Shown here piece after piece: positions 1 to 64,000 of a stretch of 64,000 bases of DNA. The notes below the pieces were generated by a model that saw only the letters and a list, made by a program, of their open reading frames with translations, made no database searches and was not told where the DNA came from. Position numbers and translations under genes: made by a program. The DNA comes from Phoronis australis (Eukaryota; Animalia; Phoronida), in the NCBI GenBank assembly GCA_002633005.1, contig NMRA01000081.1, forward strand, positions 251,625 through 315,624, written 5' to 3'. Positions within the stretch are counted from its first letter, which is position 1. Each line of letters starts with the position of its first letter.

Positions 1-1063
1 CAAACGGACTGCTGTGTGTTTCGACAGCTTTATAAATGTTGCAGAGTTGGAGGATGTACTTTTCTCTTTGCCTAGAGGTCAGGAATTTAACTTAAGGCAG
101 AATTAAAGTTGACTAGGTCTACACATTTTCAAAGTGAACCTGGAAATAAGATGCTGTGAAACTCGAGCTTGTTGTAGACACCTGAAGCTGCATTTGCTTG
201 TGACACTTTGATAAACCCCTGATGAATACCCCAGTTAGATGGGAGAGAGACCCTTGAACTGAATTAATGTGCTTGGTTTTAATGAGGTGAATTACAACTG
301 CCAATGTGTGACACGATATTGTTCCTGGCAACCCCAGTCTGTGTGAAGACTATAGGTGAAGCGTGTGTGTACTGAGGAAGTGGGGCAGTGCAGACCTGTT
401 TTGTCTACGCGAGAAAAGTGTGTGAAAGAGAAAGTTGTTGCTTTCACCGGATGCCTTGACTCTTGTTATGCGAATTCTTTCTGTACGTTGTCCCATCATG
501 GGCTCCATGGATGAAGTGTATTGTTTACAAGGCAGTGACATCAGTGTTAAGCCTCGAGTGTATAAGTGTTCTTACCACATAGACTTATCGCGGCACAGGG
601 GGTGTAAGGCTGTCCCTCCAAAGGCGCGTAGGACGTACACCAACCAGGTTCAGGTACATGTATGTTTTGTTGTCAGGTGACTGAATCCTTGTTGTTGGAG
701 TGTAAACACTTTTTAAATTTAGGAGAAATTAAAGAATAAACACTGTCAGGTATTTACTGGTTATATATTCAGATTCTACACATTTAAGTCTTTAGCATTT
801 GGTGAATAGCAAGGCAATGATATAGTTTTCTGTTTTACTGTGGCCGAATACTAGAATTACTCTTGGCATTATGACAGCATTTTAGGTTTTCCATCACCTG
901 TCTGGGTGTAATGGCATGAGATATGTCATTTTTCAGAATACATGTGTGTTACATCTTATCTATAACTTTAGTTTCTGCATTTTTGCAGTCATTGCAAGTG
1001 TCATTGTACTATAAAGTATCAAATGTTATACTGGTCATATTGTGCGTTTTGGTTATCGAATTC

Positions 1064-1239
1064 ACCAACATGAGTGTTGCAGCATATCTCTCTATAGGTC
1101 ATGGCATACCAACATGAGTGTTGCAGCATATCTCTCTATAGGTCATGGCATACCAACATGAGTGTTGCAGCATATCTCTCTATAGGTCATGGCATACCAA
1201 CATGAGTGTTGCAGCATATCTCTCTATAGGTCACGGCAT
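1064..1239. repeat. Minisatellite, 44-bp unit x4 (upstream of the first MYO18 exon seen, presumably intronic)
   Basis: ACCAACATGAGTGTTGCAGCATATCTCTCTATAGGTCATGGCAT at 1064, 1108, 1152 and 1196. Confidence 0.95.
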
Positions 1240-2748
1240 TATGATCCATATGTAATAACAAGTTGGGTCTTAAGGATATCTCGAACCTTATTCACAAGAA
1301 TTGGTCATTTTTACATTTCCCGTCTAACAAAATGCCTTATCTTCATTCTCGGGAACTTCAAATATGAAATATATACAGTGTAGCAAGAAAAAAAATTTAG
1401 CAGAACAACCGAGGTCAAAGGTTATAAGGCTGTCACTTAAATTAAATCTCACACCAGGCACAGAGCAGCACCATGTGTACCCTCAGTCCTTTCATTCACT
1501 GAGTCACCATAATATTGAATCAACGAGGTGTACATATGACAGAAAGATGACACTGAAAATGAAGACAAAACGTAGTTATGATTCTGAGGGAGTTGAGCAT
1601 CTGCATGCATACGACGGTTCAGAATTTATGCTCCGAGTTGCCGCATGCTTCTGTGACTGTGTTTACGAACATAGCAAGTTGTGAAGAGATAATATCCTCA
1701 CCCAAATTCATTAATTTGATTGGTAATATGACATTTTGCTGTTTAGATCTCATGCTAACGACATGCTTAAACCACCGACTCGATTTCTGTTGTCCACTTG
1801 GCACTTAGTTTCATATCAGTGTCCCGGCACTTAGTGTGTATAACAAGGAACTGTCGGACTAGAGACGTTTTAGTGATAATTAAATTAGTACGCACTTTAC
1901 ACACTGCATAGTCAATTGACATTGTAAGTGAATGTTTGTTAAGGCATGTATATGTTATATTGACTGAAATCAAGTTTTCACCGAATAATTAACGGAAGAC
2001 CTTGAGATTTTCACGTCTCCCAACTTAATCGGCTTTGGCAAATTGAGTTAATTTGAACTTAGAAACACGAGTTCTCAAAAACGGCTTGGTCGATTTCGCT
2101 GAAGCTTTCCAAACTTAATATTTATTCATTATTCTCAAAACAAAATTTAGGATTTTCGATATAATGGCCTAGTTTTTGCATAATGTAACAAAGACAAATA
2201 TGACTTAATTTGTACAAAAGTACGTTTCGTTTTTCGAGTTGATTTGTTGTAGAAACTAAACTAAGAGACTAATGAAAAATTCCTTAGCGTTTTGAAGTAA
2301 CTGGTGAAGTTTTCATTTGAAAAGGTTTCGTTAAAATCGACTGAGGCGTTATTTTGATATGACTGTACCTATCTTAATGATGAATTTTTGTTGTTCATAT
2401 AATTATAAAATGTATTTTTATAATCCTTGGTCTTTTTCTTTCAGAAAATGTATACTTTTACTAGTTGACAAAGCCTGGTTTTTTGATATATGAGTTTGAA
2501 CTTAAATGGAAGTTTGCGTTGTCCCATTCCTAGGCTAATTGCCCCTACTATCAATTCCCTAACTATACCCCAAGACCAAGTCACTGTACTACATTATAGC
2601 CAGTATTGATTATGTTGGACAGTCAGGCCAGCGCTGCCATTGTTTGGGTTTTGATTATCGATATTTGTCCCCTTTTACAAGGCTATTTAAGCAGCTCACC
2701 TGATTTACTTTGATCTTAATACTATTGCCGTCACCCGTCTCTTTGTAG

Positions 2749-5700
2749 GTATTTTTCCGTGCCGGAGCCTTGGCCCAACTGGAAGATGGCCGAGAGGAGA
2801 AGATAGCTGGAACTATCAAAGCCTTCCAGGCATACGCCAGAGGTTACTTGGCACGACTCAAGGTCAAGAAATTAAAGGTCCGTTTCACTTACTAATTGGT
2901 TTTCTGGTCAAATGAACTCCTAAACGTTCATTTTTGTTATGTTGTTTTCATGGAGTTGTGAGAAACTTTGATTTTGATCCATTTACAAGGCCTTAAACAT
3001 TGAAATTGTGAAATCAAGATTCCACATTAGACGACATGTCTTTCCACGTACAACTCGTTAGTTGTTTATTAAGTCTGGTGTTCAAGACATGCTGAGTTGA
3101 TAGGGCCAAAACTCAATTTCTTTCATTCACAACATTTTGAAACTTGGAATTGTTGCGTAAATTGGGAATGAATCACTGCACAATGGTGGCAATTTGGCGG
3201 CGTCTTGGTCACAAAGAACTTACAAAAATGTTGAATGTCATCCCACTGACAGCATTAAATCCATACAATAATTCGAAACGCTATCCACCAACTATCTTAT
3301 CACTTTCTAGTGACAAGGCATATTTCATCATGTTGCCACTGTATTGAAAAATGTCAGTTGTTTGGATCTTGTTTGCTTTCATTCGCTGACTTGATCTGAT
3401 TGTATATTTTGTGATGGCTACAACGTGTTTAGGAAGCATTTCACGTTTTTTGTAATTGTTTTAATTGGCAGTTTTTTATCACACAGGTTCAAGCATTAGC
3501 CGTGACTTGCATTCAGAGGAACGTGCGAAAGTTCATGAAAGTGCGCGAGTGGTCGTGGTGGAGACTCTATACAAAGGTGCTGCCCCTTGTGGATGTAACG
3601 AGAACTGAAGAAGACTTGAAAGCAAAAGAGGTAAGTCTGTGGTTATAGAATGTGTTCTTGTTCGTAGTATGCTAGGCTTTTGTGTTAATGTTATTATCAG
3701 TGAAAGAATGTGACTTTGTTCTTTAGACTCAGATATATTGTCGATGTTTAATGAATGGTTCTTCCAAAAATTTGACATAGAATTATGTAGTACAATAGAA
3801 AAATGTTCAAATTTAGCTAACTTCGCTTTGTCGTATCACAGAAATGGAAAACCAGATTCATATGAAACATGCACTTATGAAAAAACTCAAAATCCGTATA
3901 AAACAGAAATCAAAAATGAAAATTTAAAAAACAGTAACAGTAATTTCATTGTGAACTTTTGTATCAATTTGAACTCTTGTCATGTTATTGCTGCTGTTGT
4001 TTTGCGATGATTTCATCGTTGTTTTTTCAAATTGTTTGGGAAATGACATGGTCACATGACCCAACCACTGGCAGATTAATATAAAATCAAAAATCAAATT
4101 CTATAGGCTCTGTACTTTCAGAAAACGTACACATTTCAATAGGTTTGTTGATATTTGACTGAGTGGTCAGTTGTATGCATGAGGTCCTATATAACCTTAA
4201 ATGTACTGATTAATATGAACTGAGATATGCTGTTATGGCGCCTCTGTTAACTATTCTGGAATTTTTGTTTCAATTAAAAAGAGAACTACCCATGAGAATA
4301 GTTCAGGCTTATGCCTTCAGATGGAATTTCATTCATCCCAGGCCAGAGTCTTCTTCTGGGTGGGATTGTTTGCTAACCTTCCATTGATACTCAGTGTAAT
4401 GTAAGGATTCTGTCTTGTAGCATTATTTAAGGTCACCAGTGTAAAATAAACATTGCCCAAGGGCAGCAGGTCTGTGTAAAGAGCCTATTGTTATTGGTCA
4501 CTCCTGTATGTGGACTGGTTGAAGTGTAGAATGGGGTCAGGGCATGACTAAAGACTGAGCTGGGTTGTGAGGAGGTGGTCTTGGGGCCCAGGTCTACCTT
4601 GGATATAGGTCATTTGTATCTCAGTCTGGAGTGGCATGTATGAGGAGTTGGTGGGGGACATTACAGTGCCAGTAAGACATCTAGAGTTGGGAGAATTGGT
4701 GCTGTGTGATTATATAGAGAGCACAAAATTTGTGTCATCCTAGCACTTGTTCCTCATGAAAGGAAACATCTTTTGGCTCCAGAGAACACCTTGACTTTAG
4801 TTGAGACATTGGTTTGTTGATGATATCAAAGAGTTGCTTTCCTGTTGTCAGATTGAGGTGGAGCAGCTAAGAGCAAAACTTGAAAAACTGGACAAAGAGC
4901 GAAGTGCGCTGAAAATAGCATGTGAAAAACTGGAGAATAAGGTTAGTGTGTTGTCACTCTCAGTATTCAACAAACAAATGTTACTGAGCATTTGTTCTGT
5001 TTTCCTTCTGTTGATCCATTGTCTTTGTATTTGTCTGTTATTGTGTTGAAATTGATGTTCGCCTCTGGCACTAGCAGCACACATCATTTCAATATTGTTT
5101 AATTTTCTAATTTGTAATTTTCGTTTTCTGCAGTAACGAAAAATCTTCGAAGAAATATTTTATCACTCGTCAGGTGATTGTACCAAGTGTTAAAACGTAT
5201 TTCTGTCTGATGATGTCATCAACCTATTCTTTGTCTACAGACAGACCCTGAGTATCGATTTGTTTGTAAAGACTTATTTCAAGAATACTTGTCCTTGTTT
5301 GAATATTCTCAAGTTTCTGTGGCATAGTAATGCAAACTACCGGAAACAAAAGTATTGTTTATAAATGGAACTAGTTCTTAAATTAATGCAGTTAAAGCTG
5401 CCATAGACAAGCCTATGAATAGAAAAATAATCTCAACATTTAGGCCACTAACCTTTGTAATGGTCTCAACTTGTTCGTTGTTAAAATTGGTTGAAACTGT
5501 GCTCGGTGCATACAATGTTCAAGCCAGCTTGTTAAGCTAAGCACAAACAGTATTGTAATGTCAGCTCTTCTCAACTAACACTAGAAATCACAGTACGGAA
5601 CTTGGTGAAACCGTTTTTTGATAGCCAGTAGCCTAAATCCAAAGTTTGTTTTATGACAGAAAACAAGTTTACAGGGTTTGCGCTACCTTTAAAAGCTAAA

Positions 5701-8700
5701 AGTAAGTTCTGTGGTTCTTCAGGTATTGTGTATTAAAATGATTGCCTTAAAGATGTAGTTGCATGCTCATGTATAGCAGTAACTTAACGACAATGGTATT
5801 TGAACATCATCTATGCTAAACAAAGGGCATTTGTATTCACTGACATCTTGTTAATGTGAAAACAAAAAATCTGTGAATAGGTGACCTTAGCACTGATGAC
5901 GTACCTTGTGGCCTCACGTAGGGCGCATCATGCAATGTTATTCCCCAACACCACGTCACTATACTTACTGGACACGATTGAGTGATTTATAGCAGATCAT
6001 TTTCGACACAAAACTTGTTCTTAAAAACGTGTCTATTTTCAACCTCCTTCGTATTCACATCTTCGGTATATGTTGACCGAGCAATCACAGAGATAAGGCA
6101 TTAGCGTGCAAGTTCCACTTTAAGTGTTGCTGGATAATGCGTGTACACTGTACACCCAGGGCCCTAGGTGCCTCAATTTTGGAAGGTCAATTCTGCTCTG
6201 AAAAATATTTCAATCTCAGGAGAAATTCTCCGTTTCTTGACCAAAAAATCCCTCCAACGATTAATAATTCCTCCCCCCCGGTTTAGAATCCATTTTAAAT
6301 TACACAGTCCCACTTAAATTAGTGACAACCTTGGTTGGAATTTTCCTGATCCGAAAAAATTCCCCTCTCAGAAGACACAGGCACCTCTCCTGAATTGAGG
6401 GAGGCCATGACTCTTGAACAATCCCAAAATCATAATGCCTGGCTCCTACCAGTATTTAGCCCCTTTTTGCGTTTTTGTTGACTAGAGACCACTGCAGTTT
6501 CATGTTTTAACAGTTGACCGAGATGACGGCGGATCTGACGGAGGAGCATACCACATCGAGCCATGCCACGGAGGCCCTGGAGGCAGAGACGGCTGAGAGG
6601 ATCAGGCTAGAGAGAGAGTTGAAGGATTTACAGGTATCACTGCACTCTGAATACACTCGCACCATTTTGTTCAAACAACATGAGGAATGATTTGTGTAAA
6701 CTTTGAGCTTAATAATATCTCATTAAAGAATTTCTTGAAACTTGCAATTTTCAGATTCTGTTTTAGCTATCAAGTAGGTACTAGAGACTCTTGAAATCAG
6801 GAACCGCATTCCATGACAGAAAATCATAATACTGCATTGCGCTAGTTTGGCAGAAGCTTTCACATCAGCATTGGCTGTTGATTTTCTACAATTTTGTTAT
6901 GGATTTTCTCTTGATGGTTCATTTCTTCCACAAGAAATTATATTTGTTCCTTCGTTTGCATGCTTTTTTGATTGCTGTTGTATGGTGAGTGTTCCTAACT
7001 GAACATCTGACAAAGAGACAGTTTTTGACAATTTCTCCAATAACATTTGTTTGATGTTTCTCAGATCTTACACATTCAGTTGTTTATGCTTAGACTCATA
7101 GTTCTGAAACGAGCTAACTATTCCTTAGTTCCAATGAATATTAAATGATCAGTAACCAAATCTGTCACGATTGTCGTGAATCTCTATTGAACGCTGCTAA
7201 CTTAAATCCTCCACCTATTGATTTAGGGAGGAGGAATTCTTCGGCAAGACCAAAACACGCTGTTGGTAAATTTTTTAGGTTTACGTGGACATTTTTTCTC
7301 TTTGAAATTGCCTCTTCCTAGGACATTGTAGATGCGCCAGTGTATTGTATTTACTATATGTGAGTGTATTGGTGTAAATATGACTGTCTATGTCCATCTG
7401 TGCAGACAAAGCATGCTGCTGTCCAGCACAAGAATGAACAGCTACAGATGGAAGTGATGCAGTCTCGCATGTGGTCTGTGTCAGCTGACGGGGATATGGA
7501 TGAGGATGACGACGGTGAAGGTAGGCCTCTCGTGACTTAAATAACCGATTGATGCGACATAGTTGGTTAAGTTTGATCTTGGCTTCGATCGTGCATTTTT
7601 AGTGTGAGGTGAACAATCGAAATTCTCCTGCAATGGGAAATAGAGTGTTGGTGACTGGTCACGTGATAACAAAGATTCCTTTTACAAGGGAACAATGTTG
7701 TACAAAGTGCCTCAACATACTCTTGTTCCCCTTAGAAAGAAATACTTTTGAAAAAATTAAAGGTGTCCACCTGTGTCTCCAGCTGAGAAATGGCCAACAG
7801 ATGTCACCACTATCTTGTGACTAGTCTCCTCTGCTGAGTGCATCTTCATTCTTACAAATGTAAATCCTTCAGAAGCCATTATGCTCACTGGGCCGGTTGC
7901 TAATCCTGGTTTTTGTAGGGTGGTGGATGAATTTTTTTTTTCTCGCCTTGTGTATGACATTATTTCATGGCGTGTTACTTTTCAGCCTAAGGATGTTGTT
8001 CATTTGCCTGACTGGAGCAATGCAACTTAAATGCCTTGCACAAGGGGAGACCTACAACTGTAAACCTCAGAGTCTACTTATGGCAACTGCTGAGCCACAG
8101 TACCTGCACTCTTCCCTCAGCGCACTGTATTAATTTCACATTGAACTTATTTTCTCCACGCAGGTGATGGTTCCATCTATAAGGACAAGTATGAAAGAGC
8201 CATGCGAGAACTAGACTTTCAGAAAAAGAGGTTAAAACAGCAACATGAAGAGGAACTGGACCAGGAGCAGACGAACAAGAAACATGTGGAGAGAAAGGTT
8301 AGTATTGAGACTGATGTTGATGTAAGCTGTCATTAACAAGAAACATGTGGAGAGAAATAGTTTACTAAAAAATATGGCCGTCCTGATCTGTAATAATGGG
8401 GTCATTTCATTTGGTCATTTTTAGCTTGCACACACTTCTGTATTAACTGTATGTTTCGCAGATGAGAGTGACAGCAGACTGTCATGGCTGTAGTGCTGTA
8501 GTCCGTCTGCTGGGCTGTGTTGTTGATGATGAATGACACTGTTGTCTTGTTGCCATAGTTACACGACGCTAACGAGGAGAATGAGGAACTGCGCCGTGAA
8601 ATAAGTAACGCCAAGCGCAAGTCACAAAGACTCGCGCAAGAACTTCAGGACATGAAGCTTCATCTGGAGGAACAGATGTCGAGGAATGCAGACTTGGAAA

Positions 8701-11700
8701 AGAAGCAACGCAAGTAAGTAGTGACGTGACTGTAAAAGCGATGGGGAAGATTCATGTCAGTATGAACATCATTGTTATTGTTATCATTAAAGTTATGCAG
8801 GACCCTCGAAAAATGTACAAATTTGGCCAACTTTAGAACATCATATTATCTCAGAAATTGGCTGATTCATATCAAACTTTCAGATAGTATGCTGGCAGGT
8901 TTTGGTTTTAAAATGTTCACGGTTTACATGAAAGGCTGATAAAATAGGACTTATGTAATTTTCATGAAGACAAGATGATATTCTAGGAATATGTAACAGC
9001 ATTTCTGTGATATTTTTAACGTTGTATGAAAATAAATTTTGATCGTGTTATTTAGACTATTGTTTTGCTATCTGTGTACCTTTCGTTTTTGCTAAATTTT
9101 ACTACAAAGGCATAATCACATGATCCAATTTATGGCAGGTTAATAAAATGTAGAAAAACTAATGCTACAGACTTTCTATTTTCAGAAATAAGTATTTTAT
9201 TTAGTTAACATCTGTCAGTTTGCAGATATTTGGCTAGAACGTAGATTTCTCAACAAGGTCCTACATAATCTTTACCCAGTTCTTTATCATTTAATGGTAA
9301 TAGGCTTCTCTGTGTGAAATAATAATATTCTGATTTTAGATTCCTGGTTATCAGCTGGTGAAAACTGATATTGAACTTAGCCGTTCCATTACCCGTAGCC
9401 TTGAGGAACAATTAGCCTACATTTTCTCATTGGTTTCAAACCTGTTTTATTTCTTGCTTATATCTTATATACGTGGATATTTTAACTTTTTCAGGTTTGA
9501 CACAGAGTTGCACAGGTTCCAAGAGGAGGCGCTACTGGAGAGTAGTAGCAAGGATAAACTACAGAGGGAGCGTGATGAAAGTGCTGCTGAGAAATACCGT
9601 CTGGAAAAGGAAGTAGAGGTATACTGGTCTTACTTAGTTGTTATTAGAGTTAACTTACAGTTCAATGTTTGTCAGATATTTCTTCTGAAGTGAAATGTCT
9701 TCAGTGTTGTGTGAGGATGTCAGTTGTGTTTGAGAAATTAAGACTGCACATCTATTAGGGAGAGTGTTTGAGTCATATTATTTCTGTCTGGGCTCATGTA
9801 ATTTTGAGGCTTTTGTTAATGGATTTTTTGGTGAATGTAATTCAGGGCTAGAAGTTCAATTTTAATCTCAAAGGTTAAAAGCAAACTTAAGTGAAATTTT
9901 ACAAGCACATAAATCTAGCAAAATTAGCAAAACTAAGGACATTTTATCCCATGCCTGGGACTAAATTTGAACCCTGTGCATAAACATGTCTGGGTATTTT
10001 GAACACTGCTGGGTATTTTGAACACTGCTGGGGATTACGTTAGCTTATTATTTCAGAGCTTAAAAGTCGACCTGGAAATGCAGCAGGATAAAATCACACG
10101 GCTACAGCACGAAGTGAGTGACCTGTCAACTCTGGAAAAGGTGGACACAGAGGTGTTGAGTGCAAAGAGGATGAAACATGAGCTGGAGATGAAACTGAAG
10201 GATCAGGAGGAGGAGCTGGATGAACAGGCTGGGCAGATACAGATGCTGGAGCAGGTAAGGACTGGTGATGAACTTGTACTAGGGGATGTGTGGGGAGGAA
10301 GGTTTGGGAGGAAAAAGTTGGGTGAAGAGGCTGGGCAGATACAGATGCTGGAGCAGGTAAGGACTGGTGGTGAACTTGTATTAGGGGATGTGTGGGGAGG
10401 AAGGTTTGGGAGGGAAAGGTTGGATGAAGAGGCTGAACTGACAGACTGGTGTTGGACTTGGGTAATATTCTGTTCAGTCAGTTGGAAATGTGGCATTCAT
10501 GTGATATAATGTTGAATTCTTTACAGGCCAAATTGCGTCTTGAAATGAATGCTGAAAAACAGCGTCAGCAACACCAGAAAGAACTGGATGACAGGGAGAT
10601 GGAGATAGAAGAATCTAGAGCATCATTCCAACGTAAAGTAAGTTGCACTATGATATGTCAATGCTGCACTATTTTTGTCTTTTGAATGTCACCACTAGTT
10701 TTTAGATACTGTTTCTGAGTATTGCTCACATAAGTGGTTTTGTAATGGCCGACCAGTACGTAATGCTTTCAAAATAGATGGCAGCCATTTTAGTTTGGGT
10801 GGAACCATATGTTGTTCAACTTGCTTTAATTCCTCTTTTGCAAGTAGAGTTCCATCATTTCCTTGTTATTCTCATCCCAAACTTTTCCAGTGCTAATTTC
10901 TATGTAACTGTGTTGCTGTTAATCTGCGTGTTGACAGGGTATAGGTAAGAGTTATCAATCTATTACACGCCATGGTAAGTCTAATGTTCGAGGCCCAGTT
11001 GGGACACAGATCTTTTCAGACTTAACTAGAGGTCACATGAATTGACCAACAGATGGTGTGTAAGACGACTAATAATTTTGCTCATGCTATAGCATCATCT
11101 TTGCTTTACCACCTCCACACTTCATAGCGGCTGCAGCAACTATTGTGAAATGCTTCACTTTACTGTTTTTTCTAGCTAAAAACTCTTGAAGCTCAAATTG
11201 AAGATGACTATGAAGAGAAGCAGCAGGTGATGAGGGAGAAACGAGACCTGGAGGCCAAGTTGAAGAATGTGGAAGAACAAGCGCCTATGAGAGATCGGGA
11301 AAATGAGAAAATGTTGAAGAAAGATTTGAAGAAGGCCAAGGCCTTATTGCACGATGCCCAGAGCATGTTGGAGAAACAGAGAAAAGAGGCCAATAGTAAA
11401 GGGTCTATGAAACAGCTCAGGAATCAAGTGAGTTGAAGGGATGTCAGAGTTGGGTTGGTTGGGGTGTTTATTTACTTATTTATTTTCTTGAGTTATGTTG
11501 AGTAGACAAAAAGGCTGTTCAAATTTCTTCAAGTAGCAAATTTTAAAATGAGCCAGTTTCATCTTATGAGATTGTTCAAATTTCTCAAGTCGTGAATTTC
11601 AACAACAATCCTTTATCGTCTCATGAGTGCTTCAATGTTTAAACAAATTTTGCTATACATTAATGTATCAATGTTATCCTATTGTCTATTGTTGCAGCTT

Positions 11701-14700
11701 GAGGATCAACAGTTCACTGTTGCCGCGGCGACAAAAGCCAAGAAATCTTTGGAAGTGGAGCTGGAAGACATACAGCTGCAACTGGAGGAGATGACCAAGG
11801 CCAAGACGTCTGCGGAAGACCGAGCTATGCAGTTGCAGAGACAGAACAACGACTTGAAGAGCAAGCTGGAGGAGAATGATGATGATATGTTGGAGCTGGA
11901 GAAGAAATATAAAGCTGTTGTCTCTCAGGTACCAGGACTGTTGATATTTCATCTGAATCTATGGCAACATAATTTGCAATCTGGGAAATATTATTCTATA
12001 ACTTAGGACTAAGGGTTTTATTGTTTATCGATTCATGAACATACATTGTGTATGATTTAGTCATGTCCAGCATTCAAGTTTTGGTAGATGTAAAGAGTTA
12101 CATGCTCAGATTGTCTAGTTAACCATTAGTATGCAGTGCAGAACCTGCCGAAAAGGAAGGCAGTGTCACACTTGCGTATTTGTTGGTAGCAAACCCTTTG
12201 GTCTCTTCAAATTGTGTTTTTATGCATTGAACACATTGCATTCGTTTCAGCAATCTGTGGACCAGATCACGCTGCGTGACCAGGCATCAAACCTCACTGA
12301 CCTTGGGGACGAGAAGCAGCGTCTGAAGGAGCAGGTGTTGGAGCTGCAGAGTAGAGTAGAGTATCTGGAGGTCAACTATGTGGACAGGCAGAAGTTAGTG
12401 GTGAATGAGTCAAGAATGAGGGAGATGGAAACCAAGCTGGAGTTTGAGCAGTCATCGAAGAAGAGGCTTGAGGTGAGTCGACAGGGGGGGGGAAGAGAGA
12501 AGGGAGGTGAAAAGGATGAGGGAGTTGGTGTCGAGGCTGGAACTTGAGTGTTCATCCTAGATGAGAGTGTAGAAGACTGAGAAGAGGAGTGATAAAGGAG
12601 AGGGTTGTTTGAGAGAAGACACTTGTGAAAGGACAGGGGGGCAAGGGATGTTAGGTGTGTAGAGAGATTTGTAAAAGATGTCAAAGCAAAGTGAAAGGCT
12701 GTAAAGTTGACATCTGTTTGAGACAAGGGAGCAGAGAAGTAGATGTGATTTTGTTACGGCAATGAAGAGGAGAGTTATTTTATTTTTTTTATTTTTGATA
12801 ATGGTAATGGTGTTTATTTCAGATTGACATATGAAAACTTGGTGTTCTAATTTCAGACACTTGCCGAGAGATTCAAAGAAGAGTTGGACCTTCAGCTGCA
12901 GGAGAACGAGAGGATACATAATTCAGACACTCAGAAGTCGGACGTTAACAGGCGGAGCCAGAAGCAGTTACGAGACTTGCGTGAAGAGTTTGGAGAAGTC
13001 GAAAAGAGAGAGTTGGAAGCAAGTCAAAAGAAACACGAGCTGGTAAAGTGGATTTATGAGTTTGCATTGATGCAGATACTGGCAAGTGCTAAATTGACAA
13101 ATCAAGGGAATTTGATTATTTCATTTTATATGTTAAAGCAGCAGTAAATGGATATTCCATCAAAGGAGGTTTCAAATTTCAGACCACTTATTGTAAGTTG
13201 TAAAATTTGTCTTATCTTGTTTTTTACTTAGTAAGATAAGATGTAACAAACTGGCAGTTTGTTACATCTCGAGTCTCTGCTTGTCATGTAAAATGACACG
13301 TCATGACAAATCAGCTTATAGAGGCTGGTCTCCAGCAAGAACAAACTCCAAGTTCTTTTCAAGCTTGGAAATCGCATCTGTTTTGACTAAGGACCAATTT
13401 GACACCACTGTGATAATGGCATTTGATTAAATATTGTTTTTGCGATAGGGAGAAGGTATATAATTTCTTTAAATAAAGCGTTATTGTCTTGTGAAATCTT
13501 GTACCTGTTATTGAGTTGTGTTGCTGGATTGATGTCATCTGTCTTATCCACGATTTCAGGAGCTGCACATCCAGACGCTGGAGGCCGACCTAGAGCAGAG
13601 TCAGTCTGACCTGAAGCTGGCCTTCAAGAGGATTGCTGACCTGCAGGCTGTGATAGAGGACAACCTGGACACAGACAGTGACCTATCAGACGTGTGAGTA
13701 GCACTGGGCAATGGGTAGCAGTGAACCTTGATACAGTTTGTCGTGACCTGGGCACACTCAGAAGGATGAGGTAGAAGACATATAGCCAGCACTCAAAAAA
13801 AAACTCTATGAAGGCATGAAAATAATGTATTTCAGGAGTTTCAATAATTTCCACCCAAAATTTTTCTAACAGGTTTTTAACATGACAACCTAATGAATGT
13901 GTTATGACAGTATTGCAATATATACTGTATAATGCATGTGTTAATTAGAACAAAATGGCTACTGCGTGTCCCACAATTCACTGTGCATGTCCCGTTTCAC
14001 GAACGCAAACAAGGTCATTGTTAACTTTCAGTTCATGACGGTCGTAGGTCTTGAAAATGGCAGGCTTTGTTCTGAACTGTGAACTACTTTTAACAACTCA
14101 TTTGTTGGCGGATCCTTTGACACATGTCAATCCTTTGTTTCTGCTTCAATTTGGAGAGGATAAAAACACCCACATAGCTGTAATCTTTGTTCTTGCTATA
14201 AATTTTGGTGTCCAAAGTGGCCTGTGTTTTTTGGGGACACTCTAACCTGTAGTAGTTTTGGCTGGTATTGTTTACATGTCTCCCCGACATTTGTCTATCC
14301 AACAAACTCTTCAAAATTCCACATGTTAGCCTTGTGTGTATTTAAGTATATAAGTAATTGACATTGATTTTTCTGTGGACACGCCCTTTTTACCTTGGCT
14401 TTTGACCATATTTGGGAGGGATGGCGAGCTTTGCTTATTGACCTACAGCAGAGTACTGCGAATCAGACCAGTTTTATGATGAGGTTTGGTTTTTATGAAA
14501 TGTGGTGCAAGTTAAAAGCACTGCTTAGGTGTTCTAGCCACTCCTCTTGACAAATTGTAACATGATGTTTCAAATTGTAACATCATGTTTCAAATTGTAA
14601 CATGATGTTTCAAATTGTAACATCATGTTTCAAATTGTAACATCATGTTTCAAATTGTAACATCATGTTTCAAATTGTAACATGATGTTTCAAATTGTAA

Positions 14701-17700
14701 CATCATGTTTCAAATTGTAACATGATGTTTCAAATTGTAACATCATGTTTCAAATTTGAGTGCAGCCCACCTGAGCTGGCTATTTACTCACACTAATTGT
14801 GCGTCTAAGCACTATGTTGTTCCTGGTTCTTTTGTTATTCTTTTTCCTTTGAGGAATGATGAGACTTGTTGAGGAATTGTGTGACTCGTTATTTTATCTA
14901 ATTAATTAGCTGTATGTTGTAACAGTGTGAATGACTGCTTGTCACTAATCAGCATCGTCCGCATGCTTTAACTACTGCATGTTAACGTGTTCTATAGGCT
15001 GATTACAACGCTCACCTTTCCCCACATACGTCAGACAGTACCAAACTGCACATTTCCACTTGCATAAAAAAGCAAACATGTAAGCACCTCGGTGTTCAGT
15101 GCTGTCTCATGTCCATACGTCCACCGTACATCAATAAAAACAAAGCTATTTAGGAACAGTTAATCCACCATAGTTGTGACTCACCATTATCATGGTGTTG
15201 GGAGTGGGAGTTCAATTCACAGTGTAACTGTTTTCAATTACTACTTGTTTCAGCACCGTCCACCAATTACCACTAGTGGCAGACACTCAGGAATTTTAAG
15301 GGCTCATTATTTTTTATTAGGTTATTCAATAATGGAGACTTAAACTACTTTAGTCAATGTTATTCCTGTCTTCTGATGTCCTTTAGTTCACAGACAAGCT
15401 AACTGGTAACATTTATTGTCCGTGATGACAACTTGACGAGGACCATCTTCACCTCAGGCAACATGTACATTGTAGTCAGCTGATTTCCAGGACCAGCTGC
15501 TTAATATGTGAGCACATGACTGTGGGGTACAAACACTGGGGCAAGTGGGATGTTTTATGAGAGACTGGCAGTTATCGCACAATATATGTTAGATTCACCA
15601 TTTACTCAATTTCTGACATAAGGAAAAAAATCGTTAACAAAACTGAGTTTTTTAATTTTTGGCCTACTGTTACAAACTTTTTTGAAATTTTAATTCTCAA
15701 AAGCAATCATTTTATAAATGATAAAGCCACAGAAATTTCCTGTTTGTTTCTAGACCTATAACATCACGTGGATGTTTAGTGGTGACGTGTCATGGCAGTA
15801 GATCATGCAGTTTGGACCTAGAAATAAGAATAGACATGCCGTCACACAGAGTCCAAAATGTCATAATGACATCAAAATGACATCATGCTAAACATTCCAA
15901 TTGTATTAGTTGGCCCTCAGTTGGAGACCAAAAGAAACTACAGTTGTTTGGCCTTATTCACAATGCAAGCTAAATTTGTTTGGCCTCATTCGTTATGCTT
16001 CCACATTACACTTTGATTCACAATAATTGCTTGGATAACACTTAACACCAGCCAAGCTGCTAACAACGCTAGCAGAAAACCAAACAATGATGCTTCCACT
16101 GTAGTGATGGTGATGGGTACGGCTCCGATGCAAGTTTAGATGTCTCGGACTTCCTGAAGAAACATGCTGGTAATGAGGATGACGAGGAGGAAGAGGGTCT
16201 GGGAACAGGTGTAAAAACGAGTGTCAACTTGAGGTAACCTTCCGTCAGGCGTGGTTTGTTCGATGTTTATGCTAGCTTTCTGCATGTGTCTGCTTGTTCT
16301 TCGCATGGCTTGAATGGGGGCTGCATGGTTTGACTTCACACTGTGTTGGGGTTTTTTGACAAATTTGATTGATTTGGTCGTCTTGAAATTTAGTTTATTA
16401 CAGTGTTGACGTTCTTCAAGTACATAATCGTGTTTTTTGTGTGAGAAATGCATTAAATAGTGCTAGGATGCCAATGAAATTACACATTATGATTGTGGTG
16501 TTTGGTTCGTAAAATGTTGGGTGCTGGTTTTGGTTTTGTGTGGCTTTCCTAACACAATGAAACAGAATGAAGCATCACAATTTATATTTTTTTATGCACG
16601 TTTGGTTTTGGTTTCTTGAAGCATGATTTGAAAATTTCAATTTTTGTAGATTGTTTGGTTTTGGTTTCTTGAAGCACGATTTGAAAATTTCAATTTTTGT
16701 AGATCATCTCTTGTGCATGGTTGTTGATAAGTTTCAGTGGTCACTCCTTTACTACAATCTCAACAGTTTCCTCCAGTAAAAAAGCGTAAACATAAAGAAA
16801 CAACTGATATAAGTCATGCCATCAAATAGGCTCAACAGAACTGTCATGCTTTTAACCCATTAATCAGTCCTGTATACTTAGCATGGCATGTCAAATTCAT
16901 TACCTTCTTTCAGAGAAAAGCATGCCAGCCAAGGGGAATACTCTGACGAAAGCGGTAAGAATCGGACACGATGTTTTAAGCTTTTTGATTGGCTAACTGA
17001 TACGCCGTAACAACAGTTTCAAGAAAACCTTGCGACCGCAATGTTAAATACCATGTTACGTCTACTAATGCAAGTGAATGTTACAACACCCAAGTTGCTA
17101 ATTGGCTGTTGGTTAATTTATGAATGAATTAATTAATATGACATGTTTTTGTGCGGCAACACTAACTCGTGTTTTTTGATTACTAAAGAGGTTTTTACCT
17201 TGATTAGGCTTGTTAAACTTCCAATTGCCTTCCAAGGAATTTTGCTGTTTGTTTGGCTTCATTGATAGTCAGAACTGACCATGGTGTAATGTGTTAGTTA
17301 TCTTCAAATATTGCTCAATAGCATTTTTATAAACTAGCCATATGTTTTTCACGAGGTTTTTGTTTGAGTAAGTTTTAACGATACACGTCAGAATCTCCAT
17401 AGCATGATTGGCATGAGAACTGACAGCTTGTCAAATTAATGATTGGCATGTTCTAATTAATAACTGACATTGAGAAGGCTACATAGCCTGTGTATGAGAT
17501 GTGTTCGTTTAATTATTTGTAGATTATATGAAAAATATTCCCATGCTTTTTTGAAATCGCGTTCCCAATTCCTTTTGCCAGTACAGTGTGGTAAATTCTT
17601 CTGTGGGAAATAATTTTCCTGTTTTGGCAGATTAAGCATTATTTCTGTTGTTATGTTGTTGGTCTTACTCGTACAAAGTGCACGGTTACTAGTTTTTTCA

Positions 17701-18560
17701 TTACTAATATTGGTTGTATTTTTGTTCTTGGCACTGAGTCTTTTAATGAGAGGTTGTGGAAGTTTTGTCTATTTTCAGTGTGGTGCCTTATTTAGACGTT
17801 CAATGTGATGGTAGTGTAAAAAAATATGTTTGTCTGCTGGGCTGAATGTGTAGAGACACCTAGTGGAAGCTAAAGAAACCATTCATTTTTACTCAATGTG
17901 TAATTAATTGTTGAGCATAGCCTAACAAAGTATGTTGATAGCTGCAAGGAATCTTTATTTGGTGTGATAACTGTGTTGTATGAGCAGTATATAGTGTCAA
18001 CTTGTTTATAATTTACATGGCAGAAGAATTGCTGATCTGTTGGTTTTCATCAGAATGTCTTATTGTCAATTCTAACAGCATGTTGTTGACTGCATACAAT
18101 GACTCTCCATCACTATACTTGGCTTCTTTCAACAAGGAAATTACCTGTATTATCCCTAGCAACTTGTAATGACATTGTGTGCATTTACAGAGGAAGAATC
18201 GGCCGCCTAGACAGTTGGTTGTCCAATAATTCCGAAGTTCAAGACCCATTGACTACTGACTTGACCTCCCTCCACAATGATGCAAACAGTAGGGAAGTGT
18301 ATACAGATGACGATGTGTCGGCGTTTACTCCACCAGCAGATATAACACCGTCGATAGACACGCCGGGGTCTTGTGAGCTAACGCCAGTCAGTGTTCGGTC
18401 GGAACTGTTCATGACTCACTTAGAGGCTCGGGTTGAGGGGAGTCCTCGTCGTGTGGACTCACCCAGTGGTCACTTCACATTTGACCTGCCACCGAGGACC
18501 TCATCACCTCTCTCACCCAAAACGGTCAAACATGTTTACGAGGATGGCAAGTTTGTGTAG
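2749..18560 (+). CDS. MYO18A: Unconventional myosin-XVIII (MYO18A-like), 3' portion: end of motor, IQ, coiled-coil tail, C-terminus; 5' exons lie upstream of the window
   Basis: GT-AG exons that join in frame: 2749-2877 ([18 protein letters not shown]...[11 protein letters not shown]), 3487-3630 ([27 protein letters not shown]), 4852-4941, 6514-6633 ([19 protein letters not shown]), 7406-7520, 8164-8297, 8559-8713, 9495-9618, 10057-10254 ([18 protein letters not shown]), 10527-10637 (AKLRLEM), 11176-11427, 11698-11928, 12251-12472, 12857-13042, 13560-13693 ([18 protein letters not shown]), 16105-16233, 18191-18560 (LDSWLS...HVYEDGKFV*). The motifs match what I recall of MYO18A. The last two exons are less certain. 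Confidence 0.93.
10221..10435 (+). repeat. 102-bp tandem duplication (~2.1 copies) spanning a MYO18 exon 3' end and 5' splice site
   Basis: GGCTGGGCAGATACAGATGCTGGAGCAG|GTAAGGACTGGTG occurs at 10227 and 10329. Confidence 0.92.
14551..14756. repeat. Minisatellite, 20-bp unit x ~10 (intronic)
   Basis: CAAATTGTAACAT(G/C)ATGTTT repeated; each unit contains the near-palindrome AACAT-N-ATGTT. Confidence 0.95.
16600..16704. repeat. Short tandem duplication (~53 bp x2)
   Basis: GTTTGGTTTTGGTTTCTTGAAGCA(T/C)GATTTGAAAATTTCAATTTTTGTAGAT occurs twice in succession. Confidence 0.85.
16914..16954 (+). CDS. MYO18A: Candidate 41-nt alternative cassette exon of MYO18; inclusion gives a short C-terminus ending at TAG 18208-18210
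   Basis: Acceptor taccttctttcag|AG and donor CG|gtaaga. Continues the phase-2 frame as (R)[13 protein letters not shown], then reads the terminal exon in another frame as EEESAA*. Many (T)GCATG motifs flank it. Confidence 0.6.
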
Positions 18561-20215
18561 CCTCTGGTTACCATGAGACGAGCTTCGTTTTTGCCATACT
18601 CCACTGTCACAGTTAACTTATGCTTGATTGTTTTATTTGAGATATTCGTGTATTTCACATTAGTGCATTATTGTTAGCTTTTACCAAAACATTCATCAGG
18701 TTGTTCTTTAGGAATGCCTCAGCATGGTATCTGATTGCTTGAACTTTCAACTCAAGGTTTTGCTGGGATTTCATTTGTACTGCAGCCTCATAGTGGTCCA
18801 TATTGGATACATAGTGTCAAGTGATACCTACTGAAGAGATTTTATTGCTTTATTGAAAAACAACGTCGTTTTTGAAGTATTAATTTGTGATTCAATAATT
18901 ACAGCTAACTGCTGGTAATACAACTATTTTTGTGGGTCATTAATGAAGTACTGGGTTGTTACATGGTTTGGTTGTTCTGTAAATAGATGTTGAAATGTAG
19001 AGTTGATCAAATGTAGATGAATCCAGTTTTAAAGTCAATCATGCTTTGAAAGTGTTGTGTAATTCTATTTATTAAGACCACTGCAAGTCGTGTTCTATGT
19101 TTTTGTCGACTTGAAAGGTGTATTGTGCTTTTGTAATGTGGAATTGGTGGTAATGTGTATGGTGGCTTACACTTTAATAACAAGGCTTTTAGTGTCACTG
19201 ATAACATTAAACAGTAGTTGATGAAAGGCTTTTGAATCTTAATTAAAGTTACACGTGTCAAGTTGTAGACAATTGAAGGTATTTCTAAGTTGGTAGGCAC
19301 CTTACGGATATCAGTGAATATTGCAGACATGGTTCAGAAAGTGGTGCAGGGGTCCCCTGTCCCTCTATTGCATTTGGTTTACTTGGTTATAATGCTTTAG
19401 GTTATAGATTGTCCTGCCCCCAGTATGATCTTGGATCTGTGCCCATACTGAATGAAATGATTCCATTAATGTTACCGTTAACTTGGTATGTGTCTCTTTA
19501 ATAGCATTTTATCAGACAACATGTATTGAAATTGCTTTTAAGTCTTTGGTGTGATTCATGTGTTTCCCTCTCTGTATGTGTGCGACAGAGTTACCAGGTC
19601 ATGTAATTCTGAACTGTAGGTCTCGAGGGCAGATTTTTTTTACAGCAATATACAATATAAACTTGTGTTTGCTAGTCGCGGCTTTACTGTGTGCCGGTTG
19701 TCATTATCCAAAATTCTAAAATGGTAAATATATCATTGAAATTCATAATTGAGGTCGTTTTACTTTTCACAGCCATGGTGCTGTAGTTAGGTTACTTAAC
19801 TTGGTACTGATCAGTAGTGAGTTATTGGTTCTTCTCAAGACCAACGGTTATGCATAAAGCACAATTGGTTCTGGTCTCTACTCGGACTCATTTGGGACCT
19901 GCACGCATCTACTCCATTTCAACCAAAGTCTCGCATATATTTTGGAACAGCTGCTCAACTAAATTCAGGTAAGCAAAGTTTGAAAGGCCCCGATTTCCCA
20001 AGCTATGAGTAAAAAAAACATCTCATTTTACTGGTCGCAGTGGGTTATCTTTTTTGAGAAGGTGACCAACTAGAAAGATACCCACTGCTAACTCGATTTT
20101 CGAAATAAACGGACCAAAACGAACTATGATATTTTGGCCGTTGGCGCTATATATAGTATTCATAAACAAATCCTCGTAGCGGCGCTACGACCAAGACAAA
20201 GAACGTACACTATTG

Positions 20216-20286
20216 CTCGCTGGTTCCCATTGTGCCGCTTGGTGGCAGCCAGCACGTGCTGACTGAGCACGCTGGGAACCAGCGAG
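20216..20286. mobile_element. Tiny hairpin MITE-like element
   Basis: 14-bp perfect inverted repeats CTCGCTGGTTCCCA ... TGGGAACCAGCGAG. Confidence 0.5.
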
Positions 20287-21480
20287 ACACTACTGAGCCG
20301 CACTATGGCTTCGATGGGCTCTGCCGTATAGAAGATTAGTGGATGACTGGCTTCAGAAATAACGGATTTTTCATTGTTATTGTTAGTCGTTTATTTGTCT
20401 CTCTGGTTCATGGACTTACAGTAGATAAGAAATACAAAATAGTCCGCATCCAGTTCTCGTGTTGATTTCTTGCGAAATTTGACTTCCCAAATCATTGAGA
20501 TTTTTTCACTTTGACGGCTTCCATCCTTTTTTGATTTTCACTTAAGCATTCCTGACGGACTTGTGAAGTACTGAATTGTATTATAACGCCAACTCAATCG
20601 GGTATCCAACTATGCTTCAACTGACTCGTTTGGTATCGCTTGAAAAAACTTGTCGGGTAGCAAATTTCTTAGAAAGTTGTTTTTGTGACTTCAGAATGGC
20701 AAAGTTACAAGAGACAGCTTATCTAACACATCTTGGAATTTTCTGTTGTTTGTTCGATCGATGGAGACGTTTTCATAAAGGGATTAATGTCCGAACAGTA
20801 AGTGAGGGTATATTTATGTGTTCAGTCGTTCGGCAGTTACACGATTTACCAGTCGCCCTAACAACTGAACGATGTTTTGTGGCAAGTCCAAACAAAAGTT
20901 GCAACATTTAGAACAAATCGTATCGGTTCGTAATTTTCATAAGGCTGCTCGCTGTGCATGAGTCTGTTTATGCCGAGTTTAACGCAAACCACTGTCAAAC
21001 ACAAAGATATGTGCAAACGCTCTACATACAGACACATCACTAAGATCAAGATCTCTTTTACAAGGGTTATGCAAACCCTACAAATCAGTTTATGATGTGA
21101 CCTCAGACGCACGACCGTAGACCCCCAGGTGACAGATGTCTCAACTTATGGTCGAACAGCGGCTAATTACGCCAATATATCAAACGGCCCGTAGCTCACA
21201 GAAGTCGGCATAAGTACTCTGAACGAACCACTAAATCTAATGTTGAGGTCGCATGCAATTAACATACACGGTCAGAGTCTCACATGGACGTCAACCAACT
21301 GGTTAGGTGTACACGTAACTCCTGCTGCATTTGTCAAAGCGCCTCGTGAAGGCAAAATCACAGTCGTGCATCACTCGAGCAGAGATGTAGTGGTGAGCCG
21401 AAGACAGATGGTGACTAATGATATTTACCAATTTGATTAGGGGTGTTGGGCACAGGGGCGTTACTCTGATTGAACGGATA

Positions 21481-21691
21481 CATGGGCGGCGCAGCACTGA
21501 AAAAAAGTGGGGGCTAAAGCCCCCGCAGCCCCCCCTGTGGTGCACCGCCTATATACCATGTGCGGCGTAGCACTGAAAAAAGTGGGGGGCTAAAGCCCCT
21601 CAGTCCCCCCGTGGTGCACCGCCTATAGACCATGTGCGGCGTAGCACTGAAAAAGTAGGGGGCTTTAGCCCCCTATGGTGCGCCGCCCATG
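21481..21691. mobile_element. GC-rich MITE with 13-bp terminal inverted repeats and 3 internal ~70-bp subrepeats (copy 1)
   Basis: Ends CATGGGCGGCGCA...TGCGCCGCCCATG. Internal unit CATG(G/T)GCGGCG(C/T)AGCACTGAAAAAAGTGGGGGCTAAAGCCCC. Same family at 26623 and ~58460. Confidence 0.8.
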
Positions 21692-21799
21692 CATTAGATA
21701 CTTTGGGAATGAAACTGGGCTCGCTATTATCGGCGATTTGAAAAGATTATTCTCGGCAAATGCTGTGTGGACAGTAAGTAAACACGATAGTTAAAAACC

Positions 21800-22196
21800 G
21801 GGGCCCGGTCTCTAATCTTTGTACTCGAAACGAACTCGAAACTATTTTTGGCAATTTCTCTGCTCCTTTTGTGCGAACTTAAGATAATTGGCTATCAGAC
21901 TGTGCTCGAATACATTAAAGTTTATGCATAGGAGTTTCTAGTTCAAGTTTGCCCTTGAAGACCCTTATATTCGTGCTAAAAACTCGAGTAAAAACTCGAA
22001 ATTTCGAGTTCAAACTCGAACTTATTGCTTTAATATTGGGTTTACAAACTGTGAACTAAGGGCAATAAATTATCTACGTAAGTTATTGTGTACTCGAGCA
22101 TAGAATAATAGACACTTATCTTGAGTTCGCCCAAAAGTAGAGTAGAAAATGCCAAACCTAATTTCGAGTTCCATTTCGAGTAAAAAGATTGGAGAC
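21800..22196. mobile_element. Non-autonomous DNA transposon/MITE (possibly PIF/Harbinger-like); right end cut by the N at 22197
   Basis: Starts GGGGCCCGGTCTCTAATCTTTGTACTCGAAACGAACTCGAAA; ends with an imperfect reverse complement, TTTCGAGTTCCATTTCGAGTAAAAAGATTGGAGAC; many internal CTCGAA/TTCGAG motifs. Confidence 0.65.
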
Positions 22197-22376
22197 NCTT
22201 TGCAGCTGCACTTTCATTTATTTTGCCTGTCCTCATGCAATTTACATTCAATATGTGTGCACAGCAGAGACTTTATGGTTCCGAAACATACAACGAATGA
22301 TGTGCAGCGTATTTTATGATAAAAAAAGTTAAAAGTGTTAAAAAGGCGCTCAAGATTGAGCTTATACTTCTGTCCG

Positions 22377-24810
22377 TCAGTCGTATAATCTGGCATAGGT
22401 GTTCTCGTCTTCACAAGCACTACAACACATCAAATGCCGCCATCGTGAGGCGAAACTTTGCGCCTGCAAAGAGGAAGTAGCACAGACCTTGACCACGGAA
22501 CGATTCCGTCTGAATCGTGATTTCAAACGCTTGAAAAGTCCTTCGCGTTTTACAATATTTGACTGATCCGTAAAATCACCGATAATTCTGTGGGTGTCCT
22601 CTGAATCAGAAACGGCATCGAGAGGCACATCCACAAACGTCTTGTCGTCTTCTGAAGAAATGCCATCAATTATGTATGGCTTCTTGCTGATTTGCAATCT
22701 TGTTTTTTTACTTTTGCCGTTGTATTCAGTGTCCATTGAATAATCCCCACCGGCAAAACAAAAATCATACTGAGGCAACGTTGCAAAAGGAGACGATCTG
22801 CAGTCCTCTAGGCGAACATCCTCAACCTCTCCTGGCTCGATGTTAGCTTGAAGGTATGTGGTATTAATTTCATCATTACTGATTACGGGCATATCAATAT
22901 TCGTTGGAAAATGCACCGTCACAAAAGAAATGTGACTGTGAGGCCAGGTGGTGGCACTAGAAGGTTTAACATCGTCCAGTGCCAGTGACATGTCTTCACA
23001 CTTGCTGGGCAGACCACTGCTCTGAAATTTTATTTTGTCCTTCTCAACAGTTTCATCTATTAACATGTACTCTAAAGGATTTACAGTATGAGAAGAAATG
23101 GCATCTTGGGGCAACTTAGCGAAGCTGTGCAAATTTGCATCTTCTGGGCTTATACCTTCGACGCTGCCTGATTTGCTGCACAGAGTCTCAGATATTGATC
23201 GTCGTGAGTCCTGTGCAAAAGTTTCCCCAATCGCAGAGAAAATTGTAGGCTCGGTAGAATCACTGAAATCTATCAGTGTGATGTCGTCCAAGTGGCGACT
23301 TCCAGCGGATATACTTTCAGATTTCAGGACTTTCTCCTTACTATCAGCATTGTCAGCGAATACTTGACGAGTGTATGACTTCCTGTCGAACATCTTCAAC
23401 GTAGCCTGGCTTGTTTATGCCATCCAGTTTACCGGCTTCTTTCTCTACAGTATCAATCATACATGTAGAGCTACGGCGGATGACATCTGAAGCAGCTATT
23501 TCAACAGAGAAAAAAGTTTCACCGCTAGGCAACCCATGGATATCACAATCTTCTGCGTCCGCAGGAATTTCCTCAATATTTCGTATTTCGATGCAATTTT
23601 CTTTCTCGGGTGTAATAATAGGGATTTGACTTGCCTGTAACTCTGGCAGCTCAGTCTTTCCATGGACATTTTTCTTCAGCAATTCATACTTGTCTGTGGC
23701 AATGTGGTAAACTTCCTCAGAAACTCTAGACTCGGTCGAATTGCTGGCGTCTTCAAAGTGATGACCTTCAATGCTTTTACTTTTAGATTTCAAGACTTTC
23801 TTCATGCCATCAGGGAAGCAAGCGATATCTGACGGTTGCATGACTTCCTTTCGAACACTGTCAACGTCAATCAGTTTGTTTCTGTCATCCAATTTCGTGA
23901 TTTCTCCCCCTCTACCATCAGGGTTACCAATTGGCGCTTTTGTTGAATTTGGGAGGTCCGTCTTTTGTTTTGATGGTCATTAGTCTTCCAAATCCCATCT
24001 TTCTTGGTAGAAATGGGGCACACTTCCTCCGAAACTGTAGACCCAGTTGTCTTAGTAAAATCAGACAGTATGGCGTCTTCTGAGTGGTCATTTTGAACGG
24101 GTTTGCTTTCGTATTTCAGGACTTTTTCCTCACTATAAGCCTCATCAGCAAACCCAGTGATACTTGACGGCTGAATTTGACGTCCTGTTGAACATCTTCG
24201 ACGTCGCCTGGTTTGTTTCTACCGTTCAATTGCATGACTTCTCTCCCTTCAACACCAGGGTCATCAGTAGGATCATTTTGTTCATTTGTTAGATCCATAC
24301 TTTCATGGACATTCTGTTTTACCTTCTCGCCTTTCTCTGTGGAATCGCGGGACATTTCCTCCGAAGAGTTTCTTTCACGTTTTGCGTCTTCTTTGTAGAT
24401 GCTTGTTGAGTTTCCAACTTCGCACTCGACTTCACATTCGGTGACATGCCCACCAAGGTCCGTTGATTTGCGGAAAGTGTTTTCATTTGTGCGGCGTGAT
24501 GCTATCACAAGAAGACAACACAACACAAATCCGTTACGCACCTGACAAAAGATTCCATTAATTTAGTGTCAGCTTCTGTTTTGTGAACAGTTTTGGACGC
24601 GTCAGATGTGTCTCCTGACCACTCGTCATTCACTGCCGTGGTTCCAGAGGCGTCTTTGTTGCCAAAAGACACAATGCGTGAGAATTTCCTCGTGACAAGG
24701 TAAACTTTCTCGGTCGTTCTCAGCATAATTCGCAAAACAAAGTGGATAAACCATAATATTGTAACTTTTATAAAATTTCGAATGACACTGTGAGCCATTC
24801 CCGGCTTCAT
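22377..24810 (-). pseudogene. Intronless, multiply frameshifted ORF for an acidic, disordered protein with 3 imperfect internal repeats; function unknown
   Basis: Overlapping ORFs 24505-25074 (Met at 24810), 24116-24541, 23353-23892 and 22377-23399 lie in different frames. They share the repeat NKPG.VEDV.Q.V...EKVLKS.S, and there are no splice sites at the frame changes. Confidence 0.55.
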
Positions 24811-26622
24811 TTTACAGAATTTGTAAAGTGAATACGTCACGAATAGTTCGACGTCACCAATTGTACACGTCAAATGCCAACAACCAGAAATTTCCGAAAA
24901 TATAGACTCACCGCAAACCAAGTACGTCCATTGACGTATTTTCAGAAAAATTTCAAAAAAGTACAACCATGTGCGTATTTTCGGTACGGTTAACATGTCT
25001 TGAAAATCGGACGGACTCGTTTTATCATCCGTATGTAATGTGTTTTGAAGTAAAGATTTATTTTGGTGAGGCATTATATTTTGGGTCTCGCGATTTCACT
25101 CAAATGACTATCATTTATTGAGATATTTGTTGATTTTGCTGGTAACTAAGATTATGAAGGACAATTCTAACAAACTGTGTTTGCCTAATCAGAAATAAGT
25201 ATGGAAGAATAAAATTCTTACCAGTGAGATACAATTACATACATTAAAAAGAACGTGTTTCTTTAAAAATTCACTAATATGTCCGAAAATACGGCTGACT
25301 GGCTACATAATCGTTTTCCTTTGACGTTGTGCCATTGGCCTGTTTTCGTACACAGTCTGACCATTTTGTTGCGATTTCATATTGCGATTCTTTTGAACTA
25401 ACACGAGTTGGTTTGTAAGGGTGACTATTTGTCTGGTGTGAAGTGCACGTGCGATATTTTAGAGTGCAAACCACAGTGACAAATTTTCTCTCCCTCGGTA
25501 TTTTGAAAAATCATTTACGAAATCTCTGCCGAACGTGAATTTTGCTGGTTTGCCTTAGTTTTCGTGGTTCCATGAAGAAAAGGAAAAATACAACGTCTTG
25601 TAAGTATTTATCCATTCAGGGAAGTTCATAGTCAAAACAAAGATAAGGCTAATCGGGAGCAGCTCACTAGAGTACGAAAGTGCGCTATTCCGATGGTGCC
25701 CAAGTACAAAGGCGCACTAGTCCTAAGTTGCACTAGTTGGATGGTTTACTAAACAAGCGAAAACTAAGCCATTAAAATGCAATTTTATTTTTGTCGCCAT
25801 TCTACGTCGTCCATTCCCAAAAGCAGTTATGCCAAAAATAATTTCGTTGCATAATGTTTCCTCTTTTACATGTATACCTCATTTCTAAAGGCTGTCATGA
25901 AGTTCCGTCTGCATAAGACTTGGATGTCACATTAAAGTACTGTGCCAGCACAAGTATCGCGGCAGTGCAGTGTCAATTGTAGTCACTTGCGCGGATGAGT
26001 TTGAGTATCACACCTGCCAATCTACGTTACAGGATTTTTAGTTGGATTATATTCGATTTTGCGGCAGAATTGAGTCAAAATGACTCGCCCCGAGACCATA
26101 GCAATCAAGTTGTTGCCAATTCAAAGTTTTGTTCCGAAAGTACGAACGTAACAGAATAAAGACTGTGAACAATGAAAAGTGTCGTGCATTTAACAAATTC
26201 AAAAACAAGAAGTTTTCCTGCTCAACCAAATTTACAGGAACAAATCTCAAAAGGTATCCCACACTCGAATTGCTCCAAAACCACTTCCTTCAAAGGTAAT
26301 AATGACTTAAGGAGAGGTCCCGCGTTTTGAGAAACATTTTTTCCACTGAACTAACGGCAAACTGGTTTTCAAAATCCAAGACCTTCAAATTTGTGACATT
26401 CATGGAGTAAAACACACTTATCCCTTCAATTTCACTTGGCTGGTGGGCAAATTAACAGTAAGAACCAAACTGCAGAGAGGCTTGAGCGGTAATAACAAGG
26501 CTGGCACCAGAGGGATAAACCATGAAATACAAGCAATGAAATTCGGTAAATTAAAACGTTTATTTGTATAAGTAGTGCAAAACAGTCCATGTATATTATC
26601 TGAACAGAAAACTTAGGTTATG

Positions 26623-26777
26623 CATGGGCGGCGCAGCACTGAAAAAATTTGGGGGCTAAAGCCCCCTCAGCCCCCCTGTGGTGCACTGCATATAGACCAT
26701 GTGCGGCGTAGCACTGAAAAAAGTGGGGGGCTATAGCCCCCCCCCCCCACCCAGCCTCCTATGGTGCGCCGCCCATG
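26623..26777. mobile_element. GC-rich MITE, copy 2 (2 subrepeats), same orientation as copy 1
   Basis: Same CATGGGCGGCGCA...TGCGCCGCCCATG termini and same internal unit as 21481-21691. Confidence 0.8.
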
Positions 26778-26957
26778 GGATACTGTGGAAACATTTTTTG
26801 TGAAGGTATGCATTTTCGCCCTGTCGTGTCCGAGTCTTACCCACTGTCAAAGCGACACCTGTCATTAGGAAAACGTGCAGGCCGAGTCTAGGTTGTTTCT
26901 GCTAATATTATAAAGTTGTCATTTTGAATTCAACTCGATATTGTGTTTACGTGCACA

Positions 26958-27370
26958 TTTTATTTATTTATTTATTGTGATGTTTAAAATGAGGGTGGCC
27001 TCTTCAGTGATAGCACTGCTTTCCAAGAGGGCCCTCAACAACAAAAAACAATAATATAATAGAATGAAGTAATAAAACAACAATTAATTATGCGTAAAAA
27101 GATACAATTAAAACAGGTTGAGAATTAAAACAATAAATAAATGACGAAAAATGGTGAAAATATACTAAGAGAGATGAAATAAATAAAGAGATGACAGTGA
27201 GAGTATTTACGATAATGGAAAGAATGACATGATTGAGACAGGTAGGGTAAAACAGGTTAGGTAAATTACAGCCACTTTTTAATATTATGTTTGAAGATAT
27301 CAATTGAATCGGACCGTTTAATTTCTGGGCTAAGAGTGCAGTATTTACCATGCGGCTGGCTAGACTCATT
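26958..27370 (-). mobile_element. 5'-truncated LINE (CR1/L2-like) 3' end
   Basis: Minus-strand peptide ...LSPEIKRSDSIDIFKHNIKKWL* resembles a LINE ORF2 C-terminus. It is followed by a 3'UTR stem-loop (GAGGGCCCTCTTGGAAAGCAGTGCTATCACTGAAGAGGCCACCCTC) and an (AATA)n tail near 26958-26977. Confidence 0.6.
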
Positions 27371-30369
27371 TGGCGCACGCCGAGGGTCTGTGATGGAAAC
27401 TATTGGGAGGTTCCAATATGGCTGGCAAAAGATTTTTGTACTTGAAACACAGAACCAGTGTTTGAATTGAAGAGCATTCGTGGACTCCAGCAAAAACTTT
27501 TTTTTCATTCACTGAGTGATTTTGCGTTTAAGGATGGGGAAGGGCTTTTGCGTATGTGGCGGAATTTGTGAGCGATCGATATTTTTGATGTCGCCAATTT
27601 CTGGGTTTGCCGAAAAGTAATGAATGCGGCAACCGAAAACAACTTCAATATAGAACAGAATTTCCTCACACCTAGTACCTGAAAGTTCCATCATTTCAAT
27701 CCTTCAGAAAATTTATAGCAAAATGTATATCATGCTTTAGTGCATCTCATGACAGCCAATTGTTACATATTTACGAGGACATTCGTCTTTTACTAACATT
27801 TAAGTGTACATTAAAGTGTACATTTAAGTGTACATTCAGTTTTATTTTCCATCTGCATTTTGGTGCGAATTTTACAGTATATTGAAAAATCTAGAGGTTG
27901 AGGCTCCTGACGCATCAGTTCTTAACGTCATCGTTTGTTATGAAAGGTATTGTTTCTTCGATGTTGCTAAGTAACTCATTACGTCATCGCTTTGTTCTAT
28001 CATTTTGTTTTTAGCAACTCGCCTCACAACATGTTCGACCATCAAGCAGTCAAGACGTGTTTGGTGATCGCTCTGATCATGTAATTCACGATGCGCTGCT
28101 GACGCTGTCGACACCGGGACGACGCCTTCCTATGTGCTCAGGTTAGCAACTGACAATCTTGTTAGACAGTGTTTCTATACCTACTAGTAACACAAAGACT
28201 ACATGTAGGTCATAGTGATCTATACATCCTATTTTCTCTGCATTATGTCTAAAGTATTAGGAAAGTTTGGATTTTTCTGTAGGTCTCTTCTGGGCGACAG
28301 CTTCCAACTGTAACGAGTCGACTATATTAAGGAGAAGCTACCTAGCTTTCCTGCACTGCTAAAGTTTGACTTCAAAGAACGCCAAATGGGTACAAAATAG
28401 AGTAAGTAAGTCGGAGAGGATAACTCTAAGAGTTGTGCTTCCATCAACTATGTCTAGCCTACCTTGTCTCGTGACGTCTACAGAACCTCCATCGAAGAGA
28501 GGAACGAAGTAACCAGCACAATACACGCGAGATATCACCCTGAGTTGTGCGGCATCTGCAAGTTCAGTGATAGAGTGTAAGAATAGACGCCGTTACGACA
28601 AAGGTACTTCAGTGACTTGCCGAATCACCTATTTCAAGTAAGGACAGAGAGAGAATCTGCACCTTTACCAATTACAATCAAACAAATGGGAAGTAATGGT
28701 CTTCATACAATGTATATTTGCATTAAACAGGTGCATTGCAATCAACCATCATTAGATGCACGATTGTGTGAGCGGACTACACCCAAGAAACCTCGTAACG
28801 GTTCTGAGCATAAACGCACACTTCGGACTTTGTACCTGCGAAGTAGTGTATCATATCGTTTGTAGTGATGGGCAACGAATGTCCTTGTGAATTCTCAGAT
28901 GCCTATGCTTCAGCCAAATACAAGAACCATGAACGTTCTTGGCGTGCAATGACAATAGCAGAGCTCGTGAATTATAACTACCCATGTCCGTTGTTTAGTT
29001 ACACCAACTGATCTTATCGTCCTCTTCGAAGAAGAATGGTCGCGTCATTCTCTTCAGAATAGGTCGGGACTTCTCCAGCACTTTAGATATAAGGAACTTA
29101 TAGGCTTTTTTGAAATGAGGCATCGGGTTATCGCCCGCGGTGAAATATAATCAAATCACGCCATTGTCGAAGTAGAATGACCTTGCCGTTCACTTCTGAA
29201 TGAGAGAAAAACCCTCAATGACCCGTCATGACAACCAGGAACGCCTAAGAAAGTCGAAAAAGTGATTAAGAAAGAAATAATGAATGGGCCTTGAAACAAC
29301 TTGAAAAAAAGAAGGTGACAGTTTGATTCCTAAGTAGGAGAAAACGGCAACCAACTACGTGGAGGGAAGATGAACGAATTTGAGAATCTTTTAATTATGA
29401 GCAAAGTTTATAAGCGCTCTCCACCATCTAGTGGAGTTGTAACCAATGCTTATTGCTTACTGGACGTTGTAAATTCGCTATTCTCGATCATTCCACGGTT
29501 GCGTCAACAGGCCTAGTGTGGTTAAATTTTGATGATAAACTACCGTTGCACCATCTACATGCTTGGTGGTAATCAAAGTTGATGAACTGTGGACATCGTC
29601 TTATGGTCAAGAGACTGACTGCTACCTTCCGTGCACGAAATCGGCACGTGTACGGGGGAGGACCTTTTTAGACAAAAGACGGTCTAATTGTAAGTGGCGA
29701 ATTCAAACATCACTGCACAGTCAGAAAACGCATGAGAACGTCTAAAAAGTAAAACCGCTGTGTTAAGAGAGTTTGAGTATTTTCATTTGTTACTTTTAAA
29801 ATCTTAAGAATTTATTTTTATATATATATGTACTATCCATATTTACATTTTATGGTAACTTATTACTAATTAATTTACTTTATCATTTATGTATAAGTGG
29901 TTTGTAAATAAATTCTACGAGAAAAACAAAAAAAAACGTTGTATGTTTCACGCTCACATTTCGTTTTTATTTATCATGGTACTCCCTTCACTGGGTACTT
30001 GGGAACGGTAAGCTGTTGTTGATTTTTGGCGAAAATCAAACGCCATAACGACCTGATTTTTATCTTGATTTACAAGATTTTATGTAGGCCTATACGAAAG
30101 TATTGGGACAACTGACATCGTTACTAATATTTGCACGCTCAAACTACCACTCAATGAAATTTTGGCTTTAGGACGTAGATATACATCTCCCTCTATAGTC
30201 ACAGAGCAATCATTTTCTCTAACTTAAATTGAATGACTTTTCAGTTCTGCCGCCCGACATATATTTTACTAGTGCATTTTAATATTACATTCTACGCCAG
30301 TTTTGTAACGTTGTTGTATTTATGTAATGTTGTTGTATTTACGTAAAGTTATCAAGTAAAGTTTCTTCA

Positions 30370-30880
30370 ATTTAAAACACAAAATGGAAGAACAGTGAAA
30401 TTTTACTTAAGCAAAAATTTCAACAACAAAAACAGCAAGAAAACTTTGCTTCACAATTTGGACAGTTTACATTGTACAGTTGTCATTTTTTAAAATGCAG
30501 GAACCTCTTAAAAATAGAAAAATCACCATTTTGGAAATGAATTTTGTTCGAATTTAAGGAAGCTTTACTGTATTCAATGTAATATTCAAATCACATCAAA
30601 GAGAGTACCTAAGTTTTTTACAACACTCCAAAAAGACACTGTGACTAGAATATTTGCTTGAAGCCAAAATCCGAATCACGATGGCCTGTGTGTTTGATTC
30701 CTTGAGAAAGACCGTTACTTAATATCCGCGCGTCAAATATTTTCCACTGTACCTAAAATTTCTGTAATTGCTCTCCCTCGAAATTGTACACGTCGACGTA
30801 TTCGGAAATTTTCCGAAACATAGGGGACGTTTTCCTAACCTGGCTTCGTTCCAGACGCCAAAATTCGCCTTTGTGTATAA
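30370..30880. mobile_element. Interspersed repeat (probable non-autonomous DNA transposon), homologous to ~51470-51970
   Basis: Alignable by eye, e.g. AAATATTTTCCACTGTACCTAAAATTTCTGTAATTGC vs AAATATTTTTCACTGTCCCTCGAATTTCTGCAATTGC, and CTAACCTGGCTTCGTTCCAGACGCCAAAA vs CTAACCTGGCTTCATTTGAGACGCCAAAA; boundaries approximate. Confidence 0.55.
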
Positions 30881-33800
30881 AGAATAAATTACCGAGTGAA
30901 CCTTGCTTCCAAAAGAATATTGTTCCTTTCAGATGTTTTTACTTTCAATAATAACCCAATAGGCTAACATACTTCCGCTGCACGTGATCCCAATATACAA
31001 TTTTTTTCTCACGGGGACGCTATTTCTGTTTTAAGGAGCTTATTCCCCGGTTCCGCACCACTTTTCGCCTTACAGGAATCCCTGAGACAGCGGTCCGAGT
31101 CATGGACCTGGTGAGTATAGTTGTTCTCCTTATTTTGAAGTTAGAATTAATCGTTTGCATGTAGAGTACTATTTTAATCGCCATTCGTATTTGTCAGTGT
31201 CAGTGGTGTCGTGACGTCATCAAGTGTCTGCGCAGGGTACAGGTCGCATTGCAGGTCTAATCAACTTGAAATATACACACATCATGTTACTCTAGACCAG
31301 TTCTTGGTCGAAATGAGACAAAAGATGGTGTTTGGGACGGTTTTTATTTTTTTATTTGCTCTTCGGCCCTTTATCTTTTAAGTTCTTAACGAACATTGTC
31401 CGTGTCCAGAGCTTCGTGACCGTTTCTCCTGCGATACCTCTCTCAGTTCTCGAGTTTTTCAAGATACCCGACGACTGCTTTTTATTGACACGTTCTTCGT
31501 CGCACGTCTATTCGTTCACCATTTACTGTGCCGTCCACTTTGTCGTCATTCATCATCATTATAGATGCTCATAATGATCGACCATCATCGTCACTATAAT
31601 CCTCACCACAATCAGAGCCATCGTTGCATTTTCATGGGCCTCGGGCAAAGCTGTGCAATGGGACCACCTTGTCAACAGAGCAGTCCATTAGGCTTAAAAG
31701 ACCCGTAAAATGTCAAATACGGCATTTATTTGTTAGTACTTCCAGCGTACTTTAATGTTCTCAACAACCTTTTTATAATGGCACCACGGGATGGCAGTCA
31801 CTTCAAACTATTTACGACAATGACAATCAGCCAAGATCGTGGCTGGGCGTATTTCATTCCCGCCTTGAACGCTCAGAAATTTTGTGAAAAATATCCCAGT
31901 TTCGCCAGTCATCAAAAATTTGCTGAAAAGCTTGAACATGAACTACACCATGACGAGGACTTATACTGAATGTGAACTTGCGGACGGCTGGTAAAGATGT
32001 TGAGAAGAAAATATTCGGCAGAATTTTCTTAAATGTCCACAAATCGCAAGCATGTACAACACGAGTGAAAGGTCCCTTCATGAATTTGTTCACAGTCACA
32101 ACCGAGTGAAATGTAAGATTTGATGTACTTATTCAGTGTACTTCGTGTAACAATTGTCATCACTCACTAGTCTTGTTCTAATTGTCCAAAATTGTCATTC
32201 TGCACGATATAGAGAGGATCACAAATCTTGATTTACAAAGGGCAAAGGGGGGAAGGTGCCACGGGCAGTCCCTGGACCCTCCCTTCAAAAAGGGCCCCAT
32301 TCGAGAGAGAGAAGGGATGTATAATTTAAAAGCCAGGAAAAGAGTGAGACTTGATTCTAACAGCGGGACCATTTTTGTGTTCCTGGTACTTTTTTCCGAT
32401 AAGATTCTCATGATGTCAGTATTGCTTTTTAACAATTGACTTTAAAAAGTAAATACTTTTGTTATTTTAAAACTCTAGAGAAAATGAAACTTTTCGATAA
32501 GCAATTGCACACAATTCACAAATGTTCTCATTAAAATCGCAGAAGTACTTTTTAAAATTGTTAGTTTTCTATTGTTGTTTACTGGAAAGTATGTGAGTTT
32601 TCCACGTGGTTGACTAACACACGAACATAAACAGGTGAGAGACCGATTAGCTTGGACTGGCTTTATAAGTCAAACCAAGCGCGAACAGAAGCCCACAAGT
32701 GAACTGAATCTTTTCTGTTATTCAGAATACAGTATACAACGTTGCTGCACTTTGTTATGAGATATGATATATACATTATTCACTCAACGTTGACGCAATC
32801 AGTCAGTACTGGGTCTCTGACGCGAACAGACCGTTTTCAAATAACAAATTGGCTGTTAGTACCGACCTAACGGGTGCAACAGCGCGAAAAAATCAAATTG
32901 AAAACAATTTCCTAACGATGAGTGGTCTAAATTTAGTTTTGTGACGCCAAGACAGCTTTGTAACCGCTTTCTCAGGTATGATCTAAGTTATCGGCTTACG
33001 TCGCTGTCAAGAAGTGTAATTAACGACCATCATTATTTCCCCCCCGTATTTTATTACCCTTCGCATTAGCAGGAAGGTGTTGTCTGTAAATCACAATAGT
33101 AAAATATGGGAGTACCATAATGATGGTCACCAATTACGCTTGTAAATTAAAGTCGTCGTTTAATAAATTGCGTTATTACTTTCCACGCATAAAATCTATT
33201 TCAACATCATCGACTATGATAAAAAACATTTATATCGTTTCGATTCAGCCTTCAATTGTTATAATGACATTACTTTCTAGGGAAATAACTAGAAATGAAC
33301 TTTGTTGGCTGTAAACGGAGGCAAAGCAGTGGAGCTCCTTTTAAAAACATTGTCAGGTTCACATTCAGCGTCTGTAAACTGTATAAAGGCCTGTTTCTTC
33401 TTGCGATACGTTAGTAGACGTCGACACTCAAATTCACTGCGACAGATGTCACACTTGACATTGTTGCTGCTAAGTAAATTTCATAGCTATATATCCTGAT
33501 CCACCACAAATATAGTCATCAAGAGGCAGTTAATTAGTTTTCAGTTCTGAGTTCGATGAAACCACAGTAACAGTTTCTCCGTCTTATGAGGAACATTTAA
33601 CTTTCTATGTCTTGAAAAACGTTCAAAATGTCGCGGAAAATCGGGTGGTGTGAAGGTTTTCCTCAGAGACCTAAGTCCGCAATCCCAGTTGTATCGGACA
33701 GTGGAATTAGTAGAGTGAGCTACGATACGGACCCTTGTTCCAGCAGGAGTGCGAAAAAGAAAAAGATTTCCATAGAGACTATTGCCACCAGCGATTTATC

Positions 33801-34081
33801 AGAAGAAACCAGCCCGGAACTGAACGTTGCAGCCCACAAGTCAACAGTGTCGTACGCCAGTGAGAAATGGTCGATACATCATCTCAAAGTAAGGGTCGAC
33901 AAATGTGTATGGGGACTAAGCATTTTTCAGAGGCGTATAAATTTATTGCATAATATAAAATATGCGTGACAATATGAATTAACCCAGAGAACGCAGGGCA
34001 TCGTGGGCCTATAGAAGATAACTAGTTTTCATTCGAACAGGGATGTGACTATAATCATCCCACCGGAGATTAATTGGTTGT

Positions 34082-34146
34082 TTGTGCGTGTGTGTGCGTG
34101 TTTGTGTGTGCGTGTGTGTGTGCGCGTGCGTGCATGCGTGTGTGTA
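34082..34146. repeat. Imperfect (GT/GC)n microsatellite
   Basis: TTGTGCGTGTGTGTGCGTG...GCGTGTGTGT. Confidence 0.9.
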
Positions 34147-34341
34147 AGACGCGGTATTTTTATGTCTACGATGTTGTGTTAGGAGAACCCGTAATGGGTT
34201 TGAAAGCTTGTTTTTCACGTGTTTCAAGCACTATTGGGTATCTTATTGATTATATTTGCAATCAAATAAAGATCGGGGAAGTTTTCAATGAAAACACAAT
34301 ATGGTAAGCCGCCAATAAAACAGAACCATCCAAGGTAATGT

Positions 34342-37300
34342 TTATAAGCCTAATTTATATAAAGGAATTATAAAAAGGGTTGTCTGTAAGAGGAGAGCTA
34401 CGCTGGTACTCAATATTGTCACTACTAACGAAAATGAGATTGTTGGTGCGTTCCCTGGCCTGCACTTCAGATGTTCAAATCTGAAAGAAGAAAATTATGA
34501 AAGTGGTGTAAATATCGTTTTTAAGTCTAAACGGCAAGATGAATGGTGATACCAATGTAAATTACAGTATTGCGCGATGCACGTCACAACGTGTTATTTT
34601 CAGAGATTGAATCATGTGCATTCATAAGGCTATTTTGACACTTTTAACGCGACTGTGGTACACGTCTTTATGAACAATTACACAGTAAAGTTTTTTTCAA
34701 CAAAACCTCTATTGTAACCAATATTCGTTTGTAGAATAACAAAAACGGTGAGTTTTATGTTATTTATTACGAGGAGAAAAGATGAGTAGAAAATTAACCC
34801 TATAAGGCGGATGAAAAACAAAAACCCTACATGCACCTCAATTTTACATTTTATCTTTTTCGTCATATTAATTGACATAAACCTCACCCTTCGTGGTTCT
34901 CTGCAAACTAATTAAGAAGTCTTTTTTACAGACAAATATCGATCGTAAAGTAATTTATTTTCTTTTTATCAGAACTGTATTTCATGGTGTTTCTACTAAC
35001 AACTAATATCGTGCTTGTTTGTCAACTGAGGTCACATGACGCTCTGTTTTAGCTTGTCTAGGTCAGTTGGTTGGCTTCCATTTTCGTTGCAGTTTTCAAT
35101 TTGTTTCTTCACAACAGAAATGGCAGCAAACAAACTGAAGCAGAAAAAGGACTGAATATCTGAAAGTAAAGTGTCACGTGACTTCGTTTGATTAGAAAAG
35201 GGGATGACGATCATAGTAGTTATAAGTAGAAATACAATCAAACATGGTCCCAATAAAAATAATAAATTAAATCTATTTCACTATACTTAAAAACATTTTA
35301 GTTAGATATAGCGGTTTGTAGGGACACCAAAATGTCAAGTTTCACGGTAGATTTTAGACCGGTAAATGAAAATTCTATATTCCTGAACAGATGTTTCTAA
35401 CAAGTTCTAAACTATTAAAGTAAGATTAATAAGTTTCCAATTAAAACAAAATGAAAATCGCGAAGTTGACCCAGCGCATGTTTACCTATACCAACAGCCC
35501 CAGAACTTTAAGAATGGTTCCTCCATTTCTATGGTTTTACATAAGTGATAGTGAACGAATGAATTGATATTTACTTGTTTAATGCTCCTTTCATCTTTTT
35601 CTCATACTCAGCCTCCACCAAAGCCCCATCAAAGAACCATGCGTTTTCCAAGAATGGGTACTCGTAACCTTGTTTGCATTCACATCGGTAGGCGCCGCGC
35701 TCAAATCGCTTGCCTTCCACCGGAACACACTGTTTAGGAAAACGAACGAGTTAGATATACAAATACTTTCAGTATTGAATTCGAAACGAACATTCGGAAG
35801 GAAATACGATGATAAAATTTTGTTCTCATTATATTAGCTACTGAATGAATTTCCATATGTCTTGAAATGGTACCAGAACGAATAATACACATTTCTTATA
35901 AAATCAAATGAACTGCTCTTTTGCGACGAAGCGTTTAAATACTTAAGCCTACCTTGAACGAAGTTTCGTCATTTAAGATGTAACCAGATAGCCCTAAAAA
36001 AGCCTTAGCAAAATATGAAAACACGAGTTTAATCACTAAAGCATGCCTGTCGAATGATAGGTGAAGTTACCCTTTCGTGCTTGGTTGCGTCACAGCGAGA
36101 ACCCAACACAAACAACAAAAGGCCGATAACAGTTGTACTGCATAGGGGTCTGAATAGACCACCATCGTGTGTGGGTCTTGTTCTCAGCTGTTTGAATTAA
36201 AAAGTGATTCTCGAGATGACCAAGACCAAAACAAGCCAATAAGCCTAACAGTGCATTACATTAGACAATTTGTGGCACTGGAGAGTTAAGAGTTATGCTA
36301 TAACTTTGAGACATTTAGTGAGTTAAGAGCTATGCTCTTAACACACTAAATGTCTCAAATTTATAGGCCTTAAATTCCAGCATAGGCTTTAAGGGGGTTC
36401 AACACAGTTTTGATTTATCGTTAACATATTATTCCTTTATTACTGATTAAACAAAGGCATCACTAGCAATGAAGTTATCACGGGTTACTCTAATTAAATT
36501 GGCAGTTGCAATCATTTGAAAGAGGCCACTTTCCTTGTACGATGTCGGTTTTATGTTTTACCAGCTTTAATTCTATTTCCCGGTTGATCAATTTTCTTAG
36601 GTCTAAGTATGTAAACATCTTTTCTGAATTTTGTGTACCTCCACTTTTAGCGTTTTGGATTTTACGCAAAAAGTTAAAAAACTGTTCATGTTTTTCTTTT
36701 GTGGTCTATTTCGATGCCAATCGCGTTTCCTATGGAATATGAAATAAGAAGTTACCGATTTCGCTTTCGTGTTATTTTGTTTAAAACAGGGTCACAAAAG
36801 AATACGCAATTCGACATTCTGAAACAAGTGCCGATTTCAAGATCACCATTACCCCCACCAGGTGGCGTTATCTTATGTTGTTGGGGTTGTATAACAAGTT
36901 TAGTCGCTGAGAAAAATCTAAATTTAGAAGCTTCTTATTTAATGAATTCAAAATTGACGTTTGGATTAATTCACACTTAATGTCCATGTTGGGATTTATT
37001 TAGTATGACGTCATTGTAAAATTGATGTCACGCCAAAATAATGATTACTAAATACAAAAGTAGCATTTTAATTGAGTAATCTGGTATTTCAAATAAAAAA
37101 ATCATATCGAGACGTTTTTATAGGTTAATCAATGTTGTAAAACAGCGACTGCTTTACGGCCATTTTGGAATACTGTGATAAAGCCCCGTTAATCGGTATT
37201 TTAAGCCCGTTTACCAAATATTGACTTTATTACGTTTCATCCAATAAATTGCTACTAAACTTGTTTGCGTGGCCGTGCATATGACAATTATCAAATTGAC

Positions 37301-40300
37301 AGGAATACAATTTAACATTAGGCATTTAATGAGTCTTTACGACAGTATGTGTCGTTTTGAGTGTTTTCTCTTAAATGCTTCTGACTTACGTAGGTTGACT
37401 GGTAGTCACATCTGGCTGTGTCTTTGAACGCGTTCACCTCGAAGACCTCTCCTGGACATTGATTTATGTCCAGAAAATCAAACTTGATATCCACACTCAC
37501 TAAACCTCTATAAACAACAACAACAAAGTAACAGAAGAAGTGTTAATAAAAAAATACAAAACAGGACAAAAATAAATCTAAAAAAGAAAATTCTATTTCA
37601 TGCTACAAAACTCCCTCAAAACTAATGTCTGTGAGGAAACTAAGATGTTTCAATTACGCAGCATGGGGTTTTAGGAGTCGGCGCTATTTCAAAATTCGGC
37701 AGTTCGTATTATTACAAAAAGCCTGCAATGAATGAATGATCAAATTTCCGTGTTTAAAGAACATGACATACGGACATTTTAGGCATGGGAGTTTTTTCGA
37801 ATTTCCACCGTATGTATATTAGACAAATAGTGCAAATAAAACGATCGACTTTCCGTGATTTAACTGAACAAAATTGCGCTTTTGGACAATATATTTAAGG
37901 AAAATGCCTCACTTGAAACGTATGCGTTGCCTATCGAAGTCGCCCTTTCCAAAGAACGGAGCGTAGTACGTGATGATCCACTCACTACCATATTCTGTAC
38001 ACGGGAAGTACGGGGACGACCACATGCCAACATCATAGGGAGCCGCCTTATATTTGGAGGGGTAGGGAAGAAGTTTGACAGTAGGGTAAAGACCATCACG
38101 ATCCACTCTGAAAAAATATGCTTAGCAAAGAAAATGTCGCGTATTATAGGATTACAGAAAAATGTTAAAATTGAGATATCTTCGGCTAGTCGTAATCATG
38201 TGGAACATTCAAATACTATGTTTTATCCACTATTCTCCAAAACTCTGCAAAGAATTGTTTTTAAATAATTCACTTTTGCATAAAGAACTTATGAGTTTCA
38301 TGAAAAAAGTGATAGTATACTTGAGATTTAGTTAATGGACATTATTATTCTTCTTAAAGTGGAGCTTGATGCGGCACTATTTATCCACGTGTCGGAATGA
38401 AACCTTTTGGCATCAAAGACTTGAGATATAGTAAAACGACGCATTTCAAATTGCTGAGATAATGAAAAATACCGACATGTGCGATACTTTGCGATATGGT
38501 GCGCTTCAATCCCGCGTTCCGAAGCCATTTTTTTATTCAGACCGCTTACCATAACAAGGTTGGCCTCAGATTGTTCCTACCGAGGGCGAGGAATGATTTA
38601 TAGGTTAACAAAGAACTGATAGTTTATTAATCTTTGAGACTATGCTCCGCGCATAACATGACACGCTGTGACGCCTCAGGTGTCAAGCAATAACGAACTG
38701 TCGGTTATAAGTGGTATAACTACGAATTATGAGTCTTTTAGCTCAGTGAACTAGAGCGTCCGAAATGTCAGCAGAAAGTACCGGGTTCGATACCCGGTGG
38801 GGACAGAGGCCTTTTAAGACTAAACTCTAGGTCATGCGATATGACCATCATATAGCGTGTAATAATTATTAGCTGAACTGTCAGTTTTTCCGAAACTCTG
38901 TATCACCTAGCTTCAACAGAAATCCCTTTTATTATAGACTACGTCATCTGAACCAATGTTTTTATGGTAGAAGACGTGTTTGTAACAGCCTTCGAGGAAA
39001 TGTATTGTGAAACCGTTGTCATTCCGAGACAGGAATTTTTTTCTGTGCTACAGCAATAACTAGGTAATGAAACAGTCACATGATGGCAGTTTCAAAAAGG
39101 ACGTGCGATATATTTGGTCGTTAGAATGATTTACACTGTCTATGGGATCCAATGAAAATCAAAATGGCGTTTAAATTCACATTTAGTGAAGCACTTTTCT
39201 CTTCAGTGAGACACTAGTTCTCTAAAAGTAATGATCGTGGTTCGTGAGTGGACTTGTTAGAGAAACACTCCCTTGCAACGTGACCTGAGGAAACTATCTT
39301 GTTTAAATCGTCCTATTTCCTCGACAACTTTTAATTCAAGCACAAATACACACTAACTATCTCTTTGTGATAATTCTGTAAAGGCAGCTAACCTGATTTT
39401 AGCAGCTGGCGCGTAAGTTTTCAGTCCATTGGTGTTTGACCTCCATCTAGCTTTTGCTCTTCTGAACCAGTCCGAATGCACGTAACGTCCAAGTTTTGGG
39501 TCCCCAGCCAAGTCTACAGTACTATAAAGACCGTCTTTTTGAAATGCGAACGGAGCAAAGTACTTCCGGCGACGCACATACTCGCCCTCTGTTCCGTATG
39601 GTTCCTCGTATTGGTTTTCATCAAACCAGATACCAAGACCCCTTATCTTATGGTCGGCCATTACAAGTGAGAGTACTTCAGCATGCAGAAGGTCCGGATT
39701 GAGATATTTGTCTCCCTTCACAACACCATGGGACTCCATCCTCTCGACATGTTGCAGAAATGAACTGATGAAATGGGCCAAGGAGAGTGCAGTACGTGCC
39801 TGCAAAATTCAGTTTTACACGTGAATAATTGATAGAGTACCAATTAATCAGTCAAACACAATTTTAAAATACGTCATAAAGACACCTTCACCATAAACAC
39901 GTCAAGTTATATCCAATGATATTATTATGTAGCATGATAGCAGTCAGCCACAATGCTCAAATTCGAGCGGGTTTTTGTGACAATGGCGCAATTTTACAAT
40001 TGCGGACTAAAGGTCCGCCAAAATGGCGCACCGCTTCCCAAAACCTTCCAAATAGTACCCAGACAATGATCTTTATCCCCCCATCCGCCGCACAAAATTT
40101 TGTTTTATTGCTTACAGACACAAAAATAGTCTTTTACAGCACAATCGACAATTCCTTTGCTTACTACTGAGAACGACAAGAAACACCAGTAACCACAGTT
40201 TACTTTAAGTCACACATCTTCTAAACCTGTAGAAACGTAGGCTTCACTGTTTACTTCCAAATTCGAAAGCACGGGGTCATGAACTCTTTTCAATGCAGAA

Positions 40301-43300
40301 AGTCTCGTTTAAATTTAAATTTACTTTTGGCGACCCTGTTTACCGCAATGTGCCTCCAGGTTTTCAAAAACTTCATATTTGGCCCCCTCTTGATGAATGC
40401 TTCTGGCTACTTCTGTGCCCGGCAGAAAGTGACCAGTACCTCTGGCATAACATCAGCAGAGAATTAGTACAGTGGAAGCAATAGCAACTCACCTGATTTT
40501 GAAACTGGTCTTTTGCTCCAAAGCTTACATCTCCTGGAAGGCTTAAGTCGTACTCAGACATTTTCGTACAATCAGACGTTTTCACCTTTTCAATGTGCTC
40601 AAATATCTGCTTCATTCTGTCTATGGCTGAGCCATCAACGTAGTCTCGTCTCGTTCTGGATCTTGCCTTTGTTGTGCTGTTCGATCTATGTTTGTCTTCA
40701 TATGTTCTTTTTTTGAAACCGTAAACCCATCTCATGGTATCGTTGTTTGTATTTTTCTTCCTAAAGGAAATTTTTGTTCTTGGTTTTACACTGACTTTAC
40801 GTACTCTCTCACCGCTCTCCGTGATGTCTTTTAAATCAACTACTTTGCTTTGGCGAGGCATTAATGCCTTTGAATCAACTGCAGCGTCAATTTCATCATT
40901 GATTGCTTTCCGCATCACTGTGTTGAGGTCTGCCTGTAAGAGAGTGGATCGCGTATGATTGTTATTCTGGGACCTTGATGTCTCCAAAGTAAAATCGCGT
41001 GACACAAGCCAGTTTTCAAACATGTTTTTTGGAGAAAGCTGTCTTTTAATTCGCTGTTGTGTCATTATACGTTGTAAAATACGTTATCCATGCATAAACA
41101 ATCGGAAATATCTGTTGAACTGTAGCTGGCTTCTTCATCCACGAGATTAACTTGTGTATTCAATGTTTCGCGAACACATTTTAAAAACCCTCAAAGGAAT
41201 TTACTTTTAAATTATCGACTAGCTGAAGGTGAACATTTTAAATTAGTTTATTAAAATTCTCTAACCCAGTAATGGAAATTAAGTGGCGCTGACACACAGG
41301 ATTGTTGTGCAGCAATTGTACCTGGTTATCTGCGTGTTGCGTTGTCCGTCTTTCAAGGTGTTGTGTCTCGTCAGAACTTGTGATACCCTCATAATTGATG
41401 AAATCTCTTTTCCGACGAGATGTGAAGTTTCCTCGTGCAAGATCACCACTGTTGACGGAAGGAACGACCCGCTGATCTGTAGCACGAAAAAGACTTTGAT
41501 TGGCGGAGTACATCCTTTATGTACGTGTTTTGAATTTGGAGTTTTCTGTCTGCCTTTTGTGCATTCGTTGTATTTTGAATTTAAATAGTTCATTTAACAA
41601 CATCTACCATTTTAAAGCGAACAAGTCCAGCTACTCCCGCGAGTTATAATTCTAAAAAACAGCTGCTCCTTGCCTTAAATTCAGGTGTTTGACACGCTCG
41701 GCTATAGAACAGGCTGATTTCCGGCCTAAGCGCTATAACCGTACATATGTAGCGTGGGAGCTAACCGTTTAGGTCCGAAAACTCAAATCGATTCCCTGAC
41801 ATTTCTTACACAAAGGTGTGACTTAGAGATATTCGTGACCTAAAGGTCATGATAGCGCAAGGCATCATTAAGTTCTTATATAATTAAAAACGTAAATGCG
41901 AGATAATTGAAAGGCATCAATGAAAATGCATTTTATCCGAATTCGGTTTTACAAATCCCTTATATTCATACAAGAACGAAAATGTGGACATAAAACATTC
42001 GCAAAATATTCGTTTACAATGGATGCGTTATTGAAATATGTTAGTACAGGCAAGGAAATTCAATGAGCTTATTTCAGTCTTAACCGAATGGTTCGTGTAA
42101 TTATTTTGTTGGCCTCATTGCTACAGATTAATTTCCGACGTGATAAAGACTGGTGAAATAGGAATATTTTTCTTGGAGGACGACTAATAATTTACTTCCA
42201 CAAATTCGGTTATCTCCTGTTTTATTTCTCTTGTGTTTTATAGGCACGCTCCGACTTCAAATCACAAAAGATCTCTAAACTACCCACCACATTCATGTAC
42301 CCTCCGAACAGGAGGCAAATCGGACGTGTGTGATACGCCGTCTGAAAATAGTTGTCATGCAAAAGCTCGTCAGACATTTGGTCTGCCTTAAAATCATCAG
42401 CCCTGAAATCAGACGGCGGTAGATCTGCCTTCTTACTGTGCAGCGGCTACATTCCAATGACGTAACTTGTGGTAGGCTTTGAATATTAGCCTTTTACTGA
42501 TGTCAAACTAAAGACGGCTGATAGGACGCCTTTGTAAACGCTCATGTAACTGATCTGCCTTCTGGTCAGACGTCCTATGTGCCTTCTCAACGCGACATGA
42601 GACCAAACTTACTGTCAATCTTCAAACAGTCAAATCCGTCTCGGTACTCTTCCTCTGTTGCTATTTCGATGTCGACGCCTTGGAATGGTCCATTCTGCCA
42701 GTGGGGGTATCTGTAACCTGGCCGGCAAACGCATTCGTATCCACCTCGAGCGAAACCAAAACCGCTCAGCGGTTGACACTGAAGTTCAACATGAACACAA
42801 TAATGTAAACCATTTGGGGATAACAAATTTATGTTAACACTCTTGAAGGGGGTACAGTTGCGTATTATACAGGCAATCACATGTTAAGTCGAAACGAACC
42901 CAACTATTCAGTCTCAGTGTTTTAGACATTTTAGCTGAGTTTCGAAAACCAGTGTTTATGAATCTACGCTTCTAATTTAAAATGTACATCGCTAGGTGAT
43001 TCGAAGCATCAATTACAGTACTTTACCTTCTTAAGTTATTTTCTAAATTATATTGAGAGTACAACGAACACTTACTATTTGGTCACTTATAAGTCCTTGC
43101 AAACTTAGTCGTAACACGTTTTCAAACTATTTCATCACATCACATAAGCTGGAGAAACAACAGGCTGATGTCGAAGAGAATGGATAACATAGACCCTCGG
43201 CTTCAATTCGTCAGCGGTCACGCAACATATCACGGCTATTTTTGATGTCCTTCCGTTTTCGTTGATTTGTCTTCGCTAGAGACTAGTATTGATTCATATA

Positions 43301-46300
43301 ACTTCGCGACTCAACGAGGCAAATGCGGCCGTAACCCCTTTGAAGTTGACGTGATTAGATTATTTCTGTGTAGCACGCGTTGAAAACACAAAAACTTTGA
43401 CTTTTCCCAAAAACCAATGCTGTGACAAAACAGCTTAAAACAGAAACGCTTATAAAGCACAATTCCACTGTGGTCATATCTACACAATGAAAATAACACG
43501 TAAGTAACATCTCCCTTACACTTGATAGAGTCTTGCCCAACTTTTTGTAACATAAGGAGCAATCTACTGGATGTCACTGTCACATGCCTACAACATATAG
43601 TGCATGACAACAAATGGAAAAGTCTGTCCGTTTTTTTAAGGAGACTGGCAGACTTGAAAACTTCCTTCACGAAGAAGCATTACGAGGCTCTCGTGCTTTT
43701 AGCTCAGGTGTTTTGTGCATTGGGCCCAACCAAGAGGACTGCGTACGTCAGATGCACCGCAAATGACACCAGACCACCTGTATTGCTTTTTTTCTCAATA
43801 ACTATTTTACAAAATAAAATGACGTAGGCTTAATGTATTTGACGGAAATACAAGATGATTTCTAAAACTAGCACAGTATAGACAAGAATACACACCTCTG
43901 GTTATGATCCTATCCAAAGCGTTGTTACGAAGTGTATTAGAATCTCAGTTTATTTGGCGCCGTAGTGTTAATCAACTAAAACATACCTCTGGCGTGTTCT
44001 TTGATTACGTGGGTCTTACGTCATGGCATTTGATTAAAAATTTAAAAGAGATTCGATTATATATGACATCGGTTTCGGATTACTGCTTACTTTCTCAGAA
44101 AAGTTGTTGAAACTACTTTTCCTTTAGAACACAGTGGTATCACCAAATTATAAACATTTCGTAACCTTCAGCCCTGTCTGTTTTTGCTTTATTTTACTTT
44201 TAATTTCTTATTTTTTCTTTTAAAGTGACGGGGTTTCTGTGAAAACCTCATTACACATGGCGGCAGTTGAGTGAGTACCCAAAATGCAGAATTTGCGTTG
44301 TGCATTACCAGATACTTAGCAAACTCGCAAGGTCTTGTTTGTTATATTACGGTGACGTAAACAATATTTTTTGCATGCAGTACATAATTACTCTTTCATT
44401 TGGCTATTCCCTTCTGAAATTGTAAATCACTGTCTTACATGGCTTTCAGGCGTTTACGTATTTGTAGTAACTATGAACTGTATTATCACAGCTGTCGTTT
44501 ATTTCATTTCTGTTTTGTTTGAGACAAACTGTCCGACTTTGTAGTATTCTTCGAATGTGTAGAGTTGTTGCCTATGTTCAGTGCCTTTGAAGATGACACA
44601 CCTTGGCCCAACAGTTTGTCAAGGCTCACCTGCGTGGTGGGTTTGCATCTGGCGACCCCTGCAAACATGTTTGGCCCTGGATTGCCTACGCCTTCCGGGC
44701 ATACATTAATATCTATCATATTCCAGTCTATGTCCATGGTAGCCACAGCAACAAATCTGTAAACACAGTACAAAAACACAATTTAACAATTTCTTTTGTC
44801 ATCTGCACGTAAAACCAACACCTGACTGTTGACGTATATTGTGGCATTGTGGGTAACTACCGCGATATTCGGGTGCCGCTGTTTAATCCAGGACGGCCCT
44901 ATTGAGCTTACGTTTTGCCTTTTAGTATTGCACACAATAGGCAAAACCATCACCAATGATCCGTGTAATCAGAAAGACAAGACTGTCTAATATCTAATAC
45001 TCTCATTCCCACCTATTCTGCGAGCGATNAATTATTTTGTTGGCTTGTGTTGCTCATTCCTACAGATTAAGACTGGAGAAATAGGAATATTTTTCTTGGA
45101 GGACGAGTAATAATTTACTTTCACAAATTCGGTTATCTCCTGTTTTATTTCTCTTGTGTTTTATAGGCCCGCTCTGACTTCAAATCACAAAAGATCTCTA
45201 AACTACCCACAACGTTCATGTACCCTCCGAACAGGAGGCAAATCGGTCGTGTGTGATACGCCGTCTGAAAATGGTTGTTGTGTAAAAGCTCGTCAGACAT
45301 TTGGTCTGCCTTAAAGTTATCAGCCCTGAAATCAGACGGCAGATCTGCCTTCTTACTGTGGGGCGGCTACATTCCAATGACGTAACTTGTGGTAGGCTTT
45401 GAATATTAGCCTTTTACCGATGTCAAACTAAAGACGGCTGATAGGACGCCTCTGTAAACGCTCATGTAACTGATCTGCCTTCTGGCCAGACGTCCTATCT
45501 GCCTTCTCAACGCGACATTAGACCAAACTTACTGTCAATCTTCAAACAGTCAAATCCGTTTCGGTACTCTTCCTCTGTTGCTATTTCGATGTCGACGCCT
45601 TGGAATGGTCCATTCTGCCAGTGGGGGTATCTGTAACCTGGCCGGCAAACGCATTCGTATCCACCTCGAGCGAAACCAAAACCGCTCAGCGGTTGACACT
45701 GAAGTTTAACATGAACACAATAATTTAAACCATTTGGGGATAACAAATTTATGTTAACACTCTTGAAGGAGGTACAGTTGCGTATTATACAAATTCAGGC
45801 AATCACATGTTAAGTCGAAACGAACCCAACTATTCAGTCTCAGTATTTTAGTGTTTATGAATCTACGCTTCTAATTTAAAATGTTCATCGCTAGGTGATT
45901 CGAAGCATCAATTACAGTATTTTACCTTATTAGTTATTTACTAAATTATATTAATAGTACAACGAACACTTACTATTTGGCAAACTTAGTCGTAACACGT
46001 TTTCAAACTATTTCATCACATCTCATAAGTTGGAGAAACAACAGGTTGATGTCGAAGAGAATGGATAACATAGACCCTCGGCTTCAATTCGTCAGCGGTC
46101 ACGCAACATATCACGGCTATTTTTGATGTCCTTCCGTTTTAGTTGATTTGTCTTCGCTAGAGACTAGTTTTGATTCATATAACTTCGCGACTCGAACAAG
46201 GCAAACGCGGTCGTAACCCCTTTGAAGATGATGTGATTAGATTATTTCTGTGTAGCACGCGTTAAAAACGCAAAAACATTGACTTTTCCCAAAAACCAAT

Positions 46301-49300
46301 GCTGTGACAAAACAGCTTAAAATAGAAACGCTTATGAAGCACAATTCCACTGTGGTCATAATGAAAATAACACGCAAGTAACAACTCTCTTACACTTGAT
46401 AGAGTCTTGCTCAACTTTTTGCAACATAAGGAGCAATCTATTGGATGTCACTGTTACATGCCTACAACATACAGTGTATGGCAACAAATGGAAAAGTTTG
46501 TCCGTTTCTTTAAGGAGACAGGCAGACTTGAAAACTTCCTTCACGAAGAACCATAACGGGGCTCTCGTGCTTTTAGCTCAGGTGTTTTGTGCAATGGGCT
46601 CAACCATGAGGCCTGCGCATGTCTGATGCACCGCAAATGACACCAGACCACCTGTATTGCTTTTTTCTCAATAACTATTTTACAAAATAAAATGACGTAG
46701 GCTTAATGTATCTGACGGAAATACAAGATGATTTCTAAAACTAGCACAGTATAGACAAGAATACACACCTCTGGTTATGATCCTATCCAAAGCGTTGTTA
46801 CGAAGTGTATTAGAATCTCAGTTTATTTGGCGCCGTAGTGTTAATCAACTAAAACATACCTCTGGCGTGTTCTTTGATTACGTGGGTCTTAGGTCATGGC
46901 ATTTGAATAAAAATTTAAAAGAGATTCGATTATATATGACATCGGTTTCGGATTACTGCTTACTTTCTCAGAAAAGGCGTTGAAACTACTTTTCCTTTAG
47001 AACACAGTCACCAAATTATAAACATTTCGTAACCTTTAGCCCTGTCTGTGTTTGCTTTAATTTACTTTTAATTTCTTATTTTTTCTTTTAAAGTGACGGG
47101 GTTTCTGTGAAAACCTCATTACACATGGCGGCAGTTGAGTGAGTACCCAGAATGCAGAATTTGCGTTATGCATTATCAGATACTTAGCAAACTCGCAAGG
47201 TTTTGTTTGTTATATTACGGTGACGTAAACAATATTTTTTTGCATGCAGTACATAATTACTCTTTTATTTGGCTATTCCCTTCTGCAATTGTAAATCACT
47301 GTCTTACAAGACTTTCAGGCGTTTACGTATTTGTAGTAACTATGAACTGTATCATCATAGCTGTCGTTTATTTCATTTCTGTTTTTTTTTTAGTCAAACT
47401 GTCCGACTTTGTAGTATTCTTCGAATGTGTAGAGTTGTTGCCTATGTTCAGTGCCTTTGAAGATGACACACCTTGGCCCAACAGTTTGTCAAGGCTCACC
47501 TGCGTGGTGGGTTTGCATCTGGCGACCCCTGCAAACATGTTTGGCCCTGGATTGCCTACGCCTTCCGGGCATACATTAATATCTATCATATTCCAGTCTA
47601 TGTCCATGGTAGCCACAGCAACAAATCTGTAAACACAGTACAAAAACACAATTTAACAATTTCTTTTGTCATCTGCACGTAAAACCAACACCTGACTGTT
47701 GACGTATATTGTGGCATTGTGGGTAACTACCGCGATATTCGGGTGCCGCTGTGTAATCCAGGACGGCCCTATTGAGCTTGCGTTTTGCCTTTTAGTATTG
47801 CACACAATAGGCAAAACCATCACCAATGATCCGTGTAATCAGAAAGACAAGACTGTCTAATATCTAATACTCTCATTCCCACCTATTCTGCGAGCGATCT
47901 TGGGGCAAAAGATATCGTTGGCCGTTGGTTGAAAAGTATGCTCGTAAATTAGGACACTTTCACGCCCGTGTTTTACAAACTGTAATTACGGGCGCACATT
48001 TACGAGATTGGATGAGGTTATGTAGGAGCCTAGAATAATGACTAAATTTGGCACCGATCGGAACATCATATCTTAGAAATGGTTGATTTGATTTACAAGA
48101 AACTTCGGATACTTCGCTCTATGCAATGTCCTCCAAAATGCCACAAGGAATTGTTTGTTAAGTGTCTCACTTTTGCAAGACAGGCTACCAAAGCGGGACT
48201 TTTAAAATTTTTATGAAAAAATCAAAATTTGAATAAAATTAAAACGAAGTGATCATTTAGAAAATTGTAACAGGGTTTTTGAGAACATTTATTTTTTAAA
48301 CAAAATTTAGTCAAGTTACTGGAGTCGTTGTTTTGCTTTGAACGTACCTTTCTTTTAGCTAAATTTTATTAAAAAAACATGGTCAGGTGACCCATTGGCA
48401 AATTGGTACAAAGTCAAAAATCAAATCCTGCAGAGTTTTTACTTCCAGACAAAATACTTTCACGGAGTCTAATTCTGTAGTTTTGTAGATACCGGTATTT
48501 GCCCCAGTAAACAGACATGTCGATAAGCTCTTACAACACTTTAACTGTTGAAATATTTACGCTCCATGATCTACGCTCGTCGTTTTACGCCCGTTGTTTT
48601 ACGAAACTTGAAAGACGACTGTAATTTACGACATTGATTTTTCTGGTGTACAACTTCTTCAGAGCTCACATGATCTGTAACCTAATCTCTCACTAGACAT
48701 AACGATCACGCTCGCAAAACACGGTCGTGAGAAGTGTCTTTAAGCCCGAAATTTAGGGGGTCAAGTACAAAACGAAGCATTTGAAACGTCCCTTATGTCA
48801 TTCGCTTATTTGCGTTAGATTGTCTGTGTATTGGCAGGAGCCATGTCCCGTCTCGTCTAGTACAGTTGCCCTCTTACGCACATGAATTGCTCGTGACTGT
48901 ACAGAAACAACAAAACTGCACTATAGATCTGAACGGTCCATGCAACACCTTTTGATATAAGTCAGTAGTTAAATCATGGCCTTTCAAAATGTCTCTTACT
49001 CGACTCAATGGCCCTCAAGCAAATGGTTGGGTTATTACAGTGCTATGAAAGAATTGAGTTATTGCTTGCGAACAGGTTGTACAATATTTAGCTTGTCACG
49101 GCGAGTCATTTTAAGAGTCAAGCACTGCCTCAAGGAATAACGATCTACCAGTACTTCAAAAATCCAGATATCTCTTCTCATCTGAAACTAATTGAAACCA
49201 ATTATAAAACCGCAAAAGAAGTATATCAAGAGTTCGTGTTCGGGTTTACAGATGCGTATTAAAGCAATGCCCACCTTTGCGGCGTTTCGCCAAATTCTGT

Positions 49301-50224
49301 AATGATGTTTTCAGGCCTGTATCTAGGTATGGCATCGACAATGGGCGCTGCTGCTGACATCATCCAAACGTTCCTGCCGCCACAATCAAAATAGGGTAGG
49401 GTGTAACGAACTGGTAAATTCGCGTTATCCTTCAACCTGGTCAGTGGAGGTCCAAAGAAGTTAACGCCTTTGAATGTTTCGTCCTGCCATTTTCCAGGTT
49501 TATCCCACTTGGCATATTTCACACCTACTGTATAGGATCCTTTAAGATTGTCGTCAGCAGTGAAATCAGGAAGCCAACTACGGTAGCGAATATGCCTCGC
49601 TCCAGACTCTTTGTCTGTATAGTTTCTCTGGTTTCCTGTACCCATGTCATTTATGTGAATACGATTCATTGACGGTCCACGAACCCAGAATCTGTTGGGC
49701 ATAAAGTTCACATTTCGAGTAGCGCGTGGCGCGAACAACTCAATGGTTGTATTGAGAGAAACCGAATTTATCCAATTTGGATAAGCGGCCTTGTAGTCGA
49801 ACTCAATACTAGAGCCGTTGATGCATTTGGGAAATGCGGTGAGGAAACTTGCTTGCCTCCAATAATAATATTGCAATCCAGGTTGCTTCCAAAAACCTTG
49901 TGTGCCGTTTGTCGCGTTCAGTTGTTTAAACACGTAACTGAAGAAAAAGCCCCTGCTTAAAGCTAAGTCGTGTAGCGCCAACACACACGTCCTGTTCCTA
50001 AAAACCCGTGTGTTGATGTCCAACAGCTGGTTTGACTGCGGCAGCATGGACACCGTCTCTGCTGGAAGAGTCAGTTCGGCAGGTGTCATTGAGCCGCAGT
50101 TACTGCTATCCACTCCGATGTACTGTTTCATGACGGTATCAAAGGCATCACGACCAACCCAGTCAAATGGACCGCCACATGTTAAGGACACAAATGAAAA
50201 ACATAACAAAATAATAAACATCAT
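34342..50224 (-). CDS. Predicted 990-aa cell-surface protein with two tandem GPR158/GPR179-like ectodomain modules (Cache-like + EGF-like), a furin-site linker and a GPI-type tail; no 7TM (paralog A, complete)
   Basis: Ten GT-AG exons join in frame (2973 nt including stop): 50224-49275, 47626-47500, 45698-45533 (duplicate exon 2/3 set at 44756-44630 and 42778-42613), 41476-41322, 41053-40493, 39799-39393, 38107-37913, 37507-37390, 35729-35575, 34480-34342. Signal peptide MMFIILLCFSFVSLTCG. Motifs YTLPYFDCGG..W / WSSPYFPC..W, DINVCP / DINQCP and GGYECVCRPGY / GAYRCECKQGY resemble the GPR158 ectodomain as I recall it (WSSPYLEC, VDIDQC, GAYECICKAGF). C-terminus CRPGNAPTISFSLVVTILSTSVALLLQTTLFIIPLYKLGL*. 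The exon-5 acceptor is weak. Confidence 0.85.
36299..36365. repeat. Near-perfect 32-bp-arm palindrome (intronic, MITE-like)
   Basis: TATAACTTTGAGACATTTAGTGAGTTAAGAGC-TAT-GCTCTTAACACACTAAATGTCTCAAATTTATA. Confidence 0.8.
38733..38805 (+). mobile_element. tRNA-derived SINE head or tRNA pseudogene (intronic)
   Basis: A-box-like TAGCTCAGTGAACTAGAGC and B-box/T-arm ACCGGGTTCGATACCCGGT; weak acceptor stem; anticodon arm does not pair. Confidence 0.55.
42100..47898. repeat. ~2.9-kb near-identical tandem duplication (~42100-45028 vs 45030-47898) containing exons 2-3 of paralog A; probable haplotype/assembly artefact
   Basis: The two copies abut at the single N (45029) and differ only by scattered SNPs and small indels. 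Confidence 0.85.
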
Positions 50225-53200
50225 GACTCGCTACTAGAGCTAACTACAAAGAGTTCACTAGTGCACTGGCAACAGACAATGAAACATCTATCTGTGGTCC
50301 GTTCAATAATGTTCCATATCGAGTCACAGGCTCAAGCTCACGCAAACAACGGGACGTTTCTGAGCAATCGGACGTTACATAAATCCGAACGGCTCGTATT
50401 TCAGTCATGAGTGACGTGCGTGAAGGCTCGCAAATTTTGATTCATAAATGGACGCCGGGGTCTCTTTTATTGCATTCAGATCCTTTGATCAATATCTCAA
50501 TACACAAATGCAAGCACGCATTGGTCGAGGTAGGTATGCTGAACCTATCCACGAAAACCTGAACACACCAGAGTGATTATAACTTTTAAATTCCATTTGC
50601 AGTTTATAACCTTCAGTCTGAACACTTGAAGACAAAAGTGGTAGTTAATTACTTATAATTGAGACAAAAATAATTTAACAATCAAGAATCGAGACGAAAA
50701 TAATGGAATTCCGCCTAACTTTTAACCGATATATGCATATCTAGATAGTTACGTGTCTGTAACCACTGATCTATATATTGCCATCGTTTGCTGAAGTCAA
50801 ATTGTTTGATCCCTTTCAACCGCGGTCCTGTCAAGTCGCACAATTGGAACAAAAATAACAATAAGATCGTTAAAAATAATCCGTTTTTCGATTTCGAAAT
50901 TAAATAGCGAATTAGCCGTTATTTGTTTGGGCTGTTCAGTTTTCAAGAGCTACTCGATGCAGGATCCAATAACCAACAATGCATCGACATATATGACAGA
51001 AACGTATAATATGTAAGTATCCAGGCATTAGAAATTTATACAATATAAATTGTTGTATGCATTTGGTCAAGGTACACATTTACAAGGTATTTTTTCGCGA
51101 AGTACAATGAAAACCAGTTTAATTACAAACTCGGCAAATGATGTATACCGGATTATTCTTTGGTGATCTTGACGTTTTCTAAGCAGCCATTTGAGTTCAA
51201 TGCACTTGGAAGAAATTATTTGAAAATACCTGGATTAATAAAAAGTCTACTTTGGGCAACTTCTTATGCGACACCAGAAGTTGTAGAGTGAGCTAGTTTT
51301 GAAGTTTTATACAACTCAAGCCAGGTTAATTGGATTTGCGCAAATACGGAAACATACTGGTTGAGTTAACATATTTCAGTGTTATTACTTTATTCGTCGT
51401 GTTTAAAATGTGTAAATGCACGTTCGCAATGTTGAGTATTAGGCCTAACTGTTTCTGCAATTTAGAACCGGACCACAATATGGCGGAACAGCGAAATTTT
51501 GTTTTAGCAAAATTTCCAAAAATGGAGAAGAAATTTTTGCTTTTCCATTTGTTCAGTATACACTGTACAGCAGTGCACATCGCTGTGAACTCATGAAAAA
51601 CATAAACATTACAATTTGGACAATTATTTTGTTCGATTTTATGTAAACAATACTGTACTCAGTGTGCATTCAGATCGCACCTAAGAGAGTACCTTTAAAA
51701 AACACCCCAAATTCTGTGCCGAGAACATCCGATCATGTGTCAGCTTGAGAGCAAAGTCCGGAAACGATTGCCAAGGGTGTCTTTGATTCTTGTATTTTTC
51801 ATCCACATGTCAAATATTTTTCACTGTCCCTCGAATTTCTGCAATTGCTTTTTCTCACAAATGTATCCGTGTTTATATTTCGAAATTATCCGAAACATTG
51901 CGGGCGTTTTCGTTCATGTTTTACTAACCTGGCTTCATTTGAGACGCCAAAAATGCGCCTCTGTGCATATAATTTAAGACAACTCAAAGGGAGAAATTTA
52001 GTCAGAAAAGATCATTGCTGGTTTAAGATGTTACTAAATATTTTCAATGAATAGAGTATCCCACACGAGTTTCAGGTTTATGACATGGGCAAAACCTCTT
52101 GGAAATTTCGTCAAAATCTCGAGGCTTGCCGACGGACTACTTTGCGATTCGCCCATGTAATGTCAAAAATTATGTTCTCAGTGTTATTAACCAGTCGTGT
52201 CGTAACACACTTCTGCTGCATGTGATTTCAAAATACAAGGTACCCAGACGTCCGTACCAGTGTAGTGGTAAAATTAGAGGTAAGTAGGCGCCAAAGTCCA
52301 CCGTATCACATAGAGCACTGTATGTAACTTACGCTAGGGTCAAATGCCAAAAGGTGGTACACTGCGCCCACGTGCGCCTACGCTCCACTACATCACTGGT
52401 CCGTACCGGTGCACAAACTTCTTCTCATGAAAAGCGCCTAGCGTCACTTCGTCAAGAGTATTTCGGACACGCTGACGCCTCAAAGACGTGGTCAACCAGT
52501 TGTAGAAAACGTGTCTATGTTCTTAAAAGAACCTATCTGTGTTAAGGTTATGATAGTGCGTTGAACAAGCCAATCAGCTCGTCATTATTGTCGCTGCCCA
52601 TCCTGTTTTCACGACTAGGAGGTCATTTCTTTCTGTCGTACCACTTCCGAAAACTGCCCGACTCGGCAAGTCGCAGACAGGTTATGATTACTTCAAAAGC
52701 ATGCGTGAGCACGTAGGCTAAACTCGTCTTGTTCTCAGTGGAGTAATGCATTGCCCGCTTTGTCAGAGTGTGGCACCGGTGACAACTGCACTATGTCAAA
52801 CGTTTGAATGATTTCTGGAATACAGGGTAGTTTTTCAAGAGTTCTGGTTCCGTGATTAGAGTGTTGTGTGCGCCGATAGAAGCATTTGCGTTGTGTGGCA
52901 ATAGTGCGCGCCCGTGTTAAGAGTGGATCTCCATCCCGATATTGGAATACAAAAATGCTCTGCAACCCAGCTTTATCCGCCTATGCATGGAACATCCAAT
53001 CTTTATCTCTTGAATATTACCCTGAAAAATCTTACACTATTGTGACCATTTGGAACAAACTGTCACACGCAAAAATTGAGTCAATTTGGGCAAACTTTGA
53101 CAATTTGGGGCCTGCAGAGCCGACCCAAATTGTCTCAGTTTTTAAGTTGCGAGAATTTGGGACATAACGCGCACGTACATACACAACAGGTTGTGATTCG

Positions 53201-54466
53201 CCACGTAAACAGTCAGGGTGAAGTATTCCTAAAATGCCGAAAGAAAACAAAAGAAACTCACGAATTCGATGCGTATGTGATAAATACAAAACGTACCTCG
53301 AGTGGCGTACAGGAAATAATAATGTCTCGTAGGATATCATTTCATGTACGCCACTCTCGATACGCTTTGTGTGTATCTTGCTTAGAATTAGTCCGATTAT
53401 CTCCACAGACGTAACCAGATGTTGCATTTTCATACGAAAAAATTACATCATCTTGTAATATTAGGAATGAGGAACAATGCCAAGCGACCACTTTTTCTGC
53501 TTCCCTTTCTCGTAAAGTGTTACTTTGTGGTACTATTCTCAGCGTATTCACGAAATGTTGTCGACTTCGAAGCCATGTTGTATCACAGATCTAGACCATC
53601 CCCCACATGGTGACTGGTTGATGTCACGATAACACGTTACTGTCTCTATGGGACAGTATTGGGGAATATGGCTGTCACACTGGACATGGAAGACAACCAC
53701 TCGGTTCTCGTTAAACCTCCAGAACACCGGGTTTCTTGTCTTATCCATCAATGTACTACTGACAACTCCTGAACTGGGGTAGTCACGATATACCTCATCA
53801 GCAATTTGGTACAGTATTTGGGAAAAACTGAAATCGGAAAGGTAGTAAATATTTCATATTGTTTTCCTGAGATAACTGTTTATTGAGTTGACTAGGTTCA
53901 GCACCCCTCGTATTACATACGCATTACGTGCTAAATCTTTAAACTAATACAAAAAGGCTACATTCTATACTCATGTTCATGCATAGATTTGAATTCAGTC
54001 TACATCAATAATGTATTTCAAAACTATTGAATTACCCAAGTTTCACAAAAATGCAGTAACTAGGTAACTTTTGGAGTACATGGAATTTTAAGGTTTCCCA
54101 CCTGTTTAGAACGTAACATGCCATTGTTAATTTGCAATTTAGCGCATAGCCATTTTTGCCTATTTTTGATTACTCCATAAAAATTGCATACTTCCTAAAG
54201 TTGCGTTTTACACAAACTTTAAAAGACTATTAAACAGGATATCTACAAATAGAGTAGAGACGAATGTCCAAGTAAATTTAGTAATTAAAACCTAATTATT
54301 CATACCAGAATTTGGGTTTATTTTAGTCATTTCTTTATCTGCCGTGTAACGGCCATTGCATTACCTGTATCGGATTCCTTATCTAGCCAGCAATCGTAAT
54401 CAACATATACACAAGTCGTCAATAAAACACCCTTAATTAGTAAAAATGAATAATAAATATGATTGG

Positions 54467-57400
54467 CTACAAAAGAAAAGCTAAGCAGGTACTCAGTACT
54501 GTTAACGTTAAGGAAAATGAGATTGTTGATGCGTCTGCTGGCCTGCACTTCAGGTGTTCAAATCTGAAAGAAGAAAATTGTGAATGTAATAGAATTTTCA
54601 AGACTAAACTGCAAGACTAATGTAAAATACAGTATGAAAAGAAGCATATCATGTATGGTTTTCAATGACCGAATCATGTGCACTCGGAAGGTTATTTTAA
54701 CGCATTTTTCACGCAACTGCTTTTGACTGCAAGGAGCAGGTCTATAACAAAGTATAGCACAAGGATGTTTGTCTCAACAAGAGACCTGCTGTCAGTGACC
54801 AATAGTAGTCGGCAAAGATGATTTGCGAACCAGTTTGCACAGAAACAAACCAGCTGATCACAATGAAACAAGTTTGATTTACAAAATGTTTTATTGGGAC
54901 AATATTTTGTTGTGTTTAACACAATTGCTACTATATTTTTGTCACCTTGCAGGGACAGTAGGTCCAGTAAGCCTGTCGAGTGCAAAACATGTCTCAAGAA
55001 AAATTACTTATAAAATAACTCTACTAAATTATATTTAGAAATAGATCCCTTTATCTAAAAGGGTATATTATTAAAAACGTTTTACTTCAATAGGCACTCA
55101 GTATTGCCTAATCTAGTTTAAGCTATTGCAATAAGTTTTGTACTACATCAAAATAAAATAAGAATTTGAACTGTCATGTTTAGTACATATTCAAACATGT
55201 ATCAGTACCAGCACATGTATACCTTTAGCCAAAAACTCTAAATGTACCTACTTGACAGTGAACGAATGAATTGATATTTACTTGTTTAATGCTCCTTTCA
55301 TCTTTTTCTCATACTCAGCCTCCAACAAAGCCCCATCAAAGAACCATGCGTTTTCCTGGAATGGGTACTCGTAACCCTGTTTGCATTCACACCGGTAGGC
55401 GCCGCGTTCAAATCGCTTACCTTCCACAGGAACACACTGTTTAGGAAAACGAACGAGCTAGATATAATAACTACCGTCAGTATTGTATTGGAAAGGAACA
55501 TTCTGAAATATTTCTTAGAAAGTCGAATGTTTAAGATTTTAACGCTTACAATATTTTTAATCAATATTTTAATCCGGTTTTGCCTTGTACTATCATTTTC
55601 AGTTTAACGACCCATGTTGCCAAATATTGACTTTTATGGTTATACCCATTAAATTACTGCGAAACCAACTTTTTGAGGTGAAAATGTGTTCAAGTGGAAT
55701 AAGTGTCCGATTCTTATAATCTAGGTCCCATATTCAGGTCCTGTATTCAGGTCCTATATTCAGGTCCTGAATTCAGGTCCTATATTCAGGTCCTACTGGT
55801 GTCTTCTTCTAGACCTTTGCATCAGGTCTCTGGTTCCTTCAACTCAATTTTAACTATATATTACATAGGCGGATTTGGGGGGAGGGGGGCATCCCCCTTT
55901 GGCTACCGCAAAAAATAAAACAGCAAGAGAGTAGGGAAATGTTGAGAATATTAGTTAACCCCGGTAATTAACATCACAACAAATTCTATGCACAAAATGC
56001 GCTTTTGGTTCATGTTATGTAACTAGTTAGTTTCTATTACAATATATATCAAAGCAAGATAATGTAAAAAATCTTACTTGATTTACAGAAATGGGTTACA
56101 TTTGGATTATTAAGTGTGACGCTTACTCGAGTCCTTCTGCGTCATAGCTTCATGGTATTTATCATGCTAATCAATTTCTAGTTTAAGGACGAAAATTTTT
56201 ATGGTACGCAGTAGTTATGATCACAGTTATGCATGTCTACTTTCATACTTAACGTGAGCTTAGTTCACCCTGTATTGCTGAAAATTTTCAGTGTACATTC
56301 TAAGGAACTTACTTAGCTACAATGAATGTTTTGAAATGAAACCCGTGCGACACGATACAACCCGTGCGTCCAATTCATTTTTATCTCTCATGAGAATGTG
56401 ACAGCTAGTGACAAAATCAGATTTGTGTGGAATCGGTTAAGCGATTAGCATCCTGTGAACATGATAAAACTCAGTTAAAGTGACTTCTTATATTCTATGT
56501 AATGATAATCAGATAATAAGGTGGACCTTACCAGGGCACCACTTAGCAACTGACGGGGGAGCACAGGTTAGGCGCATGAATAATTTCCCAAGTACCACAA
56601 CTGTCACTGGTGTGGCAGCACAGGTTAGACTCATTCGAAAACGTGCGTGTAAATAACATTTAGTTTTCGGCTAAATTAGAAGTTAGAAATGGAAAACAAA
56701 AACGATTTTAGAGTGCAGCATATAAACGACGTTTCGATATTACTTAAAAGTCGTCCTCAGGTACAATAGTAGACAAAAAACAAAATATCGTAACAGAATT
56801 AGATTAATATTGAAACATTGTTCTCAAACATGCATGTGTCATCGTTTCCCCGATGGAAACGTTTTGGCCAAATTTCATGAAATTTCACCAAAGATATCTA
56901 GTTATAGAAATTGTCACCAGGGTGCCAGCAGTAGTCAAAATATCTAAAAATTGACATCACCATAGAAACAGATTTTCAAAAATCAATGAAAAACCTTTAT
57001 GAGATACGGCCCTGTAAAATAGGCGACGATATGTCTTTTCTATCGGCTGTTGCTTGAATACAAACGAAAAGTCAATATTTTTAATCAGACAGCAAACTGA
57101 TGAAAAGTATCATTGGAAATCACCAGCACTCTGCAAACTGACCCCCCAGAGCAGCTCAAATATGGATTAAAGTCAAAGACACAAAATTGGGCAAAATTTA
57201 CCGAACTTTGGCACTCCAATGGAGGTTAACGGAAACCCCTTTGAAAATTCAAAGACTGTCTGCTGACAGAGAGGTTCAATGACTACATAAACATTATAAA
57301 TATTTTTTCTTTCCCGTTCTTTAAAGCCATTTTAACTTCACTAACTGAAACTTTTTGAACCAAAAATGAGCTGTTTTGGGCTAAAATATTCATGTAGCTC

Positions 57401-60400
57401 TAACCTAAAAAAATAATTGCCCAAAAATTTCAAATAAGCATCTTTAATATATTCCACCTGGATGTATGGGCACACAATTTTTTTCAAGATCTGAGTCGGT
57501 GACCCCTGCGTCGACCTTTTGGTGCTTTCGTGGAATGACAGTTAACACTTATGAACTATGTTATTAGAGAAACGTGACACAAAAGAATAAGTTTCAAAAC
57601 ACGGAGACTAGTTATTCTACACTGAAAACACACCGTTATTGAAACAGGGACAAAAACACTTCACAGTTTTTTGACAGATGAGCGTATGAATGTACATGGC
57701 AGCAGACAAGGAGAGAGTCTGTAAATGAACATTTACGGCTGCACGTGTCCTTGTTAGAGCAGAAATTTCTTTTCACAAAATCAGTTTCTGACTTACGTAG
57801 GTTGACTGGTAGTGACATCTGGCTGTGTCTTTGAACGCGTTCACCTCGAAGACCTCTCCTGGACATTGATTTATGTCCAGAAACTCAAACTTGATATCCA
57901 CACTCACTAAACCTCTACAAGCGATAATAAAGAAACCAGATCAACAACAAAAATTGAAAATTTACAAAGACATTTTTAATTCAGCTATAAAAGTGGCAAC
58001 GAACAACTTTGTTAGGAGTCTAGCTACAAAATTCCCAAAAAATGAAGTATCTATGTGTAAATTTCAGTGTTTCAATTGAACATCATATGGGCATTTTAGG
58101 AGTAGGCGCTATTTCAAAATTCCGCCGCATGTACATATTAGAAAAATCCTGGAAAAAGTACAACATAAAAGAGATTTCCCTTACATTTCCAGTGATTTTT
58201 GCGCTATGTATTTAAGGAAAATGTCTCACTTAAAGCGAAGGCGTTGTCTATCGAAGTCGTCCTTTCCAAAGAACGGAGCGTAGTACGTGATGATCCACTC
58301 ACTACCATATTCTGTACACGGGAAGTACGGGGACGACCACATGCCAACATCATAGGGAGCCGCCTTATATTTGGAGGGGTAGGGAAGAATTTTGACAGTA
58401 GGGTAAAGACCATCACGATCCACTCTGAAAAAAATGCTATTAGTAAACAAAATGTCACATACGCCGCACGTGGGTGGGGCACCATAGGGGGCTGGAGGCT
58501 AAAGCCCCTCTTTTTTCAGTGCTGTGCCGCCCATGGTTTATGGGCGGTGCACCAAAGGGGGCTGGGCAGCTATAGCTCTCCCACTTTTTTCAGTGCTGCG
58601 CAGTCCGTAACTGTTAACAAAACATGAGCTTCAGCGGATACTTGCGATACAGGTTGATGGACTATACCATTCTTTCAGGTGTGAAATTCGACAATACGTT
58701 ATTTGTCGGTAATGTCCGAATTACAATTTTCGCTTTGAAAATTATTAAATTCAGTGCTGAGAAACTATACAAATACCAACACTTTCAGAGTTGTACTATT
58801 TTTTGCTTTGTTTCGACTAAAGTTAGGCCATGAACAATAAGAATCGTCACCCGATGACTGTTTCAAAAAGGACTTGCGACACTTTTTCGTCGTTACTCTA
58901 GTTTACACCTGTGGCAATGGTATCTATCGAAATTTAAAACTGATTTAAATGTAATTCAACGTTTAGAAAAAATATGACTTTTATCTTTCGTGAAACACTG
59001 AATTATTAGATTACTGTTTATTTCCATCTTAAGGAATTGAACAAAAAATGACACAATTATTGCCCGCACAGTGAATTGACCTATCGCAAGCTCCGCCCCA
59101 TTGCAAAATGTCAACAAACAAACTAGTAACAATAAATTTTACATGGCAACGAGTAGTTTGTCAGGTAAAATGGCGACTTGCAAACGAATGTGTGTCAATG
59201 AGGCTGCGTTGTGCTTGGTCAATTAAGCCGTTACTCAAACTCCTTGCAATAGGTCAATGGGCTCCAAGCAATGTCCCAAGTTATGACGTCTAGAGATACA
59301 GGCCTCTGAAACGTGTCCTGGTGTGGATATCTCACTTGAATCATCCGAATGTATTATCAACTTGGGTACAAATACACCATTACTGACCCTTTATGTCACA
59401 ACCTTTTGAACGAAACTAACCTGATTTTACCAGCAGGGGCGTAGGTTTTCAGTCCATTGGTGTTTGACCTCCATCTATCCTTTGCTCTTCTGAACCAATC
59501 CGAATGCACGTAACGTCCAAGTTTAGGGTCCCCAGCCAAGTCTACAGTACTATAGAGACCGTCTTTTTGAAATGCGAACGGAGCAAAGTACTTCCGGCGA
59601 CGCACGTTCTCGCCCTCTGTTCCGTATGGTTCCTCGTATTGGTTTTCATCATACCAGACACCAAGACCCCTTATCTTATGGTCGGCCATTACAAGTGACA
59701 GTACTTCAGCATGCAGAATGTCAGGATTGAGATATTTGTCTCCCTTCACAACACCATGGGACTCCATCCGCTCAACATGTTGCAGAAATGAACTGATGAA
59801 ATGGGCCAAAGAGAGTGCTGTCCGGGCCTACAAAATTCAATATTAAACCTGAAAAATTACGTTGTAAACCAATGAACCATAACATGACTTTTTAAAATGA
59901 GTTAAAACAACTGCATTAGAGCGCGCAATGTTTTATCCGATGATAATTATATATAACTTACTTCCAGGCATGTGGTTAGTAATTGTCATAGGCGCTGTTC
60001 GAAGTTGAGCCCGTTTTTATGACAATTGATGTCGGTACTGGTACATCATACCTCGAAATCATGCAAGTCTTCCTTTTCCACTCAAACATGCAGGAAACGC
60101 CGGTAACAACACTTAACATTTTAGCTCGCTCATTTTTCAGTCCTGAGAGGACCTTAAGTGCACTATTTTCTTAGGAAAATTCGAACTCTTCTTTAGTAAT
60201 ATTTAATTTACACAATGTCGACAGTCATACAGGATTTCATAACTACAAGAAATCAGCACAGAATCAACACACTTGAAGCAATGACAACTCACCTGATTTT
60301 GAAATTGGTCTTTTGCTCCAAAGCTGACATCTCCTGGAAGGCTTAAGTCGTACTTAGACATTTTCGTACAGTCAGACGTTTTCACCTTTTCAATGTGCTC

Positions 60401-62534
60401 AAATATCTGCTTCATTCTGTCGATGGCTGAGTCGTCAACGTAGTCCCTTTTCATTCTAGATCTTGCTTTTGCTGTATTGACCGAACTGTGTTTATCATCC
60501 GTTCGTTTTTTGTGACCATAAATCCACCTCATGGTTTCGTCGTTCGTATGCTTCTTTTTAAAGGAAACTTTCGTTCTTGGTTTTATACTAAGTTTCTTTC
60601 CTTCTTTGCCACTCTTCGTGATGTCTTTAAAATCAACAACTTTGTTTTGGCGAGGTATTAATACCTTTGAATCAACTGCAGCGTCAATTTCATCATTGAT
60701 TGCTTTCCGCATCACTGTGTTGAGGTCTGCCTGTAAGAGAGTGGAGCTCGCATGATTGTTATTCTGGGGTCTTGACGTCTCCAAAGTAAAATCGCGTGAC
60801 ACGAGCCAGTTTTCAAACTTGTTTTGTGGGGGAAAGCTGTCTTTTGATTACCTGCTGTGTCATTAAACAAATGCACGATGTTACCTTTGTTGTCCATGTA
60901 CATGTACATACAATCATACATCATATGTGTCGACGAGTGGGTTTGTTCATTCACCGGACTTACCTCTGCATTCAGTGCCTTACGAAGGTATTTGAAAAAT
61001 CATCAAAAGGTTTTCGTATTATGTAAGACAAAGCCAAATATTGGCATTACATCACTCTTATTCTTAGTTATTTGCCTACAGTGCAATCAAGTCCTGTCTT
61101 CATCTTCTTCGCAGCAAACCTGCAAATCACCATCTCATATCCAAATTATAAGGTAATGTAAGCAAGCGTGTACTGCATTTTGACAAGGAGTTGGCAAAAA
61201 GTATAAATATCGGTGTTGGACGCGATCTTCAGTAGTGCCTGAAATTTTAGAAAGTAGGTCAGTCATGTAAAGTACTTTTTCTATCTCCACGAAAGGAGAT
61301 AATTCACTACAGGATAGACGTGTTATTCCGCTTCCTAGTAATTGAAATAACGTGGCGTTGACATTAACAGTTTTATGCGCAGTAACTTTTGTGCGCTGTG
61401 AGGCTCCATATTATACCTGGACATCTATGTGTTGCGCTTTCTGTATTTCACGATTTTGTGTCTCATCAGAACTGGAGCTATCCTCATAATTCGTGACTTC
61501 CCTCTTCCTGCGAGACGTTAAGTTGGTTTGTGTGAGATCACCGCTGTTGACGGAAGGAACAACCCGCAAATCTGCAGCATAAAAGGACTATAGTTCGTTG
61601 GCTACCCTTTATGGTATACACATGTATTTCATTTGGTGTTACCTATCTGCCTTTTGCGATTTTTTTCCTTAAAAAAGCAGCCTTTTGCTTTATATAAGAT
61701 CGTAAAACACATATTTTCGTCAATTTCTGAATGAGATTATGTAAAATACAAGCTTATGCAACAAGTGTACAGCCAAAAGTTGCATTTTGACCGTTTACTC
61801 TCCAGAATAATACCGGTATCTTGTTATCATTCCTTACGGTTATAGAATCCTATTTCCGTTTCCAAATCAGATTACAGACAATGCATGCATGCGTCATTTT
61901 CTAATTTTGAATATTTAGGGTTGATCTACCCCAACTCTGAAGCGTTCTCTTGTGTTTCTGATGGTTTGTATATTCTTGTTGGTAACGGAAATAGAATCCT
62001 ATTACAGTCAAGAATATTATGAGACCGATTTAATGAGCATAAAAAGCCTAATCCGAGTTTCACTTTTAACCAACTAAACAACGCGAAATGAAGCTTTAAG
62101 TTTCAAAAATAACTTGCAATTCATCTAGCAATGTAAGAGAGAACCTGACGAATGATGCTGCCATAATCGAAGGAAAGTTAAGTGCAAGACATATTTTTTA
62201 TTCGGTTATGTGACAAATTATATCTTTTATTTTCCATGACGTCACATCTGTCGTCTTATCAAGAGAATGCTACTTTCCAATGACGTAATTTGTAGTTAAA
62301 CTGATCTGCTTTCTGATCAGATGTCTTAGCTGCTTTCTAAAAAATCCACGGTATTACATTACACTTACTGTCAATCTTCAAACAGTCAAATCCGTCTCGG
62401 TACTCTTCCTCTGTTGCTATTTCGATGTCAACGCCTTGGAATGGTCCATTCTGCCAGTGGGGGTATCTGTAACCTGGCCGGCAAACGCATTCGTACCCAC
62501 CTCGAGCGAAACCAAAACCGCTCAGCGGTTGACA
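54467..62534 (-). CDS. Tandem paralog B of the double GPR158-ectodomain GPI-type protein; exons 3-10 present, exons 1-2 beyond the window end; possible +1 frameshift in exon 5
   Basis: Exons 62534-62369, 61571-61417, 60851-60293, 59827-59421, 58424-58230, 57914-57797, 55436-55282, 54563-54467. Internal exon sizes and phases equal paralog A except exon 5 (559 vs 561 nt). C-terminus FEHLKCRPADASTISFSLTLTVLSTCLAFLL*. Confidence 0.82.
55723..55795. repeat. Minisatellite, 13-bp unit x ~5.5
   Basis: AGGTCCT(G/A)TATTC repeated. Confidence 0.9.
58460..58603. mobile_element. Degenerate inverted copy of the GC-rich MITE family, in an intron of paralog B only
   Basis: TTTTTTCAGTGCTGTGCCGCCCATG and TTTTTTCAGTGCTGCGC are reverse complements of the 21481 unit; absent at the equivalent site of paralog A (~38140). 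Confidence 0.7.
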
Positions 62535-64000
62535 CTGAAGTGTAAGTAACAAGAACGCCATCTTGTAAACCAAACTAAGGTGAATACGAGTGACACATAA
62601 ATCTTTATACTCTCGCGGCCGATACCATTGCACTCACACAAGCTACTGAGCAGGCACATATTACAAACCGAGGCAAAAAAATATAGGCGAACTCTTTCAA
62701 TGATTTTATCGTTTGCTAATGATAAAACGAATGCATTCATTCAGAAGCATTGTCTACCAATCTATGTTGCTAGATCTACGCTTCTGATTTACACTATCAC
62801 CAATTATAGTATTTCATTTTCTTGAGTTATTCACGAAATTAGATTCAAAAGTACACGTGAACTATAACATTTTAAAATCTCAGCAAAACTATTCATCACA
62901 CTTTTTCTATCAGCTTTATCACGACTGAAACAGCTGGTTTGTATCGGAGATAATTTGTAACACAGACCCAGTCACTCAACGGTCTCACAACATATCACGG
63001 TTATTTTGGAAGTTTGGTCATCAAGTTGTTCCGTTTTCTTTGAATTATATGTCTTCACTGGGAAATAGTATTGATTCATAGAATCTTAGCATGGCAAGGG
63101 TGGTCGTAACCTCGAACTCAGACCCTCCCGGGACTATCGTGATTGGGTTAGATCACAATAGACAGATTTTTCTGAAACTGAACGCAGCTCAGGGGCAAAA
63201 CAGTTTAAAGCATAGACGCTTACTATGCTTGCTCCCCGTGTGATCATATTTGAAAACACACAAATAGCAACTACCCTATGAAACAAAATGACGTATTAGT
63301 ATTATTACGACAGTGCGAATGTTGAAGACGATTATTTATGGAATTAATAGAATGTAAGGCTTAATCAAATCTGAGGTCTATTTGTTTTAGCGGGTATGTG
63401 ATTCCACTCCATACAAATTCATAAACATTTTAAGTGACCCACGCAATTCTATTGTGACAATTATACATTTGTTTTAAAGAGGCGAGTGACGTTGTGTAAC
63501 GTGTTACAAACCTAATTATTTGTAATTTTGGCTCATGGCCTTGTGCACTGAATGAATTATTTGGTAGGCTTAATAAACTGGACGGTGACAAAAGGTAATT
63601 ACTAAAACCAGAACAGTATTTATATAAACCCTAGTATTGGAATAGAATTTAACGACAAATTTGATATTAGACATGTTTCGGAAGACTTCTTATGTCCTCA
63701 GGAGCAGACATTAAAATGAAACAACAACATGTTGTTTTGTGACATTTTGGTAACGTTACACACAATTTTCATGACCAGTGTGTAAACATTCCTTTAAATT
63801 ATTCTTCGCTTCTGAAGATGTAAGTTATTAGCTTGCGAACCTGTCAAGCCCGTACCCATTTTTAATAAATATATATGAGTATATTTCTCGTACTCCATTT
63901 CTGTTTTGATTAAATTCAATATTACGAGTTTGTAGCATTGTTCGAATGTACAGAATAGTTCCTGTTAACCAGAGCTATCTAAACCTTGGCCACACGCATA

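Follow-up and report, generated by a model that had tools for sequence, protein, structure and literature searches.

Gene A, the subject of this report, is a genuine transcribed gene in a window of 64,000 nucleotides (the whole stretch of Phoronis australis DNA that was analysed), and carries two copies of the PF22572 Cache and EGF-like ectodomain of the GPR158/GPR179 type. Our preferred reading, held tentatively, is that the gene encodes a two-module paired head lacking seven transmembrane segments (7TM), likely GPI-anchored, which would serve as a non-signalling co-receptor or ligand trap. The family to which it belongs is large, conserved across invertebrates and apparently unstudied.

Gene structure and transcription

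Before RNA was considered, the gene was modelled as ten minus-strand exons with GT-AG splice signals throughout and a single open reading frame of 990 aa closed by TAA. The exons, splice signals and open frame of this preliminary description are reproducible from the sequence, but its length does not stand: stranded RNA-seq contradicts the exon 5 acceptor at 41053, which was dropped in favour of 40933, giving a protein of 950 aa from which the RIKR site is absent (Table 1). The RNA data were raw reads from three samples of the same species, with ~18% of each run read; run X3 was without exon signal. In runs X1 and X2, eight of nine junctions were supported, by 5 + 4 reads (exons 2-3), 6 + 6 (3-4, mapped onto a duplicate copy of exon 3), 12 + 9 (4-5), 13 + 11 (5-6), 25 + 25 (6-7), 16 + 25 (7-8), 21 + 16 (8-9) and 18 + 25 (9-10), counts that may include reads from the tandem paralog B at the 90% identity setting used. 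Junction 1-2 was not among the joints listed in either of two read mappings of these runs. Stranded RNA depth is present over exon 1, where all reads mismatch the window at the five sites listed, so that paralog B or a second allele may be their source.

Table 1. Features of gene A and its surroundings, in window positions
Feature	Position	Strand	Evidence
Exon 1: predicted signal peptide (~aa 1-17), helical and Cache part of module 1	49275..50224	-	
Exon 2: final Cache strand, first half of EGF-like domain 1	47500..47626	-	
Exon X: likely alternative first exon (approximate 5' end)	46769..46848	-	RNA
Exon 3: second half of EGF-like domain 1	45533..45698	-	RNA
Exon 4: linker, furin-type RRKR (aa 435-438)	41322..41476	-	RNA
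Exon 5: basic linker with RTRR (aa 559-562), then the beginning of module 2	40493..40933	-	RNA-corrected
Exon 6: module 2 dimer-face helices, first Cache strands	39393..39799	-	RNA
Exon 7: module 2 Cache core	37913..38107	-	RNA
Exon 8: final Cache strand, first half of EGF-like domain 2	37390..37507	-	RNA
Minor in-frame cassette exon, 51 nt, 17 aa inside EGF-like domain 2	35953..36003	-	RNA
Exon 9: second half of EGF-like domain 2	35575..35729	-	RNA
Exon 10, coding: C911 (final conserved Cys), an omega-like run of small residues, the hydrophobic tail and TAA	34342..34480	-	
3' UTR to AATAAA at 33947	33942..34341	-	RNA depth
Tandem 2.9-kb duplication around a single N at 45029	42099..47898	n/a	93.9% identity
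Paralog B, exons 3-10 (exons 1-2 outside the window)	54467..62534	-	Sequence and RNA junction letters

At the 3' end, RNA-seq bears out the proposal that the transcript terminates in exon 10, which encodes the hydrophobic tail. That the lack of a 7TM is an artefact, with transcripts running on to 7TM exons, could be argued from the fraction of each run read and the three samples available. Against this, 43 reads in runs X1 and X2 join exon 9 to exon 10 and none leave either exon for elsewhere, depth stops at the sole AATAAA within 1 kb, none of 81 downstream minus-strand ORFs contains two hydrophobic segments, the only hydrophobic stretches in the protein are residues 1-23 and the C-terminus, and the whole family ends alike. 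The artefact reading is thus largely refuted and extremely improbable, and the absence of a 7TM claimed from the sequence is upheld.

Exons 2, X and 3 are present twice, with copies either side of the N at 45029; the second copies of exon 2 (44756-44630) and exon X (43975-43896) are identical, and that of exon 3 (42778-42613) matches at 165 of 166 nt. The duplication is likely two haplotypes joined in the assembly. The cassette exon, which gives a 967-aa form, was included in 8 + 1 and 3 + 3 junction reads versus 21 + 16 skipping it.

Paralog B encodes a protein ~88% identical to gene A over 579 aa, and paralog-B-specific letters at its junctions are present in RNA. The hydrophobic tail had been described as kept in both paralogs; it is present in both, but its extent differs, as paralog B has 25 residues after the last Cys and stops 14 residues earlier, at a TAG that is CAG in gene A.

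Exon X, previously unannotated, lies in intron 2, has no ATG and contains stops in the exon 3 frame; a transcript starting there would have no signal peptide and its first in-frame ATG only after three upstream ORFs. The idea that it is a poison cassette spliced in after exon 2 and before exon 3 was rejected, with no joint found within 46670-48200. In the second read mapping, X-3 reads (13 and 12) outnumbered 2-3 reads (7 in X1), and much of the RNA in these samples would therefore not encode the two-module protein. This would suit a relaxed, lineage-specific paralog whose main RNA, started at exon X, makes no functional surface protein, with paralog B or another copy being the active one, as would the mismatched exon 1 reads, a tail running past paralog B's stop and the long branch (1.0) on which module 1 sits. 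We nevertheless consider relaxation quite unlikely: every frame is open, all 16 family cysteines and 56 of 59 conserved module-2 positions are retained, reads matching gene A exon 2 do splice into exon 3, and although module 1 is altered at 13 of its 84 highly conserved positions, comparable losses occur in other homologues (68/87 and 75/87).

Domain identity and the invertebrate family

The two modules of gene A are 32% identical over 145 aa (E 5e-16). Pfam identified PF22572 fragments in exons 2, 3, 7, 8 and 9, all scoring under the curated cut-off because the exons divide the domain, and exons 1 and 6 taken singly had no meaningful sequence match in the PDB. A word-based search of longer proteins with exon 1 returned none of 1332 candidates, later shown to be a false negative, and exon 1 folded without an alignment reached a pLDDT of 31.5 and was not used. 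The family profile matched GPR158 (E 1.5e-18) and GPR179 (1e-14) in the PDB, and nothing else. The fold was modelled on an octopus homologue ~37% identical to gene A (pLDDT 76.8, pTM 0.79), both modules of which matched GPR179/GPR158 and bacterial Cache sensors. Pfam, profile and model thus agree on the two GPR158/179-type Cache and EGF-like modules first recognised from the sequence, and none of the three findings named beforehand as contrary to that reading (onward splicing into 7TM exons, lack of a Cache fold, an already characterised family) was encountered.

The preliminary description had suspected that uncharacterised invertebrate homologues were already in databases, and the layout is indeed not peculiar to this genome: hundreds of uncharacterised proteins share it in molluscs, flatworms, a tardigrade and arthropods including Drosophila. 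Members include Octopus XP_014776491.1, Drosophila simulans GD20036, Anopheles AGAP001418, Aedes AAEL002869 and Locusta WOZ29507.1, and some are named 'G-protein coupled receptor 158' in databases despite lacking a 7TM. The best lophotrochozoan matches are 33-37% identical to gene A over full length, and identity from shrimp to insects is 58-65%. Among 230 homologues of 700-1200 aa, a redundant and arthropod-heavy set, 201 have a hydrophobic tail and none has three or more internal hydrophobic segments. All ten full-length homologues showed two PF22572 matches and no 7tm_3, which was likewise unmatched in 18 homologues. First and second modules form separate clades (support 100/100), and on this phylogeny the module duplication predates the split of molluscs, flatworms, tardigrade and arthropods. 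Gene A shares the features of this tandem, 7TM-less family in the clade placement of its modules, its cysteines and the tail after its last Cys. A biased profile search brought in no named member from the deuterostomes or cnidarians. No description of the tandem 7TM-less form was found in the open literature searched, supplements and the D. melanogaster gene name apart.

Predicted pairing, cleavage and anchoring

When modules 1 and 2 of the octopus homologue were modelled as a complex, they scored 0.84 versus 0.00 for the best of three controls, with at least 76% of contacts shared between runs and a partner pLDDT of at least 72; the score mark used is attained by 51 of 78 solved pairs and 2 of 108 mismatched ones. 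The predicted interface is formed by the helix pair and outer strands, as in the dimers of GPR158 and GPR179 (PMC8611064, PMC11437087), and since these dimers have been solved, the pass may reflect likeness alone. The single-chain pseudo-dimer originally proposed is thus favoured by a model of GPR158/179-like pairing through two long Cache helices within one chain of the homologue. Interface positions rank among the most conserved in the family, and four near-invariant interface charges are complete and unchanged in 60 of 81 rows. Gene A has lost the Asp of module 1 together with the Arg of module 2 and retained the reciprocal Arg/Glu, a pattern to be expected should the charges pair across modules, but four other rows without the module-1 Asp still keep the Arg.

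Furin motifs occur in 15 of 16 long linkers versus 1 of 43 short ones, a concentration that makes cleavage look dispensable, and cleavage as a general trait, as first suggested, does not hold. We considered whether furin might free a module to swap into a receptor dimer through the helical face of its own predicted pairing, so that the protein would act on 7TM GPR158-type receptors as a dominant negative or an obligate partner. The shared dimer surface and the furin motifs flanking the linker of long-linker members speak for such a partner, but the model has both faces already taken up inside the chain, and as 42 of 43 short-linker members have no furin motif, their modules would be inseparable; we regard this role as decidedly unlikely.

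An omega-like small-residue site was found in 57 of 58 tails, at a median of 28.5 residues past the last Cys, by our own loose heuristic with no control set, suggesting that the GPI-type tail first described in gene A is common to the family. By the same kind of heuristic, both paralogs fit the pattern of signal peptide, omega-like site and terminal hydrophobic run with no cytoplasmic tail, and GPI anchoring of the gene A protein is predicted. At 39 residues its tail is the second longest, and could form a single-pass helix.

The binding pocket

The preliminary description had also entertained amino-acid sensing, which the pocket residues speak against. By motif mapping rather than superposition, the carboxylate-binding Arg of YxxxxRxWY (dCache_1AA) is missing from both modules in gene A and the family. 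The GPR158 residues S172/R173, its glycine-pocket pair, align with different residues in the tandem family. Small-molecule binding, in which one Cache pocket takes an amine or amino acid and either relays a conformational change to a partner or serves to buffer the ligand at the membrane, seems to us unlikely. In its favour, pocket-region residues of module 1 are conserved family-wide (N 54/57, S 55/57, W 51/57, Y 52/57, D 56/57), with an acidic residue in its last strand in 56 of 57; the amine sensors TlpQ (Z 10.5), PctD (9.3), CqsR (9.2) and McpX (9.2) outrank amino-acid sensors (Z 6.6-7.9) in fold comparison with the octopus model; and the two dCache-motif residues that contact amino groups, a Tyr and an acidic one (PMC8915833, PMC10589655), are apparently retained, judged by motif likeness only. 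Against it, in addition to the lost residues above, stand the replacement in gene A of the conserved pocket 1 Trp by Arg and of the Asp of the pocket 2 PYFDC motif by Pro, and the fact that GPR179 itself gives no response to glycine (PMC11437087); a common fold, moreover, proves no function.

Proposed mechanism and comparison with known systems

Under the paired-head reading, the predicted signal peptide would route the protein into the ER, each module would clasp the other with its first pair of long helices and with swapped beta-hairpins, and GPI would be attached just past the last Cys. On the cell surface the protein would bind, as co-receptor or trap, the sort of extracellular ligand recognised by GPR158/179 heads. 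In this animal, furin may excise the basic linker, leaving module 1 non-covalently on the anchored module 2, and in arthropods the short linker would stay uncut. Because both dimer faces would be consumed within the molecule, it would offer a ready-made asymmetric dimer surface. Its ligand would be a protein of matrix or proteoglycan type, presented to or withheld from a separate transmembrane partner; pikachurin is such a ligand for GPR179. More speculatively still, the family may be an ancient animal lineage of GPI-anchored GPR158/179 dimer mimics, serving Smog and other GPR158-type receptors of invertebrates as co-receptors or ligand traps.

GPR158 (mGlyR) and GPR179 (PDB 7EWL, 7SHE, 8IRJ, 8D1B) share with gene A the N-terminal helices, the Cache/PAS core and the cysteine-rich EGF-like domain, and gene A is predicted to pair via the same helices (PMC8611064, PMC11437087). 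Their dimers consist of two receptor chains, whereas gene A places two divergent modules in one, does not keep the glycine-pocket residues of GPR158 and, having no 7TM or cytoplasmic tail, would not couple to RGS7 or G proteins. With the uncharacterised invertebrate family it shares a predicted signal peptide, two PF22572 modules, all cysteines and a short hydrophobic tail; its own features are the tandem paralog pair, a divergent module 1 with the additional Cys pair C80 and C134, the longer tail, the internal first exon and the cassette exon.

The alpha2delta proteins, which are cleaved and GPI-anchored, had been offered as an analogy, and an anchored auxiliary subunit of the alpha2delta/CACHD1 kind, trafficking or tuning an ion channel, would have the same multi-Cache, extracellular, membrane-tethered layout (with alpha2delta-1 reaching Z 7-7.8 when folds were compared). 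However, alpha2delta and CACHD1 are defined by a VWA inserted in nested dCache_1 domains (PMC8915833), whereas gene A has side-by-side single Cache modules with EGF-like domains and no dCache_1AA motif, no VWA was matched in any exon or homologue examined, and sequence matches are restricted to GPR158/179. The analogy is loose at best beyond the multi-Cache layout, and a channel subunit is very improbable.

Ectodomain-only decoys and co-receptors such as the sFRPs, GPI-anchored DcR1 and GFRalpha likewise have a receptor-type binding domain without the signalling body, on unrelated folds; to our knowledge, none of them is a fused pair mimicking both halves of an obligate receptor dimer. GPR158-type receptors are obligate dimers and mostly orphan. 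The fusion of both halves, the loss of the 7TM and the 58-65% identity from shrimp to insects suggest that the paired head has its own job. A Drosophila orthologue makes this idea directly testable, the tandem chain lends itself naturally to ligand fishing as a soluble reagent and, should the family be one of dimer mimics, the conserved fly orthologue would provide soluble bait for the ligands of orphan receptors.

Gene architecture and family membership

The minus-strand gene A very probably encodes two Cache+EGF units of the GPR158/GPR179 type (modules 1 and 2) in one chain that lacks a seven-transmembrane (7TM) body. Ten GT-AG exons joined from DNA reproduce the 990-aa frame of the preliminary description, with hydrophobic stretches confined to its two ends, but RNA places the exon 5 acceptor at 40933, giving a protein of 950 aa. 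The modules align with each other (E 5e-16), and Pfam matched pieces of PF22572, the extracellular domain of GPR158/179, in exons 2, 3, 7, 8 and 9, with weak PDC/Cache matches in exons 1 and 6; in the ESM Atlas, exon 1 fell among clusters of PDC and of GPR158/179 (0.92–0.95).

Gene A belongs to a large family whose members are present in databases unnamed or misnamed. Exon 1 retrieved 134 representatives at E ≤0.001 (15 at 1e-30), with named full-length matches being uncharacterised proteins from octopus, scallop, Biomphalaria, Macrostomum, Schistosoma, tardigrade, nematomorph and shrimp. The shrimp protein gave 289 further matches at 1e-20; among the 120 listed, the named ones were all arthropod, with insects at 58–65% identity, and Drosophila members have 807–810 aa. 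The proposed pair of modules was borne out by two PF22572 matches in all ten full-length proteins scanned and by a family profile whose sole PDB matches were GPR158 and GPR179. The Pfam 7TM model, 7tm_3, was found in none of 18 scanned homologues and was not shown for an ESM Atlas cluster of 1026 members, all PF22572. Out of 369 proteins collected, 230 were of 700–1200 aa: 201 had a hydrophobic tail, none had three internal hydrophobic segments, and the 29 tail-less proteins mostly seem to be truncated isoforms or just below threshold. A tree built on 39 modules of 21 proteins (without outgroup, the window's genes not firmly placed) separates modules 1 and 2 at 100/100, so the module duplication took place before arthropods parted from molluscs and flatworms.

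Shorter relatives from Batillaria, Lineus and Littorina (546–605 aa) seemingly have two Cache units without EGF-like domains or tail, and may be secreted pseudo-dimers made of Cache units alone, or else truncated gene models. A 7TM-less member from Locusta (WOZ29507.1, 797 aa) is deposited as 'G-protein coupled receptor 158'; a search of a limited literature collection found neither a matching paper nor a published description of the tandem 7TM-less form, which the accessible portions of PMC12716839, PMC12834959, PMC6778782 and PMC4868058 do not describe.

Transcription and assembly

Stranded raw reads labelled as the same species, aligned two times, covered gene A exons on the expected strand in runs X1 and X2, coverage not seen in X3, and eight of nine junctions were recovered. 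Exon 9 splices to exon 10 only and RNA depth ends at AATAAA, confirming the proposed terminal exon, with no onward splicing to a 7TM seen; among 81 minus-strand ORFs farther downstream, each of at least 45 aa, none had two hydrophobic segments. A minor 17-aa cassette is inserted in EGF-like domain 2.

Three observations oppose a simple ten-exon model. Junction 1–2 is absent from the RNA junctions displayed; at five displayed exon-1 sites (three silent, two not) every read mismatches the window, so these reads may derive from another allele or from tandem paralog B; and an extra exon X is spliced to exon 3 by 13 reads in one sample and 12 in the other, more often than exon 2 is (exon 2–3: seven in X1). 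Since no upstream joint was seen and RNA depth is absent above 46878, exon X is probably an alternative, internal first exon. Transcripts starting there lack the signal peptide, and their earliest in-frame ATG (478 aa) is preceded by three short ORFs.

A 2.9-kb block with exons 2, X and 3 occurs in two copies (93.9% identity) separated by a single N, and is read as two haplotypes put in tandem by assembly because the exons of both copies are identical or nearly so. The same N separates exon 1 from exons 4–10; the gene A model therefore crosses an assembly join and could be a chimera of alleles or paralogs.

Coordinates of features in the window
Feature	Position	Strand	Basis or remark
Gene A	50224–34342	minus	ten exons
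Gene A exon 1	50224–49275	minus
AATAAA	33947		end of RNA depth
Exon X, ~80 nt, intron 2	46848–46769 (copy 43975–43896)	minus	RNA
TATA-like stretch	near 46935		close to exon X
Single N	45029		between block copies
Paralog B	from past window end to 54467		sequence
Intronic repeats	36100–36200, 43540–43660, 46505–46666, 48250–48450		draw RNA reads on both strands, all runs
Multi-exon myosin heavy-chain tail gene	about 3400–18600	plus	Myosin_tail_1 E 6e-6 at 11596–12003; presumably myosin XVIII-like
Acidic low-complexity ORFs, overlapping chain, different frames	22380–25095	minus	no Pfam match found; next to an N at 22197
Internal repeat in acidic ORF chain	23240–23429 / 24032–24231		

Linker and anchor

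In gene A, the motifs RRKR and RTRR sit at the two ends of the basic linker. Furin-type motifs are found in 15 of 16 long linkers against 1 of 43 short linkers, which suggests that cleavage is lineage-dependent and that the architecture does not need it; cleavage, part of the layout proposed earlier, is not supported as a general feature. By our own rule, 57 of 58 family rows have an omega-like site. The tail past the last Cys has a family median of 28.5 residues, with 25 in B and 39 in A, where CAG replaces the TAG of B; at that length, A could be anchored by GPI or as a single-pass protein.

Predicted structure and function

AlphaFold2 modelled the octopus homologue XP_014776491.1 as two ordered modules with a disordered linker. 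The Cache fold first suggested from sequence was recovered in structure searches of this model: Foldseek ranked GPR179 (E 9e-12) and GPR158 on top and also found bacterial Cache sensors, and VIA-align covered both modules (GPR179: Z 10.6, rmsd 4.7, 242 residues; TlpQ: Z 10.5, rmsd 3.1, 161 residues). As separate chains, the octopus modules are predicted to bind (score 0.84, best control 0.00; contact agreement at least 76%, partner pLDDT at least 72), in agreement with the single-chain pseudo-dimer proposed earlier; the binding mark was reached by 51/78 solved and 2/108 mismatched pairs (eukaryotes 71/105 and 2/126). The predicted interface sets helices 96–149 against 551–606, plus crossing strands, an arrangement described for GPR158 in an excerpt of PMC8611064 and, similarly, for GPR179 in one of PMC11437087. 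Because those dimers are already solved, the pass may reflect likeness to them. A further argument, independent of this model, comes from a near-invariant charge quartet: gene A has lost two of its residues, the Asp of module 1 and the Arg of module 2, and retained the reciprocal pair. Such a joint loss would be expected for cross-module pairing, although four other rows lacking the module-1 Asp alone weaken this argument. Cysteines at aa 80 and 134 of gene A, not conserved in 57 homologues, lie at either end of the module-1 helix pair and possibly form a new disulfide.

Glycine sensing by the gene A protein is unsupported, because the amino-acid motif YxxxxRxWY (PMC8915833, in excerpt) is without its Arg in both modules and GPR158 S172/R173 align with different residues in the family. 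Aromatic and acidic positions of the type reported for amine sensors (PMC10589655, in excerpt) are kept in module 1 across the family, gene A changing one per pocket, and an amine ligand is possible.

Identities as a GPCR or as an alpha2delta subunit were both rejected for the gene A product. The most economical reading, held tentatively and at somewhat less than even confidence, is that the protein would be an asymmetric, pre-assembled copy of the GPR158/179 head dimer, tethered at the cell surface, that would bind an extracellular ligand, with any signal coming via a separate partner.
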